A stretch of DNA of 64,000 nt from an uncultured Gammaproteobacteria bacterium (GTDB lineage: Bacteria > Patescibacteriota > Microgenomatia > Levybacterales > UBA12049): the NCBI GenBank assembly GCA_964416445.1, contig CAYQEE010000003.1, forward strand, positions 1,946-65,945. Reading direction: 5' to 3'. The notes beneath the pieces were generated by a model. That model was not told the origin of the DNA and ran no database searches. It saw nothing but the letters and a program-made list of their open reading frames with translations. Positions within the stretch are counted from its first letter, which is position 1, and every line of letters begins with the position of its first letter. Below, piece by piece: positions 1-64,000 of the stretch. Made by a program: the position numbers and the translations under genes.

Positions 1-347
1 TTGGAGTAGCCGATAGAGGCGCCCTAATTCAGGCTAATGCTGGTTTTGAAGCAGTGCATAAAATTGGAATGCCTGAAGCGCAATTAATATTGGCGCATAT
101 TGCTATCTATCTGGCATCTGCAAAGAAATCTCGAGCTGTCCCCAATGCATTAGAGAAAGCTAAACGTGCAGTGTATGATTTTCCAAATGAATCTGTTCCA
201 TTACATTTACGGAATGCACCTACGAAACTTATGAAAGATCTTGGATACAGTAAAAATTATACTTGGTCTGAAAAATTTGTTGGTCCCGAAGATAATTTGT
301 CATATCTTCCCGAAAAATTAAAGGATAAGAAGTTTTATAATTCATAG
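1..347 (+). CDS. rarA: Replication-associated recombination protein A (RarA/MgsA family AAA+ ATPase), C-terminal part; the gene starts upstream of the window
   Basis: Frame 3 is open from the window edge. It reads GVADRGALIQANAGFEAVHKIGMPEAQLILAHIAIYLASAKKS...VPLHLRNAPTKLMKDLGY, matching the conserved RarA C-terminal helical lid (AxxYLAxAPKSNA ... PLHLRNAPTxLMK). Confidence 0.7.
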   Translation, partial: GVADRGALIQANAGFEAVHKIGMPEAQLILAHIAIYLASAKKSRAVPNALEKAKRAVYDFPNESVPLHLRNAPTKLMKDLGYSKNYTWSEKFVGPEDNLSYLPEKLKDKKFYNS

Positions 348-439
348 ATCAATTTTCATACAAAATTCTTACAGAAATATTACAGGTACAGATATGTTGT
401 TAATTAAAATAAATTTATCCTTGCTTTGTACAAATCTAG

Positions 440-826
440 GTGGTTTTCTCTATGAAAAAAAAGAAAAAGATTCTTGTGATAGATGATGATTCGGCAATTC
501 TGGATGCTATAACTACTTTATTAAAAGATGAATCCTATGATGTCAGAGCTAGCTCAAGCGCATTGAAAATATTAGATAAAGTAACTACCTATAAACCTGA
601 TGTAATTTTGCTAGATGTTCTTTTATCAGGAGAAGATGGACGACATGTTGCTCAAAGAATAAAAAGCAACAAAGAGACAAATAAAATTCCAATAATACTT
701 TTATCAGCACATACAGGAATGGAGAAAACAATAAATCAAGCAATCTCAGATGCGTTTATTGCGAAACCTTTTGATATCGATGATCTTTTAAATCAAGTAA
801 AAAAATTTGCGTATAAAGAATTATAA
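440..826 (+). CDS. Single-domain response regulator (CheY-like receiver)
   Basis: KILVIDDD...PDVILLDVLL...KIPIILLSAH...AFIAKPFD shows the typical receiver-domain D/D/K signature; 128 aa with no output domain. Confidence 0.75.
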   Translation: MVFSMKKKKKILVIDDDSAILDAITTLLKDESYDVRASSSALKILDKVTTYKPDVILLDVLLSGEDGRHVAQRIKSNKETNKIPIILLSAHTGMEKTINQAISDAFIAKPFDIDDLLNQVKKFAYKEL

Positions 827-896
827 AAAGCATAAGCATGAACAGGTTTTAAAAGACTACTTGATTTTATTTACATTTTCTTATAATCTGTAATGT

Positions 897-1391
897 ATGG
901 CCGATCCCACACAATCAGATCCAATAATTGAAGAACAAGTTATTGAGGCGGACGTAATTACTCCTGAAACATCTTCTGAAGAAAAATCGGATCAAGCAAC
1001 AGTGCTTACAAGTCTTGATGAGTTAATTAAGTCCCATATTGCTAGCCTTGACCGTCTTGCTGAAGAAAAGAAGAAATTAGGGGAAATGATTGCAGATGGA
1101 TTGAATAATGATGTTACTTTTAAAGAATTGTCTGATAAAGCGAAAGAGGCAACAAAGGCTAAATCACAGGCACGTCAGCAAATTATGAATAGACCAGGAG
1201 TTATCGAATTTGTCAATAAATTAAAAAATATTCAAAGTGAAATAAAAGAAAAAAATATGTCTTTATCAGATTATCTTTTAGAATACCAAAAAATGGCTGG
1301 AGTAAATCAAGTAGAAGGTTACGATGGTGAAGTTAGGGAGATAGTTCAAGTTGCAAAATTGGTAAGAAAGGCTTCAAAAGGTAGAGATTAG
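897..1391 (+). CDS. Hypothetical acidic coiled-coil protein
   Basis: 164-aa ORF, charged and Lys/Glu-rich, with no recognisable motif. Confidence 0.4.
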   Translation: MADPTQSDPIIEEQVIEADVITPETSSEEKSDQATVLTSLDELIKSHIASLDRLAEEKKKLGEMIADGLNNDVTFKELSDKAKEATKAKSQARQQIMNRPGVIEFVNKLKNIQSEIKEKNMSLSDYLLEYQKMAGVNQVEGYDGEVREIVQVAKLVRKASKGRD

Positions 1392-1978
1392 GAACCCCAT
1401 AATTCAGAATAAATTACTGTTCTACTTAAATAGTTATGAGTTTTACGATCCCATGTTCCTTCGCAAGTAATTAAGTTAAGTCGAGATTTATCATTTTTAG
1501 TAAAAATAGGCTTTAAGGGAAGTTGGTCGAAAGGATAATTAATAATATCAGTTACTATAAACGTGTAAGATTTTTTATTTGAATCTATCACGATAATTTT
1601 ATCTCCTTTACTGAGTTGGCTTAAATGGTAAAAAACTGCACCTGCTCCTGTAGCTGTATCGTAATGTCCATCAATAACCGCACTTCCCTTTTGCCCAGGT
1701 TTGTAACCTAGGTCATACCACGCAACGTCATTATTATTTTTAGGAATATCCATTCTTCCTTGAGAGTCCATACCTACATCCTCTATAGAAGACTGAACTC
1801 CTATCTTGGGAATAGAAATTACTTTTGGTGTTCCCACCTCAGGCGTTGCATTTATCGTAACGGATAAAAATCGTTTCTCCTTTATTGGAACTTCTCTTGA
1901 AATATAATAATATATACCAAGTAGCGCTCCAATACAAACTACAAAAACACATATAATAATATAAAATGGTTTTTGCAT
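1388..1978 (-). CDS. Sortase family transpeptidase
   Basis: N-terminal TM anchor; the His motif AVIDGHYDT; the catalytic Cys in LNLITCEG (TLxTC-like); a downstream Arg (LSRTVIY); 196 aa. Confidence 0.7.
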   Translation of the reverse strand: MQKPFYIIICVFVVCIGALLGIYYYISREVPIKEKRFLSVTINATPEVGTPKVISIPKIGVQSSIEDVGMDSQGRMDIPKNNNDVAWYDLGYKPGQKGSAVIDGHYDTATGAGAVFYHLSQLSKGDKIIVIDSNKKSYTFIVTDIINYPFDQLPLKPIFTKNDKSRLNLITCEGTWDRKTHNYLSRTVIYSELWGS

Positions 1979-1993
1979 AGCTAAATTAGTTAT

Positions 1994-2188
1994 TTACCGA
2001 AATGACGTTGCTGTTCCTCCCAATCCAGTTGCAGGACCGCTGCTAGGAACTAGTGGTTGTGTAACCATTGCATTTGATGGTGCCACTGATTTTGTTGGTG
2101 TGGGCGTTATTGATTGTGCCGAAACTACATTTGTTATTACAAAAGCAGTTATTACCAATGCAATCAAAGTAATAAAGATTTTTGCCAT
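1994..2188 (-). CDS. Small secreted P/T/S-rich peptide immediately upstream of the sortase (same strand, 15-bp gap)
   Basis: Signal peptide MAKIFITLIALVITAFVITNVVSA|QS followed by a roughly 40-aa Pro/Thr/Ser-rich tail ending ...GPATGLGGTATSFR. Probably co-transcribed with the sortase. Confidence 0.4.
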   Translation of the reverse strand: MAKIFITLIALVITAFVITNVVSAQSITPTPTKSVAPSNAMVTQPLVPSSGPATGLGGTATSFR

Positions 2189-2283
2189 ATATTATGTTCA
2201 CCTCCTTTCAACAATAAATAAACTATACTTTCTAGAGATAAGAGAAATAGTAAAAATTAGTAAGATTTAAGCAAGGGTAGTAA

Positions 2284-3495
2284 TTAAGCGCCAAACTTTT
2301 GAAGTCGTTTTGCGTGTGCTAATATGAAAGACATTAAATACTTTGATTCAAAATGACCAAGACCTCCCTGTAAACAGTCTGATTCGCCAAAATGTGTGAC
2401 TTTATCCGGACGACAAAAGGAAGATGTTAACAATACAGGGACAGGATGCCAGCTATGTGCTTTCATTGCTGCTGGAGTACTATGATCACCCGTGACTACG
2501 AATACATCAGGTTTCATATCGAGAATTTGAGGAATGTAACTATCCAGTTCTTCAATCCGTTTAACTTTTTCATCAAATTTTCCATCTTCTCCTGTACTGT
2601 CTGTGTATTTAAAATGGATAAAGAAAAAATCAAATTGATCCCAATTCGCTTTCAAGGAATCGATAGATTCTTGAAAATTATTTACAGGTGGAACGATATG
2701 CATACCAACTAAACGAGCAAGTCCACGATACATTGGATAAACACAAATTGCTGCCGCTTTTAGTCCGTAAAGATCTTCAACTGACTTAATTTGTGGACGC
2801 TTACCAATTCCTCGAAATGTTAACATATTTGCTGGATGATCATTTTTTAATATTTCTTTAGCTTGAGTAATAAATGCATTAATAACTTTTGCAGTATTTT
2901 CAGACGCTTGATCTTTTGCTTTTGCTGGTAAAGGTTGTAAACCTACTAGTTGGGGATCTGTATCCTCTACCTCACCTCCAAAGTCTTTACCTCTAATTAT
3001 TAAGGCAAATCGGTAATCTCTTACAGGTTCCACAAATAACTCAATTCCTTGAATTTGGATTGCTCGTAGTTTTGCCACCAATTTAGCGCATGTTTCGGTA
3101 GAGATACGACCTGCCCGTCGGTCAGTAATTTTACCTTCATTGTCAATTGTGCAAAAATTACCTCTAGCTGCAACATCATTTAGTTGGAGATCAAAGTCTA
3201 TACCAAGTGTTTCAAGTACTCCTCTGCCAATTTGATGTTTAATAGGATCATAACCAAAAATTCCCAGATGTCCTGGACCACTACCAGGAGTTATTCCTGG
3301 CAAAACAGGAGTGGAAAGTCCGCAAACATTTTGAGCAACGAGATTATCAAGATTTGGTGTTTGAGCTGTTTCAAGTTCCGTTTTACCGCCTGGTGTTAAA
3401 GGCATTCCACCTAAACCATCAGATACAAGCAGAACTATTTTTGAATCATTTTTTTCTTTTAAAGATGAAAGTATATCTTGTATATCCATAATCAT
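2284..3495 (-). CDS. apgM: 2,3-bisphosphoglycerate-independent phosphoglycerate mutase, archaeal type (ApgM family)
   Basis: N-terminal [12 protein letters not shown]...TPNLD and C-terminal DHSTP metalloenzyme motifs typical of the ApgM family; 4-bp overlap with eno. Confidence 0.8.
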
Positions 3496-4781
3496 TTTTG
3501 AAATATACTCTTCCCTGCGAATTTTGCTTTTTTTCCAAGGGTTTCTTCTATTCTAAGTAATTCGTTATATTTTGCTACTCTGTCAGTACGACATAAAGAC
3601 CCAGTTTTAATTTGACCAGTTGCGAGGCCTACTGCCAGATGTGCGATTGTCGTGTCTTCCGTTTCTCCAGACCTATGAGAAATTATTGAACTCCAACCTG
3701 CTTCGGTAGCCATTTGGATACAGTTTAACGTTTCAGTTAATGTGCCTATTTGATTTAATTTAACTAAAACAGCATTAGCAGACTGCTCTTTTATTCCTCT
3801 TTCGAGAAATTGTATATTTGTGACGAACAAGTCATCACCGACAATTTGCTTATTTTTGCCTATATGAGTGGTTAATTGATGAAACCCTTCCCAGTCACTT
3901 TCTGAAAAACCATCCTCAATAGAATAAATAGGATAATTTTTCACAAGTTCGCTATACCATTGTGCCATCTCCTTTGTAGACAAGGTTTTCTTTTCGGTAG
4001 ATAAATGGTACGATCCATCTTTGAATAGTTCAGAAGCAGCAACATCTAATCCAAGAACAACATCTTTACCAGCAATATATCCCGCTTTTTTAATTGCCTC
4101 TAAAATAAGGTCAAGCGCCTCTTTGTTACCCGCTTTAACGTGGGGCGCATATCCACCTTCATCTCCTACGGTAGTACTGTAACCTTTTGACTCTAAGACC
4201 TTACCTAGTGAATGGAATATTTCTGCTCCAGCTCTTAATGCTTCTGAAAATGTAGGCATGCTGACTGGTAAAATCATAAATTCCTGAATATCTGTTGAAC
4301 CTGCAGCATGTTTCCCTCCATTTATGATATTCATAAGAGGTACTGGAAGAAGATATTCAGTAGATCGTTTTGAGAGTTCTGAAAAATATGTAAAAAGAGG
4401 TTTATTTGATGCAATGGCAGCAGCTTTTGCGGTTGCTAGTGATACTGCTAGAATAGCATTTGCACCTAATCGACTTTTATTTGGCGTTCCATCTAGTTCT
4501 ATAAGTGTTGAATCAATTTCTTGCTGATCAAGAACATCTTCTCCAATTATTGCCTTAGCAATATCTTTTTTTACGTTATTAACTGCTTTCAACACACTTT
4601 TTCCATTATAAATTTTTTTGTCATCATCGCGTAATTCAACTGCTTCATAAGTACCTGTTGAAGCTCCAGATGGAACAGCAGCACGTCCCAAAACTCCATT
4701 TTCTAAAAGTACATCGGCTTCTACAGTCGGATTTCCCCGAGAATCGAGTATTTGTCTTGCTGTAACGCCTGTAATAGTCAT
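3492..4781 (-). CDS. eno: Enolase
   Basis: [24 protein letters not shown]... and SHRSGETED motifs. The start is taken at the internal Met because the longer ORF would overlap pyk. Confidence 0.9.
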
Positions 4782-4785
4782 ATTG

Positions 4786-6213
4786 TTATTTCTCTCCAAT
4801 TCGGGTAACGCTAATAATATTTGTATGACCAGCTTTTCCCGGATGAGTTCCTGTAACAAGAACTATCTTATCATTTTTTTCTAATTCTTGATGACTTAAT
4901 AATGTTTTTTCCAAATATTCATAAGCATTTTCGTTTGTTTCAATTTTTGGTAAATAATATGAAGTAACGCCCCATACTAAGTTTAATTGTCGATAAACTA
5001 AAAGATTGTCAGTTAATACATGAATAGGGATTAAAGGTCTATATGATGCTATACGAAGAGGTGTTTTTCCAGATGCTGTTAAGGTTAATATTTTTTTTGC
5101 TTTAACTTGATGTGCTAAAACACTTGCTGCAGCTGCTATGGCAGTTGTCTGATCACTAAAGTCTTTAATGGTATTCAATGAAAACGATTTATGAATATGC
5201 TGGAAGTATTTTTCAACTCTTTTAATAATTTTATCCATCATTGCAACTGTTTCGGTAGGATAATTTCCTGCTGCAGTTTCAGCTGATAGCATGACCGCAT
5301 CTACTTCATCTAAAACTGCTGTTGCTACGTCGTTTACTTCTGCTCGGGTAGGCTCTGCATTTGTAATCATTGATTCTAACATTTGAGTAGCTATAATGAT
5401 TGGTTTATTATATTTTTTCCCTAGCGCAATAATTGTCCTTTGTATAATAGGCACCTCTTCTTGGCCAAGTTCAACTGCTAAATCCCCACGGGCTACCATT
5501 ACGCAATCTGCAGCAATAATAATATTTTCTAAATGCTTTACTGCTGAAGCTGTTTCAATTTTTGCTATTATTTTAGGTTGATGTTCATATGCTGAAATAA
5601 TCTTTCTAACTGTTTCGATATCAGAAGCATCTTGAACGAATGAAACAGCAACATAATCTACTTTATGTTGTATTCCAAATTCTAAATCTTTCTTATCCTT
5701 CTCTGTTAATGCAACGTTTGGCAATTGAGTATCAGGTAAATTTACACCTTTGTGTGAACGAATTTCTCCACCAGCCATAACGGTACAAATTGCCTCTTCA
5801 TTATTGACTTTGTCGACGCGCAACCGAATTATTCCATCGTTAATAAAAATGTGATTTCCGACGGTAAGATGAGGAAAAATATTCAGCTGGACAGGAATTC
5901 GATTGTCAGTTTGTTCTTTACCAAAGTACAGTGTAATATTCTTTTGTGGTTCAAGTCGAACTGGTTCTTGTGCTAAATTACCTAATCGAATTTTTGGACC
6001 TTGTAAATCTTGGATTATTGCTGTTGGGACTTTTAATTTTTCTTCAATACGTCTTATACTTTCGATATTTTTTTTATGATCCTCGTAGGTTCCATGCGAA
6101 AAGTTAAGTCTTGCTGCATTCATCCCGTTATGGCGAAGTCGAAGAATAATTTCCTCAGTGCTTGAAGAAGGTCCAAGAGTAGCAAGTATTTTAGTCTTTT
6201 TGTGATATAACAT
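4786..6213 (-). CDS. pyk: Pyruvate kinase
   Basis: [12 protein letters not shown]...NFSHG..., with the [10 protein letters not shown] motif and a C-terminal domain. Confidence 0.9.
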
Positions 6214-6306
6214 TGGTATATTATAGTACTTTCTTTGAAAATACGAAATAGTTGCTTAAAAGGTGTTATAAAATGCTATTTTGATGGTATTATGTATAAT
6301 ATAGAT

Positions 6307-6555
6307 ATGATAACTTTTATGGGGTTACTAGCCGGTGCGTTGACGACATTTTCTCTCGTACCTCAATTAATACAAATTATTCGAACAAGGCATACGAAAG
6401 ATCTTTCATTAAAAACATATATTATTTTGACAATTGGTGTCCTGTTGTGGTTAATATATGGTTTATTTATCCACGACTTCGCTGTAATTATTGCAAATGC
6501 ATTGACACTCATGCTCGCGGGATGTATTGTTCTCTATAAAATTCGTTTTGGATAA
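6307..6555 (+). CDS. SemiSWEET / PQ-loop sugar transporter (MtN3 family, 3-TM)
   Basis: About 82 aa with 3 predicted TM helices and the PQ motif (TFSLVPQLIQIIRTRHTKDLSL). The start is taken at the internal ATG at 6307. Confidence 0.6.
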   Translation: MITFMGLLAGALTTFSLVPQLIQIIRTRHTKDLSLKTYIILTIGVLLWLIYGLFIHDFAVIIANALTLMLAGCIVLYKIRFG

Positions 6556-6567
6556 TTTTAATAGTCT

Positions 6568-7062
6568 ATGCTTATTAAGCAAATATACATAATTATTCTT
6601 GGTATTCTCTTAACACTCTTTGTCAGCGTAGGCATAACAACATTTTATCCTGAACCACAACCTCCTTTGTCAGCTCCAATTTCATTTCCCGTTGTTGCAC
6701 CTAGCTCACAAAGTGAGCAAAAGATTCAAACTAAGAATATTTCTGATCAAAACTTATGGCAAAAAAAATATTCAGAATATCAGAATAATGACAAGAAGTA
6801 TAATAGAAATGTTTCAATTATTGCAATCTTTATTTCAGTTGTATTTCTCATTCTTAGTTTAACTATTTTTAAACAGTTAAATATTCTTGCTGATGGTTTT
6901 CTTCTTGGAAGTCTTTTTACCTTATTAACAAGTATATTTAATGGATTTAAAAGTGATGACAGCAAGTATCGCTTTGTAGTAATCACTGTAGTTCTATTAA
7001 TTACCTTAGTCTTAGGATATTTAAAATTTATAAGAATTAATCAGCTGACAACTAAAAAATGA
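6568..7062 (+). CDS. Hypothetical membrane protein
   Basis: 164 aa with N-terminal and C-terminal hydrophobic segments; no recognisable motif. Confidence 0.4.
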   Translation: MLIKQIYIIILGILLTLFVSVGITTFYPEPQPPLSAPISFPVVAPSSQSEQKIQTKNISDQNLWQKKYSEYQNNDKKYNRNVSIIAIFISVVFLILSLTIFKQLNILADGFLLGSLFTLLTSIFNGFKSDDSKYRFVVITVVLLITLVLGYLKFIRINQLTTKK

Positions 7063-7105
7063 ATAATCAACATTGATAGATAAATAGATTCACTATCTTA
7101 ATAAA

Positions 7106-7504
7106 TTATATCGATGGGATACAGTTTATTATTAATTCTCTTTCTCTTGGACCATCAAGTTCAATTAATACAATTCTTTGCCAAGTACCTAATACCAACT
7201 TACCCTTAACAAGGGGAATACTCACGGAAGGACCAATAATTGAAGAAAGTATATGGTCTGGAGTGTGATTGGGGTTATGAGGATGACGATAGTTAAGTCT
7301 TGGAAGTATGCTCCTTAAAGCATCAAGCAGATCGAGATCTGTTCCGGGATCGAGATCTGCCGTACTAATACAGCAAGTAGTATGTAATACAAAAATTACA
7401 CATATACCAGCATGAATCTTCCCTTGTCCTATTTTTTCAGAAACCATGCCAGTAATATCAATAACTTCATCTTTTTTCTGTGTCTGTATTGTAACTGTTT
7501 GCAT
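7106..7504 (-). CDS. YjbQ/UPF0047 family protein (secondary thiamine-phosphate synthase-like)
   Basis: HTTCCISTADLDPG...LGTWQRIVLIELDGPRER matches conserved YjbQ family blocks. Confidence 0.7.
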   Translation of the reverse strand: MQTVTIQTQKKDEVIDITGMVSEKIGQGKIHAGICVIFVLHTTCCISTADLDPGTDLDLLDALRSILPRLNYRHPHNPNHTPDHILSSIIGPSVSIPLVKGKLVLGTWQRIVLIELDGPRERELIINCIPSI

Positions 7505-7556
7505 AATCTAACTATATCAAAAAGATTTTCGTAACACATTTGTTACACTGAGTATA

Positions 7557-7925
7557 ATGGCTCTTTCAAGCACATCTTATACCTTACAAGAAATAATACC
7601 TGGTGAGGTTATTAGGTTGTTGGGATAATCTCAAGAAAAAGGGTTAACTGAAAAAGAAGCGTCAATGCATATCAAGCTAATTGGACTTAATAATCTTGTA
7701 CAAAAAAATTCCTTTTTTAAAAAGTTCACCAAGTACGGTATTGATTAATGGAAGTTTATTAGTAATGACTGTTGGATTTCTATTGACAATATTACTTACA
7801 GCGTCATATTTTTCTTTTGTGAAAATACCACTTATTTTTTTTCGCTTCTTGCGTTGATTGTTTTTCTCTTTTGCTTTTTAGTTGAAATAACAAAAATTTG
7901 GTTTTATAGGCAAATCGTTAGTTAA
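7557..7925 (+). pseudogene. Remnant of a cation-transporting P-type ATPase: N-terminal about 90 aa plus the C-terminal tail, with frameshifts and an internal deletion
   Basis: Three frames read in order: MALSSTSYTLQEIIPGEVIRLLG*, SQEKGLTEKEASMHIKLIGLNNLVQKNSFFKKFTKYGID* and LLVMTVGFLLTILLTASYFSFVKIPLIFFRFLR*, followed by LIVFLFCFLVEITKIWFYRQIVS*. These mirror the N-terminal cation-ATPase signature (GLSxxEAxxRLxxxGxNxL, then TM1) and the very C-terminal (VVEixKxxxR) helix of P-type ATPases. Confidence 0.5.
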
Positions 7926-8066
7926 AAATAAGCAATTTGTTGAATCTTTTATCTTTTGTAGATTATTATTATCGCAGATTAATATGATCCCTCATAGGTA
8001 AGAAAGTACAAAATAATTGCATCAATTTATTAAATGTGCTAAGGTAAGAGAGGCTTACTTTCAGAC

Positions 8067-9302
8067 ATGAAGGAAAAAATACATATATCGCAAAGAGGCC
8101 AATTTGCTCCAGCTTCTCCTATAAGAAAATTGGTTCCTTTGTCGAATGCAACAAAATCACGTGGAATAAAGATCTATCATCTTAATATTGGAGACCCTGA
8201 TTTTCAATTACCTGATAAGATCCAACAAACTTTTCAGTCATTGGCAAAATCATTAACGCGACTTCCCTACCCTGCTTTTCGCGGTCAAAAAAGCATTCTA
8301 GAAAGTTGGAAAACGTATTATAAAGCACTCGGTATTTCTCACGATCTTGTTGATGAAGATATTATTGTTACTGCTGGTGCTAGCGATGCAATGACACTAA
8401 TTGCCGCTACTATCTTTGATCCAGGAGATGAATGTTTAGTTTTTGAACCATTTTATGCTCCTTATCAAATTTACGCAAGTTTTCTTTCTTACCAGTATGT
8501 TCCAGTTTCGTTAGATCCAAAAAATGGTTATCACTTACCTGACACGAGAGAAATAATTAAAAGAATAACTCCAAAAACAAAAGCAATATTTTTTACAAAT
8601 CCTAATAATCCTACTGGGACTGTTTTCTCTAGAAGTGAAATGGAGACAATTTTAGCAATAGCTCGTGAGTATAATTTATTTGTTGTGAGTGATGAAACAT
8701 ATCGCGGAATGGTATTTGATGGACGTGAAAGTTTAAGTATGTTTCATATTGCAAAAAAAGAAGATCTCGACCACATTATTATTGCAGATAGTTTATCAAA
8801 GCGTCTCAATGTTTGTGGCGCTCGAATGGGAGTTGCAATTTCTAAAAACGAAGAATTCAATGGTGCTGCTTTTCGATTCACTCAAGGTAGGCCCTATGCT
8901 GCTTATATAGAGCAAGAGATTGTCGCACCAATGTTATCTGATTCTTTAACATATATAGCTTGGCTTAGCAAAGAATATCAAAAGAGACGTGATGCATTTA
9001 TAACTACGCTTCAAACTGAATTGGATATTTCTCTTTCACAGCCTGAGGGAGCGTTTTATGTAATGGTTCAGTTACCCATTGATGATGCAGAATTATTTGT
9101 AAAATGGATGTTGACTGATTTTCAAATTAACAATGAAACAGTCATGGTTTCTCCAGGTGCAGGATTTTATGCTTCAAATGGAAAAGGAAAAAATGAAGTG
9201 AGAATCGCCTATGTTTTACAAGAAGAGGATTTAAAAAAAGCTGCTAAATTATTAGCGTTAGGAGTGAAAGAATATAATAAAAGAAAAAAAAGTGAACTTT
9301 AG
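8067..9302 (+). CDS. Pyridoxal-phosphate-dependent aminotransferase, class I/II (aspartate/aromatic aminotransferase-like)
   Basis: Fold-type I aminotransferase blocks including FTNPNNPTG; the PLP lysine lies in the SLSKR region. Confidence 0.8.
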   Translation: MKEKIHISQRGQFAPASPIRKLVPLSNATKSRGIKIYHLNIGDPDFQLPDKIQQTFQSLAKSLTRLPYPAFRGQKSILESWKTYYKALGISHDLVDEDIIVTAGASDAMTLIAATIFDPGDECLVFEPFYAPYQIYASFLSYQYVPVSLDPKNGYHLPDTREIIKRITPKTKAIFFTNPNNPTGTVFSRSEMETILAIAREYNLFVVSDETYRGMVFDGRESLSMFHIAKKEDLDHIIIADSLSKRLNVCGARMGVAISKNEEFNGAAFRFTQGRPYAAYIEQEIVAPMLSDSLTYIAWLSKEYQKRRDAFITTLQTELDISLSQPEGAFYVMVQLPIDDAELFVKWMLTDFQINNETVMVSPGAGFYASNGKGKNEVRIAYVLQEEDLKKAAKLLALGVKEYNKRKKSEL

Positions 9303-9320
9303 AATTGTTCTTTGATGGGA

Positions 9321-10373
9321 CTAACTAATTTGATAAGCAGCTTCAAAAAATTTTGATTGTACTCTTGCATCCCGATGAAATAATTCTTTCCACATTTTAT
9401 GAATAGGATAGTCATATTCATTTATTTTGATTTTATCAATTTCATTATACTGTTCTTTCCACTGTTTTGTATAAAAAACCCCATTAGTCAATCGATTAAT
9501 TTGACTGAAATATATTTTAATTTGTTCAAGTGTCATTTCCTGAAACGAATTAATATTAATAAATAGGTCAATACTTTTCTTTGGAAGAAGTTCTATTTGG
9601 TGAGGTAGCAGAAAAATAAAATCGGAAGTATTAAAAGCATCTCTAATTTGACTAAATGATTGGAAATCTCTAATTTGTAATATATTTTTATTTGGAAATA
9701 CCTTACGAATATACCACTGAGCAATTACTATCCCAGGAACAATATCAACCATAATAATTTTAGCCTTTGGATATATATTTTTTAACACATATTCATTTCT
9801 CCCGTAACCACCACCTATTTCAAGTATTGTTTTTGGGTCTTTGTTTAATGATTCTAATGCTTCTAATATTGAATACGCTTCAATAATTGAATTAAGTAAA
9901 TCTTGTGAAAATGTTTTATTTCGCCAAGTAACTAATAAGGGATTGCCATATCTCTGTTCCTCAAGTTCAAGAAGCTGCTTCGTATCAAAGCGTTTTACGT
10001 AATCCCACAGTAAGCAATGATAGTACACATACATCCATCGTTGCCGTTCTTCCATTGGAAAATTTGGATAGGGGGAAGATGTCAATGCGGTGACTGCTGC
10101 TCGTATTTTGCTTTTCCAGCTTGATCGCTTCCACACATATTGAAACTGCCAATAACTCCATTCAAAGACAAGAAAGTTGAAATAATCTAAGCCTTGTCTA
10201 ATTTTGATATTTTCAAAGCCGTCTTGAAGTAATTGCTTATTATTTTTTTTCGCAATTGTTTTCCAATATTTTGAAGGATGATAGACTTCTTTACCTTTTT
10301 CCATTAATTGTGTAGCAAAATCTAACATTTCTTTTACTGAGAGTTCGTTACCATTTTGCGATGTAATGATCAT
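9321..10373 (-). CDS. Class I SAM-dependent methyltransferase with a large N-terminal helical domain (putative sugar O-methyltransferase-like)
   Basis: Motif I ILEIGGGYGRN followed by an acidic IMVDIV. It sits immediately downstream of the ABC-2 exporter genes on the same strand. Confidence 0.5.
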   Translation of the reverse strand: MIITSQNGNELSVKEMLDFATQLMEKGKEVYHPSKYWKTIAKKNNKQLLQDGFENIKIRQGLDYFNFLVFEWSYWQFQYVWKRSSWKSKIRAAVTALTSSPYPNFPMEERQRWMYVYYHCLLWDYVKRFDTKQLLELEEQRYGNPLLVTWRNKTFSQDLLNSIIEAYSILEALESLNKDPKTILEIGGGYGRNEYVLKNIYPKAKIIMVDIVPGIVIAQWYIRKVFPNKNILQIRDFQSFSQIRDAFNTSDFIFLLPHQIELLPKKSIDLFININSFQEMTLEQIKIYFSQINRLTNGVFYTKQWKEQYNEIDKIKINEYDYPIHKMWKELFHRDARVQSKFFEAAYQIS

Positions 10374-10397
10374 ATGAAAAAAGATTTATTCTGTAGT

Positions 10398-11183
10398 TTA
10401 AAATAATTTAATTAATCCCTTTTGTAACGCATGTTTAAATGTTGTTTTAAGAAAAATAATGACAAGAATGAAATAACATATATTGAGAATTGAACTTATT
10501 AAAAGCATATGATAATCTATTTGTTTGGTATAAAGTAGCTGCCTTATTCCCTCAAAAACATAACTTGTTGGTATAAACGCAGAAATAGTTTGTGCCCATG
10601 AAGGTAAAACGTGGAGAGGATAATATATTGCTGAAAAAGGCATAATAATTGCACCTAAAGTCCATGCAAAGGCTTGTACTTTCACACCATATTGAAAGAT
10701 AAGCGCAGTAATAAAAAGTCCTAATGTCCAACCAGAAAAAATAAGAAGTGAAATAAAAGGAATTATGTATAATCCAAATTGCAAGATACCTACCTTGTAT
10801 AAAATAAGAGCTAGAATTGCTGCCCAAAGAAAACTAAGAAGTGCTTTGATGCCAGAGATAATAATTAGCGCAATGACCCATTCACTAAAAGTTAACGGAC
10901 TCACGAAAATATTTGTTAAGTTTTTACTCCAAACATCATCTAGCAATCCAATTGCGACTTCGTAAGGTATTCTCCATGCAATAATCCAAAATACCAATGC
11001 AGAAACAAGAGCGACAATAATATTATATCCTTTAAAAGGTCCACTATTAAGATAAGTACTTGTTAATCCCCAAACAAGCATATCAATAGCTGGCCAGTAA
11101 AAGATATCAGTAACTCTATCTATATTATGTTTGATAGAATAGTAATGTCGTAATACAATTGCAAAAATACGATGACTGCTCAT
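10398..11183 (-). CDS. ABC-2 type transporter permease
   Basis: 261 aa with 6 predicted TM helices; 4-bp overlap with the upstream ATPase. Confidence 0.65.
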   Translation of the reverse strand: MSSHRIFAIVLRHYYSIKHNIDRVTDIFYWPAIDMLVWGLTSTYLNSGPFKGYNIIVALVSALVFWIIAWRIPYEVAIGLLDDVWSKNLTNIFVSPLTFSEWVIALIIISGIKALLSFLWAAILALILYKVGILQFGLYIIPFISLLIFSGWTLGLFITALIFQYGVKVQAFAWTLGAIIMPFSAIYYPLHVLPSWAQTISAFIPTSYVFEGIRQLLYTKQIDYHMLLISSILNICYFILVIIFLKTTFKHALQKGLIKLF

Positions 11184-12112
11184 ATAATTTGTTCCATATT
11201 TTTATTTGATGTTCCCATTACTTGAAGGAAATAATCTTCAAGAGTCGGCTTTTCAATACTAATCTCTTGATAATGAATCCCTCTATCTGTTAAGTCTTTT
11301 AATAACAAAGCTATATTTTTTTCTTTTATATCGATACTAATAAAATCGCCTTCAACTTTATGAGGAATTCTTTTTTTTATACAATATTCTATTGCAAGTA
11401 TCATATTTGACGGTATAAGTAACTCTATATGACATATTTGTATTGTCTTAGTTAAATTTTGTGGTGTATCATTTGCAATTATTTTACCTTTATTAATAAA
11501 GATTACACGATTACATACTTCTTCAACTTCTGCCATATTATGTGAGGTAAGAACTAACGAAACATGAAATTTTTTTTGTTCTTCAAGCAGAAATTCCCGA
11601 ACATATTGGGCTACCTCAGGATCTAATGATGCTGTCGGTTCATCGAGGAGTAAAATCTTTGGAAAGTTTAAAAATGCTTTTGCTAAACTTACTCTAGTCT
11701 TTTGTCCAGCTGATAAGTTTCCAAATTCTTCTCTCAATATTTTATCAAGCTTAAATATTTCAATTACTTTATGTAACCTCTCTTTTCGATTTTTTATTTT
11801 ATAAAGAAAGGAAACAAATGTTAAACATTCTATAACTGTTAAGTACCAAGGAAGTTCAATATAGGTTGAGGAAAAATTAACCTGTTCCATAATTGTTTTT
11901 CGTTCCTTCATTAAGTCTTTTCCAAAATAGTAAATATTCCCTTTTGTTGGGTTAAGAATACCTAATAGCATTTGTATCGTTGTTGTTTTTCCAGCACCAT
12001 TTGGTCCTAAAAAGCCGAGTATTTCTCCTTCTTTAAGAGAAAAAGAAATATTATCAACAGCAATAAAATTATTAAACTTTTTTGATAGATCTTTAACTTC
12101 AAGAATATTCAT
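11180..12112 (-). CDS. ABC transporter ATP-binding protein (ABC-2 subfamily, with a C-terminal accessory domain)
   Basis: Walker A GPNGAGKTT, signature LSAGQKTRV, Walker B LLLDEPTASLD, plus a C-terminal extension of about 90 aa. Confidence 0.8.
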   Translation of the reverse strand: MNILEVKDLSKKFNNFIAVDNISFSLKEGEILGFLGPNGAGKTTTIQMLLGILNPTKGNIYYFGKDLMKERKTIMEQVNFSSTYIELPWYLTVIECLTFVSFLYKIKNRKERLHKVIEIFKLDKILREEFGNLSAGQKTRVSLAKAFLNFPKILLLDEPTASLDPEVAQYVREFLLEEQKKFHVSLVLTSHNMAEVEEVCNRVIFINKGKIIANDTPQNLTKTIQICHIELLIPSNMILAIEYCIKKRIPHKVEGDFISIDIKEKNIALLLKDLTDRGIHYQEISIEKPTLEDYFLQVMGTSNKNMEQII

Positions 12113-12161
12113 AAATCTATTATACAGAAATATTTATTATTATTTTTAAACAAAGAACTAT

Positions 12162-13124
12162 CTAAATATTAATTTTTTGAAGAAATATACGAAATTTATT
12201 GATTTTTACATTATCATAAATTGAAACTGTCAAAATTTCTTTTTTAAAAAGAGAAAGTTGATTAATTTTCTCATTTAATTCAGCTTCTGATATGAGATCA
12301 GTTTTTGTTAGCAGTATAATTTCTTTTTTTTGCAAGAGTGAAGCATTAAATTTTTCAAGTTCATTTCTTACTGTTGTATAAGTTTTGAGAACATCTTTTT
12401 CGGTACTATCAATAAAATGAAATAAAATTGTCGTTTTTTCAACATGTTTTAAAAATTTTATTCCTAGTCCTTTTCCTAACGATGCACCTTCAATTAATCC
12501 AGGGATATCTGCAATGATATAGTGATCCATTACTCCAAGATTTGGTTCTAATGTTGTAAACGGGTAATTTCCGATTTTTGGTTTAGCATTGGTAAGCGCT
12601 TTTAAAAGACTACTTTTCCCAGCATTGGGGAGTCCTATAAAACCAATGTCAGCTATAAGGCGAAGAATAAAATGCAAACTTCTTTCTTGTCCAGGTTCCC
12701 CTTTTTCAGCATATTGAGGAGTTTGATTTGTAGCTGTTTTGAATTCGTTATTACCTCTGCCACCATGTCCTCCTTTAGCAATGAGAATTTTGGTAGTAGT
12801 GTCGGTAATTTCCCAAGTCTCTTTTGTGTTAAGGTCCTCAATAAATGTACCTATAGGAAGAGAAATAATGGTATCTACCCCGTTGCGACCGTACATATTT
12901 TGTCTTCCACCTTTAATACCATTCTCAGCGGAAATGGTTTTTTTATATTGAAATTGCTGAAGTCCAGTAACGTCATTAATGCCAACAACATAAATATTCC
13001 CCCCATTTCCGCCATTTCCCCCATCTGGTCCTCCTTTAGCAGTTTGTCCATCTCGTCGAAGCGTTGCTGCTCCATCTCCACCATCACCTGCTTTAACTGA
13101 AATTTTTACATCATCTATAAGCAT
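12162..13124 (-). CDS. obg: GTPase Obg/CgtA
   Basis: Obg N-terminal glycine-rich fold (DGGDGAATLRRDGQTAKGGPDGGNGGNGG) followed by a G domain (GLPNAGKSS). Confidence 0.85.
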   Translation of the reverse strand: MLIDDVKISVKAGDGGDGAATLRRDGQTAKGGPDGGNGGNGGNIYVVGINDVTGLQQFQYKKTISAENGIKGGRQNMYGRNGVDTIISLPIGTFIEDLNTKETWEITDTTTKILIAKGGHGGRGNNEFKTATNQTPQYAEKGEPGQERSLHFILRLIADIGFIGLPNAGKSSLLKALTNAKPKIGNYPFTTLEPNLGVMDHYIIADIPGLIEGASLGKGLGIKFLKHVEKTTILFHFIDSTEKDVLKTYTTVRNELEKFNASLLQKKEIILLTKTDLISEAELNEKINQLSLFKKEILTVSIYDNVKINKFRIFLQKINI

Positions 13125-13218
13125 AGAAGCATTGTATCATAAAAACACTAATAGCCTATAACTTTATAGAAAACTAACTTGTCAAATTGCTATTTTATCG
13201 ATATGATTATCAAACCCC

Positions 13219-14190
13219 ATGAAATTTTTTTGGTTCTTATATCTTATATGCGTTCTTCTCATTTCAACTGGCATGGCATGGTATGTAATAAGTACACGTC
13301 AGAGTAATGAAAAGCAACCAAAAATAACATTTGTCCCTATACCCTCATTTTTGACAATTGCAGCAAATGCACAGGTTACCACATTGGATTTATGGAGTCC
13401 GCAACTAAAAACTGCTTCTGGCAAATTTATTCCCATTCCGGATATAAGTGCAAGGAGTGCATTAGCATATGATATTTCAACAAATCAACTTCTCTATGCA
13501 AAAAATATTAATGAGAAACGTCCCATGGCTTCATTAACAAAAATAATGACCTCAATAGTCTCTTTAGAACATCCTAAAAATGATGATAAATATGTTGTAA
13601 CAAATGACGCTTTAGTTGGTGAAGATAGTATGGGACTATTATCGGATGAAGTATTAACGATGAAAGATCTACTGTATGGGGCTATTTTACATTCAGGAAA
13701 TGACGCGGCAATGACTCTCGCAATAAATTATCCAGGAGGAGTAAGTAAATTTGTTCAAGCAATGGATCAGAAAGCTGTTTCGTTAGGTTTAACAAATACG
13801 CATTTTACTAATCCAACTGGTCTTGAAGGAGATGGTGATCAGCATACAACAGCAAGTGATCTGTTAGTAATGACACGATATGCTTTGGAACATTTCCCAG
13901 TATTCCGAGAAATAGTCGGAACATTCGATTATGTCATTCCTCAAACAAGTACCCATCAGGAATACGATTTAGAGAATGAAACCAATTTAATATCGAGCTA
14001 TCCAGGCGTAAAAGGGGTGAAAGATGGTTATACTCCCGAAGCGGGTTTGTGTCTTGTAAGTTATTTGGACTATGACAACCATAGAATTATCGCTATTGTC
14101 TTAGGAAGTGATAACCGACGTGGTGATATGAAAGATCTTTTAGATTACTCTTTAAAAAAAGAAGGGATAACACCGCCTTCCCATTCATGA
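13219..14190 (+). CDS. D-alanyl-D-alanine carboxypeptidase (peptidase S11 / low-MW PBP)
   Basis: Signal anchor; SxxK (ASLTK), SxN (HSGND) and a K(T/D)G-like (VKDGYT) motif. Confidence 0.7.
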   Translation: MKFFWFLYLICVLLISTGMAWYVISTRQSNEKQPKITFVPIPSFLTIAANAQVTTLDLWSPQLKTASGKFIPIPDISARSALAYDISTNQLLYAKNINEKRPMASLTKIMTSIVSLEHPKNDDKYVVTNDALVGEDSMGLLSDEVLTMKDLLYGAILHSGNDAAMTLAINYPGGVSKFVQAMDQKAVSLGLTNTHFTNPTGLEGDGDQHTTASDLLVMTRYALEHFPVFREIVGTFDYVIPQTSTHQEYDLENETNLISSYPGVKGVKDGYTPEAGLCLVSYLDYDNHRIIAIVLGSDNRRGDMKDLLDYSLKKEGITPPSHS

Positions 14191-14235
14191 AGGACTTGAA
14201 GCAAAGTCTATTTTGAATTACAATAGTGATAAGTT

Positions 14236-14318
14236 GCCGCGGTGGTGGAATGGCAGACACGAAGGCCTTAAGAGCCTTTATCCGCAAGGGTGTGAGAGTT
14301 CGACTCTCTCCCGCGGCA
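14236..14318 (+). tRNA. tRNA-Leu (anticodon TAA)
   Basis: Cloverleaf with a 7-bp acceptor stem GCCGCGG/CCGCGGC, anticodon loop CTTAAGA, a long variable arm and a GTTCGACTC T-arm; discriminator A. Confidence 0.8.
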
Positions 14319-14421
14319 CTACTTTCAAGAATCTACGATATACAAACGTACCTTCAATTATATTTAACCAATTTGCCTTTTTCGTTTAATATACGTATAA
14401 TTTGCCTAGTTTATATCTATT

Positions 14422-15120
14422 ATGGCTTTTCGTGGTGAGTTATTACCCAAAGTCAATTTGTCTCCACTTGCTCAACGTTTTGCAACAGTGATTAATGGAT
14501 ATGCGCCTCAGCGAGAGCGTGGAACGAGACCACTAGAATCTCCGCGGCAATTAATGAGTCGTTTACTTGCCGTAGGTGCAGACGGGTTACTTGCCCGGTT
14601 AAGAAACGATACCACATGGGATTTTCCTGGAGTCGAAACTGTTTCGTATCGAGAAGTTATCCAAGACGGGAATGGTAATCCTTTATCAACTGCAGCATTG
14701 GGTTTAAGTATGACTTATTGGGATGTAGGCCTGATGTCAGGCAAATTAGAGTTATTAAGAAGATCGGGAGATTTAATGCAACGAGGGCAACCAGAGCAAA
14801 TGAGACAAGGATTACGTGAAACTAGTATATTAGTTGTTGCAGTTTCTCATAGAAATGATTCTGGAATTTATATCCAAGATATGAGACGTGGACCTTTTGA
14901 TGATTCTCGAGTTAGAGCAGGAGATACAATAACTATTCAGACTCCAGCTATTTCATTAACAGCAAATAAGCCAGAAGAAATTAATGGATATATTGCTGCT
15001 TGGTTATTACATTGTACAAAAGAAAGAGATGTAACCGAAACATTACCCCATCAATTAGTACGTCAAGGAGCTGAACATATTCATCAACAATCACTCCATA
15101 AATATAAGCCAATAAATTGA
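14422..15120 (+). CDS. Hypothetical protein, compositionally atypical (Arg/Gly/Leu-rich, higher GC than its neighbours)
   Basis: 232-aa ORF between tRNA-Leu and tRNA-Pro. By eye its GC is in the low 40s percent against a roughly 33% background. No recognisable motif. Confidence 0.4.
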   Translation: MAFRGELLPKVNLSPLAQRFATVINGYAPQRERGTRPLESPRQLMSRLLAVGADGLLARLRNDTTWDFPGVETVSYREVIQDGNGNPLSTAALGLSMTYWDVGLMSGKLELLRRSGDLMQRGQPEQMRQGLRETSILVVAVSHRNDSGIYIQDMRRGPFDDSRVRAGDTITIQTPAISLTANKPEEINGYIAAWLLHCTKERDVTETLPHQLVRQGAEHIHQQSLHKYKPIN

Positions 15121-15187
15121 ATTTATTTATTAGACAATGCTGATTCTATTCAATCGGGTATTTTTTTGCTAAAATAGGTACATATTT

Positions 15188-15261
15188 CGGGGAGTAGCTC
15201 AGTTGGCTAGAGCGCGCGGTTTGGGACCGTGAGGCCGGAGGTTCAAGTCCTCTCTCCCCGA
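15188..15261 (+). tRNA. tRNA-Pro (anticodon TGG)
   Basis: Acceptor stem CGGGGAG/CTCCCCG, D-arm GCTC..GAGC, anticodon loop TTTGGGA, T-arm GGAGGTTCAAGTCCTCT, discriminator A. Confidence 0.8.
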
Positions 15262-15324
15262 CAGAAATTCATAAATATCATATAGTTAAAACGATTATTC
15301 TTGATTATCTTAGATTTCACTACT

Positions 15325-15912
15325 CTAGCTTTTGATACGAGATTTATTTAATCGAAAGATATCCTTTCGATATATAAAAAAGACCATCACAATGCAACTA
15401 AAAGCAATATAAATTTGAAAAATTGAAGCTGTTTCAATGCGATATGCCACAAGACTAAGTAATGCTGCTAATCCGCTAAGGAGATAATACCATGGTGATT
15501 CAGTTTTTGGCTGTTTCCAAGTTTTAATAAATGCAGGCAAATACGCTGAAAAATCAGCTAATATTGAAAACCAAACACCAAAAATTGGGTTACCTGTTAT
15601 CTTCCAACAAATTATTCCTATGATTGCAACAATAAGGCAAATCCAATCAACAATACTGGAACCTCCCATTCCCCACCATAGGCTCATAAAAAAAATAATA
15701 ACCGCTTGAATAAATGTAATTCCCGCAAACAAATCAGCTCCAAAATTGCCGTGCGCTGCAAGAATACTAAAGAAATTTAATGAAAGTACAAAGAAAAGTA
15801 TAAAGCGTGTCATCCGATGTGGTTTAGAAGTTCCTCGAGCAATACTAACAATATAAGTAATTGGGCCTATGACAATCAAAATTGCGCTCAGTATCAATAA
15901 TATAGCTTGCAT
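15325..15912 (-). CDS. Hypothetical polytopic membrane protein
   Basis: 195 aa with about 6 hydrophobic helices; no motif recognised. Confidence 0.45.
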   Translation of the reverse strand: MQAILLILSAILIVIGPITYIVSIARGTSKPHRMTRFILFFVLSLNFFSILAAHGNFGADLFAGITFIQAVIIFFMSLWWGMGGSSIVDWICLIVAIIGIICWKITGNPIFGVWFSILADFSAYLPAFIKTWKQPKTESPWYYLLSGLAALLSLVAYRIETASIFQIYIAFSCIVMVFFIYRKDIFRLNKSRIKS

Positions 15913-15991
15913 AAACTTATCTTAACATATGAATTAAGTTCTTTTTACTAGGGTGATTAAACAAAAGACCTTGAAAAGGGGTAAATAGGAG

Positions 15992-16429
15992 TTACTGCCG
16001 TCTTGGGGATACCCGTTCTACCATTTTACTCGCGGCATTTCCAATTTGGTTCCCTGTTTCGAGAGCTGCGCCTTCTAATATTCCCATACTAAAACCTCGT
16101 AGACCTCTTCGTAACACTCTACCTAGGGGAATCGAATTTGCCATTTTTACTTCTTCTCGTACACGCTGAGTACCTAATACTTTTGCTTCTTTATAGGTAG
16201 TTATAGGAGGACCATCCGTTATTTTTGGCGTATCCTTGAAATGATTTTCTCTATGTTCTGCTAAGGTCGCTGCAACTTCATCCCAACTTCGGCGAATACC
16301 AGTACTTAACGCTTGTTGTGTTACTGCTCCAAGAGCAACTAGTAATGCTTCAGGACGTGTTGGTTTTCTTACTTCCTGCTTTGGTGCATTCCCTGGAATT
16401 TTTGCATATGTTCGTTGTAATTCATTCAT
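15992..16429 (-). CDS. Hypothetical protein, compositionally atypical (Arg/Ala/Gly-rich)
   Basis: 145-aa ORF with elevated GC relative to the flanks; no motif recognised. Confidence 0.4.
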   Translation of the reverse strand: MNELQRTYAKIPGNAPKQEVRKPTRPEALLVALGAVTQQALSTGIRRSWDEVAATLAEHRENHFKDTPKITDGPPITTYKEAKVLGTQRVREEVKMANSIPLGRVLRRGLRGFSMGILEGAALETGNQIGNAASKMVERVSPRRQ

Positions 16430-16625
16430 CTTAGTTATTCATTATAGTAATTTCATACACATCTGTCAAACTATAAGCTTTAAAAGTTCATATTTCATAT
16501 CTGCTAAATAAGCATAGAATATCTCGTTATACACAGACTTAACGATCATCCTGAAATGTATCTGGGAAAATATTTTAAATTCAACTATTTATTGTAATCG
16601 TTAAGTATGTTATATTTATTATGAA

Positions 16626-18041
16626 ATGAAATATATCTTCTTTTCATATTCTGGATTAAGTTACCCAATCGCCTATAAATTACAACAAGAAGGATTTGAA
16701 GTAACTGTTGGGGTAATTGAAAATATAAAAGACTACGTCATGGAAGAAGAAGCAAATAAAGCAGAAGAGAGTGATTTTAATAAAGAAAGACGTTTGCAAC
16801 TCTATAAGAATATTCTTAAACTTCAACCTGGTGATAAAGTTGTTGAGTTTATGAAAACAATAAAAAATCCTCATGAATATTTCGTTTTTTTCGAGGAAAA
16901 TAATTTATATCGTTGGGCTGATAAAGTACGGGATTTAGGATTTGAAGGTAATTTTCCTACAAAGGAAGACTTTTTACTTGAAATTGATCGTGAATCTGCT
17001 AAGCAGTTTGTAAAACAATACTATCCAAAGTTATATACTCCAGAAGTCAAGGAATTTACAAAAGTATCAGATGCTATTAAATTTCTTGAAACATCTCAAG
17101 ATATTTGGGTTTTAAAAGGTAAACATGATGGTGCGGAGACGTATGTTCCTGATTCAAATGATATCAATCTCGCAAAAGGGCAATTAATTGAAATGTTAAA
17201 TAATTTTCCGCAGAAATATGAAAAGCCGGGATTTATTCTTGAAATGTTTATCCCTTCAATTGTAGAACTTACTCCTGAGAAGATTTACTACGATGGAGTT
17301 CCTTTGGCAACAACAATGAACCTAGAAAATAAGTCATTTGGGAGTGGAAATATTTCTGTCCAAACAGGTTGTGCTCAAGATTTAGTTTTCCCCACAGATA
17401 TGGAAGATAGAGTTAATAAGATAGCTTTTCCTCCCATCGTTGATGAAATGGCACGAAAGCATAGAGGGCTTTTTATTTGGGATGCATCGCTCTTAGTTAA
17501 TCGAAGAGATGGAAAGATATATTTTGGGGAATTTTGTTCGAATAGACCAGGTTATAATTCGATATTTACCGAAATAGCCCAAGTTCCTTCTATAAATCAT
17601 TTTTTTGAAAGTATTGTACATAAACATTCTCCCTTTACCCTTGGTACTGTTGCCACATCTGTTCGAATTTTTAACCTAAATAGTGATGAAGAAACAGATA
17701 AAGTTGCCGCAGATATATCGATTGACTATAAAAAAGAAATTGAGAAAGATTTATGGTTATGGGATGTTAAGAAAAACCAACGTGATAGACTTGTTTCAGT
17801 AGGGACAGATTGGAATCTTGCCGTAATAACAGGTGCCGGAAAATCAATTGATGAAGCGATTGCCAAAACATATAAAAATATTGAACAGTTTTCTTTTGTA
17901 GGTGCTTATTATCGCTCAAAAGATGACTATCTCTCACTTGATTATCCAACTTCTATTATTAATAGACTAAATTATGGTCTTGAAAGGGGCTTGTATCATC
18001 TTCCTTTTGATGTAAAGGTAGGAGACATACAAACTAAATGA
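16626..18041 (+). CDS. Divergent PurD-like ATP-grasp ligase
   Basis: N-domain MKYIFFSYSGLSYPIAYKLQQEGFEV resembles PurD MKVLVIGSGGREHAL; the central IWVLKGKHDGAETYV resembles the VIKADGLAAGKGV ATP-grasp strand; FGEFCSNRPG sits at the position of PurD EFNARFGDPE. At 471 aa it is longer than canonical GAR synthetase, and no other pur genes are nearby. Confidence 0.5.
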   Translation: MKYIFFSYSGLSYPIAYKLQQEGFEVTVGVIENIKDYVMEEEANKAEESDFNKERRLQLYKNILKLQPGDKVVEFMKTIKNPHEYFVFFEENNLYRWADKVRDLGFEGNFPTKEDFLLEIDRESAKQFVKQYYPKLYTPEVKEFTKVSDAIKFLETSQDIWVLKGKHDGAETYVPDSNDINLAKGQLIEMLNNFPQKYEKPGFILEMFIPSIVELTPEKIYYDGVPLATTMNLENKSFGSGNISVQTGCAQDLVFPTDMEDRVNKIAFPPIVDEMARKHRGLFIWDASLLVNRRDGKIYFGEFCSNRPGYNSIFTEIAQVPSINHFFESIVHKHSPFTLGTVATSVRIFNLNSDEETDKVAADISIDYKKEIEKDLWLWDVKKNQRDRLVSVGTDWNLAVITGAGKSIDEAIAKTYKNIEQFSFVGAYYRSKDDYLSLDYPTSIINRLNYGLERGLYHLPFDVKVGDIQTK

Positions 18042-18505
18042 AGGATAGACTGATAGATTTTAAAAATTTAAAGTTTGAGTTGAGAGATGAAATGCGTTAT
18101 GACGACGCAGGTGACTATTTTGATAATACTATAATTGCCTATGATTATAATGATGATATTATCACTAACGCTATTTTTTTACACGAATTTATTGAATATG
18201 CACTAATAAAATCTGCTGGTATTTCTCCTGAATTGATTGATAAGTTTGATACCGATGAATCTTATATTGACAAGTATCCCAAAGAATATGAACTTTATAG
18301 TAAATTCCATGATTTAGCAAACACGATTGAACGACGATTTATTGAAAACCTGGGACTTAATTGGGAGGAGCATGATAAAAAAATTAATATGAAAAAAGTA
18401 AAAACTGCTGTTACCAATATTAGTAACGAATTACATAAGGAAAATCCTAATGAAGAAACGATCAATAAATCGAAAGAAATTGTAAAGAGCCATATGGAAA
18501 AATAA
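18038..18505 (+). CDS. Hypothetical acidic protein, translationally coupled to the ATP-grasp gene (ATGA overlap)
   Basis: 155 aa, rich in D/E/Y; no motif recognised. Confidence 0.4.
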   Translation: MKDRLIDFKNLKFELRDEMRYDDAGDYFDNTIIAYDYNDDIITNAIFLHEFIEYALIKSAGISPELIDKFDTDESYIDKYPKEYELYSKFHDLANTIERRFIENLGLNWEEHDKKINMKKVKTAVTNISNELHKENPNEETINKSKEIVKSHMEK

Positions 18506-18553
18506 CTTCACATGAAGTAATATCTCATTAAGAAACATCTGCATTTTAAGTAC

Positions 18554-19372
18554 ATGAAAAAATTCATCAAATCATTTGACGGTGTGAGAATTCACTATGA
18601 ATTACATATCGGAGAAGTAAATAAAAATATTTTATTCATTCATGGACTTGGAGGTGATTTGCGTGCGTGGGATGAGGAAAGAGCTTTACTTGAAAATCGG
18701 GGTTATACAACGATCGCGTTGGATTTACGAGGTCATGGGTTATCTGATAGACCTTCGCCAGAAAGCGCTTATGCATTTACAAATTTTGTTCGAGATATTC
18801 AAATGATTATTGAAAAAGAAAAATTACAAAATGTCATTTTAGTCGGACATTGTTTGGGTGGAATGATAGCAATGTCAGTAGCTTATTTATATCCAAAACA
18901 GATACGCGCATTGGTGTTAGTCGATACGAGTTATAAGGCTCCTTACTTTAGCAAAATTATTATCAACCACACACTAATACAGCTTTTTTTACGTTTATTT
19001 GCAACGTATATCCCAGGATTTTATATGCATGGAACAGTTGATTATACAAAATTTAGATTTACTGATGATTTTGATAAAAAGCGAATTTTATCTGATATTA
19101 TGCACACATCGCTTAAAAGTTATTTACTTATTTGTGAGAATCTACTTTCCCTTAATGGAGAGAAACTGCTTGATGGGATAAACATTCCAACATTAGTTAT
19201 TGAAGGTGAAAAAGATAAAGTATATCCGCCTTCCATTGCAAAACATATTTCCTTGCGAATGAAGAACGCTAACTTAGATTTAATCAAAGATGCAAATCAT
19301 ATTATTGTATTGACCAAACCTTCTGAATTAGTGGAAAGTATAATCTTATTTTTACAGAAATTTAATTCTTAG
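18554..19372 (+). CDS. Alpha/beta-hydrolase fold protein with a Cys at the nucleophile elbow
   Basis: The HGLGGD oxyanion region; the nucleophile elbow reads VGHCLGG, with Cys where Ser normally sits; a candidate acid in EGEKDKV and a His in KDANHIIV. Confidence 0.7.
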   Translation: MKKFIKSFDGVRIHYELHIGEVNKNILFIHGLGGDLRAWDEERALLENRGYTTIALDLRGHGLSDRPSPESAYAFTNFVRDIQMIIEKEKLQNVILVGHCLGGMIAMSVAYLYPKQIRALVLVDTSYKAPYFSKIIINHTLIQLFLRLFATYIPGFYMHGTVDYTKFRFTDDFDKKRILSDIMHTSLKSYLLICENLLSLNGEKLLDGINIPTLVIEGEKDKVYPPSIAKHISLRMKNANLDLIKDANHIIVLTKPSELVESIILFLQKFNS

Positions 19373-19381
19373 TAAAAAGAA

Positions 19382-20791
19382 TTATTTTCGAAAAATTAAT
19401 TTGTATCCCCCATCAGGTTCTACCTGCCATATGCGTTGGTTTCTTGGCAAGCGAGTTATAATATGTTGTTTATCAAATAACACTGAACCAATATAGAATG
19501 GAATAGTTCCATTAGGCGAATACGCATAAACAGGAATATTACTTCCACTCTCTTCAACATAAAGTTTTGTTTCTAAATAATTCAATACATCTTTTGGTAT
19601 TATGACATCTGTGGGTTTCGCCTGTGCGAGAATTTGTTTAACCCCCCAATTAATAGAAGGTTTAGATGAGCTATTTAGAATTTGTTCACCTGATAAGATT
19701 AAGATTGTCATATAACCGGAAAGAAAAATTATTAGAATCATTTGCTTATGCATATTTTCCTCATAGACTTTATAGACAGAATATCCAATGAGTATGATAA
19801 GCAAGGGAGCAGTAGCTATTAAATAACGTTCATGATAAATAGGAGCAAACAGTACAGAAATAATATAGGTAATAACAATTGGAATAACTGAGGCAGAAAA
19901 TAATAATGATGGAACTTCTATGTTTTTATTATCTTTTTTCCATACCCAATAGGAGAAAGCGAAAATTCCAAGAATGACACTTAATAATAGCAACATATGT
20001 TCCGATGGGTAATATATATCTCCTTGAGCATATTTTTGAAATGTATCAAGAAATATCTGGCTTGTTACTGGTGGAATCCAAAAACCTTTTCCTACTCTTA
20101 CCCATTGATTCCAAATGACTACTCCCCAACCAACCAGTGTGAGTAATGGAAATAAGAATAATGATAGTCCTTCGTAAAAATGAGACTTTATATATATGCG
20201 ATTTTTTACTATCCACCAAATTCCAATTGCAACGCAGCTAAAAATGGCAAAATTATGAGTTAAGATACCTAAGGATAGTACTATTCCTGCGAGCCAGTAT
20301 TTTCTCAATGTTATACAATAAACTGCTAGCGCAATGAGTAATGCTAATAATGTATACATTCTTGCTTCAAAAGCATATTGTAAAAGAAACGGATTCAATA
20401 ACGTAACTATCGCAATAAGTATTTGTACTTTGGAGGATTGAATTAATTTTCGAGATATTAAATAAACTGTTATTACTAAACCGAAATGGAAAAGTAGTGA
20501 TAATCCTCTCACTGCAGCTTCACTTTGTCCATAGAATATCATCCAGTAATGAAGAATAAGTGAATATAATGGTGGGCTTTGATCCCTAATTGTTAATTGA
20601 ATAATTTGCCAAGGAGACCTCTCAGATAATAGTATGGAAAATGCCTCGTCTCTCCAAAAACTTTGATTTAGTATTGGTAACATAGCTATACATATTCTAG
20701 CACAGAATACATAAGCTAGTTGTATTCTCAATGTTTTTTGTATAATTATGAGCACCATGGAATTAGTCGGCTCAACATTTGCTTTCAACAA
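19382..20791 (-). CDS. GT-C fold glycosyltransferase (ArnT/PMT/GT39-83-like, dolichyl/undecaprenyl-phosphate-sugar dependent)
   Basis: Polytopic, with the DE loop motif (FWRDEAFS) after the first TM. The true start is probably internal (Met at about 20758 or 20680), because the annotated N-terminus reads through a tRNA-Gly-like fragment. Confidence 0.6.
   Translation of the reverse strand: MLKANVEPTNSMVLIIIQKTLRIQLAYVFCARICIAMLPILNQSFWRDEAFSILLSERSPWQIIQLTIRDQSPPLYSLILHYWMIFYGQSEAAVRGLSLLFHFGLVITVYLISRKLIQSSKVQILIAIVTLLNPFLLQYAFEARMYTLLALLIALAVYCITLRKYWLAGIVLSLGILTHNFAIFSCVAIGIWWIVKNRIYIKSHFYEGLSLFLFPLLTLVGWGVVIWNQWVRVGKGFWIPPVTSQIFLDTFQKYAQGDIYYPSEHMLLLLSVILGIFAFSYWVWKKDNKNIEVPSLLFSASVIPIVITYIISVLFAPIYHERYLIATAPLLIILIGYSVYKVYEENMHKQMILIIFLSGYMTILILSGEQILNSSSKPSINWGVKQILAQAKPTDVIIPKDVLNYLETKLYVEESGSNIPVYAYSPNGTIPFYIGSVLFDKQHIITRLPRNQRIWQVEPDGGYKLIFRK
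20755..20790 (+). repeat. Partial copy of the 5' half of tRNA-Gly, directly repeated relative to the intact tRNA-Gly at 22744
   Basis: ggaattagt-cggctcaacatttgctttc aligns with gggattagttgagcggttcaacatttgctttcc of the tRNA, with a 15-nt exact core TCAACATTTGCTTTC. Confidence 0.4.
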
Positions 20792-20836
20792 GGCTAGAGA
20801 AATAAATATAGGATAGAAAATTGAAAATAAATTGCG

Positions 20837-22306
20837 TTATTTTGCGTATTCAAAAATGGTGATCGCTTCAAGTCTGTAGATATATTTCACTGAATAATTC
20901 TTTTTTAAACTTTTTATAATGATCGTATTATCAGTATCTACTCGATTATCAGTAACAGTTTCTAATATATACCAAATTTTTGTATATTGCTTTGGCAATA
21001 AAGCTAATTTTTGCCGGTCGATTGTGAAATTAAAGCTGCCAGTTGTGACATAATCTGGTTGTAAAGTAATTTCGTTGGTAAGAGCAGGATATTTTTGTTG
21101 AGTGATATAGAAATTCACTTTGTCTTGGGTTGAGGAAGGGAGAAAGATAATTCCATCTGTTCCACTCACATGGGTGCGAAGAAATGCCGCAGTACCCTTA
21201 AAATCTTCATTATAATTTCTGATGACTAATCCGCTGTGTTTACTTCCAAAATACCAACCACTAAGCCGAATGAGTGATAAAAGGAGAATAAGGAAGATAA
21301 AGCCTGCTTGAATCCATTTATATGTAATCTTTGTAATACATAACGCAATAAAAATAGTAAAGGGTACTAAACAGACAAAAAAGTACGCAGAAATATATAA
21401 TGGTTTTGCAATAAGTGAAAAAATAAATGATAAAATTATGGGAAAGAGAATCCAAAGAAAGAGAAATCCATAATTCCAGGTTCTGTCAGTAATTCTCAAG
21501 TGAGACCATTTTTTGAGTACAGTAATTACAAATCCTCCAATAAGTAAAAGTTCTATTCCCCCTATTATTGGATAATCGTTTGCTAGGATTAAATAGGTAC
21601 CAATCAGATTCTTAATATCTGGTCTCGCTATCCAATTGACTTGTCCGCTATGCATTGATGGTGCAATGAACAATGGAAGGATGAGAACAACAAGGAGTAT
21701 TCCATTAAGGACTACATCTTTCCACTTACTCTTCCAGTTCGTGAAGACGAGTGAAAGAATTTGTGAGGCAATGATAAACAGCGCATATAAATGACAATAC
21801 ACTGCAAGTGCATTCACTATGGTTGCAAAAAACAAATATTTCCTTGACTGCTTTTGGACATACTGAATAAAAAACAATGATGAAAGCGTGGTAAAAAACA
21901 AAACCATAGTGTAAGCTCTGGCGTTTTGAGCATTGGAAATGAAAAATACATGAAACGAAAGTAACAAGATTGAGGTCACAGCAACATATTTATTAAATAG
22001 CTTTTTCGCGGTAAAATAAGCAACAGGAATCGTAGTTGAAGCAAATACTACGGATAAAAGCCTGACATAGAATTCTGAATTGCCAAAAAATTTCCAGAAG
22101 TATAATACGAAATAGTACAGCCACATATTCCCTTCCGTATAGGTAATAAAATGCAGCATTGTTGGCCAACTGCTGGTTATAAACATTGTATCCAGTTCAT
22201 CCATAGAAAATCCTTTAAGCCCTATGAAAAGTATCCCGAAAACCGTTGCGATGATTGTACAAAAGAGGACAATGAGGAGATCAAAATGTTTGTGCAAAAT
22301 ACGCAT
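20837..22306 (-). CDS. GT-C fold glycosyltransferase (ArnT/PMT-like), paralog of the upstream gene
   Basis: Polytopic, with an FSMDELDTMF DE loop; 489 aa. Confidence 0.6.
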   Translation of the reverse strand: MRILHKHFDLLIVLFCTIIATVFGILFIGLKGFSMDELDTMFITSSWPTMLHFITYTEGNMWLYYFVLYFWKFFGNSEFYVRLLSVVFASTTIPVAYFTAKKLFNKYVAVTSILLLSFHVFFISNAQNARAYTMVLFFTTLSSLFFIQYVQKQSRKYLFFATIVNALAVYCHLYALFIIASQILSLVFTNWKSKWKDVVLNGILLVVLILPLFIAPSMHSGQVNWIARPDIKNLIGTYLILANDYPIIGGIELLLIGGFVITVLKKWSHLRITDRTWNYGFLFLWILFPIILSFIFSLIAKPLYISAYFFVCLVPFTIFIALCITKITYKWIQAGFIFLILLLSLIRLSGWYFGSKHSGLVIRNYNEDFKGTAAFLRTHVSGTDGIIFLPSSTQDKVNFYITQQKYPALTNEITLQPDYVTTGSFNFTIDRQKLALLPKQYTKIWYILETVTDNRVDTDNTIIIKSLKKNYSVKYIYRLEAITIFEYAK

Positions 22307-22743
22307 AAAACGAAGTAAGTATATACTAATATAGGCTTATAGTCAAGTATTATTATCTTATGTTTAGTATTATCTACTTACATTTAGATACGCAGAATGA
22401 GACTATTTCTGTTATATTTTCTTTTTGAATAAAATAACTCCTTTAAATCATCTAGCATCGAATGCAGGAAATGGTACTACTCCGAATAGAGGTATCTTAA
22501 CTACTTCCCTAGATTTGCGGTTTACTTTGCGTTTGGGGTTGACTACAATTGTACAAGAGAACTTCTATCTCTCAGTAGATTAGATTAATATAGCAATATA
22601 ATCACTAAATATGGTGTATTCTAGATAAGAAACTTCATTATATCCGAAAGCTATTGTTAATTTGCTTTAGACTGTAAAGATGGAATAATATGGACAAATA
22701 TAGTCATATCTTTTATAATCCTAAGTATAAAGTTGAGTTTACC

Positions 22744-22817
22744 GCGGGATTAGTTGAGCGGTTCAACATTTGCTTTCCAAGCAAAAAAGACGGGTTCGAC
22801 TCCCGTATCCCGCTCCA
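22744..22817 (+). tRNA. tRNA-Gly (anticodon TCC), with encoded CCA
   Basis: Acceptor stem GCGGGAT/ATCCCGC, anticodon stem TTTGC/GCAAA with loop TTTCCAA, T-arm ACGGGTTCGACTCCCGT, discriminator T then CCA. Confidence 0.8.
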
Positions 22818-22929
22818 ATTATTTAAAGTAACCTCAGTATTTCACTAGTTTAAAAAATTTTTGCTATATATTCGGCATAGTTTTCTGAGTATCTTGCACC
22901 TAAGCTAAACCTATAGTATAATAGGTGTT

Positions 22930-23505
22930 ATGGGTGAAAAAGTTTTATTTCCAGTTTATCCTACTCCAAAATACACAAGCGAACAACGTGATAAATTGGG
23001 ACAGATGTATGGTAATCATCTCATGTTACTCTCAATGCTTGAGAGTCCAAAAAGCCCAGAAGTTGAAGCGGAAATTCTCTTCGGCTATGAGTGTTTTTTA
23101 GATTGGGTTTTTTCAAAAGACGGAAGAAGAATATCATCAAAAAGAATAGATTTGCCTAATTATATTGAACTGAAAAATAACATAGATCCTTTGGAAATTG
23201 ATGCACTGAAAAGTACTGTAATAAATATTTTTCGTGAAGGAATTCCTGTTCCCCTAATTAATAAAGGCCAATACTGGAGCTATCCGAAAATTGAACAAAA
23301 TAGAATTCTTATTCAACCTGAAGAAGCTGCAATTGTAACACACAAATTTGGATTGAGTGACGGTATAAGAAGAACATGGAAAGATGTTGCTATGCTAATG
23401 GGAGTTGATAGTTCATCTGTGACACAACGTGAAAGCAGAATCCGGGGAAAATTTCGGCATCCTAGTCATATGATGTTATTACGACCATTCTATCATTTAA
23501 GATAA
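22930..23505 (+). CDS. Sigma-70 region 4-like HTH domain protein, with no recognisable region 2
   Basis: The C-terminal ILIQPEEAAIVTHKFGLSDGIRRTWKDVAMLMGVDSSSVTQRESRIRGKFRH matches the sigma-70 region 4 consensus (L..RE..VL..RFGL......TL.EVG...GV.R.ERIRQIE..AL.KLR). The N-terminal 120 aa lack the region-2 signature. Confidence 0.5.
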   Translation: MGEKVLFPVYPTPKYTSEQRDKLGQMYGNHLMLLSMLESPKSPEVEAEILFGYECFLDWVFSKDGRRISSKRIDLPNYIELKNNIDPLEIDALKSTVINIFREGIPVPLINKGQYWSYPKIEQNRILIQPEEAAIVTHKFGLSDGIRRTWKDVAMLMGVDSSSVTQRESRIRGKFRHPSHMMLLRPFYHLR

Positions 23506-23766
23506 TAAATTATTAACATTTCTCTATTAACGCATTAAAATGTAGTATGGATTGGATAAGTAAGTATTTGGAATAAATGCATCCTCAGCGCAAGGATAAA
23601 TTAAAAGCACCTTTTTATATTTTCGAATAGTTACTGACCTAATAGTAAAGTCGTTTGCAAAATAAAAACCAATAACCCATAGAGTAAAAAACACACATGA
23701 GATAATTGTTATGACGAGCGTGTTTAATGAAGAGTCAAACCCTGTTTATCTATGTTGGCTATAAAA

Positions 23767-25275
23767 TTACTTGTTAATAATTTTGCTATAACTTCCTTGA
23801 ATTAGTGATACGAAAAAGTTTCTAATTGCATTGTTAATATTTAATATAAAAGAAAAAACTGTTGTTGGAGTCTTTGTAGTTCCGGTAAGAATTTTAGCAA
23901 AATTGAACTCCATACTTGCTGGATTATATGTTGCTTCTTGGTAAAGCAAATTATTATTTTTTGGAGTTTGTGATGGTACTGTTCCTGAAGGAAATATTGA
24001 GGGTGTTGGCTGTGATTGGTTAAAAGGATTTATATTTTGCAAGAATGAAAATGCATTTTGTATTGGGTTTGTACTTTGCGTTGGTGTTGCTGATGGAAAG
24101 TTATCTTGTGATGCATTAGTGGGACTTGGTGTATTAAAAGAATTTGTTGGAACTGGAGTATTACCAGATCCTGGAGGTTGAGTTGGCTGAGGCGTTGCAG
24201 TTGGCATTTGAGTAGGACTTGGATTATTTGTTATTGATGATGTCGGGGTAATATATCCCCAGCATGCCATATTACAATTTGACGTTGTATAGTATCCTTG
24301 AGGGTCATATTGGCACGCGCCTGTATTACCATTGCAACTATAATGATTTACGATAGGTCCACTTGTTGGCGTTGGTGTAGGGTTTTGGGTGAGACTTCCC
24401 CAACAAGCATTGTTGCAATTTGATGTTGTATAGTAACCTTGAGGCTCTGGGATACATTGTCCCGTATTACCGTCGCATGTATACCTTGCAGAAGTTGGTG
24501 TTGGAACGACAGTTAAGTCATAGGCGATAAAAGAAGAATATTTTACCACACTTCCATTTTGTGTAGAAACACCAATACCTGCATAACCTGACGAAAAATT
24601 ATCATCACTTGTTTGTAACATCCAATTATTCGGTTCGGAATCACTTGTTCTCCATACTTTTGCACTCAGGTTAATTCCAACTACCTGAAACTTAATAGTA
24701 TAATTGTTGTTTGAGTAAGCTTTAAAGGAAGTTTGAGTAAGAACTGTATTATTGTCACTAAGCATGCGACGAATGAGAAAGTTAGAACCATCAAAGTATG
24801 CTTTGTACCAGTTATCATTATCTTTATAACGAAGTAATACGCCAATATCAGTATTTGTGAAAGATCCGACTTGGACGGTAGCAATGACCTGGCTATCGGT
24901 TAAATTTGAAGGACCAAGTACTCCATTTGATATTCCACTTCCATTGGATATCTGTCCAAAGTTGTTTGTAATTTGATAAATGCTATTTACTGAAGCGTCA
25001 GCTCCCCAAGTATTCTGACCATCTGAGGCACGCCCCCAGTGAGTTTGATTCGATCGTTGGAATGTGTCCTTAGCAACAATAGTATTCGTTTGAGAGGCAA
25101 GGACAGTTGAATAATCAGCTGATTTGTATTTTTTACCATTAGAAAAATAGGAGAAAATAAAAATAGATAAATAAACAATAGTTAAAATGCAGCAACCAAT
25201 TAAGATACTTGCTTTAAATGATTTTGCATTTTTTTTCTTAATATGTTTAGATTGTTTTCTTTTTTTAGTCATCAC
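23767..25275 (-). CDS. Secreted or surface protein: signal-anchor, jelly-roll-like domain, 2x Cys-rich 4-Cys modules, S/T/P/Q linker, and a conserved C-terminal tail domain
   Basis: Basic N-terminus plus a TM; the repeats YTCDGNTGQCIPEPQGYYTTSNCNNACWG and YSCNGNTGACQYDPQGYYTTSNCNMACWG; a long P/T/S/Q low-complexity stretch; the C-terminus NNLLYQEATYNP...NFAKIL...INNAIRNFFVSLIQGSYSKIINK is homologous to the C-terminus of the 35958..37448 protein. Confidence 0.5.
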   Translation of the reverse strand: MMTKKRKQSKHIKKKNAKSFKASILIGCCILTIVYLSIFIFSYFSNGKKYKSADYSTVLASQTNTIVAKDTFQRSNQTHWGRASDGQNTWGADASVNSIYQITNNFGQISNGSGISNGVLGPSNLTDSQVIATVQVGSFTNTDIGVLLRYKDNDNWYKAYFDGSNFLIRRMLSDNNTVLTQTSFKAYSNNNYTIKFQVVGINLSAKVWRTSDSEPNNWMLQTSDDNFSSGYAGIGVSTQNGSVVKYSSFIAYDLTVVPTPTSARYTCDGNTGQCIPEPQGYYTTSNCNNACWGSLTQNPTPTPTSGPIVNHYSCNGNTGACQYDPQGYYTTSNCNMACWGYITPTSSITNNPSPTQMPTATPQPTQPPGSGNTPVPTNSFNTPSPTNASQDNFPSATPTQSTNPIQNAFSFLQNINPFNQSQPTPSIFPSGTVPSQTPKNNNLLYQEATYNPASMEFNFAKILTGTTKTPTTVFSFILNINNAIRNFFVSLIQGSYSKIINK

Positions 25276-25326
25276 TACTATCAGAATATATGAATTGAGA
25301 CTAAACAGTCAATATTAATAACAAAT

Positions 25327-26127
25327 TTGCGTATTGAGAATAAAATACTTGTTATAATGCAACTAAAAGAATTAAGTATGAAATGGATTCCTGCTCGGTC
25401 GTTTATCCATAAAAATATATCTAAAGTTAAAATGTCCCTGTCTTATTCTTTAATTATTTTCTTTATTGGAGGTATAATTATATTTCATACGAAAATAGCA
25501 TTAGCGAATGGAGTTAATGAAAACAAAATACTTGCTATATTTACTATTATCACTACCTCATCAGAAGCAACAGGTAATCCTCAGTTTGAACCTACGCCTA
25601 CTCAAATAGTTCCCACTGCTACTCCATTTGCAATTCAAACATCTCAGCAAATTGCACTAGGAATATCACCCAATAAGCAACCTTCTGATTCAAATAGTAC
25701 AATGTGGTCAGTAATAAAGAAAGATAGTGAAACTTCACTTGAAGTATTACCCGCGGATTCACGCATGTCAACAGTAGATGAATTGAATGAGGCAATGAAT
25801 CAGTATAGGATTGGTCATCAATTGCCAACGCTTTATCCGGATCCAACATTATGTTCTATTGCAAAGACTCGAGCAAATCAGCAATTAGCATTAGGCCATT
25901 TAGACGGACATGCAGGGTTTCCAGCTCTTGCAAATCAACAACAGAAATATAGTACGATGGCCGAAGTTCTATTTGGTGGAGTCGAACCAATCTATGGAGT
26001 ACATATAGTTGAGTGGGGTTGGGATAGATCGCTTACAGGACATAAAGAAACTATTTCTGATCCAAAATGGCATAGCGGTTGCGGAGGAATTGCTGGTTAT
26101 TTTGCAGTATTTGAATTTGGAAATTAG
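25327..26127 (+). CDS. CAP/SCP/PR-1-like domain secreted protein
   Basis: C-terminal blocks ELNEAMNQYR...GH..ETISDPKWHSGCGG...YFAVFEF resemble CAP-domain signatures. It has a TM or signal segment; the likely true start is the Met near 25432. Confidence 0.55.
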   Translation: MRIENKILVIMQLKELSMKWIPARSFIHKNISKVKMSLSYSLIIFFIGGIIIFHTKIALANGVNENKILAIFTIITTSSEATGNPQFEPTPTQIVPTATPFAIQTSQQIALGISPNKQPSDSNSTMWSVIKKDSETSLEVLPADSRMSTVDELNEAMNQYRIGHQLPTLYPDPTLCSIAKTRANQQLALGHLDGHAGFPALANQQQKYSTMAEVLFGGVEPIYGVHIVEWGWDRSLTGHKETISDPKWHSGCGGIAGYFAVFEFGN

Positions 26128-26150
26128 AAAAACGGCAATCGAACAAACGA

Positions 26151-27164
26151 TTAGGCTTTACCTACAACATTTTGTGGACGCCCATCTAAAAATCCTCTTA
26201 TATTAACTACTGTTGTTTGTAATATTTGTTGCATTGATTCATCACTGTTAAATGCATTATGAGGAGTAACGATTACATCTTCTCTATTTAACAAAATATG
26301 ATTCATAAGTTGGCTTTTTAAATCGCAACTCTCTAGAAATTTACTTGCAAGCAATTCTCGTTCTTCTCTCATATTACATTCTTCTTCAAGAACATCAAGT
26401 CCTGCACCACGGAGGATTCCTTTCTCAAGTGCTTCAAGTACTGCCTGTGTCTCAACAATAGGTCCTCGGGCAGTATTAATTAAGATGCTTCCCTTCTTCA
26501 TATTTTGAATATTCTGCCGGTTAATTAAGTGCTTTGTGTCATTCGTGTAAGGTAAATGAATTGATACCACATCTGAAGTTGAAAGCAGTTCATCTATTTG
26601 AACAAATCGAACTCCCAGTTTTTCAAGATCAGGAATTGGATGACGATTAAATGCAATCACTTTCATTCCGAATCCTAATCCTATCTTACAGACAATTTCT
26701 CCTATATTGCCTGTTCCTAGGACTCCTAATGTTTTATTATATAATTCCATACCTTGTAATCCAGTAATCTCGAAGTTTCCTTTTTTTGTTCTTTCTACCG
26801 AAGTAAGTATTTTTCGAGATAATGTTAACAAAAGAGCAAATGCGTGTTCTGCAATTGTATGAACACCATATGCTGGTACGTTACTTATGAAAATATTTTT
26901 TTCTTTACAGTAGTTAATATCAATATGATCATATCCTGTCGAACGAGTAGCAATAAATTGTAAGTTAGGAAATTTTTCTAAGATATCTTTTGTTAGCTGA
27001 GAGTATGCAAAGGTAGAAAGAATAGTAGCGTCATAAACATTTGAATCGTAAGTTGAGAAGGAATCGAGCGTTTGTAAGTTAAATATTATAGTATTATCAG
27101 TAAAATTTTTTTTGAAATAATTCTCTTCCCAATCTTCTATTTCAAAAAATACAATTTTCACCAT
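26151..27164 (-). CDS. D-isomer-specific 2-hydroxyacid dehydrogenase family protein, NAD-binding
   Basis: Rossmann GxGxxG (GVLGTGNIGEIV), an Asp at the end of the second beta strand (IAFNRHP), and catalytic R/E/H positions (TARG, HNAF). Confidence 0.8.
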   Translation of the reverse strand: MVKIVFFEIEDWEENYFKKNFTDNTIIFNLQTLDSFSTYDSNVYDATILSTFAYSQLTKDILEKFPNLQFIATRSTGYDHIDINYCKEKNIFISNVPAYGVHTIAEHAFALLLTLSRKILTSVERTKKGNFEITGLQGMELYNKTLGVLGTGNIGEIVCKIGLGFGMKVIAFNRHPIPDLEKLGVRFVQIDELLSTSDVVSIHLPYTNDTKHLINRQNIQNMKKGSILINTARGPIVETQAVLEALEKGILRGAGLDVLEEECNMREERELLASKFLESCDLKSQLMNHILLNREDVIVTPHNAFNSDESMQQILQTTVVNIRGFLDGRPQNVVGKA

Positions 27165-27191
27165 ATTTTATCTTTCTAAGTATATCAGTTA

Positions 27192-28013
27192 TTGATTTTA
27201 AGTGGTAGTTTGGTTTATGGGATATTTTTTAAAGTTATTTTCAGGGTTATTGTATATAATACCGATAAATGTATGAAAGAAACACGTCTTATCATGGGAA
27301 TGCCTATAACTGTTGAACTCGTTGATTCTTTTGCAAAACCAATAAATATCCAAAAAGTCTTTGATTATTTTACGTATATTGATAATAAATTTAGTACCTA
27401 TAAGTCAGCAAGTGAAATCTCGCAAATAAATGCTGGTATCTTGAAAAAAAAAGATTTCAGTGAGGATATGAAAACGGTTTTCTTGCTGAGTGAACAGACG
27501 AAAAAAGAAACTAATGGCTATTTTAATATAGAACATAAAGGGAAATATGATCCTTCTGGACTCGTAAAAGGTTGGGCGATTTATCAAGCGTATAATATGC
27601 TCTGTAAAGATGGGTTGAAAAATTTCTTTATTGAAGCTGGTGGTGATGTACAAGTATCCGGGAAAAATGGTCAAGGAAAACAATGGACTATTGGGATACG
27701 AAATCCTTTTAATAGTGAACAGATAGTTAAAGTAATAGCACTCGATAATAAAGGTGTTGCTACGTCAGGAACCTATATTCGAGGTCAACATATTTATGAT
27801 CCTTATCACAAAGATACGATATTAAAAGAGATAGTGAGTTTAACGGTAGTTGGTCCTAATATATTTGAAGCTGATAGATTTGCTACCGCGGCTTTCGCGA
27901 TGGGCTCAAAAGGAATTCTTTTTATACAAAGTATTCCAGGATTTGATGCCTACATGATCAATAAAGATGGTATCGCTACCTATACAAAAAATTTTACTAA
28001 GTATACTATGTAA
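27192..28013 (+). CDS. apbE: ApbE-like FAD:protein FMN transferase
   Basis: IMGMPITVEL, GLVKGWAI and VATSGTYIRGQHIYDP blocks typical of the ApbE family; the N-terminus is probably shorter than the ORF. Confidence 0.7.
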   Translation: MILSGSLVYGIFFKVIFRVIVYNTDKCMKETRLIMGMPITVELVDSFAKPINIQKVFDYFTYIDNKFSTYKSASEISQINAGILKKKDFSEDMKTVFLLSEQTKKETNGYFNIEHKGKYDPSGLVKGWAIYQAYNMLCKDGLKNFFIEAGGDVQVSGKNGQGKQWTIGIRNPFNSEQIVKVIALDNKGVATSGTYIRGQHIYDPYHKDTILKEIVSLTVVGPNIFEADRFATAAFAMGSKGILFIQSIPGFDAYMINKDGIATYTKNFTKYTM

Positions 28014-28019
28014 AGTTGC

Positions 28020-28048
28020 TTGACAAATGCAATTATATCGCATTATAC
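28020..28048 (+). promoter_or_regulatory. Putative sigma70-like promoter of zur (TTGACA, 17-18 nt spacer, TTATAC/TATACA), with an ATTGCATAT-containing operator-like element just downstream
   Basis: The -35 and -10 hexamers are at near-ideal spacing. The motif caagtgtATTGCATAT at 28063-28083 recurs upstream of znuA. Confidence 0.35.
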
Positions 28049-28107
28049 AGTATAATATAACTACTTGCAAGTGTATTGCATATGTGGTAATATGATATAC
28101 TAGGTTT

Positions 28108-28551
28108 ATGGTATCTTCAAAACAAAATCATGATTGCAAAGCAGAATTAAACGAAGCAAATCTTCGTGCAACCCCAGCTCGAGTTGCCGTGATGCAGTTT
28201 CTAGAATCAGCCAATACTCCTATTGATGTTGAAACAATTATTGATCATCTTAATAAACAAAAGATAGATACAGATCCTGCAACAGTATTTCGGATAATGA
28301 ACTTACTTACGGTAAAAGGAATTACAAAGCAAATTTCTTTTAATGAAGGGAAATTTCGATACGAACTGATGAATAAAGCAGATCATCATCATCTTATTTG
28401 TGAGAGTTGTGGGAACATTGAAGATATTTCAGATTGTAATATTCCCTCACTTGAAAAAGACATTCATCAGAAGAAGAAATTCTTAGTTAAAAGTCATTCG
28501 TTAGAATTCTTTGGTTTGTGCAAAAATTGTCAAAAACAAGTTACCTCTTGA
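28108..28551 (+). CDS. zur: Fur-family metalloregulator, likely the zinc uptake regulator Zur
   Basis: ATPARVAVMQFL...HHHLICESCG...CKNC. It lies immediately upstream of znuACB. Confidence 0.75.
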   Translation: MVSSKQNHDCKAELNEANLRATPARVAVMQFLESANTPIDVETIIDHLNKQKIDTDPATVFRIMNLLTVKGITKQISFNEGKFRYELMNKADHHHLICESCGNIEDISDCNIPSLEKDIHQKKKFLVKSHSLEFFGLCKNCQKQVTS

Positions 28552-28557
28552 CAAGTG

Positions 28558-28586
28558 CAAATCGATTGCATATACTAATGCAAGTT
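28558..28586 (+). promoter_or_regulatory. Putative znuA promoter (TTGACA, 17 nt, TATACT), with a near-palindromic GCAAATCGATTGCATAT operator in the spacer (candidate Zur box)
   Basis: The hexamers are at 28558-28563 and 28581-28586. The spacer is an imperfect palindrome around ATCGAT and shares ATTGCATAT with the zur upstream region. Confidence 0.4.
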
Positions 28587-28599
28587 AATTGCAAATCTG

Positions 28600-29523
28600 A
28601 TGAATAAAAAATTATCATTCTATTTTGCTGGGTTTATAGTCCTTCTTGTTATAGCGGGAATTTCGTGGGAAGTTGCTAAAAACAATAAATCAATGAATTC
28701 TTTATCAATGCAGTCGCAAACAATTCATGTTGTAGCAGCTGAAAACTTTTATGGAGATATCGTACAGCAATTAGGTGGAAGTCATGTTCAAGTACTGAGT
28801 ATTCTTTCCGACCCAAATACAGATCCACATGAATATGAGTCAAGTGTACAAGATAGCATTGCAGTGGCAAAAGCAAATATCGTCATTGAAAATGGGTTGG
28901 ACTATGACACATGGATGGATAAGTTACTGTCTGCGTCACCTAATAATAAACGTATTCTTTTAATTGGTGGAAAATTAGCTACCCATCATCTACCAGATAA
29001 TCCACATGTATGGTATGGTATTGATAATATCCAAGCAATTGCGGGAAAAATTGCAGAATCCTTAAAGAACGTTGACCCAACAGATGCAAAAGAATTTGAT
29101 CAAAATCTTAATAAGTTTGATACCTCCCTGCAGTCAATTACTCAAAAAATAAATGATATTAAATCTCAATACAATGGAACACCTGTTGCGTTAACTGAGA
29201 CAATATATCTATATCAAACGCAACCGGAAGGACTCAATGTCTTAACACCATTCTCTTTTGAGAAAGCAATTGCTGAAGGGAACGACCCATCAGCAGATGA
29301 TGTTGCAAAGGCAACTGATGAGATAACCAAAAAACAAGTAAAAATACTTATTTATAATGTGCAAACAGTAACACCAGTAACGACAAATTTACAAAATGAA
29401 GCAAAGCAACAAAATATACCAGTAGTCCCGGTATCTGAAACGATGCCTCAGAGCAAACATTATCAAAATTGGATGTTAGATCAAGTCACTAATTTACAAA
29501 ATGCTCTTCATAGTTCAAAATAA
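28600..29523 (+). CDS. znuA: Zinc/manganese ABC transporter substrate-binding protein (cluster 9, ZnuA-like)
   Basis: Signal anchor; metal-binding His/Asp pattern (DPHEYE, HHLPDNPHVW); operon context with zur. Confidence 0.75.
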   Translation: MNKKLSFYFAGFIVLLVIAGISWEVAKNNKSMNSLSMQSQTIHVVAAENFYGDIVQQLGGSHVQVLSILSDPNTDPHEYESSVQDSIAVAKANIVIENGLDYDTWMDKLLSASPNNKRILLIGGKLATHHLPDNPHVWYGIDNIQAIAGKIAESLKNVDPTDAKEFDQNLNKFDTSLQSITQKINDIKSQYNGTPVALTETIYLYQTQPEGLNVLTPFSFEKAIAEGNDPSADDVAKATDEITKKQVKILIYNVQTVTPVTTNLQNEAKQQNIPVVPVSETMPQSKHYQNWMLDQVTNLQNALHSSK

Positions 29524-29546
29524 GAAAAGAAAGTAAAATTTTCCTT

Positions 29547-30317
29547 GTGAACCAAAAACCAATTATTGAATTACAAAATGTACAACTCTCATTAGGGGAA
29601 CGAACAATCCTTCATGATATTACTTTAACAATTTACGAAGGTGAGTTTATTGCGGTGCTTGGGCCAAATGGTGCTGGCAAAAGTACTCTTTTGAAATTAC
29701 TTTTAGGACTGTATAAAGCAACTTCAGGAAAAATAGTAATTCTTGGAAGACTACCAAGACGTGGAAATAATGAAATTGGCTATGCGCCACAGCATAGAAC
29801 ACTTGAAGCCGACTTGGCTCTTCGTGCTCGAGATGTTGTCGGGTTTGGTCTTGATGGCAATAAATGGGGTATCGGTTTACCGGATAAGAAGCGTGATAAG
29901 AAAATTGAACAAGCGTTATTAGAAGTAGATATGTTGCATCTTGCTGACATGCCTGTAGGAAAATTATCAGGAGGTGAACAGCAAAGATTACTTATTGCCC
30001 AAGCCCTACTTACCTACCCTAAGATATTATTCTTAGATGAACCATTATCCAATTTAGATATTACACATGCACGAGAAATTGTTTCTTTAATAACAAGAAT
30101 TTCTAAAAGTCGAAATATTACTGTGTTGCTTGTCACCCATGATGTCAATCCTGTTCACTCTGTAATTGATCGAGTTATCTATATGGCAAATTGTCATAGT
30201 GCTATTGGGAAACCAGAAGAAATTATTACCAGTGAAGAATTATCAAAGTTGTATGGATCTCCTGTGGAAGTAGTGAATGCTAATGGAAGAGTTTTTGTAA
30301 TTGGTGAGGAAAATTGA
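29547..30317 (+). CDS. znuC: Zinc ABC transporter ATP-binding protein
   Basis: Walker A GPNGAGKST, signature LSGGEQQR, Walker B LFLDEP. Confidence 0.8.
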   Translation: MNQKPIIELQNVQLSLGERTILHDITLTIYEGEFIAVLGPNGAGKSTLLKLLLGLYKATSGKIVILGRLPRRGNNEIGYAPQHRTLEADLALRARDVVGFGLDGNKWGIGLPDKKRDKKIEQALLEVDMLHLADMPVGKLSGGEQQRLLIAQALLTYPKILFLDEPLSNLDITHAREIVSLITRISKSRNITVLLVTHDVNPVHSVIDRVIYMANCHSAIGKPEEIITSEELSKLYGSPVEVVNANGRVFVIGEEN

Positions 30318-31161
30318 GTTTTCTATGTTCTCTGTCTTACAATATTCATTTATTCAAAATGCGTTTCTTGCTTCAGCATGCGTTGCGGTCGTTTCCGCGA
30401 TAATTGGTTACTTTCTTCTTATTAGAGGATTAACATTTGCAGGTCATGCATTTTCTCATATCGGATTTGCAGGAGCTGCCGGAGCGGTATGGCTCGGTAT
30501 AAATCCTCTTTTTGGATTACTTATCTTTACCTCTCTTGCAGGAGTAGGTATTGGATTATTAGGAAAAGAACTACGAGAAAGGGATATAACAATTGGGATA
30601 ATATTTACCTTGGCTCTTGCATTTGGTGTGTTATTTCTCTTTTTATATCACGGCTATGCGGAACAAGCATATAGCATTCTCTTTGGAACTATTCTTGGAA
30701 TTAGTTCAACTAATGTCATTATCACCGCACTCTTTAGTCTTGTAACTATTATTGTAATGAGTTTCCTTTTTAGACCAATATTATTTAGCTCATTTGATCC
30801 AGAAGTAGCTGAAGCGAGAGGAGTTCCCGTGAAATTATTAGGAGTCATTTTTCTTATTCTTGTCGCGATAACTGTTTCAATCTCAGTGCAAGTAGTAGGA
30901 GTACTTCTTATTTTTACCTTACTGGTAGGACCTGCTGCAACCGCAATGAGGTTAGTAAAAAGTCCTTTTGCTGCAATAAGTGTTGCAATTGTGCTAGGGC
31001 TTTTATATAGCTGGCTTGGAATTTTTCTTGCAGCAAATACTAATTTACCTGTAACCTTTTTTATTTCATCCCTTTCGTTTGGCGTTTATCTACCGGTAAG
31101 GATATTTTCTCCCACATGGATGAAAAGAAAAAATTTACCAATACCCAAACATCATGATTGA
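30301..31161 (+). CDS. znuB: Zinc ABC transporter permease (ABC-3 family)
   Basis: Polytopic ZnuB/MntB-like permease; overlaps znuC by 17 nt. Confidence 0.75.
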   Translation: MVRKIEFSMFSVLQYSFIQNAFLASACVAVVSAIIGYFLLIRGLTFAGHAFSHIGFAGAAGAVWLGINPLFGLLIFTSLAGVGIGLLGKELRERDITIGIIFTLALAFGVLFLFLYHGYAEQAYSILFGTILGISSTNVIITALFSLVTIIVMSFLFRPILFSSFDPEVAEARGVPVKLLGVIFLILVAITVSISVQVVGVLLIFTLLVGPAATAMRLVKSPFAAISVAIVLGLLYSWLGIFLAANTNLPVTFFISSLSFGVYLPVRIFSPTWMKRKNLPIPKHHD

Positions 31162-31996
31162 ATTATTGCAGCATCAATTTATACAAAATGCATTTCTTGC
31201 GGGGACTATTATTGCTATTGTATCAGCGAGTATTGGCTATTTTGTTGTTTTACGTGCGCAAGCATTTGCCAGTCATGCGCTCGCTCATATTGGATTTGCT
31301 GGTGCAACAGGAGCAGCGCTCCTTGGTGTTAGTTCATTAGTTGGTACAGTTATTTTTACACTAATAGCTGCATTAGGTATGGGAGCTTTAGGTAATAAAA
31401 TTCGTGGCAGAGATGTTGAAATTGGTATGATACTTTCGTTTGCTCTTGGACTAGGTGTGTTATTTCTCAAACTTTATACAGTAAATGCGACAGAAGCTGT
31501 TGGTATTTTATTTGGTTCTATTTTGAGCGTTACGCAATCAGACTTAGTACTCAGTATTGTTTCAGGTCTTCTTACCCTTAGTTTTTTAGTATTTTTATTT
31601 CGTCCACTCCTCTTTTCATCAGTTGATCCAGAAGTTGCTGAGGCAAGAGGAGTTCCTGTACAAGCTATTTCGATAATTTTCATGATCTTACTAGCACTAA
31701 CTGTTGCAGAAGCGGTTCTGGTTGTTGGAATTCTTCTGGTTTTTGCACTTCTTGTAGCCCCAGCAGCAACTGCACAGCATTTTACTAACAGGCCATTGAT
31801 TACCATAGTTACCTCAGTTCTCATGGGATTATTTTTTACATGGGGAGGATTATTTTTAGCTTTATTCTTTCACGGACCAGTAAGTTTCTATATTGCAAGT
31901 TTGGCATCTGTTTCTTATTTGCTAGCTGTTCCACTTATGCATGTTATTAAACCGCATCTTTATATTGCTATACCTCACCCAACAAAAGAACTGTAA
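31154..31996 (+). CDS. Second ABC-3 family permease (ZnuB paralog)
   Basis: Clear similarity to the preceding permease (FIQNAFLA..., DPEVAEARGVPV); overlaps it by 8 nt. Confidence 0.75.
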   Translation: MIELLQHQFIQNAFLAGTIIAIVSASIGYFVVLRAQAFASHALAHIGFAGATGAALLGVSSLVGTVIFTLIAALGMGALGNKIRGRDVEIGMILSFALGLGVLFLKLYTVNATEAVGILFGSILSVTQSDLVLSIVSGLLTLSFLVFLFRPLLFSSVDPEVAEARGVPVQAISIIFMILLALTVAEAVLVVGILLVFALLVAPAATAQHFTNRPLITIVTSVLMGLFFTWGGLFLALFFHGPVSFYIASLASVSYLLAVPLMHVIKPHLYIAIPHPTKEL

Positions 31997-32004
31997 TAAC
32001 AATA

Positions 32005-32760
32005 TTAATAATAAATATATGGATTATCAGGTTGCATAGTTGGAAAGATTGAGTCAGTAACAATATAAAGAAAATCTCTATTATCATTTTTCTTTATTGC
32101 GAAATGACCTGTTATCATTACCCATTGTTTATCGTTAAAGTTCTTGTTAGAAGAAATGATAATGGGATATCCAAATGGTTGCGCATCAACAGTACAACAG
32201 GTGATCAATAATTCAGCTAAGTATTCTTGCGGAGGATTAATATTTTTAGGATGAAATATATATCCAGTTAAAATGACTTTTTTCCCTTTTTCGAAAGAAT
32301 AATTCGTGTCGATTTCATTGATATGGAACCAGTTGTCAAAAGTATATTTTGTCGTATCAGAACCAAGTTTACTGGTAACTGTTTTTATATTTCCCGAAGA
32401 AAGATGGAAATTTCCACTAATTGTTTGTGCCGAGGCATCAGTACTTAATGGTTTTGGTTCCATGAAAAATCCGAAACATAAAGCAGCCACTAAAGGGATA
32501 AAGGATACTATTGAAATGAGTGTATAGTTTTTTTGATCAGCAATTTTTATTCCTTTGATTTGTTTTCTCATGAATCTTAATTCTTGAATGAGTAAAAGAA
32601 TAATTCCTATCAAGCCAATAACAACGCAAATAGTACTGGTAATACCAGTAAGGATTATGTATTTTGTATTAATATAGTAGTTGAGTTTTCCTTCTACCGT
32701 TAATTCAAGACCATACCAGCCAAAGAGAAATACTATAAAGAACTGATAATATTTTTTCAT
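32005..32760 (-). CDS. DUF1980/TIGR03943-like membrane protein (putative partner of the DUF318 permease)
   Basis: Two N-terminal TM helices, then a soluble domain with a CC motif (LITCCTVDAQP); 4-bp overlap with the upstream DUF318 gene, the usual gene pairing. Confidence 0.4.
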   Translation of the reverse strand: MKKYYQFFIVFLFGWYGLELTVEGKLNYYINTKYIILTGITSTICVVIGLIGIILLLIQELRFMRKQIKGIKIADQKNYTLISIVSFIPLVAALCFGFFMEPKPLSTDASAQTISGNFHLSSGNIKTVTSKLGSDTTKYTFDNWFHINEIDTNYSFEKGKKVILTGYIFHPKNINPPQEYLAELLITCCTVDAQPFGYPIIISSNKNFNDKQWVMITGHFAIKKNDNRDFLYIVTDSIFPTMQPDNPYIYY

Positions 32761-33641
32761 AAATGGACAAACTGGTTAACTAGCAAGCCTATACAAACAC
32801 TGACAAGCGCAATAAATAATGAGATACTGAGTATTACTTTATTCTTATACATCGATCTCATAAGAATAATCATTTTTATATCAACCAAAGGACCAAAAAT
32901 AAGAAAAGATAGGATTGATCCAAGAGTAAATCCATTGATATATGACAATGCAAAGAATGCATCGACAGTTGAACATATAGAGATAATAAACCCTAATAAT
33001 AGCATTATAAAAAATGAAAGCATAACATTATGCCCAATAGCAAGAAGTGTTTCTTTAGGAATGAAAGTTTGTATAAGTGCTGCTATTGCAGCTCCTATAC
33101 ATAAAAGTTTTGCGATATAGATAAATTCTGACTGAAAGATTTCCAAGGAATTATAGAATGAACGTTTTGTTGTGTGAATATTACAAACATCCATATAAAA
33201 AGACTTTGTTAATAAATTATTTTGATCTTTTTGATAACTCAAAAAGATGCCAATAATATTAGCGATAAAAAAACCACTGAGAACACGTATGAAGGCTAAC
33301 TGTGGAGTAAGAGAAAATGCTTGATATGTTGTAAAGAAGGTTATGGGATTCAAAAGAGGTGCAGCTAATAAGAATGTTATTGCTTGTGAAGGAGAAAGCC
33401 CTTGAAATATAAGCCTTCTTGCAACAGGGATATTTCCACATTGACAAACAGGTATTACAATACCGACTAAAGATAGAATGATATGTGATATATATCTATT
33501 TTTTGGGAGCATTTTTAGTAGAAAATTTTCAGGTACAAAAAGCGCTATTAATACTGATATCAAAACGCCAATGGTAACATAGGGTAACGATTCCACAATA
33601 ATACTAAGAAATAATGTGACAAAATCTTGAATATGGTTCAT
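32757..33641 (-). CDS. YraQ/DUF318-family predicted permease
   Basis: Polytopic, with the conserved CxCG motif (VCQCGNIPVARRL) and internal repeat architecture. Confidence 0.55.
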   Translation of the reverse strand: MNHIQDFVTLFLSIIVESLPYVTIGVLISVLIALFVPENFLLKMLPKNRYISHIILSLVGIVIPVCQCGNIPVARRLIFQGLSPSQAITFLLAAPLLNPITFFTTYQAFSLTPQLAFIRVLSGFFIANIIGIFLSYQKDQNNLLTKSFYMDVCNIHTTKRSFYNSLEIFQSEFIYIAKLLCIGAAIAALIQTFIPKETLLAIGHNVMLSFFIMLLLGFIISICSTVDAFFALSYINGFTLGSILSFLIFGPLVDIKMIILMRSMYKNKVILSISLFIALVSVCIGLLVNQFVHL

Positions 33642-33701
33642 TACAAATTTAATTTTCGCAATAACACATTAACTACAAAAGCGTCTGTATTTAATATAAA
33701 T

Positions 33702-34847
33702 TTAGGGAAAAGAATCATTCTTCTTAACATGTAAAACGGTAAACGTTCCAAGAGCAGTTGTTATAGGGACAGCGAGAATTAATGCACAACTGCCTACTAT
33801 CGTTTTAACAATCTCTTGCATAGTACTTTCATTATTAAGAATAAGCCATAACGGAAGTTGAACAGGATTAAAAGCGAAAAAAAGGAAGATTATAAGCGAA
33901 GAACCGGCATAAGCAAGTACTAAGGTGTTAATAATTGACGCAATATGTTCTCTTCCAATCGTCATACCTTTAAAGAAAAAGTACGAAAAGGATTGCCTAG
34001 GATTTTCTCTCGCCAAAGTAAAAATTGTAATAGCTTGTGTCGTTGTCACATCATTAAGGGCACCGAGAGTCCCGATTAAAATGCTACCAAGTAAAAGGCC
34101 TTGAGGATTTATTGTATGAGTTGTTGCGAGTTGGAGTGAATAAATATTTTCATTCCCAAGTCCAAGAAGAAACGTAAAATGAACTGAAAATAGTGCAAGC
34201 ATTGCTGCAATAAGTAAAGATAATGCAGTACTAATCACTGCTACGCAAGTTTTAAGTGATATTCCGTGTGCAATAAATGTTGTAAAGAATAGAATAATAA
34301 TACATCCAACTGTACTTACGGTAATTGGATCCTGCCCTTTAAGGATATTTGGCATGATATACGTTAAAATAGTAAGGAGACTAATTGATAAACCGATTAA
34401 TGCACCAATCCCCTTTTTTCCAGCTATAATGATAATGAGGAGAATGAAAAATCCAAGTATCCACCAAAGGTTTGTTAATCGATAAGGCTCATAAAGTGTA
34501 TAAAGTTTTTTCCCTGAAAAATCAGGTTTACTATCAATAACTACTATGTCGCCTGCTTGAATTTTTTCATTGATACCAAAAGTAGCATCATTAGAATAAC
34601 TTACGACGACTTTTTTGCCTTTTTCTTTTCCTTCAAGGAATGCTACTTTTAAACTTTCGTTGTAATTTTTAATATGATCATATGTTTGTATACCTTGAGA
34701 TAGCACTTGAATTACTTGAGCACGGGCGTAAGATTCGTGGTAATCTAACTCATCGGGTGGATCTGCAAAAACTTTATGAATAGGAAAAAATGAAATGGTG
34801 AGTATGCAAATGGAGCATAAACTGAAAATCAAAATAAACTTTCTCAC
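33702..34847 (-). CDS. YibE/F-family membrane protein
   Basis: Signal peptide plus an N-terminal soluble domain, followed by a multi-TM domain with glycine-rich helices typical of YibE/F. Confidence 0.5.
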   Translation of the reverse strand: MRKFILIFSLCSICILTISFFPIHKVFADPPDELDYHESYARAQVIQVLSQGIQTYDHIKNYNESLKVAFLEGKEKGKKVVVSYSNDATFGINEKIQAGDIVVIDSKPDFSGKKLYTLYEPYRLTNLWWILGFFILLIIIIAGKKGIGALIGLSISLLTILTYIMPNILKGQDPITVSTVGCIIILFFTTFIAHGISLKTCVAVISTALSLLIAAMLALFSVHFTFLLGLGNENIYSLQLATTHTINPQGLLLGSILIGTLGALNDVTTTQAITIFTLARENPRQSFSYFFFKGMTIGREHIASIINTLVLAYAGSSLIIFLFFAFNPVQLPLWLILNNESTMQEIVKTIVGSCALILAVPITTALGTFTVLHVKKNDSFP

Positions 34848-35006
34848 ACGCTTATTATGACATATCTATTTAAGAATATTCGATAATAACAATGACAACT
34901 TCATTAGTGCTTTGATATTGAACCAGTTGCAAAACTAATCATTCAATCACTTATTAACAGAATATCGTTTAAGGTAATTGGAATTGGGGGTTTTATAAAA
35001 GTGGAA

Positions 35007-35873
35007 TTATTGTGACCTTCCTAATAAGCCTCGTAAAAAGCTATTGAAAAAAATCAAAACAGAATTTCCTAGATCAGAAGATGATTGACTGTTTGTGACT
35101 GGAGAATTTGTAACCGCTGGGCACCATCCTCCGGGAGGTAACGGCAATTTACATGCTGGATTTTGGCTTAAACAAGTAGGTCGAGGAAGACAATGTGGAG
35201 GTGTTGGATACGCGCTAGGAGTTCCAGATGGTTCGCAAGAAGAAGGCAATCTACATAATATTCCAAGTCTTGGGTTGCAACTGGGAACGGGTGGACAAGA
35301 TGGATTTGGATAGCCAGAAGGAATACCTGAAGGAACAGGAGGCGTTCCACTTGGGCAGACTAATACAGTTTTGCATGGTTGACAATTCGTACTTCCTGGA
35401 TAACAAATTGCCTGTTGAGTTATGCCACAGAGATGTTCATAGAAGCAACCTTGAGGTGGAGTTGGATATGGAACAGAAGGCGTAGGTGATGTTGGCAGAC
35501 ACCACCCTCCATTTGGTTCAGGAATAAGACATCGAGGTGTAGCATCGAGGCAAGGTGGGCGTGGAATACAAGTTAAAGAAGGTACTGGAGAAGGATATGG
35601 AATTGATGGTGCAGGATAACACATTGCACCTGGAGGACAATGCCAGTTTGCAGAGTTTGTGGTATTCGTTGAGATAGGAGAACCATAGGTTGATCCTGTA
35701 AAATAGGAAACGCCTTCAACTTGTTGATCGTTTTGTTGAGTAGGTAAAACTGCATTATTTGCATATATTGCAAGAGGAAGTGCAAAAATAATTATTACAA
35801 GAATACCTACTTTTGTAGATATTTTTTTAGAGAGAAGATCTTTTGAATTTTTTACCTTCACTTTCCTTTTCAT
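35007..35873 (-). CDS. Secreted Cys- and Pro-rich repeat protein with a C-terminal tail resembling the shared tail domain
   Basis: Signal anchor; the repeats CIPRPPCLDATPRCLIPEPNGGWC and CLPRPTCLSQNPACKLPLPPGGWC; C-terminus NSVLIFFNSFLRGLLGRSQ, compared with NAIRNFFVSLIQGSY in the 23767..25275 protein. Confidence 0.45.
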   Translation of the reverse strand: MKRKVKVKNSKDLLSKKISTKVGILVIIIFALPLAIYANNAVLPTQQNDQQVEGVSYFTGSTYGSPISTNTTNSANWHCPPGAMCYPAPSIPYPSPVPSLTCIPRPPCLDATPRCLIPEPNGGWCLPTSPTPSVPYPTPPQGCFYEHLCGITQQAICYPGSTNCQPCKTVLVCPSGTPPVPSGIPSGYPNPSCPPVPSCNPRLGILCRLPSSCEPSGTPSAYPTPPHCLPRPTCLSQNPACKLPLPPGGWCPAVTNSPVTNSQSSSDLGNSVLIFFNSFLRGLLGRSQ

Positions 35874-35957
35874 ATAATAGGTCTTACTATCAAGGTATTA
35901 GATAGAAATTTCTTTGTCAAGATGGTTCTAAAATAATTACCGTAGTCAACATATGTA

Positions 35958-37448
35958 TTGACGGAAATTGGACACTATTATATTCTGAGTTTACTAGTGA
36001 AAAAAAGGCAACATACACGTAAAAAAAAGACACGTAAAAAATTACATAACTTACGTTTTTGGATGATTTTCCTTCTGGGTGTAATTTTTATTATTTCTAT
36101 CGTTTTGTATAAACAGTTTTTATTAAGGTCTAACAAAATTTTAGGAGTGTCAAGTAGCTGTCCTACTAATCAACCAGAATGTTTGTTTTTAAGCCCCTAC
36201 CCTATTTTCGATTCATCAACATATATTCAATATAATGCGGCTGTAAATGGAGTAAATTGGAATCATACAACTACTGCTCAAGCGAATCGAGTATTAATAG
36301 TAACTGTTTCTTATGGTAATAATCAACAATCTTCTAATCAAGTTACCTATGGTGGAACTAATTTAAAGAAATTATCTTCACAGATGTGTTCTGCAATATC
36401 AGGATCAACGTGTAACGATGAAATGTGGTATCTTATCAATCCATCAACTGGTACTTTTCCCGTAGCTCTTTCAATTAATGGAGGACCAGCTGAAATTGTC
36501 GCAGCAGCATCAACATATTATAATGTTGATCAAACTAATCCGGTTGGATCTATTCTCGATTCCTCAGGGAAATCCAGCACGGCATTTGTTACAGTTAGTG
36601 GTACGACTCCGTATCAACTTATTGTTGATGCATTTGCTGCTGGTGGGATTGGAGGACCCTATTTACCTGATTCAAGCCAAACTCAGATATATGAGGCGAA
36701 TACCTATAATGCAGGGGGAGGAAGTTTTAAATTTGCAAACGCGAATAATACTACGATGCTCTGGTCTATTAACTCGTCTCAAGGGGGAGATAACTGGGCA
36801 CTTATCGCAGTTTCCCTTAATGTTCCGAGTGCTGAATTACCGCTTGCAATTACCTATGCACCCACTCCTACAAATAGCAATAACGTAGTTCAGCAACCAG
36901 TCAATTTGCAAACATCTCCTTCAACATTAACGCAATCACCTACTTCAGGACAGATTCGCACACAATCTCAGATACCAACACTGATACAAGTACCTATATT
37001 ACTGAATCAAACATCTCCGTTGAATCAAGTTCAGACACAAACATCACAAGGTAATGGAATAGTTAATCCTACTCAAACGGTTAGTAATCAAGGTACGTCT
37101 TTGCAGACGAGTGATGTCTCAATATCTCCAATAAGTGTTCCAGGAGCGCATAATAGTATTTCTCAAACAGTTTCTCCTACAACGGCAATCAATTTTTTGT
37201 CTCAATCTAATCCAACTACGTCACTACTTCCTACCCAGAGTCAAAATCAAAATAGTTCGGCTAAAAGTAATTTACTTTATCATGAAGCTGCTTATGTGCC
37301 TTTTGGCATTGATCTTAATTTTGCGCAACCTAATCATCAACATTCACCGTCCATAACGGTAAGCTCAGTAGTTGTAGTAATTAATAATAGTATTAAATCG
37401 ATTTTCTTGAATATTTTTAACAATATAAGAAAAATTATCAATAGATAA
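35958..37448 (+). CDS. Secreted protein: signal-anchor, globular domain, long S/T/Q/P linker, and the conserved C-terminal tail domain
   Basis: Basic N-terminus plus a TM. The C-terminus SNLLYHEAAYVPFGIDLNFAQ...VVVVINNSIKSIFLNIFNNIRKIINR aligns with the C-terminus of the 23767..25275 protein (LLY[QH]EA[TA]Y.P...NFA...INN[AS]I...F...KIIN[KR]). Confidence 0.45.
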   Translation: MTEIGHYYILSLLVKKRQHTRKKKTRKKLHNLRFWMIFLLGVIFIISIVLYKQFLLRSNKILGVSSSCPTNQPECLFLSPYPIFDSSTYIQYNAAVNGVNWNHTTTAQANRVLIVTVSYGNNQQSSNQVTYGGTNLKKLSSQMCSAISGSTCNDEMWYLINPSTGTFPVALSINGGPAEIVAAASTYYNVDQTNPVGSILDSSGKSSTAFVTVSGTTPYQLIVDAFAAGGIGGPYLPDSSQTQIYEANTYNAGGGSFKFANANNTTMLWSINSSQGGDNWALIAVSLNVPSAELPLAITYAPTPTNSNNVVQQPVNLQTSPSTLTQSPTSGQIRTQSQIPTLIQVPILLNQTSPLNQVQTQTSQGNGIVNPTQTVSNQGTSLQTSDVSISPISVPGAHNSISQTVSPTTAINFLSQSNPTTSLLPTQSQNQNSSAKSNLLYHEAAYVPFGIDLNFAQPNHQHSPSITVSSVVVVINNSIKSIFLNIFNNIRKIINR

Positions 37449-37754
37449 GTAATTGATACAAGAATAAAGTTCTAATAAAGATAAGGTGCAATCTTTATTT
37501 TGGGATTATAAATGATAGAAAATGTTGAAAAATAAGAATATTGTAACTTTGTAATGGTGGAATGGTTAATAGTGCTATTATTATCGTTAAGCAACTAACG
37601 AAGATATAGAGAGAAAACTTCTGCCTATCGCTCATACTATACATAAGTGTATTAATTAATCGGTGTTTTGACAAGTCAATGGTAAAGATGTATTAAATTT
37701 GCGCTAGTCTATTTGATTTTATCCATTATGGGCTGTACAATAAAGGCTAACTTT

Positions 37755-37827
37755 GCTCCCGTAGCTCAGTGGATAGAGCGCATCGGTTCTAACGATAGGG
37801 TCGGGGGTTCGAATCCCTCCGGGAGCG
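37755..37827 (+). tRNA. tRNA-Arg (anticodon TCT)
   Basis: Acceptor stem GCTCCCG/CGGGAGC, D-arm GCTC-AGTGGATA-GAGC, anticodon loop GTTCTAA, T-arm GGGGGTTCGAATCCCTC, discriminator G. One C-A mismatch closes the anticodon stem. Confidence 0.7.
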
Positions 37828-38802
37828 CATATTCTTTTTAACCCAAAATCTGAACCTAAGTTAAATTCCACAAAATTTTTTTTCAAGAGTATTTTCTTTA
37901 CTTCTGACTTTTCCGAAGTTAAAATAGAGTTTGTATATTCATTACAGTAGAGGGAGTAGAATAGAAAACCGCAGAGCCAGCGAATAAAAAGTTTTGGAAT
38001 GCTCGAATCCTTGAGAGCATATGTGCCAAAACTTATTCTTCAATATCTGCTGGACCGCATTTTCGAAGCATTAGACGAAGAATCATGGGAGGATGATGAA
38101 GTATTATCTCTACAGTTATATTTTATCTGTTCCAGTAATATGGTTATTGTATAGAGACTTCTTAAATCATTCATGGAACGCTACTATAGTTGAAAACCTC
38201 TGCATTTCTGTTTTGCAACAAGAAATCAATTGTATAACCGGAAAGAAGAAAAGTCTGGGAAACTGGATGGATCAGTGTTTCGTCTGAGAATGAATAATTC
38301 TTTTTTTCAAAGAACCATTTATACGTTAATATACTGTTTAAACTATGAATCTGTTGCAAAAGTCCTACTTGATATAAATTATAAGACTTATATACTTGTG
38401 ACATTGTGAAACTATTAAGACAGCAGTGGAAGTTACTCGTCTTTATAGTCATATGTGTAATCATTTTGTACTTTCTCTTCAATCTGCTACTAAGCTTCTT
38501 TTTTGCTCCAATACCTAGACTGCATTTAGGTCCTATATTTTGAATCTATTCGAATGGTTTTCTGGAATAAATTACCAAAATTGCTATATACAAGAATGGC
38601 TTAAATGACTCGGCAATGTAATCAAGTCACATGCCTATTCTCCTGAAACCTTTTAACAGAATATTTGATCGATTAAATATAAATTGCCTTTTTGCTTTGA
38701 GACTGTTTAGATGTAGTACCATATTTGATTGTATTATGCCTCAAGATTTGCAAAGTTTTCTATTGACATTAATTAAATACTCTGTAAAAGTTATATTAGT
38801 AT

Positions 38803-40185
38803 ATGCAGTATAGTAGAAAAAGAAACACAAAAAATTTTACGCATATGATTGGCAGGTACAGAAAAACATTGTCGTTTATAACGATACTTCTTATTGCGTT
38901 AGCAATACCAGTAACAATACTTCTGCAACAACAAAGAGCTACAATAGAGCAAAAAGCAGCGGGACCAATGTGTAACTCAACTGGAGTAACAAAAAACACA
39001 AACGGAACATATACGTTTGCGCGTCTTGCAATTGATTCTCAAGGAAATATAGTCGATGCGAATAATCCAACTTGCATTATCCAGCTTTTAGGAGTGAATA
39101 TGGGTCCATTATTTCTTCAGGACGCAGGAGGGACAACTAATCTCACTGGCCTTGAGCAATATATGCAGTTTTTCTCACAGAATTTGCATAGCAACGTGGT
39201 ACGGGTGAATTTTAACTCGTACTGGTATAATACCGATGTCCGGGTGCCAAAAGCGCAGATGAATTTTCAACAATGGCTGCAAACGTACGTAAAACTGGAA
39301 GAACAAGCAGGACATTATGTTATCTTGGATGTAGGCACACAATTTCAAAATCCACCATGCGGGAATGATCCGACAACCAATCCGCCAACCAATGTCACCC
39401 AATGTCCTTATCAAAATCAGGCGTCAAGAAATGTTCCTCCTAACCCAACAGAACAAACAACCTATGAACCCGTTCCTCTTCAGGCAATCGGGAGTTTAGC
39501 AAAACTGTATGCCAATGATCCTGCTGTTATTTTTGATATATGGAATGAGCCATCGCATAGTACAGCTCCCATTTCCGAACAGATATTTATGCAGGATACA
39601 AATGACAGAATTAATGCCGTGAGAACATATGCTCCACAGATGCTGGTGATGGTCTATGAAAGAGCACTCACAGATATTATGACTAATGGATTTGCTGATT
39701 TTACGCAAGGGAATATCATTATTGACTTTCATACCTATGGAGCAAACTGGACAAGAACAACGGATGTACCAATCGTTCAAACAGCTCACACACATAAATA
39801 TGCAGTTATTGAAGGAGAATGGGGAGCAAAAGCTCCAGGAACTCCTCCGCCTTCAGAAATGATTCCATTCTTACAAACCAATGATGTGGAATCAACGTAC
39901 TTCTCAGCAGGGGACCTAATCACAGGAAACACTCAAAACGCGGGAAGTCTGAACTCGGTTGGACAGGCAGTCGCTGCTGGGTACCTAAATATTTTTGGAG
40001 CACCCCAACCTACGAGTAATACTAATCCTTCCAATACTCCGACTCCATCACTCTCAGTCTCAATAACACTACATCCTTCCAATAGTATTTCACCTACTGC
40101 AACAATAACAAAACCCGGAGATCATCATCCTACGGAAGTTCAAAACAAAGATAACCACCATTCTGGTGGAGAAGAAAAAAAATAA
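38803..40185 (+). CDS. Secreted glycoside hydrolase family 5-like protein (cellulase/mannanase superfamily) with a C-terminal S/T/P tail
   Basis: Signal anchor (the likely start is the Met near 38845). The acid/base motif is FDIWNEPSH and the nucleophile region VIEGEWGAKA. The N-terminal module is paralogous to the N-terminus of the 42625..45645 protein. Confidence 0.6.
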   Translation: MQYSRKRNTKNFTHMIGRYRKTLSFITILLIALAIPVTILLQQQRATIEQKAAGPMCNSTGVTKNTNGTYTFARLAIDSQGNIVDANNPTCIIQLLGVNMGPLFLQDAGGTTNLTGLEQYMQFFSQNLHSNVVRVNFNSYWYNTDVRVPKAQMNFQQWLQTYVKLEEQAGHYVILDVGTQFQNPPCGNDPTTNPPTNVTQCPYQNQASRNVPPNPTEQTTYEPVPLQAIGSLAKLYANDPAVIFDIWNEPSHSTAPISEQIFMQDTNDRINAVRTYAPQMLVMVYERALTDIMTNGFADFTQGNIIIDFHTYGANWTRTTDVPIVQTAHTHKYAVIEGEWGAKAPGTPPPSEMIPFLQTNDVESTYFSAGDLITGNTQNAGSLNSVGQAVAAGYLNIFGAPQPTSNTNPSNTPTPSLSVSITLHPSNSISPTATITKPGDHHPTEVQNKDNHHSGGEEKK

Positions 40186-40650
40186 AGATGCCTCCCTTAT
40201 AAAGACGCAAGTGGTAGTATGACAGACTTATTCGGAAAATAAATATTAATTATATTAGATTAATAATAACCCGACAAAAATCCTAAATATTGCATTTCCT
40301 ATTTAACCTCTTTTTAGAATTTTTGTGTTATTTGTTATATTCTATCTACTACAACTTATAAATATTCGGTTATCGGTATAATATTTGAGGTTCAGCGCTT
40401 GGAGCTTTTCGTAAAATCGAAGCAAACTATCAAAGATGGGGTTCCATCCTAGTTCCTCTAGGCGCGCAAATTTTCATTTAGGCTATTACATCAATCTCGG
40501 TGTTAGGTAAAGTATTTTTTATAAGATATTTTATTTAATCTTAAGGAAGGTATACGGCTACATAGAATATGTACAGATTACCCACCTATATGCTACATTA
40601 GAGATATTCAAGTTTGTAATGTTTCAAAAGCAATATTTGAAAATAAAGAA

Positions 40651-41214
40651 ATGTCACTTTCAGCAATTGATCCAAAAACAGCATTAATTATTATTGATAT
40701 GCAAAAAGGTATCATCTCACTACCGACTGTTCATCCTATAAAGGAAATTATAAGTAATAATAGCAAACTCGCAGAAGTTTTTAGAAAACACCGACTTCCC
40801 GTTGTTCTGGTGAATGTTACCGGTGGTGCACCTGGTAGAATAGAAAATGTAAGAAGCGGTGTATCACAGTCAAGCGATTGGGCTAATCTTATCTCGGAAT
40901 TAAACGAGCAGCCTAATGACATTAAAATTACCAAAAAACGATGGGGTGCATTCTATGGTACTTCACTTGATAAACAGCTCAAAGAATTAGGAATAACACA
41001 GGTTGTGATTACTGGCGTTGCGACCAGTATGGGTGTAGAATCTACAGCCCGTAATGCACATGAATATGGCTATAATGTTACTTTGGTAACTGACGCTATG
41101 ACAGATATGAGTATAGAGGCTCATGAAAATAGTGTACAAAGAATTTTCCCGAAACTTGGTGAGACGGGTACGACCAAGGAGATTATCACTATACTTAATA
41201 AACGAAAAGATTAA
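40651..41214 (+). CDS. Isochorismatase-family cysteine hydrolase
   Basis: ALIIIDMQKG..., the catalytic Cys-region block VVITGVATSMGVESTARNAHEYGYNVTLVTDA. Confidence 0.75.
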   Translation: MSLSAIDPKTALIIIDMQKGIISLPTVHPIKEIISNNSKLAEVFRKHRLPVVLVNVTGGAPGRIENVRSGVSQSSDWANLISELNEQPNDIKITKKRWGAFYGTSLDKQLKELGITQVVITGVATSMGVESTARNAHEYGYNVTLVTDAMTDMSIEAHENSVQRIFPKLGETGTTKEIITILNKRKD

Positions 41215-41273
41215 ACTACTTCCTTTGCTAGTTAACGCAGCAACTCTGTTAGAAGTAAAAAGTACAACATACT

Positions 41274-42521
41274 ATGAGAAAACGGATTCATTCTACCATC
41301 CGACGGACTTTTTTTGCACTTCGGACACGTAATTTTCGATTGTTTTTTATTGGTCAGACGATATCAAATACTGGTAACTGGTTAACAAATGTTGCACTTA
41401 CTTTATTAGTATTACATCTCACCAACAGTGGCTCAGCAGTTGGAATTCTTGCTGCATGCCAATATGGGCCAATTTTATTATTATCTGCATGGGCTGGAGC
41501 AATTGCGGATAGATCTAATAAACGGTATCTGCTCCTTGTTACTCAAACATTAGAAATGCTTGAGTCATTTGGTCTTGCTGCATTAGCATTTCTTCCGCAC
41601 CCATCGGTTGTGGGATTGTATATAGTTGCAGCCATAGGAGGTATTCTTTTAGCTTTCGACAACCCATTACGTAGATCATTCGTTACTGAAATGGTGCCTC
41701 CGGAGAATATACCAAATGCTGTTGTGCTCTATAGTACTATTGTTAATGTTTCTCGGATTGTAGGACCTGCTTTAGCAGGAGCTTTAGTAGTAACTGTCGG
41801 TTATGGGTGGTGTTTTATTCTTGATGCAATGACCTACTTGGCTGTCATTAGTTGTCTATGGATGATGCGTCCATCAGAACTCCATCGACAGCCAAGTAAA
41901 CCCAGAATGAAAGGTGAAATTCGTGAAGGCATCAGATATATTTTGTCTAAGCCTGTCTTGTGGATTCCTTTCGTTATGTTGGCAATTATTGGATCTTTAG
42001 CGTACAATTTCACTGTCACATTGCCTTTATTCGTAACTCATTCATTGCATGGAAGGGATAGGGACTTTACTTTTATATACTCTATATTCGGTCTTGGTGC
42101 TTTGGTCAGTGGTCTACTTGTTGCTAATAAAAATTTTGTAAAAATTCATCATGTTATCATTGGAGCAATTATATTAGGTATTACTATGCTCGTCTTAGCA
42201 TGTACACCTAACGTTGCAACTGCTATTCCCGTTATCTTTTTCGTCGGATTAGCTAGTATCCTCTATATGAATTCTACCACAGCCAGCATTCAGGTAGAAT
42301 CTGAACCTGTATATCATGGAAGAGTCCTTGCTCTGCAAGCTGTTCTGTTTATCGGAACGACTCCAATTGGCGGGCCTCTTTTAGGCTGGCTGGCAGATAC
42401 TGTAGGAGCGAGAGCACCGATTGTAGTGGGAGGCATCGCTTGTTTAATAGCTGGGGTATTTGGATATATAATTAATCGTCAAACTGTGTTTAGCCGAAAC
42501 AAAAATACTTTAAATCTCTAA
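41274..42521 (+). CDS. MFS transporter (EntS/MFS_3-like)
   Basis: 12 predicted TM helices; N-terminal FRLFFIGQTISNTGNW typical of this MFS subfamily. Confidence 0.7.
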   Translation: MRKRIHSTIRRTFFALRTRNFRLFFIGQTISNTGNWLTNVALTLLVLHLTNSGSAVGILAACQYGPILLLSAWAGAIADRSNKRYLLLVTQTLEMLESFGLAALAFLPHPSVVGLYIVAAIGGILLAFDNPLRRSFVTEMVPPENIPNAVVLYSTIVNVSRIVGPALAGALVVTVGYGWCFILDAMTYLAVISCLWMMRPSELHRQPSKPRMKGEIREGIRYILSKPVLWIPFVMLAIIGSLAYNFTVTLPLFVTHSLHGRDRDFTFIYSIFGLGALVSGLLVANKNFVKIHHVIIGAIILGITMLVLACTPNVATAIPVIFFVGLASILYMNSTTASIQVESEPVYHGRVLALQAVLFIGTTPIGGPLLGWLADTVGARAPIVVGGIACLIAGVFGYIINRQTVFSRNKNTLNL

Positions 42522-42624
42522 TACGCTCAGCAAGTATTTCGATGGTTATTCTATAATGTATTTTTATTACTACGAAAGGTAAATTTTGCTTGACAGATGA
42601 GTGAAAATGAATAAATATTAAAGA

Positions 42625-45600
42625 GTGTTTATAAAAAAATACTTTTTTCTTTTTGCAATTGCTTTTGTAGCAATAGCAATTCCCTTAACGACACTGGTTG
42701 TTCAGCATCAACAAATCATTAATCAAAACGCTGCAGGAAATAACTGCAACCATACAGGGGTAACCAAGAATGGGAACACCTACTCATTTGCAAAACTGCT
42801 TGTGGATTCGCAGGGCATACTTCGAGATACCTCCGGATGTCAAATTTATTTGCTTGGTGGACAAGGAAAAGGACCATCACCAACTTTACAGGGTCAATTG
42901 CAAGTAAATAATCCCAGCCAGTTTACTTACCTTCCACAGTGGAATAAATTGGTAAAAATGAATCTACTGCGCATTGTTCTTACAGTACAAAATTGGACGA
43001 GTAATCCAACAATGCCAGGTATTGGACCTGGAGGAGCGAGTGAATCATATCAATGGTTTGTGCAAAATTATGTTCATTATATTGAGCAACAAGGACAATA
43101 TGTAGAACTCGACCTATATCAACAAGGAAATGCACAAGCGGAACTGCAAGCATTACCTTCAATTTTACAAGCATTCCAAGGAGATACAGCAGTGTTCTAT
43201 GACGTCCGCAATGAAGCGTATCCTAATGGTGACTCCTGTACCCAAGGCATGAATGAGGACTTTTCTTTTCTCAAAAAGATCCAGGATTTCGATCCAACCA
43301 TACTGAAAGTAACCTATGTCAATTGCGTTGATCAAATGATTGCAGACCCAAAGACCTATCCTTTTTATACTGCAAGTAGTAGTGCCATTACCAATCTATT
43401 AATGGATGGACATATGTATAGTGGGTATGTCGGTCCAGATCCCTATCATCCAAAGTTAACATGCAATGAACCAGGCAATCCCAATGATAAACAGGGGGGA
43501 TGGCCTGCAGGCTTGCAAAAAGATGCAACAGTAACTGTACCATTTTTTCATGCCAATCATGCGGGGTTTATGCATGGAGAATGGGGAGGCTGTTATGACT
43601 ATACCAATTGGCAAGGGTATGATTATCACGATAGCATGATGCAATCCACTGTCTGTTTGAATATAGCTGGACTCAGTTACTATTTTCCATCAGGGTTGTT
43701 TACTAATCAGCAACTCAATCAAAATGGTATTAATGTGAATACTAGTTATACCGCTATTTTTAATAATGCTCTTTCCTGCAACGGTGGTAAACCAAGTGTG
43801 ACCTCTTCAAGTTCTCCACCACCGACAACTACGCCTAAACCAACTGTTTCCATATCACCTACCCCACAAGCATCATGTAATCATACTGGTGTAACAAAAA
43901 ATCAAGGAGGAAAATATACATTTGCCAAGTTATATGTTGATACTCATGGTATTTTAAGAGATGGTACTAATTGTGAAATATATTTATTGGGAGTACAAGG
44001 TAAAGGAGCAAATCCGTATAATAGCGGGCAATATACTCTTCATGATCCAAGTGAATTCTCTTATCTCGATCAAATAACACAACATCTTACTATGAATGAA
44101 CTTCGAGTTCCCATAACAGTTACAAATTGGAATGCAAATCCTTTTATGAGTAATATTAATGCGTATTACCATACGTTTATACAAGAATACGTGACCTATA
44201 TTGAACAGCAAGGAGATTACATACAATTTGATATCTATCAAGATGCAACTCCAAAAGAGGGTGAGACAGCAATAGCATCCCTTGCTAAAACCTTTCAAAC
44301 AGACCCTGCAGTATTTTATGATGTCCGTAATGAATCGCTACAACAAGGTGAAAGTTGTACTCAAGGTCTTAATGAAAATTATCAATGGTTAGAAGCTATA
44401 CAAAACGTAGATCCAACAATTCTTAAGGGAGTGTATGTTAATTGTCTTCAGGAAATGATAGCAAGTCCATCTCTTTATCCTTTTTATACAGCATCTAGTA
44501 GCGCCATAACAAATTTGTTTTTAGATGGTCATATATATAGTGGCTACAAAGGATCTAATCCTTTTCATCCAAATAGAACTTGTAATGAACCAAATGATCC
44601 ATACGGAAAAGACGGAGGTTGGCCGGCATTATTACAAAGAGATAAATCAGTAAGTGTCCCTTTTCTTCAGAAAAATCATGCAGCACTCGTTCACAATGAG
44701 TGGGGTGGATGTTTTGATTATACTAACTGGCAACCTACTGGTGTACCGGGACAACCTACTCCTCCGCCAGCTCCAGATTATCATGATATGATGATTCAAA
44801 GTGTTTTCGATAATAATCTCGCAGGATTAAGTTATTTTTATTATGATGATTTGTTTCTTAATAACCAACTCAATCAGAATGGTATAAATGTTACTAATGG
44901 ATATACCAAAATATTCTCTCTCGTTCCTTTATCTGGTACACCGATTCCAACAGATACGCCTCTACCCACTAGTACAGTATCACCCACACCTACCGTAACA
45001 CCAACAGGGGTAAGTGGTACTCCAACACCTACTCCACGGACTAATGGAACAAACGTGTTCGTAACGGTAGGGTTACATGGGATAGGGAATGGGGGTGATA
45101 ATGAGAATCCCCAAAGTAAGGGGACGATGAATCCACAACATCCGGTAAGAGATGTATTGATAACGTTTGTTAGTTTGCAAGGTACTATTGCAGCTACCGG
45201 GACAGGACAGATAACGTTTGATAGCGCCAGTGATAGTGCCCAGGGATTATTTACAGGTATCGTAACACTTGCAACGTCACTAAACGGTGATTATCTTATA
45301 CGGATTAAATCAAATGGATTTTTAGAGAGACAATTGAGTAGCGTGGTGTCATTGAGCCAGCCTCGTATGCAGCAAAAACCTGTTATTATTCCACCAGTAT
45401 ACCTCGTCAGTGGAGATTTAAATAATGATAACAAGTTAGATTTGCTAGATTATAATATTCTCGTAGGATGTTATGGAGTAAAACAAAATGATCCAGCGTC
45501 CTGTCCTGCACAATTTCAGACCACACCATCACAAGTGGGAGCTGATTTGTTAGATGATGGAATACAACCAGGAGACGAGAGCGCTGTTGACGGAGCAGAT

Positions 45601-45645
45601 TATAATTTATTCGTACGGGAATTAAGTATTCAAAATGGTGAATAA
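42625..45645 (+). CDS. Large secreted protein with two tandem GH5-like catalytic modules, P/T linkers and a C-terminal type-I dockerin-like domain
   Basis: Module 1 has VFYDVRNEAYP and HGEWGGCYDYTNW; module 2 has VFYDVRNESLQ and HNEWGGCFDYTNW. The N-terminal sub-modules NCNHTGVTKNGNTYSFAKLLVD and SCNHTGVTKNQGGKYTFAKLYVD repeat. The PT-rich linkers include TPTPTVTPTGVSGTPTPTP. The C-terminus carries two dockerin Ca-binding repeats (DLNNDNKLDLLDYNIL, then VDGADYNLFV). Confidence 0.6.
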   Translation: MFIKKYFFLFAIAFVAIAIPLTTLVVQHQQIINQNAAGNNCNHTGVTKNGNTYSFAKLLVDSQGILRDTSGCQIYLLGGQGKGPSPTLQGQLQVNNPSQFTYLPQWNKLVKMNLLRIVLTVQNWTSNPTMPGIGPGGASESYQWFVQNYVHYIEQQGQYVELDLYQQGNAQAELQALPSILQAFQGDTAVFYDVRNEAYPNGDSCTQGMNEDFSFLKKIQDFDPTILKVTYVNCVDQMIADPKTYPFYTASSSAITNLLMDGHMYSGYVGPDPYHPKLTCNEPGNPNDKQGGWPAGLQKDATVTVPFFHANHAGFMHGEWGGCYDYTNWQGYDYHDSMMQSTVCLNIAGLSYYFPSGLFTNQQLNQNGINVNTSYTAIFNNALSCNGGKPSVTSSSSPPPTTTPKPTVSISPTPQASCNHTGVTKNQGGKYTFAKLYVDTHGILRDGTNCEIYLLGVQGKGANPYNSGQYTLHDPSEFSYLDQITQHLTMNELRVPITVTNWNANPFMSNINAYYHTFIQEYVTYIEQQGDYIQFDIYQDATPKEGETAIASLAKTFQTDPAVFYDVRNESLQQGESCTQGLNENYQWLEAIQNVDPTILKGVYVNCLQEMIASPSLYPFYTASSSAITNLFLDGHIYSGYKGSNPFHPNRTCNEPNDPYGKDGGWPALLQRDKSVSVPFLQKNHAALVHNEWGGCFDYTNWQPTGVPGQPTPPPAPDYHDMMIQSVFDNNLAGLSYFYYDDLFLNNQLNQNGINVTNGYTKIFSLVPLSGTPIPTDTPLPTSTVSPTPTVTPTGVSGTPTPTPRTNGTNVFVTVGLHGIGNGGDNENPQSKGTMNPQHPVRDVLITFVSLQGTIAATGTGQITFDSASDSAQGLFTGIVTLATSLNGDYLIRIKSNGFLERQLSSVVSLSQPRMQQKPVIIPPVYLVSGDLNNDNKLDLLDYNILVGCYGVKQNDPASCPAQFQTTPSQVGADLLDDGIQPGDESAVDGADYNLFVRELSIQNGE

Positions 45646-45745
45646 TACGTGAATTAGGTAGGGATAACCCGAAGATCTCAATAGATTTTTCTGTATATGA
45701 ATTGCGTGGTTCATAAAAAGGATAATTTCCTTTCTTTTAGAGTTT

Positions 45746-47158
45746 TTGCTAAACTTGCAGGATATTTCTATGATATCTATTACTTTAGAAGAGATAGTAA
45801 CAAATCTTTTAGCAATAGAGATATATGCGCTTTTTCAAAACGAGACTGAAAGTTTCTTTCTTGATAGCAGTTTAGAAAATCCCAATATATCGCAATTCTC
45901 ATTTATTGGTATCGAACCTTTTTTAATTGTAAAATCTACAGATTCAGTAAGCACATTACAGCAAGCAGGTAAAGAATACATTATTAAAGATAATCCGTTT
46001 TTTATTATCAAAGATCTTTTAAAAAAATATACAATGGTAAATACTACAAAATTTCCTTTTGTAGGTGGCGCTGTTGGGTTTTATTCATATGAGCTTAATA
46101 AATATATAGATTATTCCTCAAAAAAACGAAAGGGAAAATTACGATTGCCTGATATGATTGTTGGATTTTATGATCACGTGATAATCGTTGATCATAACAC
46201 CAAAAAAACATTTTTGACATCAGTAAATCATGATGGGAGAAATGCGAAAGATAGACAAATATTAAAAGATAAAATCATACAGAAAATTACAAAAAAAGTC
46301 TCTTTAAAGAAAAAAAAATCCTCTAGAAAATTGAAACAAAAAAGTATAATTTCTAATGTGAATTATGCTCAATATCAGGAAATGATCAAGCAAGCAAAAA
46401 AGTATATTTCTTTTGGACATATTTATCAGGTCAATTTGTCACAACAATTTAAAGCTCAAGTTGATGAAGAACCATTCTCTATTTACCTTAAATTAAGAAA
46501 ATATAACCCTGCTCCCTACTCTGCATACTTCAACTATGGAAGTTTCCAGATATTAAGTAGTTCTCCGGAAAGGTTCTTGCGAATTTGGAATGGATGTGTC
46601 GAAACAAAACCGATTAAAGGTACTTTTCCAAGAGGAAATACATCTCAGGAAGACGAAAAAAATAAAATTATACTACAAAAAAGTATAAAAAATCATGCGG
46701 AAAACTATATGATTGTCGATTTACTAAGAAATGATCTTGGAAAAGTATGCGAATTTGGAACAGTATATGTCTCAGAACTTTGTGCCGTTGAATCATATGC
46801 TACAGTACATCATCTTGTGTCGACCATTATTGGTAAGTTGCGTGAAGGAGTAGACGCAATCGATTGTTTTATGGCATGTTTTCCAGGAGGATCGATAACT
46901 GGTGCGCCTAAAATACGTGCTATGGAAATTATTGATGAGCTGGAATCATTGGATCGTCATATTTATACTGGTTCATTAGGTTATATAGGTTTTGATGGAA
47001 ATGCTGATTTTAATATTGCTATACGTACAGTACTGATTCATCAACGAAATGCATACTATCATGTTGGTGGAGGTATTGTATGGGATTCAACTGCTAAAAA
47101 AGAATATCAAGAAACGTTGTATAAAGGGAAAGCATTGAAACGCGCACTACAATTATGA
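45746..47158 (+). CDS. pabB: Aminodeoxychorismate synthase component I (chorismate-binding enzyme)
   Basis: Chorismate-binding C-terminal blocks (FPGGSITGAPKIRAMEII, GGGIVWDS); paired with the downstream class IV aminotransferase-fold lyase. Confidence 0.7.
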   Translation: MLNLQDISMISITLEEIVTNLLAIEIYALFQNETESFFLDSSLENPNISQFSFIGIEPFLIVKSTDSVSTLQQAGKEYIIKDNPFFIIKDLLKKYTMVNTTKFPFVGGAVGFYSYELNKYIDYSSKKRKGKLRLPDMIVGFYDHVIIVDHNTKKTFLTSVNHDGRNAKDRQILKDKIIQKITKKVSLKKKKSSRKLKQKSIISNVNYAQYQEMIKQAKKYISFGHIYQVNLSQQFKAQVDEEPFSIYLKLRKYNPAPYSAYFNYGSFQILSSSPERFLRIWNGCVETKPIKGTFPRGNTSQEDEKNKIILQKSIKNHAENYMIVDLLRNDLGKVCEFGTVYVSELCAVESYATVHHLVSTIIGKLREGVDAIDCFMACFPGGSITGAPKIRAMEIIDELESLDRHIYTGSLGYIGFDGNADFNIAIRTVLIHQRNAYYHVGGGIVWDSTAKKEYQETLYKGKALKRALQL

Positions 47159-48009
47159 ATTATATTTATTGTAATGGCAAAATTTTTTTAAAAGATGAGG
47201 CTAATATAGTTTTTGATACGGATGGGGTACTGTTTGGATGGGGAATGTTTGAAACAATGCGAATTTATCAAGGAAATATTTTTCTACTCCAAGAACATCT
47301 CACTCGTTTAGTTAAATCATGTTCTCTTTTTGATATTCCATTCACCCTGAGTAATGAGAAAATTGTTGAAGAGTTACGAAGATATATTCAGGAAGTAAAA
47401 ATACAAAATAGCGTTCTCCGTATTACTGTAATAAAAAAAGATAATATGTTATCAACTCTGTTTTTTTCCATACGACCTATACTTTACGTGAAACAAGATT
47501 ATTTACGCGGATTTTCTGCGCTTGTTATGGAACAAAAACGTAACAGAAGTTCTTTACTCACCTATCATAAAACGACAAGTTATCTAGAAAATAAATATAG
47601 TCATGATATTGCAAGGAAAAAAGGTTATCAAGAATGTCTCTTCCTCAATGATCAAAATGAAATTACAGAAGGAAGTATGAGTAATGTTTTTTTTATCAAA
47701 AACAAAGTACTTTACACACCAAGTGTCTCATGCGGTTTATTGCCTGGTATAACAAGAAATTATATTTGTAATACAATAGCCTCATCATTACACATACCAG
47801 TCCGAGAAGGTCACTTTATGTTAAATGATATTTTTGAAGCACAGGAATGTTTTTTAACAAATTCTGTAATGCAAATAATGCCGCTTATTAGAATTGATAA
47901 AAGGAAAATTGGTCTTGGAAGGCCAGGTAATATAACAAAAATGTTTATCCATAAATATCAAGATAAGATCACTGATTTGATAAAAATGAACGAATTTTCT
48001 CGCTATTAG
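47155..48009 (+). CDS. pabC: Aminodeoxychorismate lyase / class IV aminotransferase fold
   Basis: Fold-type IV PLP enzyme blocks (EGSMSNVFFIK, GLLPGITR); 4-bp overlap with pabB. Confidence 0.6.
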   Translation: MNYIYCNGKIFLKDEANIVFDTDGVLFGWGMFETMRIYQGNIFLLQEHLTRLVKSCSLFDIPFTLSNEKIVEELRRYIQEVKIQNSVLRITVIKKDNMLSTLFFSIRPILYVKQDYLRGFSALVMEQKRNRSSLLTYHKTTSYLENKYSHDIARKKGYQECLFLNDQNEITEGSMSNVFFIKNKVLYTPSVSCGLLPGITRNYICNTIASSLHIPVREGHFMLNDIFEAQECFLTNSVMQIMPLIRIDKRKIGLGRPGNITKMFIHKYQDKITDLIKMNEFSRY

Positions 48010-48020
48010 ATGGAGGAAAT

Positions 48021-49001
48021 TTATTTGGCGTTTAGCCATTCTGCAACTTGCGGTGCAAAGTACGTTATAATAATGTCTGCCCCTGCTCGTTTCATTGCTA
48101 TTAACATTTCTAAAACAATTTTTTTCTCATCAATCCATCCATTTTGAGCTGCAGCTTTGACCATGGCATATTCCCCACTTACATTATAAACGGCTAAAGG
48201 CAAGTCAAAACGTTGTGATACTCGATAAACAACATCTAAATAGGAAAGAGCAGGTTTTACCATAATAATGTCAGCACCTTCTTGAATATCAAGTTCTATC
48301 TCTCTCAATGCTTCTTTAGCATTCGCAGGATCCATTTGATACGTTTTTCTATCTCCAAATTGAGGTGCAGAACCTGCTGCTTCACGAAATGGTCCATAAA
48401 AACTTGACGCATATTTTGCCGAGTAAGCCATAATTGGTATTTCAGAAAAGTGGTTCTTATCGAGAATTTTACGTATTGCTCCAATTCTTCCATCCATCAT
48501 ATCTGAAGGTGCAACCATGTCAGCTCCTGCTTCGACATGTGACAATGCCATGCGAGAAAGTAATTCAAGTGACGGATCATTATTAATAGTATTGTTTTTT
48601 ACCACCCCGCAATGTCCATGATCAGTATATTCACAAAGGCAAATGTCCGTTATGATAATAATTTCGGGGGCTTTCGATTTTATTTCTCTAATTGCTTCCT
48701 GAACTACTCCGTTCTTATTATATGCCTCAGAGCCAACAGGATCTTTTTTGTTAGGTATACCAAATAACAATACTGCTGGAATTCCGAGATTTGCGACTCT
48801 TTTTGCTTGTTCGCCAATCTGTTTAATTGGCCATTGCATAATGCCAGGCATCGCGTCTATCTTTTGAGGTTTAGTGATTCCTTCGTGGATAAAAAAAGGA
48901 TAAACTAACTGGTCGATTCGTAGTGTTGTTTCTCGTACTAATCCTCGAAATTTATCATTATGACGAGTTCTCCGAAGCCTCGTAACAGGAAAATAAGTCA
49001 T
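48021..49001 (-). CDS. hemB: Porphobilinogen synthase (delta-aminolevulinate dehydratase), Zn-dependent
   Basis: The Cys-rich zinc site DICLCEYTDHGHCG, plus the active-site Lys regions. Confidence 0.85.
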   Translation of the reverse strand: MTYFPVTRLRRTRHNDKFRGLVRETTLRIDQLVYPFFIHEGITKPQKIDAMPGIMQWPIKQIGEQAKRVANLGIPAVLLFGIPNKKDPVGSEAYNKNGVVQEAIREIKSKAPEIIIITDICLCEYTDHGHCGVVKNNTINNDPSLELLSRMALSHVEAGADMVAPSDMMDGRIGAIRKILDKNHFSEIPIMAYSAKYASSFYGPFREAAGSAPQFGDRKTYQMDPANAKEALREIELDIQEGADIIMVKPALSYLDVVYRVSQRFDLPLAVYNVSGEYAMVKAAAQNGWIDEKKIVLEMLIAMKRAGADIIITYFAPQVAEWLNAK

Positions 49002-49049
49002 GTAAAGTTATAATATATATTACATGAAAGCCTACTAAAAAAAAAGTAA

Positions 49050-49991
49050 CTAAATAATTTGTTTTTTTACTACTTCAGCAAGAGCTTTTATAAATAATGG
49101 TGAAGTATTGAGTGACTGTGTTCGTATAAAAGATAAACCATGATCTTCAGCTTGTTTTCTTGCTGCAATTTCTACATCATATAGAATTTCAAGATGATCT
49201 GCTAAAAATTGCACAGGAGCAATAACAACGTATCTAAATCCTTCTTGTTTTAATTGCGGCATTATGTCAGCAAAATCTGGTTTTAGCCATTCTTCCGGTG
49301 TATGTCCTGCACTTTGGTAACAAAATTTCCATTGTTCTGCAGGCAGTTTCAGTATTTTCGCTACTTTTGAAGCAGTTTCTTGTAAGCTTATTATATACTC
49401 TGGTTCGTTTTGTACCACTCGCTTAGGCATACTATGTGCAGAAAAGACAATCGGTACTTTTTTTTGGATTTTTTTTGGAAATTGAGATAAGGCTTGCTGT
49501 ACTTTCTGGGCTAATGCCTGAAGGAATAAGGGTTCATCATACCAATTCTCAGCAATAGTAAGGAGGGGTTGTTTTTTTTCTGGTAACTCTGTTACTGCTT
49601 TTTTAAGTGCCAGTTGATAACCCTGCATAATAATAGGTGAATATTGTGGTGACATGATAATACCAATTAGTTGATTACTATCTAACGCAATCTCGGATAA
49701 TACATGAGAAATAAAAGGCTCAGAAAAACGCATTCCCGCACTAACTTGAAAAACAATATTTTCTTTAAATTGTAGACTAAGTTCTTGTTGAAGTGCAGCT
49801 GCCTGTTCCTGAGTTATGTGGACGAGTGGAGATCCACCTATCAGCGAATATCTTCTTTGAAATTCAATAATAGTATCTGGTTTTGCCTCTTTACCGCCAT
49901 AAATATTCCTTAAATATCTTGGAATTTCTTCTAATGATTTTGGAGAACCATAGGTCATTAAAATTACCCCTATTCTCTTTTTTGATTGCAT
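49050..49991 (-). CDS. cpfC: Ferrochelatase family; likely coproporphyrin ferrochelatase given chdC nearby
   Basis: IGVILMTYGSP..., with His/Glu active-site blocks; 313 aa. Confidence 0.75.
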   Translation of the reverse strand: MQSKKRIGVILMTYGSPKSLEEIPRYLRNIYGGKEAKPDTIIEFQRRYSLIGGSPLVHITQEQAAALQQELSLQFKENIVFQVSAGMRFSEPFISHVLSEIALDSNQLIGIIMSPQYSPIIMQGYQLALKKAVTELPEKKQPLLTIAENWYDEPLFLQALAQKVQQALSQFPKKIQKKVPIVFSAHSMPKRVVQNEPEYIISLQETASKVAKILKLPAEQWKFCYQSAGHTPEEWLKPDFADIMPQLKQEGFRYVVIAPVQFLADHLEILYDVEIAARKQAEDHGLSFIRTQSLNTSPLFIKALAEVVKKQII

Positions 49992-50086
49992 AATAAAAAC
50001 ATTAAGAGTATATCAAATATTTTTTACTAATTTCGAGCTTTAAGTTTTATATAAACTATAGTAGTATAGCTTCCAGAAGATAAGGC

Positions 50087-51019
50087 ATGCATAAAATGAA
50101 AAAGATAGTAATTGGTACGCGAGGCAGCAAACTTGCTCTTATACAATCCGAAATAATAAAAAATCAACTTCTCGCCATTCAACCATCACTTTTGGTAGAA
50201 ATAATGGTTATCACGACAAAAGGAGATACCAATATGAATCCAATCCCACTGGATAGTATGGGAAAAGACTGGTTTACTAAAGAAATTGATAACAAACTAT
50301 TAAATGATTCGATAGATATTGCCGTACATAGTATTAAAGATATTTCTGAAAACATATCTGATAAGCTTTTTATAGCTGCAGTCTCACAACGTGAAGATGC
50401 CCGAGAAGCATTAATTTCAAATAAAGGTCTTTCTTTTGATCAACTTCCTAAAGGATCAATTATAGGAACAGATAGTTCGAGGCGGAAAGCTCAAATATTA
50501 TATAAAAGACCTGACTTAATAGTTCTTCCTATAAGAGGCAATATTCCTACAAGAATTGCAAAACTAGAATCTCAGCATTACGACGCTTTAGTTTTGGCAG
50601 TAGCAGGGTTAAAACGATTGGGAATTGACGATAAAATTACACAATATTTTCCTATTACTGAAATTATCCCCTCTCCTGGCCAAGGAGCACTTGGAATTAT
50701 GATGAAAAAAAATAATACTAAACTATTATCATTAATAAGAAAATTAAATCATAAATCGAGTGAATTATGCATAGAAGCTGAACGGGCTTGTGCTCAAGAA
50801 ATGGGTGGAGGGTGTAAGATGCCTGTTGGGGTGTATGCTGAGCTAAAAGAAAATACATTACATTTGTTAGGAGTAGTGGGTTCATTGGATGGAAAACATA
50901 TTGTAACTGCTACCGTGAATGGTGAATTTTCAAAACCTGCTATTGTAGGTAAACTTTTAGCACAACAGCTTTTGAAATTGAGCGTAAGTTGGTACCAAAA
51001 ATCTGGAGAATTATTATGA
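50087..51019 (+). CDS. hemC: Hydroxymethylbilane synthase (porphobilinogen deaminase)
   Basis: IGTRGSKLALIQS..., with the dipyrromethane cofactor Cys region CAQEMGGGCKMPVG. Confidence 0.85.
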   Translation: MHKMKKIVIGTRGSKLALIQSEIIKNQLLAIQPSLLVEIMVITTKGDTNMNPIPLDSMGKDWFTKEIDNKLLNDSIDIAVHSIKDISENISDKLFIAAVSQREDAREALISNKGLSFDQLPKGSIIGTDSSRRKAQILYKRPDLIVLPIRGNIPTRIAKLESQHYDALVLAVAGLKRLGIDDKITQYFPITEIIPSPGQGALGIMMKKNNTKLLSLIRKLNHKSSELCIEAERACAQEMGGGCKMPVGVYAELKENTLHLLGVVGSLDGKHIVTATVNGEFSKPAIVGKLLAQQLLKLSVSWYQKSGELL

Positions 51020-51792
51020 TTTATGTACGAACAGGGCAATATATTGTTAAGACGAACGAACGATCTGAAATGAAAGGATTGCAAACGAAACTTTCATCAT
51101 TAGGACTGCACGTTTTCAGTTATCCTTGTATTTCGATTAGACAAAATTTAACGAAAGAATCCTTTTGGAATTGTTTAGGTGATATACGAACCTATGATAT
51201 TATTATTTTTACGAGCAAGAATAGTGTACGCTACCTATTTAAATATTTAGCCACAAGAAATGTTTCGCCAGAATCTCTAGAAAAAAAGACTATTTTTACC
51301 ATTGGCCTTGAAACAGCTCAAATCTTGCAACGGTTCAAACTTAATGTTACTCTTATTCCTCAAAAATTTACTTTTACTAATCTTCTTGACGAATTACCTA
51401 CAATTGAGGGAAAGAAAATATTGCTACCATTATCAACCCGTGCGGATTTTAGTAAAAAGGATTTACTTCAAAAAAAGGGTGCCCAAGTTACGGTAATTCC
51501 TCTTTATAAAACGGAACTGGTGTCCAAAAAGTCAGAACTATTCGAAAAACTAGTTGAAAATAATAGTATTTGTTGTGTAATATTTACAAGTCCATCAACA
51601 ATAGATGGTTTTATAAAACGTACTAAATCTGCAAATCTATTGAAAAAAATAAAGAAAATACCTATTTTTTGTATAGGACCGGTTACGGCAAAAGTTGCAA
51701 AACTATATAATTTTTCCCATATTTATCTTTCAGAGGTGCATACCTTTAATGGTATAATCAATACTATAAAGAATAACATTAAAATTATATGA
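51016..51792 (+). CDS. hemD: Uroporphyrinogen-III synthase
   Basis: HemD-like two-lobed fold motifs (IFTSKNSV, ILLPLSTRAD...IFTSPSTIDGF). ATGA-coupled to hemC; the start is taken at the internal ATG at 51016. Confidence 0.6.
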   Translation: MIYVRTGQYIVKTNERSEMKGLQTKLSSLGLHVFSYPCISIRQNLTKESFWNCLGDIRTYDIIIFTSKNSVRYLFKYLATRNVSPESLEKKTIFTIGLETAQILQRFKLNVTLIPQKFTFTNLLDELPTIEGKKILLPLSTRADFSKKDLLQKKGAQVTVIPLYKTELVSKKSELFEKLVENNSICCVIFTSPSTIDGFIKRTKSANLLKKIKKIPIFCIGPVTAKVAKLYNFSHIYLSEVHTFNGIINTIKNNIKII

Positions 51793-52442
51793 AATATCAC
51801 AATTATATTTTTATGCAAACTAGTGCTTCTTTTTTAGAGCTTTCTCCTCTGCAACGTAAAAAATTGAGAAAAGTTTTAAAAGAACAATTAGACCAAGATA
51901 GTAACGTAGTTATTAACACTTTTGCGACATTAGGATTAAAGAAAGATACCCAATGCTTATTGTGGATACAATCGGAGAAAATTGAAAACATTCAAGATTT
52001 TTTAAATACTATGCTACATTCTTCATTAGGTAGATATGTAACTATTTCTTATACATTATTTGGAATTGTTCATTCATCTCAATATGCTTCACAATCCAGT
52101 GCTCAAAATGAAACAAATTGGAAAGGTGCAAAGTATTTAATCATATATCCATTTACAAAAACGCACGAATGGTACCAATTAGATTTCGCAACAAGAAAGG
52201 AATTAATGCGGGGACATATAACCATTGGTAAGAAATTTCCTCAAATTTCCCAGCTCCTTCTCTATTCCTATGGTGTGGATGATCAGGAGTTTATTGTTTC
52301 TTATGAGACAGAAGATCTCACTGATTTTCAGAGATTAGTAATTGCTCTCCGTGCAGATAAAGTACGAGAGTATACTAAAAATGATACACCAATTTTTACT
52401 TGTATACATAAATCTTTAGATGAATTTGTTACGTTTTTATGA
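51789..52442 (+). CDS. chdC: Chlorite dismutase-family coproheme decarboxylase (HemQ/ChdC)
   Basis: C-terminal ferredoxin-like domain blocks YLIIYPFTKTHEWYQL...RGHITIGKKF...YSYGVDDQEFIVSYETEDL...LVIALRADKVREYT characteristic of HemQ; ATGA-coupled into the hem operon. Confidence 0.65.
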   Translation: MKYHNYIFMQTSASFLELSPLQRKKLRKVLKEQLDQDSNVVINTFATLGLKKDTQCLLWIQSEKIENIQDFLNTMLHSSLGRYVTISYTLFGIVHSSQYASQSSAQNETNWKGAKYLIIYPFTKTHEWYQLDFATRKELMRGHITIGKKFPQISQLLLYSYGVDDQEFIVSYETEDLTDFQRLVIALRADKVREYTKNDTPIFTCIHKSLDEFVTFL

Positions 52443-53461
52443 ATAAAACCTTTATTGAGGCTTGTTTTGGAAATAAAACATTATATACACCAGTTTGGTA
52501 TATGCGACAGGCTGGTAGATACTTACCAGAGTATAGGAAATTAAAAGAAAAGTATAAAATATTAGAAATATGCCAAACACCTGAACTCGCTGTGAAAGTG
52601 GCTTTACAACCAGTTGATATTCTTCATGTTGATGCAGCAATTTTGTTTGCGGATATTATGATTCCTCTTCTAGGAATAGACGTTAGATTAGATATAGTAG
52701 AATCAATTGGGCCAGTGATTCAGGATCCAATTCAATCTCTTTCAGATGTCAAACAGCTTCGAGACCTTCATCCCAAAGAGGACATTCCCTATTTACTCGA
52801 AACAATTAAAATTCTTCGTAACGAGTTAAAAAATAAAGTACCATTAATTGGATTTTCAGCTGCTCCGTTTACCTTAGCAAGTTATCTTATTGAAGGAAAA
52901 CCTACCAGAGACTTTATAAGAACAAAATCATTTATGTATAACAATAGTAAAGCGTGGCATTTGTTAATGAAGAAACTGAGTGAGATGATTATTGTCTATT
53001 TAAATGCTCAGATAGACGCTGGCGCTCAGGCATTACAGTTATTTGATAGTTGGGTAGGATGTTTAAGCGAGAGCGATTATAGTGAATATGTACTTCCCTA
53101 CTCAGCCGAAATATTTGCAAAGGTTTATCAACCGCATATTCCACTAATTCATTTTGGAACAAATACCTACGGCTTACTAAAACAGTTTTCTTCAGTTCAA
53201 TGTCATGTCATTAGTATTGATTGGAGAATTTCGATTGCTAAAGCATGGAAAGAGATTGCTTATAAAAAGGCGGTACAAGGGAATTTAGATCCAGTACTCT
53301 TGTTAAGCGACTTTAGTTTAATAAAAAAGCGAGTAGATGCACTTTATGTAGATTTACCAAGAAAGGATGGATATATTTTTAATTTAGGACATGGTGTTCT
53401 ACCGACTACTCCTGTTGAAAATATGATTAGACTTACTGAGTATATACATGAACATAGATAA
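52439..53461 (+). CDS. hemE: Uroporphyrinogen decarboxylase
   Basis: N-terminal PVWYMRQAGRYLPEY signature of UroD. Confidence 0.85.
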   Translation: MNKTFIEACFGNKTLYTPVWYMRQAGRYLPEYRKLKEKYKILEICQTPELAVKVALQPVDILHVDAAILFADIMIPLLGIDVRLDIVESIGPVIQDPIQSLSDVKQLRDLHPKEDIPYLLETIKILRNELKNKVPLIGFSAAPFTLASYLIEGKPTRDFIRTKSFMYNNSKAWHLLMKKLSEMIIVYLNAQIDAGAQALQLFDSWVGCLSESDYSEYVLPYSAEIFAKVYQPHIPLIHFGTNTYGLLKQFSSVQCHVISIDWRISIAKAWKEIAYKKAVQGNLDPVLLLSDFSLIKKRVDALYVDLPRKDGYIFNLGHGVLPTTPVENMIRLTEYIHEHR

Positions 53462-53529
53462 TGTTGAGGAAGTTTTTCTAAAGAGAATGGATAATTTTTT
53501 TGACTAGTCTCTTGAATTAATAGAGTATA

Positions 53530-53937
53530 ATGAATAAAGACATGAAATATAACGCACTTACATCTCAGGAAGAAAATGTCATTTTACATAAAGCAACAGA
53601 AGCTCCTTTTACTGGAGAGTATGATGATTTTTATCAACAAGGGACATATATTTGCCGTCGATGTAATGCTCCTTTGTTTTCATCAGAGAGTAAATTTGAC
53701 GCTGGGTGTGGATGGCCTGCATTTGATAAAAGTTACCCAAACGCAATTACTCGTTTGCCCGATCCCGACGGCATGAGAACTGAGGTTCAGTGTACAAATT
53801 GTGGAGGTCATCTTGGACATGAATTTGTTGGAGAGGGTTTAACTGCTACAAATACTCGCGAATGTATTAATTCACTTTCCATTAAATTCATATCCAAAAA
53901 TAAAGAAGTGCCAAAAGTCATTCACAATGAAAAATAA
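53530..53937 (+). CDS. msrB: Peptide-methionine (R)-S-oxide reductase
   Basis: Zn-binding CxxC pairs (CRRCNAPLF, CTNCGGHLGHEF) and the catalytic C-terminal Cys region. Confidence 0.85.
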   Translation: MNKDMKYNALTSQEENVILHKATEAPFTGEYDDFYQQGTYICRRCNAPLFSSESKFDAGCGWPAFDKSYPNAITRLPDPDGMRTEVQCTNCGGHLGHEFVGEGLTATNTRECINSLSIKFISKNKEVPKVIHNEK

Positions 53938-54478
53938 TGAGGTAGCTACATTAGCAAATGGTTGTTTTTGGTGTACAGAAGCAATTTTTAAAAGACTGAA
54001 GGGGATAATTTCAGTTGAATCTGGTTTTTCAGGAGGTCATACAGAGAATCCTACTTGGGAGCAAGTTTCTACAGGGACAACGGGACATGCTGAATCAGTT
54101 CAAATTGAATACGATCCTTCACAAATTTCGTTTGAAAAAATATTAGAAGTTTTTTGGCATACTCATAATCCTACGACGCTCAATCAGCAAGGTAATGATA
54201 GAGGAACAGAATATCGATCAGCCATTTTTTATCACAACGAAAAGCAAAAAGAAATAGCAGAAACGTTGAAAGCGGAACTTGAAAAAGAGCATGTCTTCAA
54301 AGAACCAATTGTAACTGAAATCACTCCATTCACAAATTTCTATCCAGCTGGAGCCTATCATAAAAATTTTTATGAAAGTGGCAAACGACCAGATTATTGT
54401 TATTACGTCATTAATCCAAAAATTCAGAAATTATTGAAAGAATATGGAAATGATGTAAAAGAAGAGTATAAAAAATAA
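53927..54478 (+). CDS. msrA: Peptide-methionine (S)-S-oxide reductase
   Basis: The GCFWCTEA active-site motif. Confidence 0.85.
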   Translation: MKNNEVATLANGCFWCTEAIFKRLKGIISVESGFSGGHTENPTWEQVSTGTTGHAESVQIEYDPSQISFEKILEVFWHTHNPTTLNQQGNDRGTEYRSAIFYHNEKQKEIAETLKAELEKEHVFKEPIVTEITPFTNFYPAGAYHKNFYESGKRPDYCYYVINPKIQKLLKEYGNDVKEEYKK

Positions 54479-54488
54479 TTTCAACGAT

Positions 54489-55847
54489 TTAGTTAATAAT
54501 TGCATGACTTTTCGTTTGAGCTTTTATTGAATGATGTGTTATTCCTCTCGTTTTCAATCGAATTGTTTTAATTTTTCTCTTTCTAACTTCAATGACTTCG
54601 AGTGAAATTGAATCTACGGTGATTTTATCTCCCTTTTTAGGTTTTTTTCTAATTTTTGCAAGAACAAGTCCTCCAACTGTATTGAAATTTTCATTTTCTA
54701 GCTTTATTTTAAATTTATTCCTGATTCTATCTAACGAAGTATGTGATTGAATAAGATATGTACCCGGAGATTCTTTTTGAATTTCTTTAATATGATCATC
54801 AAATTCATCTTGGATATCTCCGGTCACAGCTTCTAATACATCTTCAAGGCTGACAATACCACACGTTTCACTATATTCATTATGAACAACAGCAATATGT
54901 ATCCATTGTTTCCTCATAAGATAAAGTAGTTCATCAATTTTTATGTTTTCTGGAATGCTTATAATTTTCCTAACAAGATTAGTTTCTCGTAATTTTGTTT
55001 TTTGGTTACTTGTAAGAAGACTTCGATAAAAATCCTTAATATGAATAAATCCAATAATATTATCTACGGAGTACCGATAGACGGGAAATCGACTATGGAG
55101 ATTTTTCTCAATTCGTTTTGCAATATCAGCTAATGTTGTGTTAATATTAAAACCAATAATTTCCGTTCTTGGTACCATAATGTCTTTTACTGAAGAGTCA
55201 CCCATTTTAAATATGTTATAAACCATCTCAATTTCGTGCTTTTTAAAAATACCCTTTTGACTGCTATGTTCAAGAATCATTTTTATTTCCTCTTCAGAAT
55301 GAGTTAACTCTTGTTTGGTAAAATTAGATAGGCCGAATGAACGTAATACGAAATTACAAACTACATTAAGAAGCCAAATGAAGGGATTAAATATATTAAC
55401 GAATATTGTTAGATATGGAATAACGTCGAGTAAGGTACTTTCTGTATTTTGTAAGGCAATTGCCTTGGGAACAGATTCTCCTAGAATAATCTGTAATGTA
55501 GTAATAAAAATAAAAGCTAAAGCTACAGAAAAAACTTGGGCAGTATACAGAGAGATTCCTTGTGGCAAAAAAGAAACAAACAGAGGAAATAGTAGTGAAG
55601 CTATTACTGGGGCACCGATCCATCCAATTGCAATATTTGCTAGAGTTACCCCCCATTGTATTGCAGAAAGGTAGGTGTTGAGTTGATTCATTGCTTTTTG
55701 GGCATAGAAAGCTTTCCTATTACCTTTTTTTACAAGTTCATCGATGCGTGTTTTACGCATGCTCACAAGAGAATATTCAGCAGCTACAAAAAATCCGTTT
55801 ATAACGACCAGAAATAAAACAAATACTAATTGTGTAAAAGTAAGCAT
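54489..55847 (-). CDS. CNNM/HlyC-CorC family transporter (DUF21, CBS pair, CorC_HlyC)
   Basis: N-terminal 4-TM DUF21, CBS pair and a C-terminal transporter-associated domain (IEVIEVRKRKI). Confidence 0.75.
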   Translation of the reverse strand: MLTFTQLVFVLFLVVINGFFVAAEYSLVSMRKTRIDELVKKGNRKAFYAQKAMNQLNTYLSAIQWGVTLANIAIGWIGAPVIASLLFPLFVSFLPQGISLYTAQVFSVALAFIFITTLQIILGESVPKAIALQNTESTLLDVIPYLTIFVNIFNPFIWLLNVVCNFVLRSFGLSNFTKQELTHSEEEIKMILEHSSQKGIFKKHEIEMVYNIFKMGDSSVKDIMVPRTEIIGFNINTTLADIAKRIEKNLHSRFPVYRYSVDNIIGFIHIKDFYRSLLTSNQKTKLRETNLVRKIISIPENIKIDELLYLMRKQWIHIAVVHNEYSETCGIVSLEDVLEAVTGDIQDEFDDHIKEIQKESPGTYLIQSHTSLDRIRNKFKIKLENENFNTVGGLVLAKIRKKPKKGDKITVDSISLEVIEVRKRKIKTIRLKTRGITHHSIKAQTKSHAIIN

Positions 55848-55954
55848 GTTTTTTTACTATATCAGAATTAATATGAAAGGTTTGTTATAAATATGTAAAT
55901 TTGCGTATTGTATATCAAGTTATTTCTACAAGTACTGGTAAATATGTAATAGTA

Positions 55955-57415
55955 TTATGCAATTACATAATGCGATCCTAAACTTTTTTGTCGAGAATGT
56001 GCTGATTTTGCAATCAGAAAGGAAATGAGAACCATGTTAACTAATTCTCCCTGCTCTCTTGTTACATAAGGTACTTGTCGGAGTCTATTGAGTACAAAGG
56101 TAAGTTTTTCTATAACTTGTGCGAGATCACTTCTAGTACGTTCAATACCAACATTATTCCACATAAGTTCCTGAAGAACTTTTCGAGTAAAATTTTTATT
56201 TTCGTTAATAGTAAAAAATTGAAGGTTACTCGGTAGAGAAGGAATTTCTTGTGGAAGCTCTGAAATGCAATAAGCAATTTGACCTGAGAAGACAAATCCT
56301 TCAAGTAAAGAATTTGAGGCTAAACGATTAGCCCCATGGATTCCTGTTGCTGCAACTTCACCGTAGGCGAAGAGATTTTGAACAGAAGTTCTTCCATAGA
56401 GATCAGTTGCTATTCCACCGCAAATAAAATGAGCTGCAGGAGTAATTGGTATGAGGTTCGTTGTCAAATCATATCCTCGCTTAAGTAATTCACGATATAT
56501 ATTGGGAAATCGATTTCTAACGAAAGATTTGGGTTTATGTCGAAGATCTAAAAAAACTTTTCCCGTTCGTTGTTTATGAAAGACTGCTCGAGATACTATA
56601 TCTCTTGGTGCAAGATCACCGGAGGGATGAAAATCTTTCATAAATGCTTTTCCAGTACTATCTTTCAAAGTAGCTCCTTCTCCACGTAATGCCTCTGATA
56701 GTAAAAATAACGGTGAAGAAGAATCTTGTAAAGCCGTAGGATGGAATTGAATAAATTCGAGATCAGTTAGTTTTGCTTTGACTCTTGCTGCCATAGCAAT
56801 TCCATCTCCTGTTGCTACTTTGGGATTTGTGGTCCATGTGTATACTTGTCCTACTCCTCCAGTACATAGCATGGTTCCTCTTGCAGCAACTTTGATAATT
56901 TCATTATCCCTTAAAATGAAAGCACCAAAACATGCATTATCTTTTACATATAAATCTATTGTGAATGCATTTTCCCAAATCTCAACGTTTTTAGTTTGTA
57001 ATAAAGAATTTACTAGTTTTTCCTCTATTTCCTGACCGGTAAAATCAGATGCATGAAATATTCTAGGATATGAATGTGCTGCTTCATATGAAGTAGCAAA
57101 ATTGCCATTCTCTTTTTTATCAAAATTGACCCCATATTTTTGTAATTCTAAAATAGCTTTTTTCCCATTTCTAACTAAAAATGTAACGGACTCTTTTTTA
57201 TTATGATACTTTCCTGCTTCTAATGTATCCTGAATATGAGAATGAATAGAATCGTTTTTACCGAATACAGCTGCAATTCCTCCTTGAGCATAGGAAGTTG
57301 CAGAATCTGTTAACGATTGTTTTGTTACTAATAATACTTTTCCGAATTGAGCAAGCGTTAATGCACAGTGCAGGCCTGCAATTCCAGAACCAATAACGAG
57401 AAAATCTGTTTTCAT
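55955..57415 (-). CDS. nadB: L-aspartate oxidase
   Basis: FAD-binding DFLVIGSGIAGL..YAQGGIAA..DS...H..DTL.AG, plus an RxGG-like block typical of NadB/SdhA-family flavoproteins; divergent to nadA. Confidence 0.8.
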   Translation of the reverse strand: MKTDFLVIGSGIAGLHCALTLAQFGKVLLVTKQSLTDSATSYAQGGIAAVFGKNDSIHSHIQDTLEAGKYHNKKESVTFLVRNGKKAILELQKYGVNFDKKENGNFATSYEAAHSYPRIFHASDFTGQEIEEKLVNSLLQTKNVEIWENAFTIDLYVKDNACFGAFILRDNEIIKVAARGTMLCTGGVGQVYTWTTNPKVATGDGIAMAARVKAKLTDLEFIQFHPTALQDSSSPLFLLSEALRGEGATLKDSTGKAFMKDFHPSGDLAPRDIVSRAVFHKQRTGKVFLDLRHKPKSFVRNRFPNIYRELLKRGYDLTTNLIPITPAAHFICGGIATDLYGRTSVQNLFAYGEVAATGIHGANRLASNSLLEGFVFSGQIAYCISELPQEIPSLPSNLQFFTINENKNFTRKVLQELMWNNVGIERTRSDLAQVIEKLTFVLNRLRQVPYVTREQGELVNMVLISFLIAKSAHSRQKSLGSHYVIA

Positions 57416-57484
57416 AGAGATAATTAATGTCTTGTAATAAATTAGTGTATATTATACACTTAGATCATGCAATGAGGAGGTCTT

Positions 57485-58474
57485 ATGATACAACATAATA
57501 ATGTAAGCCCATCATTTTACGGCGAAAAAGAGGAAAATTTAGATACCATCAATAAAATTAAAGCATGGAAAAAAAAGAGGAATGCATTAATAATTGCACA
57601 TAATTATCAAATTCCTGATATTCAAGATATTGCAGATTTTGTGGGAGATTCTCTCGGACTTTCTCAAAAAGCTGCTGCAGCATCTGAAGAACTTATTATC
57701 TATTGTGGAGTACATTTTATGGCAGAAAGTGCTGCAATCTTTTCACCCGATAAAACAGTATTAATCCCTGATTTGAAAGCTGGATGTAGTTTAGCAGATT
57801 CGATAGATGCTGAAGAATTGCGAAAATGGAAAAGACGATATCCAAATGCCGTAGTTGTAAGTTATGTAAATACAACAGCAGAAGTTAAGGCAGAAAGTGA
57901 TTTTTGTTGCACTTCATCAAATGCTGTACGTGTCGTACAGTCAATTCCTGAAGATAAAGAAATTATCTTTGTGCCGGATATGTTTTTAGGTGATTATGTT
58001 GCACGTAAAACAGGCAGGAAAATATATGTTTATCCTGGTGAATGTCATGTGCATGCAAGGGCAAGCTCAAAAGATATCATAGCAAAATTAGGAAGACACC
58101 CTGCTGCAGAATTTTTAATTCACCCTGAATGCGGATGTGTATCTGAATGTATGCATTACGTAGCTACGAAAGAAATTCCCGAAGAGAAAACTCATATTCT
58201 TTCAACAGGAGGTATGCTTAATCACGTTAAAAAATCTGTTACGAATGAATATGTAGTTGCTACTGAAACAGGTATTATTCATCAATTACAAAAACAGAAT
58301 CCCCAAAAAAAATTCTTTCCTTTACGAGAAGATATGGTATGCAAGTATATGAAAATGATTACACTTGATAAGTTACTGAATAGTTTAATCAATCTTGAGT
58401 TTGAGGTAAAAGTTTCAAAAGAAATTGCATCGAAAGCACGAACTCCTATTGAACGAATGCTTGCACTTGGTTAA
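57485..58474 (+). CDS. nadA: Quinolinate synthase A
   Basis: ALIIAHNYQ...YCGVHFMAES..., with Cys ligands (CSLAD, ECHVH, PECGCV). Confidence 0.85.
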   Translation: MIQHNNVSPSFYGEKEENLDTINKIKAWKKKRNALIIAHNYQIPDIQDIADFVGDSLGLSQKAAAASEELIIYCGVHFMAESAAIFSPDKTVLIPDLKAGCSLADSIDAEELRKWKRRYPNAVVVSYVNTTAEVKAESDFCCTSSNAVRVVQSIPEDKEIIFVPDMFLGDYVARKTGRKIYVYPGECHVHARASSKDIIAKLGRHPAAEFLIHPECGCVSECMHYVATKEIPEEKTHILSTGGMLNHVKKSVTNEYVVATETGIIHQLQKQNPQKKFFPLREDMVCKYMKMITLDKLLNSLINLEFEVKVSKEIASKARTPIERMLALG

Positions 58475-58475
58475 T

Positions 58476-59432
58476 ATGACACGAGAAGAGATTATCCTTC
58501 ATTACTTTCAAAAAAAAAATATATTAAACACATCGAATCCGTTCTATCAAGTTCATATATCGGAATTATTTAAATGGATGGTAAATGGAGATGATATTAC
58601 TCATGATAAATCGTTACATAATTTGCATCTTCATGGAACAGGTGAAGCAGAAATTATTAGTAAACAAAAAGGATTAATAGCTGGAGTAGAAGAAATTGTA
58701 TATTTACTCTCCCAATTTACTCAGTTAACTATTATTCCAAAAATGCATGACGGAGATGAAGTTGTGCCAGGACAAAAAATCCTAATCATATCCGGTGGAT
58801 ATAATGAAATTATTGCTTATGAGCGTGTTATATTAAATATCCTTGGCAAAATGTCTGGGGTAGCTACTATGACAAACACACTCGTTTCACAGATTGGGAT
58901 CCAACCACCGTTTCTTGCTTCAACTCGTAAAACTCCTTTGATGTTTTTAGATAAAAAGGCAGTAGCAGTTGGTGGAGGAGTTACGCATAGGTTGAACCTT
59001 TCTGATTGGGCAATGATTAAAGATAATCATTTGAAAATATTGCAAAAAGAGACAAATCAAAGTCTGGATAAAGTTATATCGAATGCAATCATGCGAATGC
59101 TTGAAGCCAATGTACCGTTTTTTGAAATCGAGGTAGAATCTTCTGAAGAAGCTGTGTTAACAGCCAAAGCGTTTTTAGAGAAGAAATCAAACCGAAATAT
59201 AAAAACTTGTATAGCTATCCTTTTAGATAACTTTGAACCACTTTCTGCAAACAATGTTATCTTACAAATAAAGAATGTAACAAGAGAACCATTTCAAATA
59301 CTATTTGAAGTTTCGGGAGGTATTACATCAAAAAATCTTTTAGCATGGACAAAGACAGGCACTGATATAATTTCTTTAGGTGCATTAACCCATTCTTCTC
59401 CGACCCTTGATCTCTCTCTTTCGATTATATAA
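58476..59432 (+). CDS. nadC: Nicotinate-nucleotide pyrophosphorylase (quinolinate phosphoribosyltransferase)
   Basis: AMIKDNHL..., with an (alpha/beta) barrel C-terminus. The start is taken directly after the nadA stop; the longer ORF overlaps nadA by 50 nt. Confidence 0.7.
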   Translation: MTREEIILHYFQKKNILNTSNPFYQVHISELFKWMVNGDDITHDKSLHNLHLHGTGEAEIISKQKGLIAGVEEIVYLLSQFTQLTIIPKMHDGDEVVPGQKILIISGGYNEIIAYERVILNILGKMSGVATMTNTLVSQIGIQPPFLASTRKTPLMFLDKKAVAVGGGVTHRLNLSDWAMIKDNHLKILQKETNQSLDKVISNAIMRMLEANVPFFEIEVESSEEAVLTAKAFLEKKSNRNIKTCIAILLDNFEPLSANNVILQIKNVTREPFQILFEVSGGITSKNLLAWTKTGTDIISLGALTHSSPTLDLSLSII

Positions 59433-59485
59433 CAGTAAAAATTAAAATTAAAACGAAAGAGTGCATTGAGGATAAATTTCAGTGT

Positions 59486-61189
59486 GTGCTACTATATAAG
59501 TTGTATATGTTACTGCCCGAAGAACAGTTACGAGCTTTGCTATTGCAGAAAAGATTTCTCGATGAAAAGGGATTTTCGGATGTGAGTGCGTATGCAGCAA
59601 ATATAGGAAGCTCACTTGAGGACGCATTAATTGAAAAAGATATTATAACTGATGAAACTTTAGGACAACTGATTGCTGATGCCTTAAATTTCCCTTTTGT
59701 TACTCTTTCAAAGTTAACAATTCCTGAGGATATCTTCCGAATTGTGCCAGAGAGAATTGCAAGAAAGTTTCACACGATTGCTTTTGAAAGATCAAATGAA
59801 GCAATAAAACTTGCAATGGTGGATCCCCGGAATACCGAATTACAAGAAATGCTTGTTCGTAAAACAAACCAAAAAGTAATTCCATATTTAGCTACAGCTC
59901 GTGATATAGAAACGACGTTACAAATTTATCGAAAAGATTTGCAGAAAACATTTGATGAATTATTACAAAAAGAAATAGGGAATTCTGCCCATGTTATTAG
60001 TGATGCTCCCGTTGTAAAAATTGTTGATTTATTGATTACTTATGCTTATCGAGATAAAGCTTCTGATGTTCACATAGAACCGCAAGAAGATAGCTCATTA
60101 GTACGTTTCAGAATTGATGGAATTCTTCATGATGTACTTTTTCTCGACAAACGATTGCACGATAGAATTGTAACTCGTATTAAAGTACTTTCAAGACTCC
60201 GTACTGACGAACACTTAAGCGCTCAAGATGGAAAAATGCAGATGCCACTTGAGGAGGAGAATCTTGATTTACGGGTGTCGATTATACCCATTGCAGAAGG
60301 TGAAAAAGTGGTTTTACGTTTATTGTCTTCTCATTTTAGACAATTCTCTTTACTCGATTTAGGAATGAAAGAAAAAGATTTAAAAAAGGTAAATCAAGCT
60401 ATTACTAAGTCTTATGGAATGATTCTTTCAACAGGACCTACGGGATCAGGTAAAACAACAAGTATTTACGCAATTCTCAAACTTCTGAATACTCGAGAAA
60501 AAAATATTACGACAATTGAAGATCCTATTGAATATCGAATTAAAGGTATCAACCAGATACAAGTAAACCCTAAAACGAATCTTACTTTTGCAAATGGCTT
60601 ACGAAGTATTTTACGACAGGATCCAAATATTGTATTTGTTGGAGAAATTCGTGATAACGAAACTGCAGGAATAGCAGTAAATGCTGCACTGACCGGACAT
60701 TTGGTTGTATCAACTCTTCATACAAATGATGCAGCAACAGTACTTCCTCGTCTTATTGATATGAAAGTGGAACCTTTTTTAGTTGCTTCAACCGTAAACG
60801 TCATTATTGCACAACGTTTAGTTCGAGAAATTTGTGCTTCCTGTAAGGCACCGTTCTCAATGAAACGAAATGAACTTTCCAAAAATCTCCCGGAAGATGT
60901 TATTGCTAAGCATTTTGGAACACAAGAGGATATTGCAATCTATAAGGGCATGGGATGTAAACTATGTCATTTTACTGGCTATATTGGCAGAATTGGCGTA
61001 TTCGAAATTATTGAAGTAACTTCACGAATTAAAAAATTACTATCCGAAAAGAATGATTCTGATGTTTTATTAAAAGAAGCTATTGCAGAAGGAATGACAA
61101 CTATGCTTGAGGATGGTTTAGAAAAAGTAAAAGAAGGGATGACAACCATTGAAGAAGTCCTCCGTGTAACTAAAGTTGAAATGTTATGA
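59486..61189 (+). CDS. pilB: Type IV pilus assembly ATPase (PilB/GspE family)
   Basis: Walker A GPTGSGKTT, Asp/His boxes, tetracysteine motif (CASC...CKLCHFTG), and an N-terminal GSPII-like domain. Confidence 0.8.
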   Translation: MLLYKLYMLLPEEQLRALLLQKRFLDEKGFSDVSAYAANIGSSLEDALIEKDIITDETLGQLIADALNFPFVTLSKLTIPEDIFRIVPERIARKFHTIAFERSNEAIKLAMVDPRNTELQEMLVRKTNQKVIPYLATARDIETTLQIYRKDLQKTFDELLQKEIGNSAHVISDAPVVKIVDLLITYAYRDKASDVHIEPQEDSSLVRFRIDGILHDVLFLDKRLHDRIVTRIKVLSRLRTDEHLSAQDGKMQMPLEEENLDLRVSIIPIAEGEKVVLRLLSSHFRQFSLLDLGMKEKDLKKVNQAITKSYGMILSTGPTGSGKTTSIYAILKLLNTREKNITTIEDPIEYRIKGINQIQVNPKTNLTFANGLRSILRQDPNIVFVGEIRDNETAGIAVNAALTGHLVVSTLHTNDAATVLPRLIDMKVEPFLVASTVNVIIAQRLVREICASCKAPFSMKRNELSKNLPEDVIAKHFGTQEDIAIYKGMGCKLCHFTGYIGRIGVFEIIEVTSRIKKLLSEKNDSDVLLKEAIAEGMTTMLEDGLEKVKEGMTTIEEVLRVTKVEML

Positions 61190-62241
61190 GTAAAAAACTA
61201 GCGAACATAAGTCTTACTAATAATGAAAAACTCGCTATGATTAGTAATCTCTCAACACTGCTTACAGCGGGTATTCCCATTTTAGAAGCTGTGGAACTTA
61301 TGCTTGAAGATGCAAAAGGTAATCCTAAGCTAGTACTCCAATCACTTTATGAAAGCTTAGTACAAGGGAAGCATATTTATGCAGCTTTATCTGAATTTCC
61401 AAAAAGTTTTGATAAAGTAACAGTGAACCTTCTTAAAGCATCTGAGGAAGCTGGTACACTTGAAACGATTCTAAAAGATCTTAAAGATCAAATAAAAAAA
61501 CAGATGGAATTTAGCGATCGATTACGTTCTGCGTTGATCTATCCTATGTTTATAACTCTTGTTTTTTTTGGAGTTATGCTAATGATACTTATTGTTGTTA
61601 TTCCTAAAATTAATACTGTTTTTTCAAGGTTAAATGTCTCAATTCCAGTTCCAACAAAAATTCTTATTTTTCTATCAAGTATTTTACTTACCTATCCTGT
61701 CTTTGTTACTGCTGGAGCAATTATTTTTATAGGTAGTTGTATATGGATAATAAAAACACAAAAACAATTTATTTATCCAATGCTATTTTCACTTCCTTTA
61801 ATAAGTAACTTAATACAAGAAATAGATCTGACTCGATTTTCCCGAAATCTTTATTTACTCCTGTCTGCTGGGATTACTATTACCAACGCATTAGAGCTAA
61901 CAGAAGAAGTTGTGATGAGAAAAGATGTCGCAAAGGCTATTCGCTATGCAAAGGAAACGGTACTTAATGGAAAAAGCCTTTCTGACGCATTTAAACAAAG
62001 AAAAACAATTTTTACCGGAATTATGATTAAAATAATTGAGGCTGGTGAACGTACCGGTACCCTTGATAAATCAATGTTAGATATCTCAGAATATCTTGAT
62101 TATGAAGTTTCCAATACAGTAAAGACGCTTACTACCGTATTAGAACCAGTGATGTTAATTTTAGTCGGAGTACTTGTTGGAGGCATGATGATGTCTATTA
62201 TTGCTCCAATTTATAGCTTAATAGGCCAAGTAAGTCATTAA
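61186..62241 (+). CDS. pilC: Type IV pilus inner-membrane platform protein (PilC/GspF family)
   Basis: Duplicated GspF domain with 3 TM helices; 4-bp overlap with pilB. Confidence 0.8.
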   Translation: MSKKLANISLTNNEKLAMISNLSTLLTAGIPILEAVELMLEDAKGNPKLVLQSLYESLVQGKHIYAALSEFPKSFDKVTVNLLKASEEAGTLETILKDLKDQIKKQMEFSDRLRSALIYPMFITLVFFGVMLMILIVVIPKINTVFSRLNVSIPVPTKILIFLSSILLTYPVFVTAGAIIFIGSCIWIIKTQKQFIYPMLFSLPLISNLIQEIDLTRFSRNLYLLLSAGITITNALELTEEVVMRKDVAKAIRYAKETVLNGKSLSDAFKQRKTIFTGIMIKIIEAGERTGTLDKSMLDISEYLDYEVSNTVKTLTTVLEPVMLILVGVLVGGMMMSIIAPIYSLIGQVSH

Positions 62242-62244
62242 TCT

Positions 62245-62736
62245 ATGAAAAGAAATGTGCTACAGCAAGGATTTAGCTTTATTGAGGTGGTAATTGTTAT
62301 CAGTCTAATAGTCATGCTACTTGGATTTATTATCATCAATCTTGCTAATATTCAACATAGTTCTTCATTAACTGCAACGATAGCCACAATAATTTCAGAT
62401 ATTAGAAGTCAACAAACTAAAGCTATGATCGGTGCAACCGAGGGAAGAACAGCGGCTGATTCTTATGGAATATATTTTTCTACAAATTCTTATACCTTAT
62501 TTCATGGACTTAGTTACAGGGCAACTGATTCGGCGAACTTAGTTGTTCCTCTTGATTCTAATATACAAATAACTAATATCACATTGCCGAATCAGGATGT
62601 TATTTTTCTGCAACAGAGTGGCGAACTAAGTGGATATATACCAGGTTCAAGTTCAGTAACTGTTTCAGACAATCAGGCAAAAATTCAAAAAGTTATCATA
62701 TTTAATAGATATGGTGCTATTGTCAGTGTACAATAA
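62245..62736 (+). CDS. Type IV pilin / pseudopilin with a prepilin-type N-terminal cleavage/methylation domain
   Basis: N-terminus MKRNVLQQG|FSFIEVVIVISLIVMLL, that is, a G|F cleavage site, Glu at +5 and a hydrophobic helix. Confidence 0.6.
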   Translation: MKRNVLQQGFSFIEVVIVISLIVMLLGFIIINLANIQHSSSLTATIATIISDIRSQQTKAMIGATEGRTAADSYGIYFSTNSYTLFHGLSYRATDSANLVVPLDSNIQITNITLPNQDVIFLQQSGELSGYIPGSSSVTVSDNQAKIQKVIIFNRYGAIVSVQ

Positions 62737-62739
62737 AAT

Positions 62740-64000
62740 ATGAAATTACAATTTGGACAATCGCTTATTGAAATTATCTTAACAGTTGCACTCGCAGCAC
62801 TATTACTTCCTGCTTTACTAACTGGTGTTATTGCGTCTCGGAATGGAAAAGTACAACAAGATCAGAGATTACAAGCAGTTGCTTTGTTCAAAGAAGCTGA
62901 GGAAGCAGTAAGATCTGTTCGAGAATTAGGGTGGAATTCCTTTGCAATTGATGGTACATATCACCCTTCTTTAACAGGATCGAATTGGAATTTGGTTTCA
63001 GGGTCTGAAGTTATCAATGGGTTCACTCGTCAAATTATCATCGCTGATGTTTATCGGGATTCGCAAGGCAATATTGTTACTTCTGGAGGAACAAATGATG
63101 CTTCGACGAAAAGCATTACAGTTACTGTTTCTTGGAATGCTCCCCTCTTAACATCAGTAACTGCCACTTCGTATATAAGTAGATATTTAAATAATGCAAC
63201 GACAACCCAAACACTTTATTCAGATTTTAAACCAGGTATTTCAAATGGTACTAGTATTGCGACAACGAGTGGTAGTGGGATTCAAAATGATGGTCAGGTT
63301 CAATTAGCACAAGGTGGATATGGCGATTGGTGTCAACCTCAAAATAATGTACTTTCTGCACTTACTCTTCCTAAGCAAGCAAACACACTTATAGCGACAC
63401 AAGGAGCTGCATTTTTAGGTACTGGTGATGGTACAAATGGAGTCGCGTTTATCAATGTTGGTATTAGTGATCCTCCTTTTCCGGCTACGCCTGCTGCTAC
63501 GGTTCAAGGAACATATTCAAGTGCAGTTCAGACAAACGCGATTTATAGTGATGGAACTTATGCATATCTTGCAACCAATGGAAGCACTGCTCAAGTTACT
63601 ATTTTAGATATTTCTCATAGTCCTTACACAAAAGTTGGTTGGATAGATCTTCCAAGTGGTCAAGCAGCTAATGGGGTATATGTTTTGAACAATATTGCAT
63701 ATATTACGAGTAGTAATACATTATATACCTATAATGTTGCTACGAAAACTGGCGATCATTCTACTCCCCTCACCTCAATTGCTATGTGGATTGGCATCGG
63801 ATCAACTCCATTGGCGAAACAAGTTTTTGTTATTGGAACTCATGTGTATGTTGGAACTGCAAATACACTTTTTGGTTTACAAGTTTTTAAAGTATCTAAT
63901 AATGGCTCAACATTACAATTAGTAGGTGTATCAAATCTTACTTGGCAACAAGCATCGCAAGGTTTATTTGTGAACCCAGCAGGGACTCGTGCATATATAG
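62740..64000 (+). CDS. Large pilin-like protein with a prepilin N-terminus and a Ser/Thr/Gly-rich repetitive beta-rich domain; continues beyond the window (partial)
   Basis: MKLQFG|QSLIEIILTVALAALLL (Glu at +5). The frame is open for 420 codons to the window edge, with recurring blocks YSDGTYAYLATNGS, VYVLNNIAYITSSNTLYTYNV and THVYVGTANTLFGLQVFKV. It is absent from the supplied ORF track because no stop occurs within the window. Confidence 0.55.
   Translation, partial: MKLQFGQSLIEIILTVALAALLLPALLTGVIASRNGKVQQDQRLQAVALFKEAEEAVRSVRELGWNSFAIDGTYHPSLTGSNWNLVSGSEVINGFTRQIIIADVYRDSQGNIVTSGGTNDASTKSITVTVSWNAPLLTSVTATSYISRYLNNATTTQTLYSDFKPGISNGTSIATTSGSGIQNDGQVQLAQGGYGDWCQPQNNVLSALTLPKQANTLIATQGAAFLGTGDGTNGVAFINVGISDPPFPATPAATVQGTYSSAVQTNAIYSDGTYAYLATNGSTAQVTILDISHSPYTKVGWIDLPSGQAANGVYVLNNIAYITSSNTLYTYNVATKTGDHSTPLTSIAMWIGIGSTPLAKQVFVIGTHVYVGTANTLFGLQVFKVSNNGSTLQLVGVSNLTWQQASQGLFVNPAGTRAYI

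Follow-up and report, generated by a model that had tools for sequence, protein, structure and literature searches.

A slowly evolving ATP-grasp ligase family derived from PurD in CPR bacteria and uncultured phages, and its small partner protein

What does a PurD-like ATP-grasp protein do outside a purine-synthesis operon, and which of its neighbours work with it? This question was raised by a 64-kb stretch of DNA (hereafter, the window), in which three consecutive genes encode a 471-aa protein resembling GAR synthetase (PurD), an acidic 155-aa protein, and an alpha/beta hydrolase. CPR bacteria and phages are largely uncultured, and a function has been assigned to few of their conserved genes. 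The initial annotation of the window described the three genes as one accessory module. In the present study, we found that the 471-aa protein descends from PurD and belongs to an unannotated, unusually slowly evolving family of probable ATP-dependent ligases, of which it is the founding example. We also found that only the ligase and the 155-aa protein form a conserved module, and that the hydrolase is an unrelated neighbour.

Table 1. Features of the locus, with positions in the window
Feature	Position	Strand	Remarks
471-aa PurD-derived ATP-grasp ligase, ORF	16626-18041	+	first example of a hyperconserved family that lacks annotation
155-aa acidic partner protein, ORF	18038-18505	+	
272-aa alpha/beta hydrolase, ORF (Cys100-Asp221-His249 triad)	18554-19372	+	neighbour, outside the conserved module
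ATGA stop/start overlap of the ligase and 155-aa protein genes	18038-18041	+	translational coupling in this genome
Catalytic-strand motif of the ligase, G-E302-F-C304-S-N306-R307-P-G	17526-17552	+	PurD counterpart E286-F-N288-C-R290-F-G-D-P-E
K164 of the ligase (WVLKGK)	17115-17117	+	equivalent to PurD ATP-phosphate Lys145 (hhalign)
C249 of the ligase, in the Q-T-G-C loop	17370-17372	+	PurD counterpart N-T-G-G-M-G loop
H-E-F-I-E putative metal-binding motif of the small protein	18182-18196	+	
Nucleophile elbow of the hydrolase, G-H-C-L-G-G	18845-18862	+	

The sequence confirmed the three open reading frames, the ATGA overlap, the FGEFCSNRPG block of the ligase, and the GHCLGG elbow of the hydrolase (Table 1); the gap between the 155-aa protein gene and the hydrolase gene is 48 nt, instead of the 49 nt given earlier. 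The flanks were also as first described. tRNA genes lie on one side (tRNA-Leu and tRNA-Pro, upstream), two PMT_2/GT-C genes lie downstream, and the flanking orphan ORFs are compositionally atypical (GC 0.43-0.46, against about 0.33). The ligase, small protein, and hydrolase genes have an ordinary composition (GC 0.28-0.37). An Rfam scan of the region from 12 to 24 kb matched three tRNAs only, so the flanking ORFs of high GC content correspond to no known RNA.

When the AF2 model of the ligase (pLDDT 76.8) was searched against the PDB by using Foldseek, GAR synthetases occupied the top 15 places (E 1e-19 to 1e-14, TM about 0.6, identity 14-19%), followed by a second tier that consisted of PurT, PurK, biotin carboxylase, and L-amino-acid ligases (E about 1e-13). 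Alignment to E. coli PurD by hhalign gave a probability of 95.4%. With PurD (EC 6.3.4.13; TIGR00877; PDB 1GSO, 2YW2, 2QK4), the ligase shares the four-domain N-A-B-C ATP-grasp architecture, the ATP-phosphate Lys, the Asp/Glu and Lys of the D-H-K block, the Mg-binding Glu, and the acyl-phosphate Arg, as well as the Y-R-x-x-D motif at the C-terminus and a still recognisable trace of the G-P-N-T-G-G loop that is specific to PurD. It differs from PurD in having a 50-residue insert in the N-domain, E-F-C-x-N-R instead of E-F-N-x-R, and an extra invariant Asp286 at a Gly position of PurD, which is closer to Glu267 of PurT. The enzymes of the second tier, which are other three-domain carboxylate-amine ATP-grasp enzymes with the same fold and acyl-phosphate mechanism, likewise have an acidic Mg ligand on the strand preceding the E-x-N strand; however, they are less similar to the ligase than PurD is, and none of their family models matches it. 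Sequence searches of solved structures with the ligase and its profile gave nothing useful, and a fold search of BFVD returned generic ATP-grasp proteins only.

Residues of the ATP, Mg, and acyl-phosphate sites are kept across the family. Among 81 divergent representatives, E119, R122, K164, E234, K236, D286, E302, and R307 were each kept in at least 76; for R122, K164, D286, E302, and R307, the number was at least 78 (K164, 78; E302 and R307, 80). The roles of Lys145 (ATP phosphate) and other residues of PurD have been described (PMC8880213); R122 of the ligase corresponds to K105, K164 to K145, and R307 to R290 of PurD, and E234/K236 correspond to the Asp and Lys of the D-H-K block (D212/K214 in Aquifex). 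At the E-x-N motif, the Glu is retained and the Asn position is occupied by Cys in 90 of 97 family members and by Ala in the other 7. C304, which stands at this position, was found in 75 of the 81 representatives, and 53 of them have an Asn two residues further on. C249 and C304 are the only Cys residues in the ligase; the loop that contains C249 has a pLDDT below 50 and is therefore modelled as flexible. Because the family has Cys, or in a few members Ala, in place of the Mg-ligand Asn and lacks the glycine-rich B-loop, the chemistry of the ligase could differ from that of a standard ATP-grasp enzyme. What the initial annotation took for degenerate catalytic blocks is a strongly conserved, family-specific variant (E-F-C-x-N-R), which also serves as an intein insertion site.

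We obtained 522 homologues of the ligase, the top 120 of which show 68-78% identity. The ligase is 60-75% identical among Levyibacteriota, Coxiellales, and Anaerolineae, and it is under strong purifying selection (dN/dS 0.008-0.048). In one genome pair, its identity was 94.7%, compared with 75.4% for the essential GTPase Obg. The description of the locus as accessory suits the phyletic pattern but not the constraint, which is stronger on the ligase gene than on Obg. The distribution of the family, which covers CPR, two other phyla, and uncultured phages, is patchy and includes cross-phylum transfer. In Levyibacteriota, the locus is syntenic and adjoins obg. In Coxiellales and Anaerolineae, the ligase gene is solitary and has no conserved neighbours; thus, the partner is dispensable, and the gene context there points to no acceptor. 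The closest outgroup has tandem ligase paralogues together with an ATP-grasp_3 gene and an Orn/DAP-type decarboxylase gene within a mur/dcw cluster. Pfam, NCBIfam, PHROG, PADLOC, and the PDB gave no match that describes the family, and literature searches on phage PurD-like or ATP-grasp enzymes, on inteins in ATP-grasp or GARS proteins, and on CPR ATP-grasp enzymes and peptidoglycan yielded no description of it.

Divergent relatives of the ligase were found on uncultured phage contigs, just 5' of endolysin genes; the phage contigs include the IMG/VR UViGs L026 and L061-L063. In P0236, P0243, and P0262, the C-terminal tail combines a coiled coil with a beta-domain, from which packaging into the virion would be predicted. 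In three phage lineages, the ligase gene directly precedes an endolysin or peptidase gene (M23/lysozyme, amidase, and an unclassified peptidase, respectively). Two contigs of one lineage (L062 and L063) carry the pair as well (HMM E 1e-22), with the two genes separated only by an inserted HNH gene. Four relatives of the ligase contain LAGLIDADG inteins of 385-395 aa at EF^C, between F303 and C304, and when one intein was excised in silico, the resulting 440-aa protein had 95% identity to an allele without the intein. HAD-like domains with the pattern DxDG...T...K...ED are fused to the N- or C-terminus of about 12 relatives. This HAD assignment is at the motif level, with weak Pfam matches to Acid_phosphat_B (0.0037, one member) and NT5C (about 0.08, two members), and searches with Pfam and PDB profiles gave no confirmation. 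In tblastn searches of 50,697 GenBank phage records, the window ligase, P0212, and two small-protein relatives had no match, and the ligase of L062 had one 24% match (E 5e-3), to an unannotated Caudoviricetes record. Single-sequence scans of viral contigs with P0212 and P0236 also gave no match.

A close homologue of the small protein always abuts the ligase gene (28 of 28 loci: 5 genomic and 23 metagenomic), so that the small protein, which had been proposed as a partner, is a genuine one. Within CPR bacteria, the ligase in turn always comes with the small protein. Twelve loci have the two genes in the same direction, and 16 (3 genomic and 13 metagenomic) have them convergent; the ATGA overlap is also present in locus L004. 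Neighbour clustering of 19 genomic loci and the 28 pair-bearing loci gave no third conserved gene. Since the hydrolase gene adjoins the pair at none of the other loci, and its family is found in other contexts, the trio as such is not co-located at those loci and the three-gene module of the initial annotation must be reduced to two genes.

The 155-aa protein is as acidic as had been noted (pI 4.93, net charge -11, 16 Asp) and contains 9 Tyr. Its invariant residues are R-Y..G-D-Y, H49-E-F-x-E53, D71, H91, and E98-R. In the AF2 model (pLDDT 89.7), the helix with H-E-x-x-[H/E] comes after a sheet of three strands, and the later His and Glu residues are on a long helix. A Foldseek search gave nothing significant (best E about 1.2), and profile searches of Pfam and the PDB gave no match. 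The sheet-then-helix arrangement with the motif resembles that of minimal gluzincins and IrrE/PprI-type HExxH metalloproteases, which were among the weak Foldseek matches; however, the small protein has HExxE rather than HExxH, the fold matches have E of 1.2 or more, and there is no profile match. As judged from sequence, the H-E-x-x-E, D, H, and E invariants suggest a metal site, which makes the small protein look more like an enzyme or adaptor with such a site than like a substrate.

Could the ligase simply be a divergent purD that acts in purine synthesis? PurD is its best structural match, it has weak scores on TIGR00877 and Pfam GARS_C, and one database labels a homologue "phosphoribosylamine-glycine ligase". 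However, the scores are far below the cutoffs (30.9 against 288 bits for TIGR00877, and 18.3 against 34.8 bits for GARS_C), and GARS_N and GARS_A were not detected by Pfam in the 471-aa protein. The PurD motifs GGREHA, GLAAGK, and RFGDPE are missing: S-G-L-S-Y-P-I-A and K-G-K-H-D-G-A-E-T stand instead of the first two, and the region of the third is R-P-G-Y-N in the family, with the Arg alone retained. The ligands of PRA and glycine are lost, namely Arg13/Glu14 of GGREHA (the PRA phosphate/ribose site; PMC2978367), the GLAAGK B-loop, Asp295/Glu297 of RFGDPE (human numbering; ligands of glycine and the PRA amine; PMC2978367), and R385. Neither purD nor purH was found in the window by tblastn, no pur genes are near the 19 genomic loci compared (the window locus included), and the phage relatives are in a context of lysis genes. 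We regard the purD reading as having almost negligible probability, and the earlier description of a divergent PurD-like ATP-grasp enzyme distinct from purD stands. Labels such as the one above would falsely credit genomes with a step of purine synthesis and are corrected here. If the protein were a PurD-like pseudoenzyme, devoid of catalysis and serving in structure or regulation, the loss of the E-x-N Asn and the glycine-rich B-loop would be explained. This is highly improbable, as the residues of the ATP and Mg sites do not vary even between members with just 30-40% identity, the inteins target the catalytic strand, and HAD-like enzymatic domains are fused to some relatives.

Other alternatives concern the neighbours. 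If the three genes formed one pathway, as had been suggested, the Cys-hydrolase would process or reverse the bond made by the ligase in the style of glutathionylspermidine synthetase/amidase; the hydrolase gene is on the same strand as the pair, no terminator is predicted in the 48-nt gap, and the Cys-Asp-His triad is truly conserved in the hydrolase family. We find this very doubtful, because the hydrolase is absent from the 28 other pair-bearing loci and from every stand-alone ligase locus, and its homologues adjoin PolA and GT2 genes and show 41-52% conservation, compared with 68-78% for the ligase. Protein-tagging ATP-grasp enzymes are established, and the strict adjacency and acidity of the 155-aa protein would be consistent with the earlier idea that it is a substrate or carrier modified by the ligase, as in RimK/S6 or LysX/LysW. 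However, the C-terminus of the small protein varies in length and sequence, and the entire C-terminal third is absent in phage relatives. Its invariants form His/Glu/Asp/Arg-Tyr clusters of the kind usual in active or metal sites, two phyla without the small protein conserve the ligase just as well, and distant relatives of the small protein adjoin terminase genes without the ligase; a substrate role is thus quite unlikely. The pair might instead derive from phages and act in conflict, as a defence or superinfection-exclusion system or as a toxin with its antidote. The patchy distribution with cross-phylum transfer, the phage relatives of both genes, the survival of adjacency through inversion, the position of the Aquicella copy (Aquicella lusitana, LR699114.1) among Ntox11-like, restriction-modification, and LigD/Ku genes, and the HicA gene near the L004 copy are in favour of such a system, which we nevertheless consider rather unlikely: PADLOC gave no match to the ligase or the small protein, extreme conservation is unusual for arms-race genes, the Levyibacteriota locus is syntenic beside obg, and two phyla tolerate the ligase by itself.

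The best explanation overall, to which we give about an even chance, is an active PurD-derived ligase that forms an aminoacyl-phosphate, uses another amine acceptor, and works with the small partner. Through the retained R122, K164, E234/K236, D286, E302, and R307, the ligase would bind ATP/Mg and form the aminoacyl-phosphate from an amino-acid-like carboxylate. As every phosphoribosylamine-binding feature of PurD has been lost, the acyl group would go to a different amine acceptor. The ligase of Microgenomates-type CPR bacteria, and that of one phage lineage or more, would work with the dedicated small protein, which may hydrolyse or edit the product or be a specificity subunit. We infer the catalytic activity, the amino-acid type of the acyl substrate, and the metal binding. 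Tight linkage of an ATP-grasp gene to a gene for a small or hydrolytic partner is also seen for RimK, LysX/LysW, glutathionylspermidine synthetase/amidase, and cyanophycin synthetase/cyanophycinase. The partner described here differs from those of all these systems in being a new family that lacks a conserved C-terminal acceptor tail and is homologous to none of the known partners. We also considered the phage amide ligases in hypermodification, such as CmoY, a phage-encoded ATP-dependent amino-acid ligase and a precedent for unusual acceptors (PMC12783734). CmoY is an AMP-forming ligase of the asparagine-synthetase type (PMC12783734). It was dropped as an analogue because it is not an ATP-grasp enzyme and no CmoA/CmoX context occurs at the ligase loci.

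The nature of the acceptor is a matter of speculation, for which our leading guess would be either a precursor of the cell wall or the phosphate of an amino-sugar or nucleotide. The cell wall is hinted at by the outgroup locus in the mur/dcw cluster and by the phage gene order before endolysin or peptidase genes, that is, by one bacterial locus and a gene order that may only mark the end of a late operon; a phospho-substrate is hinted at by the fusions to DxDG...T...K...ED domains. More broadly, it is conceivable, though unlikely, that the pair is an unrecognised enzymatic system of CPR bacteria and their phages, later passed to Coxiellales and Anaerolineae, that makes a new covalent modification tied to lysis or the envelope, for example, an aminoacylated cell-wall precursor or amino-sugar/nucleotide phosphate. 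If so, the chemistry may be unusual, because a conserved Cys stands at the Asn position of the Mg ligand, beside a second active-site Cys, and the near-universal sequence constraint would stem from a target that is macromolecular or multi-partner and itself highly conserved. Evolution slower than that of an essential GTPase, movement among three phyla and into phages, inteins, and the lack of an annotated family are a combination that usually marks an important activity on a conserved target. Knowing the acceptor would bring a new reaction to the ATP-grasp enzymes and reveal what new use the PurD scaffold was put to; it might also expose a process of the envelope or of lysis that is peculiar to the biology of CPR bacteria and their phages.

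The hydrolase is a minor lead of its own. It matches Pfam Abhydrolase_1 (1.4e-31, 110.5 bits against a cutoff of 25.8), and its closest curated models are PcaD/MenH/BioH-like Ser hydrolases, all far under the cutoffs. The dienelactone hydrolase family has a classical Cys nucleophile; however, the protein is under the Pfam DLH cutoff (17.8 against 21 bits). In alignment with solved arylesterases (GFSMGG), the Cys falls on their nucleophile Ser and His249 on their catalytic His. Among 120 homologues, C100 was found in 118, D221 in all, and H249 in 119. The initial reading of a Cys in place of the nucleophile Ser was therefore correct, and the hydrolase belongs to a separate, CPR-wide Cys-nucleophile family.

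We found that the ligase (the 471-aa PurD-like ATP-grasp protein) and the small acidic protein form a real pair, and that the presence of the hydrolase gene after them is a local coincidence. The three ORFs lie exactly where the initial annotation had placed them, and the ATGA overlap between the first two was confirmed; the gap between the small-protein and hydrolase ORFs is 48 nt. When the neighbors of the ligase were clustered over 19 genomic loci, including the window, the small protein was the sole recurrent one, and it occurred beside the ligase in Levyibacteriota-type genomes only; in Coxiellales and Anaerolineae, the ligase stands alone, without conserved neighbors. When metagenomes were scanned with the small protein as the seed, 23 loci had close homologs, and the ligase directly adjoins in all 23 (co-directional upstream in 10, convergent in 13). 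Together with the window and four genomic loci, the two genes are adjacent in 28/28 loci, which upholds the proposed partnership; adjacency to the ligase is obligate wherever the small protein exists. No third recurrent gene was found beside the pair among the pair-bearing loci, and the hydrolase was never found there at any locus other than the window. As the hydrolase family also occurs in unrelated contexts, for example adjoining PolA and GT2 genes, the suggested three-gene module was not retained. In the case of the metagenomic locus L041, two ATP-grasp copies flank the small-protein gene; the upstream copy is a 45%-identity paralog, and the other is a convergent ortholog.

Coordinates of the features described in the text (positions in the window unless a locus is named)
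Feature	Position	Strand	Remark
Ligase ORF	16626-18041	+	471 aa
Small-protein ORF	18038-18505	+	155 aa
Hydrolase ORF	18554-19372	+	272 aa
GEFCSNRPG block of ligase	17526-17552		encoding nt
GHCLGG elbow of hydrolase	18845-18862		encoding nt
Orphan ORF	14422-15120	+	232 aa
Orphan ORF	15992-16429	-	145 aa
Sigma-70 consensus TTGACA-17-TATAAT	16469->16441	-	perfect; directed into 145-aa orphan ORF
ORF just past tRNA-Gly	22930-23505		191 aa
Locus with two ATP-grasp copies flanking small-protein gene	L041:1647-3020 and 4477-4854
Aquicella lusitana locus with ligase copy	L001, LR699114.1:1368964-1386379
Outgroup operon	L023:8588-14010
Distant small-protein relatives beside terminase large-subunit genes	L055:3989-4378, L057:913-1308		also L056, L058-L060
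HNH/endonuclease VII-type gene between phage ligase and partner	L062:7803-8255	-
HNH/endonuclease VII-type gene between phage ligase and partner	L063:1930-2382	-
Loci noted with the inteins and the intein-free allele	L024:10001-12478, L026:149-1471
Site noted for L025, where ligase copy adjoins GroES-like gene	L025:4518-4820

tRNA-Leu and tRNA-Pro lie upstream of the genes, and two PMT_2/GT-C genes lie downstream. The atypical composition reported for the surroundings applies to the orphan ORFs that separate the ligase from the tRNAs (GC 0.43-0.46 vs ~0.33); the three genes themselves are ordinary. Two of these GC-rich ORFs, on either side of tRNA-Pro, are Arg/Ala/Gly-rich (local GC up to 0.46) and gave neither a family nor an Rfam match. 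The 191-aa ORF past tRNA-Gly has no Pfam domain and weakly matches phrog_351, a phage sigma-factor family (E 0.0012).

The ligase descends from PurD. In the AlphaFold2 model (pLDDT 76.8, pTM 0.78), GAR synthetases were the top 15 Foldseek matches (E 1e-19 to 1e-14, TM ~0.6, identity 14-19%), followed by biotin carboxylases, PurT, PurK, and L-amino-acid ligases, and the family profile aligned with E. coli PurD at 95.4% probability. By fold and core residues, the protein belongs to the ATP-grasp carboxylate-amine ligases, and it would work like one. With the roles of the PurD residues taken from PMC8880213 and PMC2978367, several functional residues can be recognized in the family: E119 is the Mg/ATP Glu, R122 and K164 occupy the phosphate-binding Lys positions K105 and K145, E234/K236 match the Asp/Lys in the D-H-K block, E302 corresponds to the Mg-binding Glu (E286), and R307 corresponds to the acyl-phosphate/glycine Arg (R290). 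Each occurs in 76 or more of the 81 representatives, which are otherwise just 30-45% identical. The residues of the phosphoribosylamine (PRA) site are lost. Missing are the GGREHA block, whose Arg13/Glu14 have been proposed to form the site for the phosphate and ribose of PRA (PMC8880213, PMC2978367), the GLAAGK B-loop, the C-domain Arg, and the Asp/Glu pair in RFGDPE. In the catalytic strand, which has the sequence E-F-C-x-N-R, the canonical Asn position is taken by Cys (90 of 97 representatives) or Ala (7). The window ligase has two cysteines in all, C304 and C249, the latter in what is left of the N-T-G-G loop of PurD.

Of the PurD-specific features examined, the ligase has the fold alone. 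It scores 30.9 bits against the curated TIGR00877 model (cutoff 288) and a sub-threshold 18 against GARS_C (cutoff 35), the PRA-site residues are lost, and neither purD nor purH was found within the 64-kb window. On this evidence, the ligase is not a GAR synthetase, in agreement with its first description as a divergent PurD-like enzyme. It looks as if it still forms an aminoacyl-phosphate and hands it to a different acceptor: an amino-acid-like carboxylate would be activated as the acyl-phosphate, and the acyl group would be transferred to an amine other than PRA. The small protein would be a metal-dependent partner, acting as a hydrolase/editor or as a specificity factor. As to the acceptor, one can speculate about cell-wall precursors or amino-sugar phosphates, on the basis of the mur/glm context of the outgroup locus L023 and the location of the gene immediately ahead of lysis genes in three lineages of phages; about a phosphorylated small molecule, given the PurD ancestry and HAD-like fusions; or about a protein target, in view of the extreme conservation and because some phage versions may be packaged into virions.

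The initial annotation had named the acidic protein itself (pI 4.9, net charge -11) as a possible substrate, an idea left largely unsupported: its C-terminal third, which varies and is missing from phage relatives, speaks against use as a carrier tail. Its 88 homologs are 54-75% identical, all those with a taxon name are from CPR, and no Pfam domain was found in any. The confident AF2 model (pLDDT 89.7) has three short strands, a long helix bearing H49-E50-F-x-E53, and then more helices. The core invariant among CPR and distant phage homologs (R20-Y21, G25-D26-Y27, H49-E50-F51-x-E53, D71, Y87, H91, E98-R99, and G106) appears enzyme-like or metal-site-like. A fold search gave no significant match; IrrE/PprI and minigluzincins appeared only at E values of at least 1.2. 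In phage-like contigs that lack the ligase, distant relatives (~31% identity) adjoin terminase genes; in L055-L060, the HEFVE motif is kept, and the flanks contain no ATP-grasp gene.

In the hydrolase, Cys100 aligns with the nucleophile Ser and His249 with the catalytic His of solved arylesterases. The family is CPR-wide (41-52% identity; named members from Davies-, Levy-, and Roizmanbacteria and CPR3), with a Cys nucleophile in 118 of 120 members (GHC[FL]GG) and conserved Asp221 and His249. The hydrolase scores under the cutoff of the classical Cys-type dienelactone hydrolase family, and its family may be an undescribed Cys-hydrolase clade.

A word-indexed search gave 522 ligase homologs, the best 120 all ~470 aa and 68-78% identical. 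Named sources and a scan of species-representative genomes placed the ligase in Levyibacteriota (CPR), Coxiellales (Aquicella lusitana and Coxiellaceae MAGs), and Anaerolineae/Chloroflexota. Identities are 66-72% within Levyibacteriota (one near-identical genome pair at 94%), 78-87% within the gammaproteobacterial clade (leaving out the outlier L015, 59-66%), 76-97% within the Anaerolineae clade, and 59-75% across phyla. As the window ligase is nearer to gammaproteobacterial copies (75%) than to other Levyibacteriota copies, these sequences imply that the gene moved between phyla, with CPR bacteria as its most diverse holders. Constraint on the ligase is extreme and reflects strong purifying selection (dN/dS 0.008-0.048): in one Levyibacteriota genome pair, the ligase is 94.7% and the small protein 89.6% identical, and Obg just 75.4% (dN/dS 0.108). 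The Aquicella lusitana copy has a PNP_UDP_1 nucleoside phosphorylase gene on one side and two Ntox11-like proteins on the other; with DUF488, LigD/Ku, and a gene for type II restriction-modification nearby, it is in a variable island.

The ligase had no match in PHROGs, PADLOC, or PDB sequence searches, and neither its family nor the partner is described in the Pfam, NCBIfam, PHROGs, PADLOC, solved structures, or literature searched. The ligases form a new hyperconserved family common to bacteria and phages, in which the catalytic motif is modified and the partner protein is also new. An exhaustive profile search gave 446 cluster representatives (139 at E <1e-30). The closest outgroup, P0210, is cellular and comes from L023, probably a CPR genome, where an operon within a mur/dcw cluster encodes, besides two tandem PurD-like paralogs (469 and 464 aa), a 424-aa ATP-grasp_3 protein and a 446-aa Orn/DAP-type PLP decarboxylase. 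Mur ligases/MurA/GlmU/GlmS lie on one side of the operon and FtsI/MraW/MraZ on the other.

Divergent members occur in phage contigs, and 50,697 GenBank phage genomes contained none of them, one marginal match aside. In L026 (IMG/VR), the relative precedes an M23/lysozyme-type lysin, and in L061, it lies between a large unannotated ORF block and an amidase endolysin (phrog_822, 1e-21). In L062/L063, the order is a tail-fiber gene, the ligase relative, an opposite-strand HNH endonuclease, a small-protein homolog (125 aa, HMM E 1e-22, motif HEAVE), and a peptidase; the HNH gene resembles a homing-endonuclease insertion splitting the pair. Four representatives (P0252, P0277, P0297, and P0299) contain LAGLIDADG inteins of 385-395 aa, which start with CF..D/E T, finish with FFSSN|C, and are inserted at E-F^C of the catalytic strand, so that the family Cys is the +1 residue. 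After in silico removal of the intein, P0252 is 440 aa long, and a position-by-position comparison with the intein-free L026 allele gives 95% identity; an intein-free allele (95-96% identical) is on IMG/VR contig UViG_3300026509_000003.

About 12 representatives, all phage-type, are fused to a ~110-aa domain with a DxDG...I-T-G...K...E-D pattern, N-terminally (P0221, P0226, P0233, P0244, P0255, P0266, P0278, P0294, P0297, and P0329) or C-terminally (P0225 and P0281). A second C-terminal type (P0260 and P0263) has a DFD...T...K...DD domain weakly similar to NT5C (E ~0.08). From motifs alone (DxDG, T, K, ED/DD), the fused domains appear HAD-like. P0236, P0243, and P0262 carry C-terminal tails of ~260-310 aa, each with a coiled coil and then a beta-rich domain, which resemble scaffold or virion-targeting modules. 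In L024, L025, and L029, very large ORFs make up phage-like blocks, and an internal-virion-protein match and a GroES-like gene are present; the L025 copy adjoins the GroES-like gene and a 1418-aa protein with the internal-virion-protein match.

Follow-up and report, generated by a model that had tools for sequence, protein, structure and literature searches.

The window analysed here, the whole stretch of 64,000 nucleotides, encodes two secreted proteins, p502 and p496, that end in a similar C-terminal tail (Table 1). p502 is built from an N-terminal signal-anchor, a lectin/CBM β-sandwich, two Cys4 mini-repeats, an S/T/P stalk and the tail module. Its hydrophobic N-terminal helix follows a Lys/Arg-rich segment and can be read as a signal-anchor or an uncleaved signal peptide. 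The ectodomain matches the CBM66 structure 4b1m in a Foldseek comparison (E 3e-8, TM 0.75 normalised to target), and the first Cys4 repeat is 90% identical to its counterpart in an ortholog, P0004. In p496 the order is N-terminal signal-anchor, ectodomain, an S/T/Q/N-rich stalk and the tail module. The start codon of p496 is uncertain, as the library versions of the protein start 13 or 35 codons downstream.

Table 1 Features of the window that bear on the C-terminal tail, with the basis of each assignment
Feature	Position	Strand	Basis
Sortase, nearest class F	1388..1978	-	Pfam Sortase E 4.6e-21; 22 kb from p502
p502 gene	23767..25275	-	ORF; P0001 in the protein library; AF2 model
p502 C-terminal tail module, residues 403-502	23770..24069	-	four-member alignment; hmmsearch; library search
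p502 motif C TVFSFILNINNAIRNFFVSLIQ, long amphipathic, non-TM helix	23797..23862	-	AF2 helix; dG +7.5; helical wheel
p502 motif B NLLYQEATYNPASMEFNFA	23896..23952	-	alignment; low-confidence AF2 β-hairpin
p502 motif A NPIQNAFSFLQNINPFN, short amphipathic helix, then NPF	24019..24069	-	alignment; AF2 helix
p502 S/T/P/Q/N-rich stalk, predicted disordered	24070..24255	-	pLDDT ~30; STPQN fraction 0.65; charged residues 0.02
p502 two Cys4 mini-repeats (C-x6-C-x12-C-x3-CWG)	24256..24486	-	sequence
p502 ectodomain, concanavalin-type lectin/CBM β-sandwich (CBM66-like)	24517..25083	-	pLDDT >90; Foldseek
p502 N-terminal hydrophobic helix, residues 18-45	25141..25224	-	AF2 helix 17-44 (P0001 numbering); KD19 maximum 2.59; additive dG -2.8
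p288, Cys/Pro-rich secreted protein, not tail family	35007..35873	-	profile and shuffle tests
p496 gene	35958..37448	+	ORF; library versions P0002 (461 aa), P0005 (483 aa)
p496 C-terminal tail module, residues 408-496	37179..37445	+	BLASTP; alignment; hmmsearch
p496 degenerate motif A	37179..37217	+	
p496 motif B	37269..37325	+	
p496 motif C	37356..37421	+	

An earlier note on this DNA had described three secreted proteins with a common tail, the third being p288. All three open reading frames are present with the C-terminal sequences it gave. It was also right about their N-terminal signal anchors, which appear as strongly hydrophobic segments with a KD19 maximum of 2.4-2.6, and about low-complexity linkers upstream of the C-terminus, in which S/T/P/Q/N make up 50-65% of the residues. 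Do the three proteins share a tail? For p502 and p496 the similarity is significant (BLASTP E=3e-7): 24 of 71 alignment columns are invariant, and the Smith-Waterman score (z=14.6) was reached by none of 1000 shuffles.

A profile of these two tails only was searched against a library of 1.84 billion (1.84e9) protein representatives and matched four proteins, namely p502, p496 and two from outside the window, P0003 and P0004 (E=5e-10 and 8e-10); at this family size (n=4) conservation statistics are thin. Since so small a profile picks up two independent proteins at E ~1e-10, the likeness reflects homology and not composition. With a four-member profile, hmmsearch recovers p502 at E 5.9e-45 and p496 at E 1.2e-38. 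These two are the only carriers in the library from this genome, the genes of P0003 and P0004 sit on contigs of 1.8-2.4 kb, and together the carriers come from at least three organisms. Searches of 185,579 GTDB species genomes, JGI metagenomes and viral contigs gave no further carrier, and none of the Pfam and NCBIfam models matches it.

In all four members the match is C-terminal and ends 0-8 residues from the last residue, which agrees with the C-terminal-only distribution that the earlier note expected of a profile search. Between P0003 and p502, P0003 and p496, and p502 and p496 the similarity is limited to stalk and tail, such that the tail sits behind three unrelated ectodomains and N-terminal architectures. 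The earlier note had named two outcomes that would speak against a tag: internal occurrences, which were not found, and a restriction to these paralogs, which does not hold. Given that the tail follows three unrelated ectodomains and occurs in at least three organisms, it cannot be put down to paralogy of whole proteins alone. The sequence comparisons thus support an unannotated, strictly C-terminal module that is independent of its cargo.

p288 does not belong to this family. Its score with the helix-C profile is 0.3 bits, a value that 747 of 2000 shuffles attain, and even with every HMMER filter switched off it gives no match to the four-member tail profile at E<=20. Its Smith-Waterman similarity is marginal against p502 (z=4.4, 2 of 1000 shuffles) and reaches z<=1.5 at most against the other three members. 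What it has in common with the tail proteins is only a C-terminal amphipathic segment, and we rejected it as a third member.

The module follows an S/T/P-rich stalk and spans about 100 residues. It comprises helix A (consensus PIQNAxxFLQxIxNPF, in a fuller form NPIQNAxxFLQxI(P)NPF), motif B (LLYxEAxYxPxSxxFNFA), which is rich in Tyr, Phe and Asn, and helix C (core IN[ND][AS]I[RK]NFF), with disordered spacers of variable length between them. In the alignment, 11-12 residues separate the LLY motif from the helix C that follows it, and the helix A motif lies another 30-45 residues upstream. A conserved tail of about 55 residues, as first described, is hence correct in its homology and too short in extent, having missed the third, upstream motif.

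Comparing p502 with its ortholog P0004 reveals an uneven conservation. Motifs B and C retain 63% and 64% identity, respectively, the lectin fold 41% and the spacer between B and C 20%. That short motifs are better kept than a folded domain indicates purifying selection on them. The very end of the tail behaves differently: none of the last 9 positions is common to p502 and P0004. The ending KIIN[KR], earlier regarded as a general tail feature, is confined to the two paralogs of this genome (SKIINK in p502, IRKIINR in p496), while P0003 ends in TLFPK and P0004 in TKHEH.

AF2 models of the tail, which are of low confidence (mean pLDDT 54), lack a compact fold (pTM 0.21) and show just two separate helices, one at motif A and the other at motif C; helix C reaches a pLDDT of 67-82 in two independent runs. 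The start of helix C in p496 is Val-rich (VSSVVVVI) and would suit a β-strand equally well.

Helix C is amphipathic and not a transmembrane (TM) segment. A crude additive scale puts its insertion dG at +5.9 to +9.3 kcal/mol, with KD19 values of 1.0-1.6, whereas the N-terminal segments of the tail-bearing proteins have a dG of -2.8 to +1.3. The best 18-residue hydrophobic moment per member is 0.52-0.68 (Fauchere-Pliska) and falls in helix A or C in all four; in p502 and p496 the maximum of the whole protein lies in helix C, in the latter at residues 479-496 with 0.68. Hydrophobic residues occupy positions 3, 7, 10, 14, 17 and 21, an a/d-like, heptad-like spacing that extends through three heptads, and on a helical wheel the hydrophobic arc also contains an Asn that is invariant and an Arg/Lys that is conserved.

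C-terminal sorting signals of the LPXTG, PEP-CTERM and GlyGly-CTERM class are defined by a motif, directly followed by a TM helix and then a basic cluster (PMC3237569), and the earlier note had likened the tail to them. Besides LPXTG (sortase), PEP-CTERM (exosortase) and GlyGly-CTERM (rhombosortase), this group takes in PGF-CTERM (archaeosortase) and MYXO-CTERM (myxosortase). As in that class, the tail is strictly C-terminal, its carriers are homologous in the tail only (as seen in the three pairs above), a low-complexity region lies upstream and the occurrence is limited to a single lineage (PMC3237569). An N-terminal signal is likewise in place, with hydrophobic N-terminal segments in all four members. 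The likeness fails in the signal itself. Helix C is too polar for a TM helix, motif B does not abut it, and a basic cluster occurs in p502 and p496 but not in P0003 and P0004. At 25-35 aa the known signals are also much shorter than a tail of about 100 aa. Neither L[PA]xT[GASN] nor any LPXTG, LAXTG, PEP, GG or Cys signature occurs in the four tails, and no NCBIfam or Pfam LPXTG-anchor model matches them at E<=10. Taken together, the tail does not look like a classical cleaved sorting signal.

What, then, could it do? Tentatively, we favor a role in non-covalent surface retention or docking for a module that is restricted to its lineage and sits at the far end of a long, flexible and probably glycosylated stalk. 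The N-terminal signal or anchor would serve to export the protein. Aided by helix A, helix C would then rest on the outside of the cytoplasmic membrane or pack onto a partner protein in the membrane or at the surface. With the C-terminal end of the stalk fixed in this manner, the cargo (in p502 a CBM66-like lectin, in p496 and P0003 other domains) would be held at the cell surface. We infer that the tail binds a membrane or a partner, and that it does so uncleaved.

A precedent is offered by PBP5: once exported, it stays at the outer face of the inner membrane by means of a C-terminal amphipathic helix of 18 residues (PMC2909392), an anchorage on the cytoplasmic membrane that works without cleavage (PMC2909392). 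E. coli PBP5/DacA, PBP6 and PBP4 resemble the tail proteins in combining an N-terminal export signal with a C-terminal amphipathic, non-TM helix. Helix C is comparable to the PBP5 anchor in hydrophobic moment and mean hydrophobicity, and it likewise is a predicted terminal helix of high moment that is too polar to span the membrane; this places it in a functional class, not in a homology family, as there is no sequence homology between the two. Unlike PBP5, which is anchored by one helix of ~18 residues straight on a folded domain, the tail has three motifs behind a long disordered stalk and conserves specific polar residues. The conserved Asn and Arg/Lys of helix C, together with the conserved motifs A and B, argue that the tail recognises a protein partner or associates with itself, and does more than bind lipid in a generic way. 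Sequence is usually not conserved in generic in-plane anchors, only amphipathicity. Conservation at the sequence level would also be compatible with recognition by an enzyme, and the ending common to the paralogs of one genome would fit tails that co-evolve with a genome-specific partner.

The order of domains points towards anchoring. Homologs of the p502 lectin domain number 48; all but one are shorter than 300 aa, and the named ones all belong to Ktedonobacteria/Chloroflexota. Each of the 14 that were read ends straight after the domain, and the complete ones among them consist of an N-terminal TM segment, a low-complexity stalk and the domain. In p502 and P0004, by comparison, the domain directly follows the N-terminal segment and the stalk then leads to the tail, which accordingly occupies the position of the anchor. 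P0003 starts with what by eye is a short, cleavable-looking signal peptide (...ALALSTSAA|LL); were it removed, retention would depend on the tail alone. The N-terminal segments of p502, p496 and P0004, on the other hand, resemble TM anchors (dG -0.5 to -2.8), and a stable anchor there might make a second one unnecessary and leave the tail at the distal instead of the proximal end of the stalk.

The same features can be read in other ways. The tail might be a processed sorting signal of a new type, where an enzyme would read motif B and/or helix C, remove the C-terminal part and attach the protein to the wall, a lipid or another surface structure. A strictly C-terminal, cargo-independent module behind an S/T/P stalk, which recalls the wall-spanning regions of sortase substrates, would be in keeping with this, as would short motifs conserved above a folded domain, an ending specific to this genome in both paralogs, and the lack of a match to existing models, which makes any such signal a new one. 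Moreover, the genome does encode a sortase, as previously reported. It scores 131 bits against the NCBIfam class F model, under the cutoff of 166, and no evidence ties it to the tail; the only characterised class F sortase has been reported with an LPXTG sorting signal (PMC8225981). No other candidate processing enzyme is offered by the window, none lying near the p502 or p496 gene, and neither a rhomboid, an exosortase nor a CPBP-type protease is among the scanned window proteins. Tripartite sorting systems usually serve many substrates per enzyme. With two carriers from this genome in the library, no cognate enzyme among the scanned window proteins, two of the three defining tripartite features failing, and motifs spaced away from helix C, processing seems quite improbable to us.

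Self-association deserves a similar weighing: helices C and A could come together as a coiled coil or a helical bundle, or a β-zipper could arise from the segments rich in Asn and aromatic residues. The heptad-like repeat, and an arc with Asn and Arg/Lys as is typical of specific helix-helix contacts, speak in its favor. So do the carbohydrate-binding fold of p502, which would gain from multivalency, and an arrangement in which a linker joins a functional domain to a C-terminal module, mirroring dockerin-bearing proteins, with two GH5 cellulases encoded nearby. Both of these GH5 enzymes, however, lack the tail by profile search, no cohesin-like or scaffold partner was found, and the low pTM stems from a monomer model, which cannot speak to oligomers. 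We consider self-association unlikely; if true, it would join stalks into multivalent lectin-type ectodomains, or varied tail proteins into one surface complex in the style of dockerins. Dockerins and T9SS C-terminal domains are also 70-100 aa C-terminal modules behind an S/T/P linker on diverse secreted carbohydrate-active or -binding cargo, which they send to a surface assembly. The tail itself was rejected as either: no Pfam or NCBIfam model of them matches, Ca-binding repeats are missing, and isolated AF2 helices contrast with the compact dockerin fold and the T9SS β-sandwich. Besides, the organism appears sortase-bearing and monoderm-like, and hence not a T9SS host. There is also a low probability that we are looking at a small lineage-specific region spread by duplication and domain shuffling, with a different task, for instance contact with a ligand or a host surface where the stalk ends distally, or no targeting role at all. 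The tiny family and the empty searches of the genome, metagenome and viral collections would agree with that, as would N-terminal TM helices in p502, p496 and P0004 that could suffice for anchoring and put the tail at the outward end. Against it stand ortholog motifs more conserved than a folded domain and a module kept behind three unrelated ectodomains, both of which argue for a common function under selection, and the Ktedonobacterial homologs, in which the stalk joins the domain to its anchor.

Beyond retention or docking as such, one might go further and see in the tail the recognition tag of an undescribed surface-sorting or docking system in a poorly sampled low-GC lineage, probably related to Chloroflexota/Ktedonobacteria, with a dedicated partner, be it enzyme or receptor, that reads motif B and helix C. 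This is a speculative and rather improbable extension. If true, a helix, a linear motif and an amphipathic helix without any TM segment would constitute a tag unlike every known C-terminal sorting signal.

The three open reading frames that the earlier note singled out as sharing a C-terminal tail, encoding secreted proteins of 502, 496 and 288 residues (p502, p496 and p288), are all present exactly as described. Comparing the tails of p502 and p496 shows that they are clearly homologous by sequence: BLASTP aligns the segment from INPFNQ to NFA with E=3e-7, the aligned final 70 residues contain 24 invariant columns, and in a Smith-Waterman test the score lies at z=14.6 and is reached by none of 1000 shuffles. 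When a profile of these two tails was run against 1.84 billion representative proteins, it returned four matches: p502 and p496 themselves (P0001 and P0002 in our protein library) and two independent carriers from outside the window, P0003 (429 aa, E=5e-10) and P0004 (480 aa, E=8e-10). No fifth carrier was found up to E=0.001.

The independent homologs strengthen the claim of a shared tail for p502 and p496, but it does not extend to p288, which we reject as a third member on profile, shuffle and pairwise evidence. Neither the two-member nor the four-member profile matches it, even when every filter is switched off and matches up to E=20 are admitted, and its tail scores 0.3 bits against a profile of helix C, the amphipathic helix over the last tail motif, a value equalled by 747 of 2000 shuffles. 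Pairwise, there is a single marginal similarity, to p502 (z=4.4), with z at most 1.5 against the other three members. The likeness of p288 to the family is physico-chemical, namely a C-terminal amphipathic segment.

Features of the window and elements of the tail module (motifs and spacers from the four-member alignment)
Feature	Window position	Strand	Description
p502	23767..25275	-	open reading frame, 502 aa
p502 lectin domain	24517..25083	-	ectodomain
p502 Cys4 repeats	24256..24486	-	residues 264-293 and 311-340; C-x6-C-x12-C-x3-CWG
p502 ending	23770..23784		KIIN[KR]
p496	35958..37448	+	open reading frame, 496 aa
p496 start region	35958..36062		ambiguous; longest ORF from TTG 35958
p496 ending	37431..37445		KIIN[KR]
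p288	35007..35873	-	open reading frame, 288 aa
PMT_2 / GT-C glycosyltransferase	19382..20791	-	protein O-mannosyltransferase-like
PMT_2 / GT-C glycosyltransferase	20837..22306	-	protein O-mannosyltransferase-like
Sigma-70-like protein	22930..23505	+	191 aa; convergent with p502
CAP-domain protein	25327..26127	+	secreted; divergent from p502
GH5 cellulase-family protein	38803..40185	+	N-terminal hydrophobic segment
GH5 cellulase-family protein	42625..45645	+	N-terminal hydrophobic segment
Motif A			P[IL]Q..xxF[LF]xxI(P)NPF; degenerate in p496
A-B spacer			variable, S/T/P/N, about 20-45 aa
Motif B			LLY[QHN]E[AM]xYxPx[SG]xx[FL]N[FY]A
B-C spacer			11-12 aa
Motif C			[FV]xS[FIV]xxxIN[ND][AS]I[RK][NS][FI]Fxx[LI]
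End after motif C			5-12 residues, non-conserved

In the alignment of all four members the tail is a unit of about 100 residues, longer than first described, with three motifs separated by spacers. Only p502 and p496, paralogs within this genome, have the KIIN[KR] ending that was originally counted as part of the shared motif; P0004 and P0003 end in ...NNLTKHEH and ...TLFPK, respectively. Its identity in the two paralogs may hint at a genome-specific co-evolution of both tails with a shared partner. We predicted the structure with AF2 for the module alone (four-sequence alignment; pLDDT 54, pTM 0.21) and for full-length p502 (50-sequence alignment). Both runs agree: motif A is predicted as a short helix and motif C as a long one (pLDDT 67-82), motif B is modelled with low confidence as a hairpin or coil, and the sequence around these elements is disordered, without a compact domain.

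The helices over motifs A and C are amphipathic: in all four proteins one of them holds the maximum 18-residue hydrophobic moment of the entire chain. The additive Hessa scale assigns helix C a dG of +5.9 to +9.3 kcal/mol, whereas the N-terminal segments of these proteins come out at -2.8 to +1.3 kcal/mol. The helical wheel of helix C places an invariant Asn and a conserved Arg/Lys within the hydrophobic arc. A transmembrane anchor is rejected because of this hydrophobicity and because polar and charged residues are conserved.

What does this module follow? The chain of p502 opens with a segment rich in Lys and Arg and a hydrophobic helix of 28 residues. Then come a beta-sandwich, predicted with confidence (AF2 pLDDT above 90), the two Cys4 mini-repeats and, between these and the tail, a disordered stalk of about 60 residues, 65% of them S/T/P/Q/N. 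Foldseek groups the beta-sandwich with concanavalin-type lectins and carbohydrate-binding modules, the top match being CBM66 (4b1m; E 3e-8, TM 0.75 normalised to the target). P0004 is 44% identical to p502 and is its ortholog; the two share their architecture, except that P0004 has one Cys repeat only. The first Cys4 repeat of p502 is 90% identical in P0004, and no other part of the protein is as well conserved; the repeat finds no match in Pfam, and AF2 models it with a confidence of only 55-73. The ectodomain of p496 is unrelated to that of p502 by BLASTP and has no sequence match in family and PDB searches. The start of p496 is ambiguous: a Logan gene call (P0005) gives 483 aa and the NCBI-derived P0002 461 aa, the latter beginning within the hydrophobic segment, a start that would drop the basic n-region. 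P0003 combines a region rich in Cys with a beta-rich domain of another kind, and its BLASTP similarity is limited to stalk and tail against p502 (E=1e-21) and to motif B against p496. Since these proteins are alike only in stalk or tail, the module follows three cargo architectures that are unrelated to one another; its carriers come from at least three organisms, all of low GC (34-39%).

The orthologous pair also shows where constraint lies. Identity between p502 and P0004 reaches 63-64% in motifs B and C, compared with 41% for the lectin domain, 20% for the B-C spacer and 0% for the final nine residues, which argues for selection on the motifs themselves.

The lectin domain of p502 has at least 48 homologs (P0006-P0053), and all those with a named source are from Ktedonobacteria/Chloroflexota (Dictyobacter, Ktedonobacteraceae), which is also the sole pointer to the taxonomy of the window. 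This family, which starts with a conserved DTFQR..Q..WG.ASDG..W and has a predicted CBM66/concanavalin-like fold, is unannotated and without a Pfam model. All but one of the 48 are shorter than 300 aa. Among the 14 that we read, the complete ones have an N-terminal transmembrane anchor followed by a low-complexity stalk and the domain, and the chain stops just past the domain in all 14. In p502 and P0004 the domain lies about 20 residues past the N-terminal hydrophobic segment, and the stalk is C-terminal, toward the tail. Supposing that it is always the stalk that links the domain to the point of attachment, the tail of these two proteins would occupy the anchor position. The N-terminus of P0003 resembles, by eye, a short cleavable signal peptide; if it is cleaved, the tail would be the sole means of retaining this protein.

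Several known C-terminal systems invite comparison. Many C-terminal sorting signals have curated models in NCBIfam. The tail matched nothing in Pfam, NCBIfam or PDB sequences when whole proteins or isolated tails were scanned at E<=10; for proteins, tails and ectodomains nothing exceeded curated thresholds, and there were only chance-level weak matches (CSN8, SelK, DUF6556). A tripartite class of sorting signals combines a motif, a transmembrane helix and a basic cluster in a many-to-one relation with its sorting enzyme (PMC3237569). Like this class, the tail is C-terminal and the homology of its carriers is confined to it; unlike it, the tail has neither a transmembrane helix nor a conserved basic cluster. 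LPXTG, LAXTG, PEP, GG and Cys signatures are missing from the tails. The likeness to sorting signals proposed earlier holds insofar as the tail is terminal, modular and under selection, but not in construction, which differs from that of sortase, exosortase and rhombosortase signals.

A cleaved signal of a new type, which the terminal position and modularity would suit, appears quite improbable to us. The sortase that is indeed encoded in the window, 22 kb from p502, comes closest to class F, although its 131 bits fall short of the NCBIfam cutoff of 166. The sole characterised class F sortase was reported with an LPXTG sorting signal (PMC8225981), and a link to the tails, which have no LPXTG-like motif, is rejected. 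The genes near and between p502 and p496 include no protease or transpeptidase, and the other window proteins scanned include no rhomboid, exosortase or CPBP family member. The closest functional analogue, although not homologous, is exported PBP5: a C-terminal amphipathic helix that is not cleaved keeps it at the outer face of the inner membrane (PMC2909392). By architecture, with cargo, linker and C-terminal docking module, dockerins are a second analogue, likewise without homology. Our leading though tentative reading is a non-covalent anchoring or docking module that acts via the conserved amphipathic helices at the end of the stalk. The same helices might instead serve self-association, which we regard as unlikely; that the tail has some other role, or none in targeting, seems similarly unlikely.

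About 1.5 kb from p502 lies an adjacent pair of PMT_2 glycosyltransferases, and secreted proteins with long S/T/P stalks surround it: p502, the CAP protein, p288, p496 and two GH5 enzymes. The pair are candidates for O-glycosylating these stalks. The CAP protein (Pfam CAP 21.5 bits, cutoff 21.1) has an N-terminal anchor and a T/P-rich linker. At least the first GH5 protein has an S/T/P-rich C-terminal region, and profile searches find the tail module in neither. The resemblance of the 191-aa protein to sigma-70 factors is confined to region 4, at their C-terminal end; this match comes from NCBIfam (E about 1e-7), and Pfam gives none. The Cys/Pro-rich p288, with the internal repeat C[IL]PRPxCL...P.C.[IL]P.P.GGWC and no family match, is divergent from p496 at 84 bp, an adjacency kept in two Logan contigs (L004, L005). 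Further neighbours are a 2-hydroxyacid dehydrogenase, ApbE, Fur/Zur with ZnuABC, DUF1980 with an ArsP permease, and YibE/F.

How widespread is the module? Pattern scans found no relatives in GTDB (one genome per species, 185,579 species, scanned twice), in JGI metagenome contigs (two scans, one with the full-length p502/P0004 alignment) or in IMG/VR viral contigs (one scan). Word-indexed searches with tail alignments also returned nothing, a weak negative, as they missed P0001 and P0002 although both were in the collection. The population of the window recurs in the Logan assemblies SRR12266072, SRR12266074 and SRR12266077, and P0003 and P0004 come from very short contigs of SRR19962015 and ERR14790938; the Logan contigs found span only 1.8-7 kb. 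P0001 and P0002, from one NCBI contig of 141,791 bp, are the only carriers from this genome in the representative library. Since a two-sequence profile reaches tails as diverged as P0003 (E about 1e-10), it is unlikely that many paralogs remain hidden, though very diverged variants could escape such sequence searches.

The tail is a new, unannotated and very narrowly distributed module, and its significance is limited by its being carried by four proteins only. It defines a new homology region that could be modelled for annotation, as could, separately, the unannotated family of CBM66-like lectins from Ktedonobacteria. Should the tail serve for anchoring or docking, an amphipathic, non-transmembrane type would be added to the known C-terminal retention devices, and a barely sampled, sortase-bearing low-GC lineage would display lectins and other domains on its surface without LPXTG.

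Follow-up and report, generated by a model that had tools for sequence, protein, structure and literature searches.

A tandem GH5 enzyme whose C-terminal cassette resembles type-II X-dockerin dyads

A predicted secreted protein that combines glycoside hydrolase modules with a dockerin-like C terminus raises the question of what that tail is, and of what it might attach the enzyme to. Cellulolytic clostridia commonly have GH5 enzymes with dockerins. What is less usual in our analysis is the tail itself, one member of a very large family of X-dockerin (XDoc) cassettes that has no name and tags a wide range of secreted proteins in uncultured soil bacteria. As an explanation of the whole gene product, we favor a Sec-exported enzyme that carries tandem GH5 modules and a C-terminal XDoc-like docking cassette, and we would put the probability of this reading at roughly 70%.

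The gene occupies positions 42625..45645 (stop codon included) on the forward strand of the window, by which we mean the whole 64,000-nucleotide stretch analyzed. In the list of open reading frames it starts with GTG and encodes 1006 aa, exactly as an earlier, sequence-only reading of this DNA had described it. A hydropathy scan places a TM-like segment from residue 1 onward, and aa 1–37 (42625..42735) comprise KK, a hydrophobic core of ∼21 residues, a Q-rich stretch, and then NAA ahead of a G. The hydrophobic core, the Q-rich stretch, and an A-x-(A/S)-G pattern are also present in relatives. We infer that this region is a signal peptide or signal anchor, and that the signal is probably cleaved between NAA and G. 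Two GH5 modules follow at aa 39–388 (42739..43788) and aa 417–771 (43873..44937), all features of the gene lying on the same strand. Inspection of the sequence shows both of the linkers that had been claimed, a P/T/S-rich one between the modules (aa 389–416, 43789..43872) and a P/T-rich one behind them (aa 772–804, 44938..45036). The remainder consists of an X-module-like β-sandwich (aa 805–925, 45037..45399), supported by the family HMM, AF2, and Foldseek, and a dockerin-like module (aa 926–1006, 45400..45642), supported by a profile search of the PDB, Dockerin_1 matches in relatives, and the AF2 helices. Two Logan contigs encode an identical 1006-aa protein (P0001) within the same set of neighboring genes. 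The window also contains a sortase gene.

By sequence profile and predicted fold, both catalytic modules are members of family GH5. PF00150 matches the whole protein in two stretches with 49.3 bits (E = 6.4e-13), and when scored alone module 1 reaches 29.1 bits and module 2 reaches 28.8 bits, each above the curated Pfam cut-off of 23.5 bits. The recurring motifs lie at aa 41 and 418 (CNHTGVTKN), 195 and 568 (RNE), and 319 and 692 (EWGG). From invariant columns and a profile alignment, the predicted active-site residues of module 1 are R116, N196-E197 (acid/base), H263-x-Y265, and E319 (nucleophile); those of module 2 are R494, N569-E570, H636-x-Y638, and E692. The R, N-E, H-x-Y, and E-W/Y-G positions are invariant in all eight aligned members of this GH5 lineage. 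In a profile search of the PDB, in which 1egz was the best match (E = 2.4e-7), followed by 5ihs, 3nco, and others, the N-E, H-x-Y, and nucleophile positions align with the NEP, HxY, and E-(F)-G of GH5 endoglucanases. The catalytic glutamates, on which the sequence-only reading had staked its GH5 assignment, are thus conserved and aligned with those of solved enzymes, and its proposal of two tandem GH5 modules stands.

The modules nevertheless depart from classical GH5 enzymes in several ways. The comparison included Erwinia chrysanthemi Cel5 (1egz), FnCel5A (3nco), Bacillus agaradhaerens Cel5A (1a3h), the mannanases 4fk9 and 4y7e, and the endoglycoceramidase 5ccu. With these endo-β-glycanases the lineage shares PF00150, the aligned N-E, H-x-Y, and nucleophile Glu, and a predicted (β/α)8 fold of clan GH-A, but it is very divergent (best profile E of 2e-7) and has extra Cys-containing insertions. 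The modules in the window read N-E-(A/S) where N-E-P is classical, the Pro being replaced by Ala or Ser. The GH5 signature also includes an Arg on strand 2, a His on strand 3, a His-x-Tyr on strand 6, and a Trp on strand 8. In the lineage alignment the L-D of strand 3 is not followed by a conserved His (it continues as D-L-Y, D-I-Y, or D-V-G), and the strand-8 Trp is not evident, in a C-terminal region where the AF2 model is weak. That model, of module 1 and made from a four-sequence alignment, is of modest confidence (pLDDT 61, pTM 0.71). It has an alternating strand/helix pattern consistent with a (β/α)8 barrel, and Foldseek returned 27 PDB matches at E ≤ 1e-3, mostly to GH5 and other clan GH-A enzymes and with GH5 enzymes at the top, at just 12–16% identity to characterized ones. 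The two modules are predicted to hydrolyze β-linked glycans by double displacement, as retaining enzymes. The solved enzymes nearest to them differ in specificity (glucanase, mannanase, and endoglycoceramidase), in keeping with the earlier judgment that the substrate cannot be inferred from the sequence.

One feature of the catalytic half had probably been misread. The Cys-containing stretch before each catalytic core (CNHTGVTKN...LLG) was taken for a repeated sub-module, but it is conserved in all eight lineage members, in whose alignment it forms the beginning of the GH5 domain. It is modeled as short β-strands entering the barrel, and it is probably the N-terminal β-hairpin and strand 1 of the GH5 fold, with two conserved Cys. 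The lineage alignment, together with the model strands that lead into the barrel, speaks against a separate Cys-rich module.

A single conserved unit, a β-sandwich followed by a dockerin, makes up the last 202 aa and opens with the family motif LHGIGNGGDNxNP. AF2 models this cassette as two domains (pLDDT 91.8, pTM 0.88), with β-strands at cassette residues 6–127 and helices at 136–151 and 186–198. In a Foldseek search of the PDB, type-II XDoc dyads take all of its top ten places, after which the scores drop sharply; the alignments cover ∼190–200 columns of the XDoc chains, with TM scores, normalized by target, of at most 0.64. A profile of the cassette family (A2) likewise finds XDoc structures best in the PDB (2b59_B, 2.9e-7; 3kcp, 1.1e-6; 5g5d, 3e-6; 4u3s_B, 2.1e-5; 4wi0_B, 3.6e-5), with alignments that begin in the final X-module strands and extend over both dockerin repeats, whereas type-I dockerins score more weakly (1e-3 to 5e-2). 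Sequence profile and predicted fold thus show the cassette to match type-II XDoc dyads as a two-domain unit of ∼180–200 aa.

A dockerin has two 12-residue, EF-hand-like Ca loops, with D or N at positions 1, 3, 5, 9, and 12 and a helix after each loop. The dockerin-like module has loop 1 at D931–D942, a Cys pair at C949/C960, loop 2 at D974–D992, and two main helices, and the AF2 model places a helix after each Ca loop. Of the two Ca-binding repeats that had been proposed, the first is canonical (D931, N933, D935, D939, and D942) and the second is degenerate. Loop 2 keeps D974, D978, D989, and D992, but Leu (L976) occupies ligand position 3, and an eight-residue insertion, IQPGDESA (aa 980–987, 45562..45585), interrupts the loop. 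In an alignment of 150 family members the columns of this insertion are almost wholly gaps; it also appears in the hmmsearch alignment, and within the family only P0038 has a comparable one.

The sequence-only reading had called this tail a type-I dockerin. Its relation to dockerins holds, but the type-I label does not. Pfam Dockerin_1 (PF00404) gives no match at E ≤ 10 to the copy in the window, whether the 202-aa or an 84-aa segment is searched, and since its homologs do match, the copy is assigned to the dockerins through transitive homology only. This miss, together with the XDoc structures being best by both profile and fold, excludes a plain type-I dockerin. Type-I dockerins (PF00404; 1daq, 2mte, 4fl4_A) share with the cassette the two EF-hand-like loops and the helix after each, and PF00404 itself matches most of the cassette family (38 of 44 members have E ≤ 0.01, the lowest being 3.6e-10; the orthologous cassette of the related protein L004 scores 20.3 bits, below the cut-off of 22.9). 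However, no X-module accompanies a type-I dockerin, whereas the cassette family includes an X-module-like sandwich.

It is useful to contrast the cassette with the XDoc dyads of known scaffoldins (Clostridium thermocellum CipA/CipB and Acetivibrio cellulolyticus ScaA; 2b59, 3kcp, 4fl4, 5g5d, 5k39, 5m0y, 4u3s, and 4wi0). In both, an Ig-like β-sandwich lies directly upstream of a two-repeat dockerin. In the cassette the two domains are modeled as packed against each other, and co-conservation, AF2, and Foldseek agree that they form one structural unit. Common to both are Y-x-(I/V)-K...(F/Y)-L strands, a GD(I/L)xxDNx(I/L)(N/D)(I/L)LD loop 1, and a Cys after helix 1. Identity to scaffoldin XDoc is just 10–15%, and the N-terminal motif and the conserved Cys pair between the repeats are the cassette family's own. 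The settings also differ: scaffoldin XDoc occurs on scaffoldins of cellulolytic clostridia and is paired with type-II cohesins on anchoring proteins, whereas the cassette is borne by enzymes of uncultured soil lineages, and no cognate cohesin is known for its family.

There is a precedent for such a dyad on an enzyme. In A. cellulolyticus Xyn10, a GH10 enzyme, a type-II X-dockerin dyad replaces the type-I dockerin and binds type-II cohesins, so that the enzyme can attach directly to scaffoldins bound to the cell; Xyn10 is the one exception of this kind among the 143 dockerin proteins of its genome (PMC4217186). The protein studied here is likewise a glycoside hydrolase carrying a type-II-like X-dockerin dyad. 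But the Xyn10 dyad is an exception with demonstrated type-II cohesin partners, whereas the cassette is the standard tag of a whole family.

That family became detectable only through exhaustive HMMER searching. A word-index homology search with the full protein returned only the protein itself, with module 1 only P0004, and with the cassette no match. HMMER found 1512 representatives of 50% identity clusters at E ≤ 1e-3, all spanning the full ∼180–200 aa, and the hosts are uncultured soil lineages. Among the top 150 members the cassette is C-terminal in 131, N-terminal in 9, internal in 4 (as in L004, where it lies between GH5 and a phosphoesterase), and stands alone in 6. Its cargo is secreted and includes GH5, GH16, GH18, GH28, GH39, sulfatase, alginate lyase, and VWA domains, among others. 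No Pfam or NCBIfam model spans the whole cassette, and our literature searches found no description of it.

The cassette is probably a Ca2+-stabilized protein–protein docking tag. Such a tag would tether the enzymes that carry it to one shared receptor. This would be a cohesin or cohesin-like module belonging to a scaffold or cell-surface protein whose gene lies elsewhere in the genome. The arrangement would resemble that of the XDoc-bearing Xyn10, held by type-II cohesins of cell-bound scaffoldins. With Ca loop 2 remodeled, the copy in the window would probably bind through an asymmetric, single-mode interface.

The receptor has not appeared at the loci we surveyed. Pfam finds no cohesin (PF00963) among the scanned proteins of the window that are predicted to be secreted and are 150 aa or longer, a scope within which the earlier claim that the window lacks a cohesin is upheld, although a divergent cohesin could escape Pfam. 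A sequence search of the PDB likewise found none in the window's three unannotated surface proteins, which are rich in P/S/T and encoded at 23767..25275, 35007..35873, and 35958..37448. Neither the window nor the L004 neighborhood yielded an anchoring scaffoldin. Nor was a cohesin found by Pfam among the neighbors of the related genes on L004, on L008–L010, or in the contexts of P0005, P0019, P0032, P0098, P0075, and P0020, some of whose contigs are too short to inform. Cohesin absence from every locus examined is what would be expected if the cassette were instead a cohesin-independent adhesion module, binding a cell-wall polymer, the S-layer, an extracellular polysaccharide, or the surface of another organism and keeping the enzymes on the surface without any scaffoldin. 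Also compatible with adhesion are the Patescibacteria dockerin-domain proteins of unknown partner that have been proposed to target host glycans (PMC10633639), as well as the matches of the β-sandwich in relatives to CarboxypepD_reg (sub-threshold) and to fn3_3 and PEGA-like domains (weak), folds that often bind. We nonetheless regard adhesion as unlikely. The nearest relatives by sequence and by fold are all protein-binding XDoc dyads that were solved with cohesins, and cohesin absence is weak evidence because the loci covered make up just a small share of any genome.

A second alternative concerns this protein alone. Its dockerin could be a decayed relic and its cassette nonbinding, with the enzyme either free or membrane-anchored at its N terminus. 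The copy in the window is the sole one of 44 sampled members without any Pfam match, and its loop 2 has Leu at ligand position 3 and the insertion, the latter nearly unique in the family. Given the Dockerin_1 miss and the disrupted loop, the cassette may indeed bind weakly or differently. However, the rest of it is well conserved, with 46–51% identity to its best relatives, 198 bits against the family HMM, and every invariant Gly, Cys, and Asp of the family retained, and the region is confidently modeled by AF2. Among type-II and Ruminococcus flavefaciens dockerins, asymmetric examples that bind in one mode only are known to function. Decay thus seems to us improbable.

Least credible of all is that the cassette has no docking role and is read by export or attachment machinery as a C-terminal secretion or sorting signal, like the T9SS C-terminal domain or sortase/exosortase signals: its predominantly C-terminal position on a very diverse secretome, weak Por_Secre_tail matches in 6 of the 44 members, and the sortase gene in the window might suggest this, but the N-terminal, internal, and stand-alone cassettes would be intolerable for a terminal signal, the proteins already have N-terminal Sec-type signals, the Por_Secre_tail matches are sub-threshold and cover the β-sandwich alone, and by eye no LPXTG-type motif was noticed in the tail.

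The docking reading has a broader, more speculative extension, in which the cassette, with a presumably Cys-bridged dockerin behind its LHGIGNGGDN β-sandwich, might act as an address label. The enzyme-display system that reads this label would be undescribed and widespread among uncultured soil bacteria in the neighborhood of Patescibacteria and Chloroflexota. If so, the secreted proteins docking to one receptor, overlooked by current cohesin models, would comprise more than 1000 different hydrolases, sulfatases, lyases, and adhesin-like proteins, and the tandem GH5 enzyme would be one cargo. A cellulosome-like organization would then have arisen or diversified outside the clostridia. The existence of such a receptor would be relevant in several ways. 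First, it would mean that extracellular enzymes are assembled or displayed by a cellulosome-type mechanism beyond the classical lineages. Second, it would bear on polymer access and cell–cell interaction in poorly known soil bacteria. Finally, protein engineering would gain new orthogonal docking pairs from it.

The catalytic half has a history of its own. Modules 1 and 2 are 53% identical (BLASTP E = 7e-139), with a dN/dS of 0.17 and a dS of ∼2.2, a combination best explained by an old, selectively maintained duplication. The 460-aa protein encoded at 38803..40185 on the forward strand is, as had been proposed, a single-module paralog without a dockerin. It matches PF00150 with 62.5 bits, has an N-terminal TM segment or signal and a C-terminal tail rich in P/T/S and His, and carries no cassette in a six-frame hmmsearch of the window, which detected one copy in all. 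It is a distant relative, belonging to subgroup B of the lineage, with 28–30% identity to the modules of the tandem enzyme and 36–42% to P0004, L006, and L005. Only seven relatives of this GH5 lineage were found (P0003; P0004; L004 and L006, in a "Patescibacteria group" MAG; and L005, with two genes, in a Ktedonobacteraceae MAG). Because the lineage is extremely sparse and divergent, it may represent a new CAZy subfamily.

The tail of the 1006-aa protein was earlier taken, from sequence alone, for a type-I dockerin. The dockerin relationship stands, but the type-I label does not. Pfam's dockerin model finds nothing in the protein and, with the tail scanned by itself, still nothing at E <= 10. 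The sole PDB sequence match of the whole protein is marginal (E = 0.94), to the X-module and type-II dockerin of CipA. An exhaustive HMMER search with the last 202 residues (aa 805-1006, hereafter the cassette) against 1.84 billion cluster representatives recovered 1512 proteins at E <= 1e-3, of which 897 also pass E <= 1e-10; nearly every one spans the full query. The family consensus, LHGIGnGGDNvNP...HPxR...YlvKVKtdgFLxKqiPGI...LVtGDINNDNqLdILDYNiLisCfg...sC...gADinDDGxVdGxDYNLFLRELSVQxG, lays out a beta-sandwich and, after it, two EF-hand-like loops with their helices; a pair of conserved Cys lies between the repeats. Pfam Dockerin_1 matches 38 of 44 members (best 3.6e-10), and CarboxypepD_reg matches 9 of the 44 weakly. 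When a profile of the 44 was compared with the PDB, the five best matches were X-module-dockerin (XDoc) dyads of scaffoldins (2b59_B at 2.9e-7, 3kcp, 5g5d, 4u3s_B and 4wi0_B), with alignments that start in the last strands of the X-module and take in both dockerin repeats. Type-I dockerins that stand alone reached 1e-3 at best. The AF2 model of the window's cassette is of high confidence (pLDDT 91.8, pTM 0.88); it has strands as far as residue ~127, with helices spanning 136-151 and 186-198. In a Foldseek comparison of this model with the PDB, the first ten places all go to type-II XDoc dyads whose structures were solved in complex with cohesins (E 4e-5 to 4e-3; ~190-200 columns; TM up to 0.64 normalised by target), below which the list falls to unrelated beta-sandwiches. 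Thus, sequence profile and predicted fold agree on an XDoc-like dyad, not a plain type-I dockerin.

The catalytic part fared better. The ORF listing gives the gene at 42625..45645 (+) with a GTG start, and the motifs quoted in the sequence-only reading are present (CNHTGVTKN at aa 41 and 418, RNE at 195 and 568, EWGG at 319 and 692). PF00150 (GH5) matches the whole protein in two stretches (E = 6.4e-13) and exceeds its curated cut-off of 23.5 bits on isolated module 1 (29.1), on module 2 (28.8) and on the 460-aa paralog at 38803..40185 (+) (62.5). An Arg (N-x-x-R), Asn-Glu, His-x-Tyr and Glu-(W/Y)-Gly are invariant in 8/8 lineage members, and the lineage profile places this signature on three motifs (NEP, HxY and nucleophile) of GH5 endoglucanases with solved structures (best 1egz, 2.4e-7; then 5ihs, 3nco, 1a3h and others). 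The NEP motif reads NEA or NES in the window's modules; neither the strand-3 His nor the strand-8 Trp of classical GH5 enzymes is evident in the eight-member alignment. A moderate AF2 model from four sequences (pLDDT 61, pTM 0.71) shows a beta/alpha pattern, and the PDB entries that match it best are GH5 enzymes that differ in specificity, namely endoglycoceramidase 5ccu, endoglucanase 4xzw and mannanases 4fk9, 4y7e and 1qnp. Membership of both modules in GH5 and clan GH-A is supported, and by alignment to solved enzymes the catalytic Glu pair is intact in each; the outcome that the sequence-only reading had named as its refutation thus did not arise. The supposed repeated Cys-containing N-terminal sub-module was rejected as a separate module. 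The CNHTGVTKN...LLG stretch is kept in every lineage member, aligns as the domain start and is modelled as short strands running into the barrel; in our reading it is the hairpin with which a GH5 domain usually opens, plus strand 1, and it carries two conserved Cys.

The modules (aa 39-388 and 417-771) are a tandem duplication, 53% identical in protein (BLASTP E = 7e-139) and 62% in DNA. Synonymous divergence is saturated (dS ~2.2) and dN/dS is 0.17; the duplication is therefore old, with purifying selection on both copies. The N-terminus carries KK, a hydrophobic core of ~21 residues, a Q-rich stretch and then NAA|G; it resembles a Sec signal or a signal anchor, with a putative cleavage site, and the same arrangement recurs in relatives. 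These analyses establish the protein's architecture, family assignments and residue conservation.

Its docking, partner and substrate we infer as follows. The protein would be exported through Sec, and its two retaining modules would cut a beta-linked glycan by double displacement via E197/E319 and E570/E692, with the P/T linkers giving them reach. The XDoc-like cassette, stabilised by Ca2+ and probably also by a disulfide, would dock the enzyme to a protein receptor, of cohesin type or another, common to the organism's other cassette-bearing enzymes. In the family, 84 full-length members carry 53 other Pfam families, including GH5, GH16, GH18, GH28, GH39, alginate lyase, sulfatase and alpha-galactosidase, as well as phosphoesterase, VWA, CBM4_9, SdrD_B, Spherulin4 and PQQ propellers. 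A docking or anchoring module would be expected to tag a diverse secretome in just this way. There is one documented precedent for an enzyme-borne type-II XDoc: Xyn10 of Acetivibrio cellulolyticus, whose XDoc binds type-II cohesins of cell-bound scaffoldins (PMC4217186). Patescibacteria have been noted to have dockerin-domain proteins whose partner is unknown (PMC10633639). GH5 with a dockerin is an already known kind of protein. New here are three things: that the tail is of XDoc type; that it belongs to a very large family of cassettes, as yet unnamed, borne by diverse enzymes of uncultured bacteria and with no known cohesin; and that the GH5 lineage is sparse and divergent. No NCBIfam model names the cassette, and our literature search found no description of it.

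As the sequence-only reading had it, the window has no cohesin detectable by Pfam among the predicted secreted proteins scanned. Nor did cohesins appear among the neighbours of related genes examined, most other contigs being too short to tell. A cassette that adheres directly, with no cohesin involved, would fit these negatives; set beside its matches to dyads in cohesin complexes, we consider it unlikely. For the docking reading, an unrecognised surface receptor has just three local candidates, P/S/T-rich proteins with an N-terminal TM segment (23767..25275 (-), 35007..35873 (-) and 35958..37448 (+)) that match nothing in Pfam, NCBIfam or the PDB. Two of the three are transcribed divergently and lie immediately upstream of a tRNA-Arg and the GH5 paralog. 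A sortase gene (1388..1978 (-); PF04203, E = 4.6e-21) implies covalent wall anchoring of surface proteins in the source organism.

A six-frame profile search found a single cassette in the window, and its loops differ. Loop 1 is canonical (D931, N933, D935, D939, D942). Loop 2 retains D974, D978, D989 and D992, but its third ligand position is Leu and it holds an insertion of eight residues, IQPGDESA (aa 980-987), that is almost unique in the family (the database relative P0038 has a comparable one). The Leu and insertion probably account for the Pfam miss and suggest that the second Ca site is altered or lost. Decay of this copy's dockerin as a whole, which loop 2 might hint at, seems to us improbable. 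Of the best 150 among the 1512 relatives, 131 carry the cassette at the C-terminus, 9 at the N-terminus and 4 internally, and 6 consist of it alone; we give hardly any credence to its being a sorting signal.

The GH5 lineage is rare. A word-index search of 5.8 billion proteins returned the target and one relative, P0004 (28% identity). The same index gave no match for the cassette, against the 1512 representatives found by HMMER, so its negatives should be distrusted for short or compositionally odd domains. A scan of 185,579 species genomes found the lineage at only three loci. Two (L004 and L006) lie on the same contig of a soil MAG that bears the label 'Patescibacteria group bacterium'; the third (L005), in a Ktedonobacteraceae MAG, has two single-module genes (467..1756 and 2710..3972; 68% identical) flanking one opposite-strand ORF, neither with a cassette. 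This rare lineage is thus common to Chloroflexota and Patescibacteria-labelled genomes. Subgroup A comprises module 1, module 2 and L004 (38-57% identical); subgroup B, marked by a PPCGxD...C insertion, comprises the paralog, P0004, L006 and L005 (34-68%). Both are encoded in the window. In place of the cassette, the paralog's C-terminus (40033..40182) has a P/T/S-rich stretch and a His- and charge-rich tail (KPGDHHPTEVQNKDNHHSGGEEKK).

The window (G+C ~34%) also encodes a heme cluster at 48021..53461 (HemB and HemH, both (-), HemC, HemD, a chlorite-dismutase-family, HemQ-like protein and HemE), whose predicted products point to a coproporphyrin-dependent route and fairly complete metabolism. 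NadB and NadA, for de novo NAD synthesis, are followed by a type-IV pilus ATPase (T2SSE), a membrane protein and a pilin-like protein (55955..62736); by eye the polytopic membrane protein looks PilC-like, and the pilin-like protein has an N-terminal methylation motif. pABA-synthesis genes adjoin the target gene. With sortase, heme, NadA/NadB, type-IV pilus and pABA genes, the predicted repertoire is not that of a minimal epibiont.

Related loci have features of their own. The 974-aa L004 protein (5869..8793, the 'Patescibacteria group' MAG) joins a GH5 module, an internal XDoc-like cassette and a PF04185 phosphoesterase (E = 1.9e-61), an unusual combination. On a 52-kb contig (L009), a 1295-aa sulfatase with the same cassette (10001..13888) is surrounded by several 23S_rRNA_IVP/bAvd-family genes, a Fic protein and an ATP-dependent DNA ligase. 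At L006 (4909..5806), the ORF directly upstream of the GH5-XDoc gene overlaps a second ORF and encodes HCDIPCGIYDP, which by eye resembles the Ni-binding hook of nickel superoxide dismutase.
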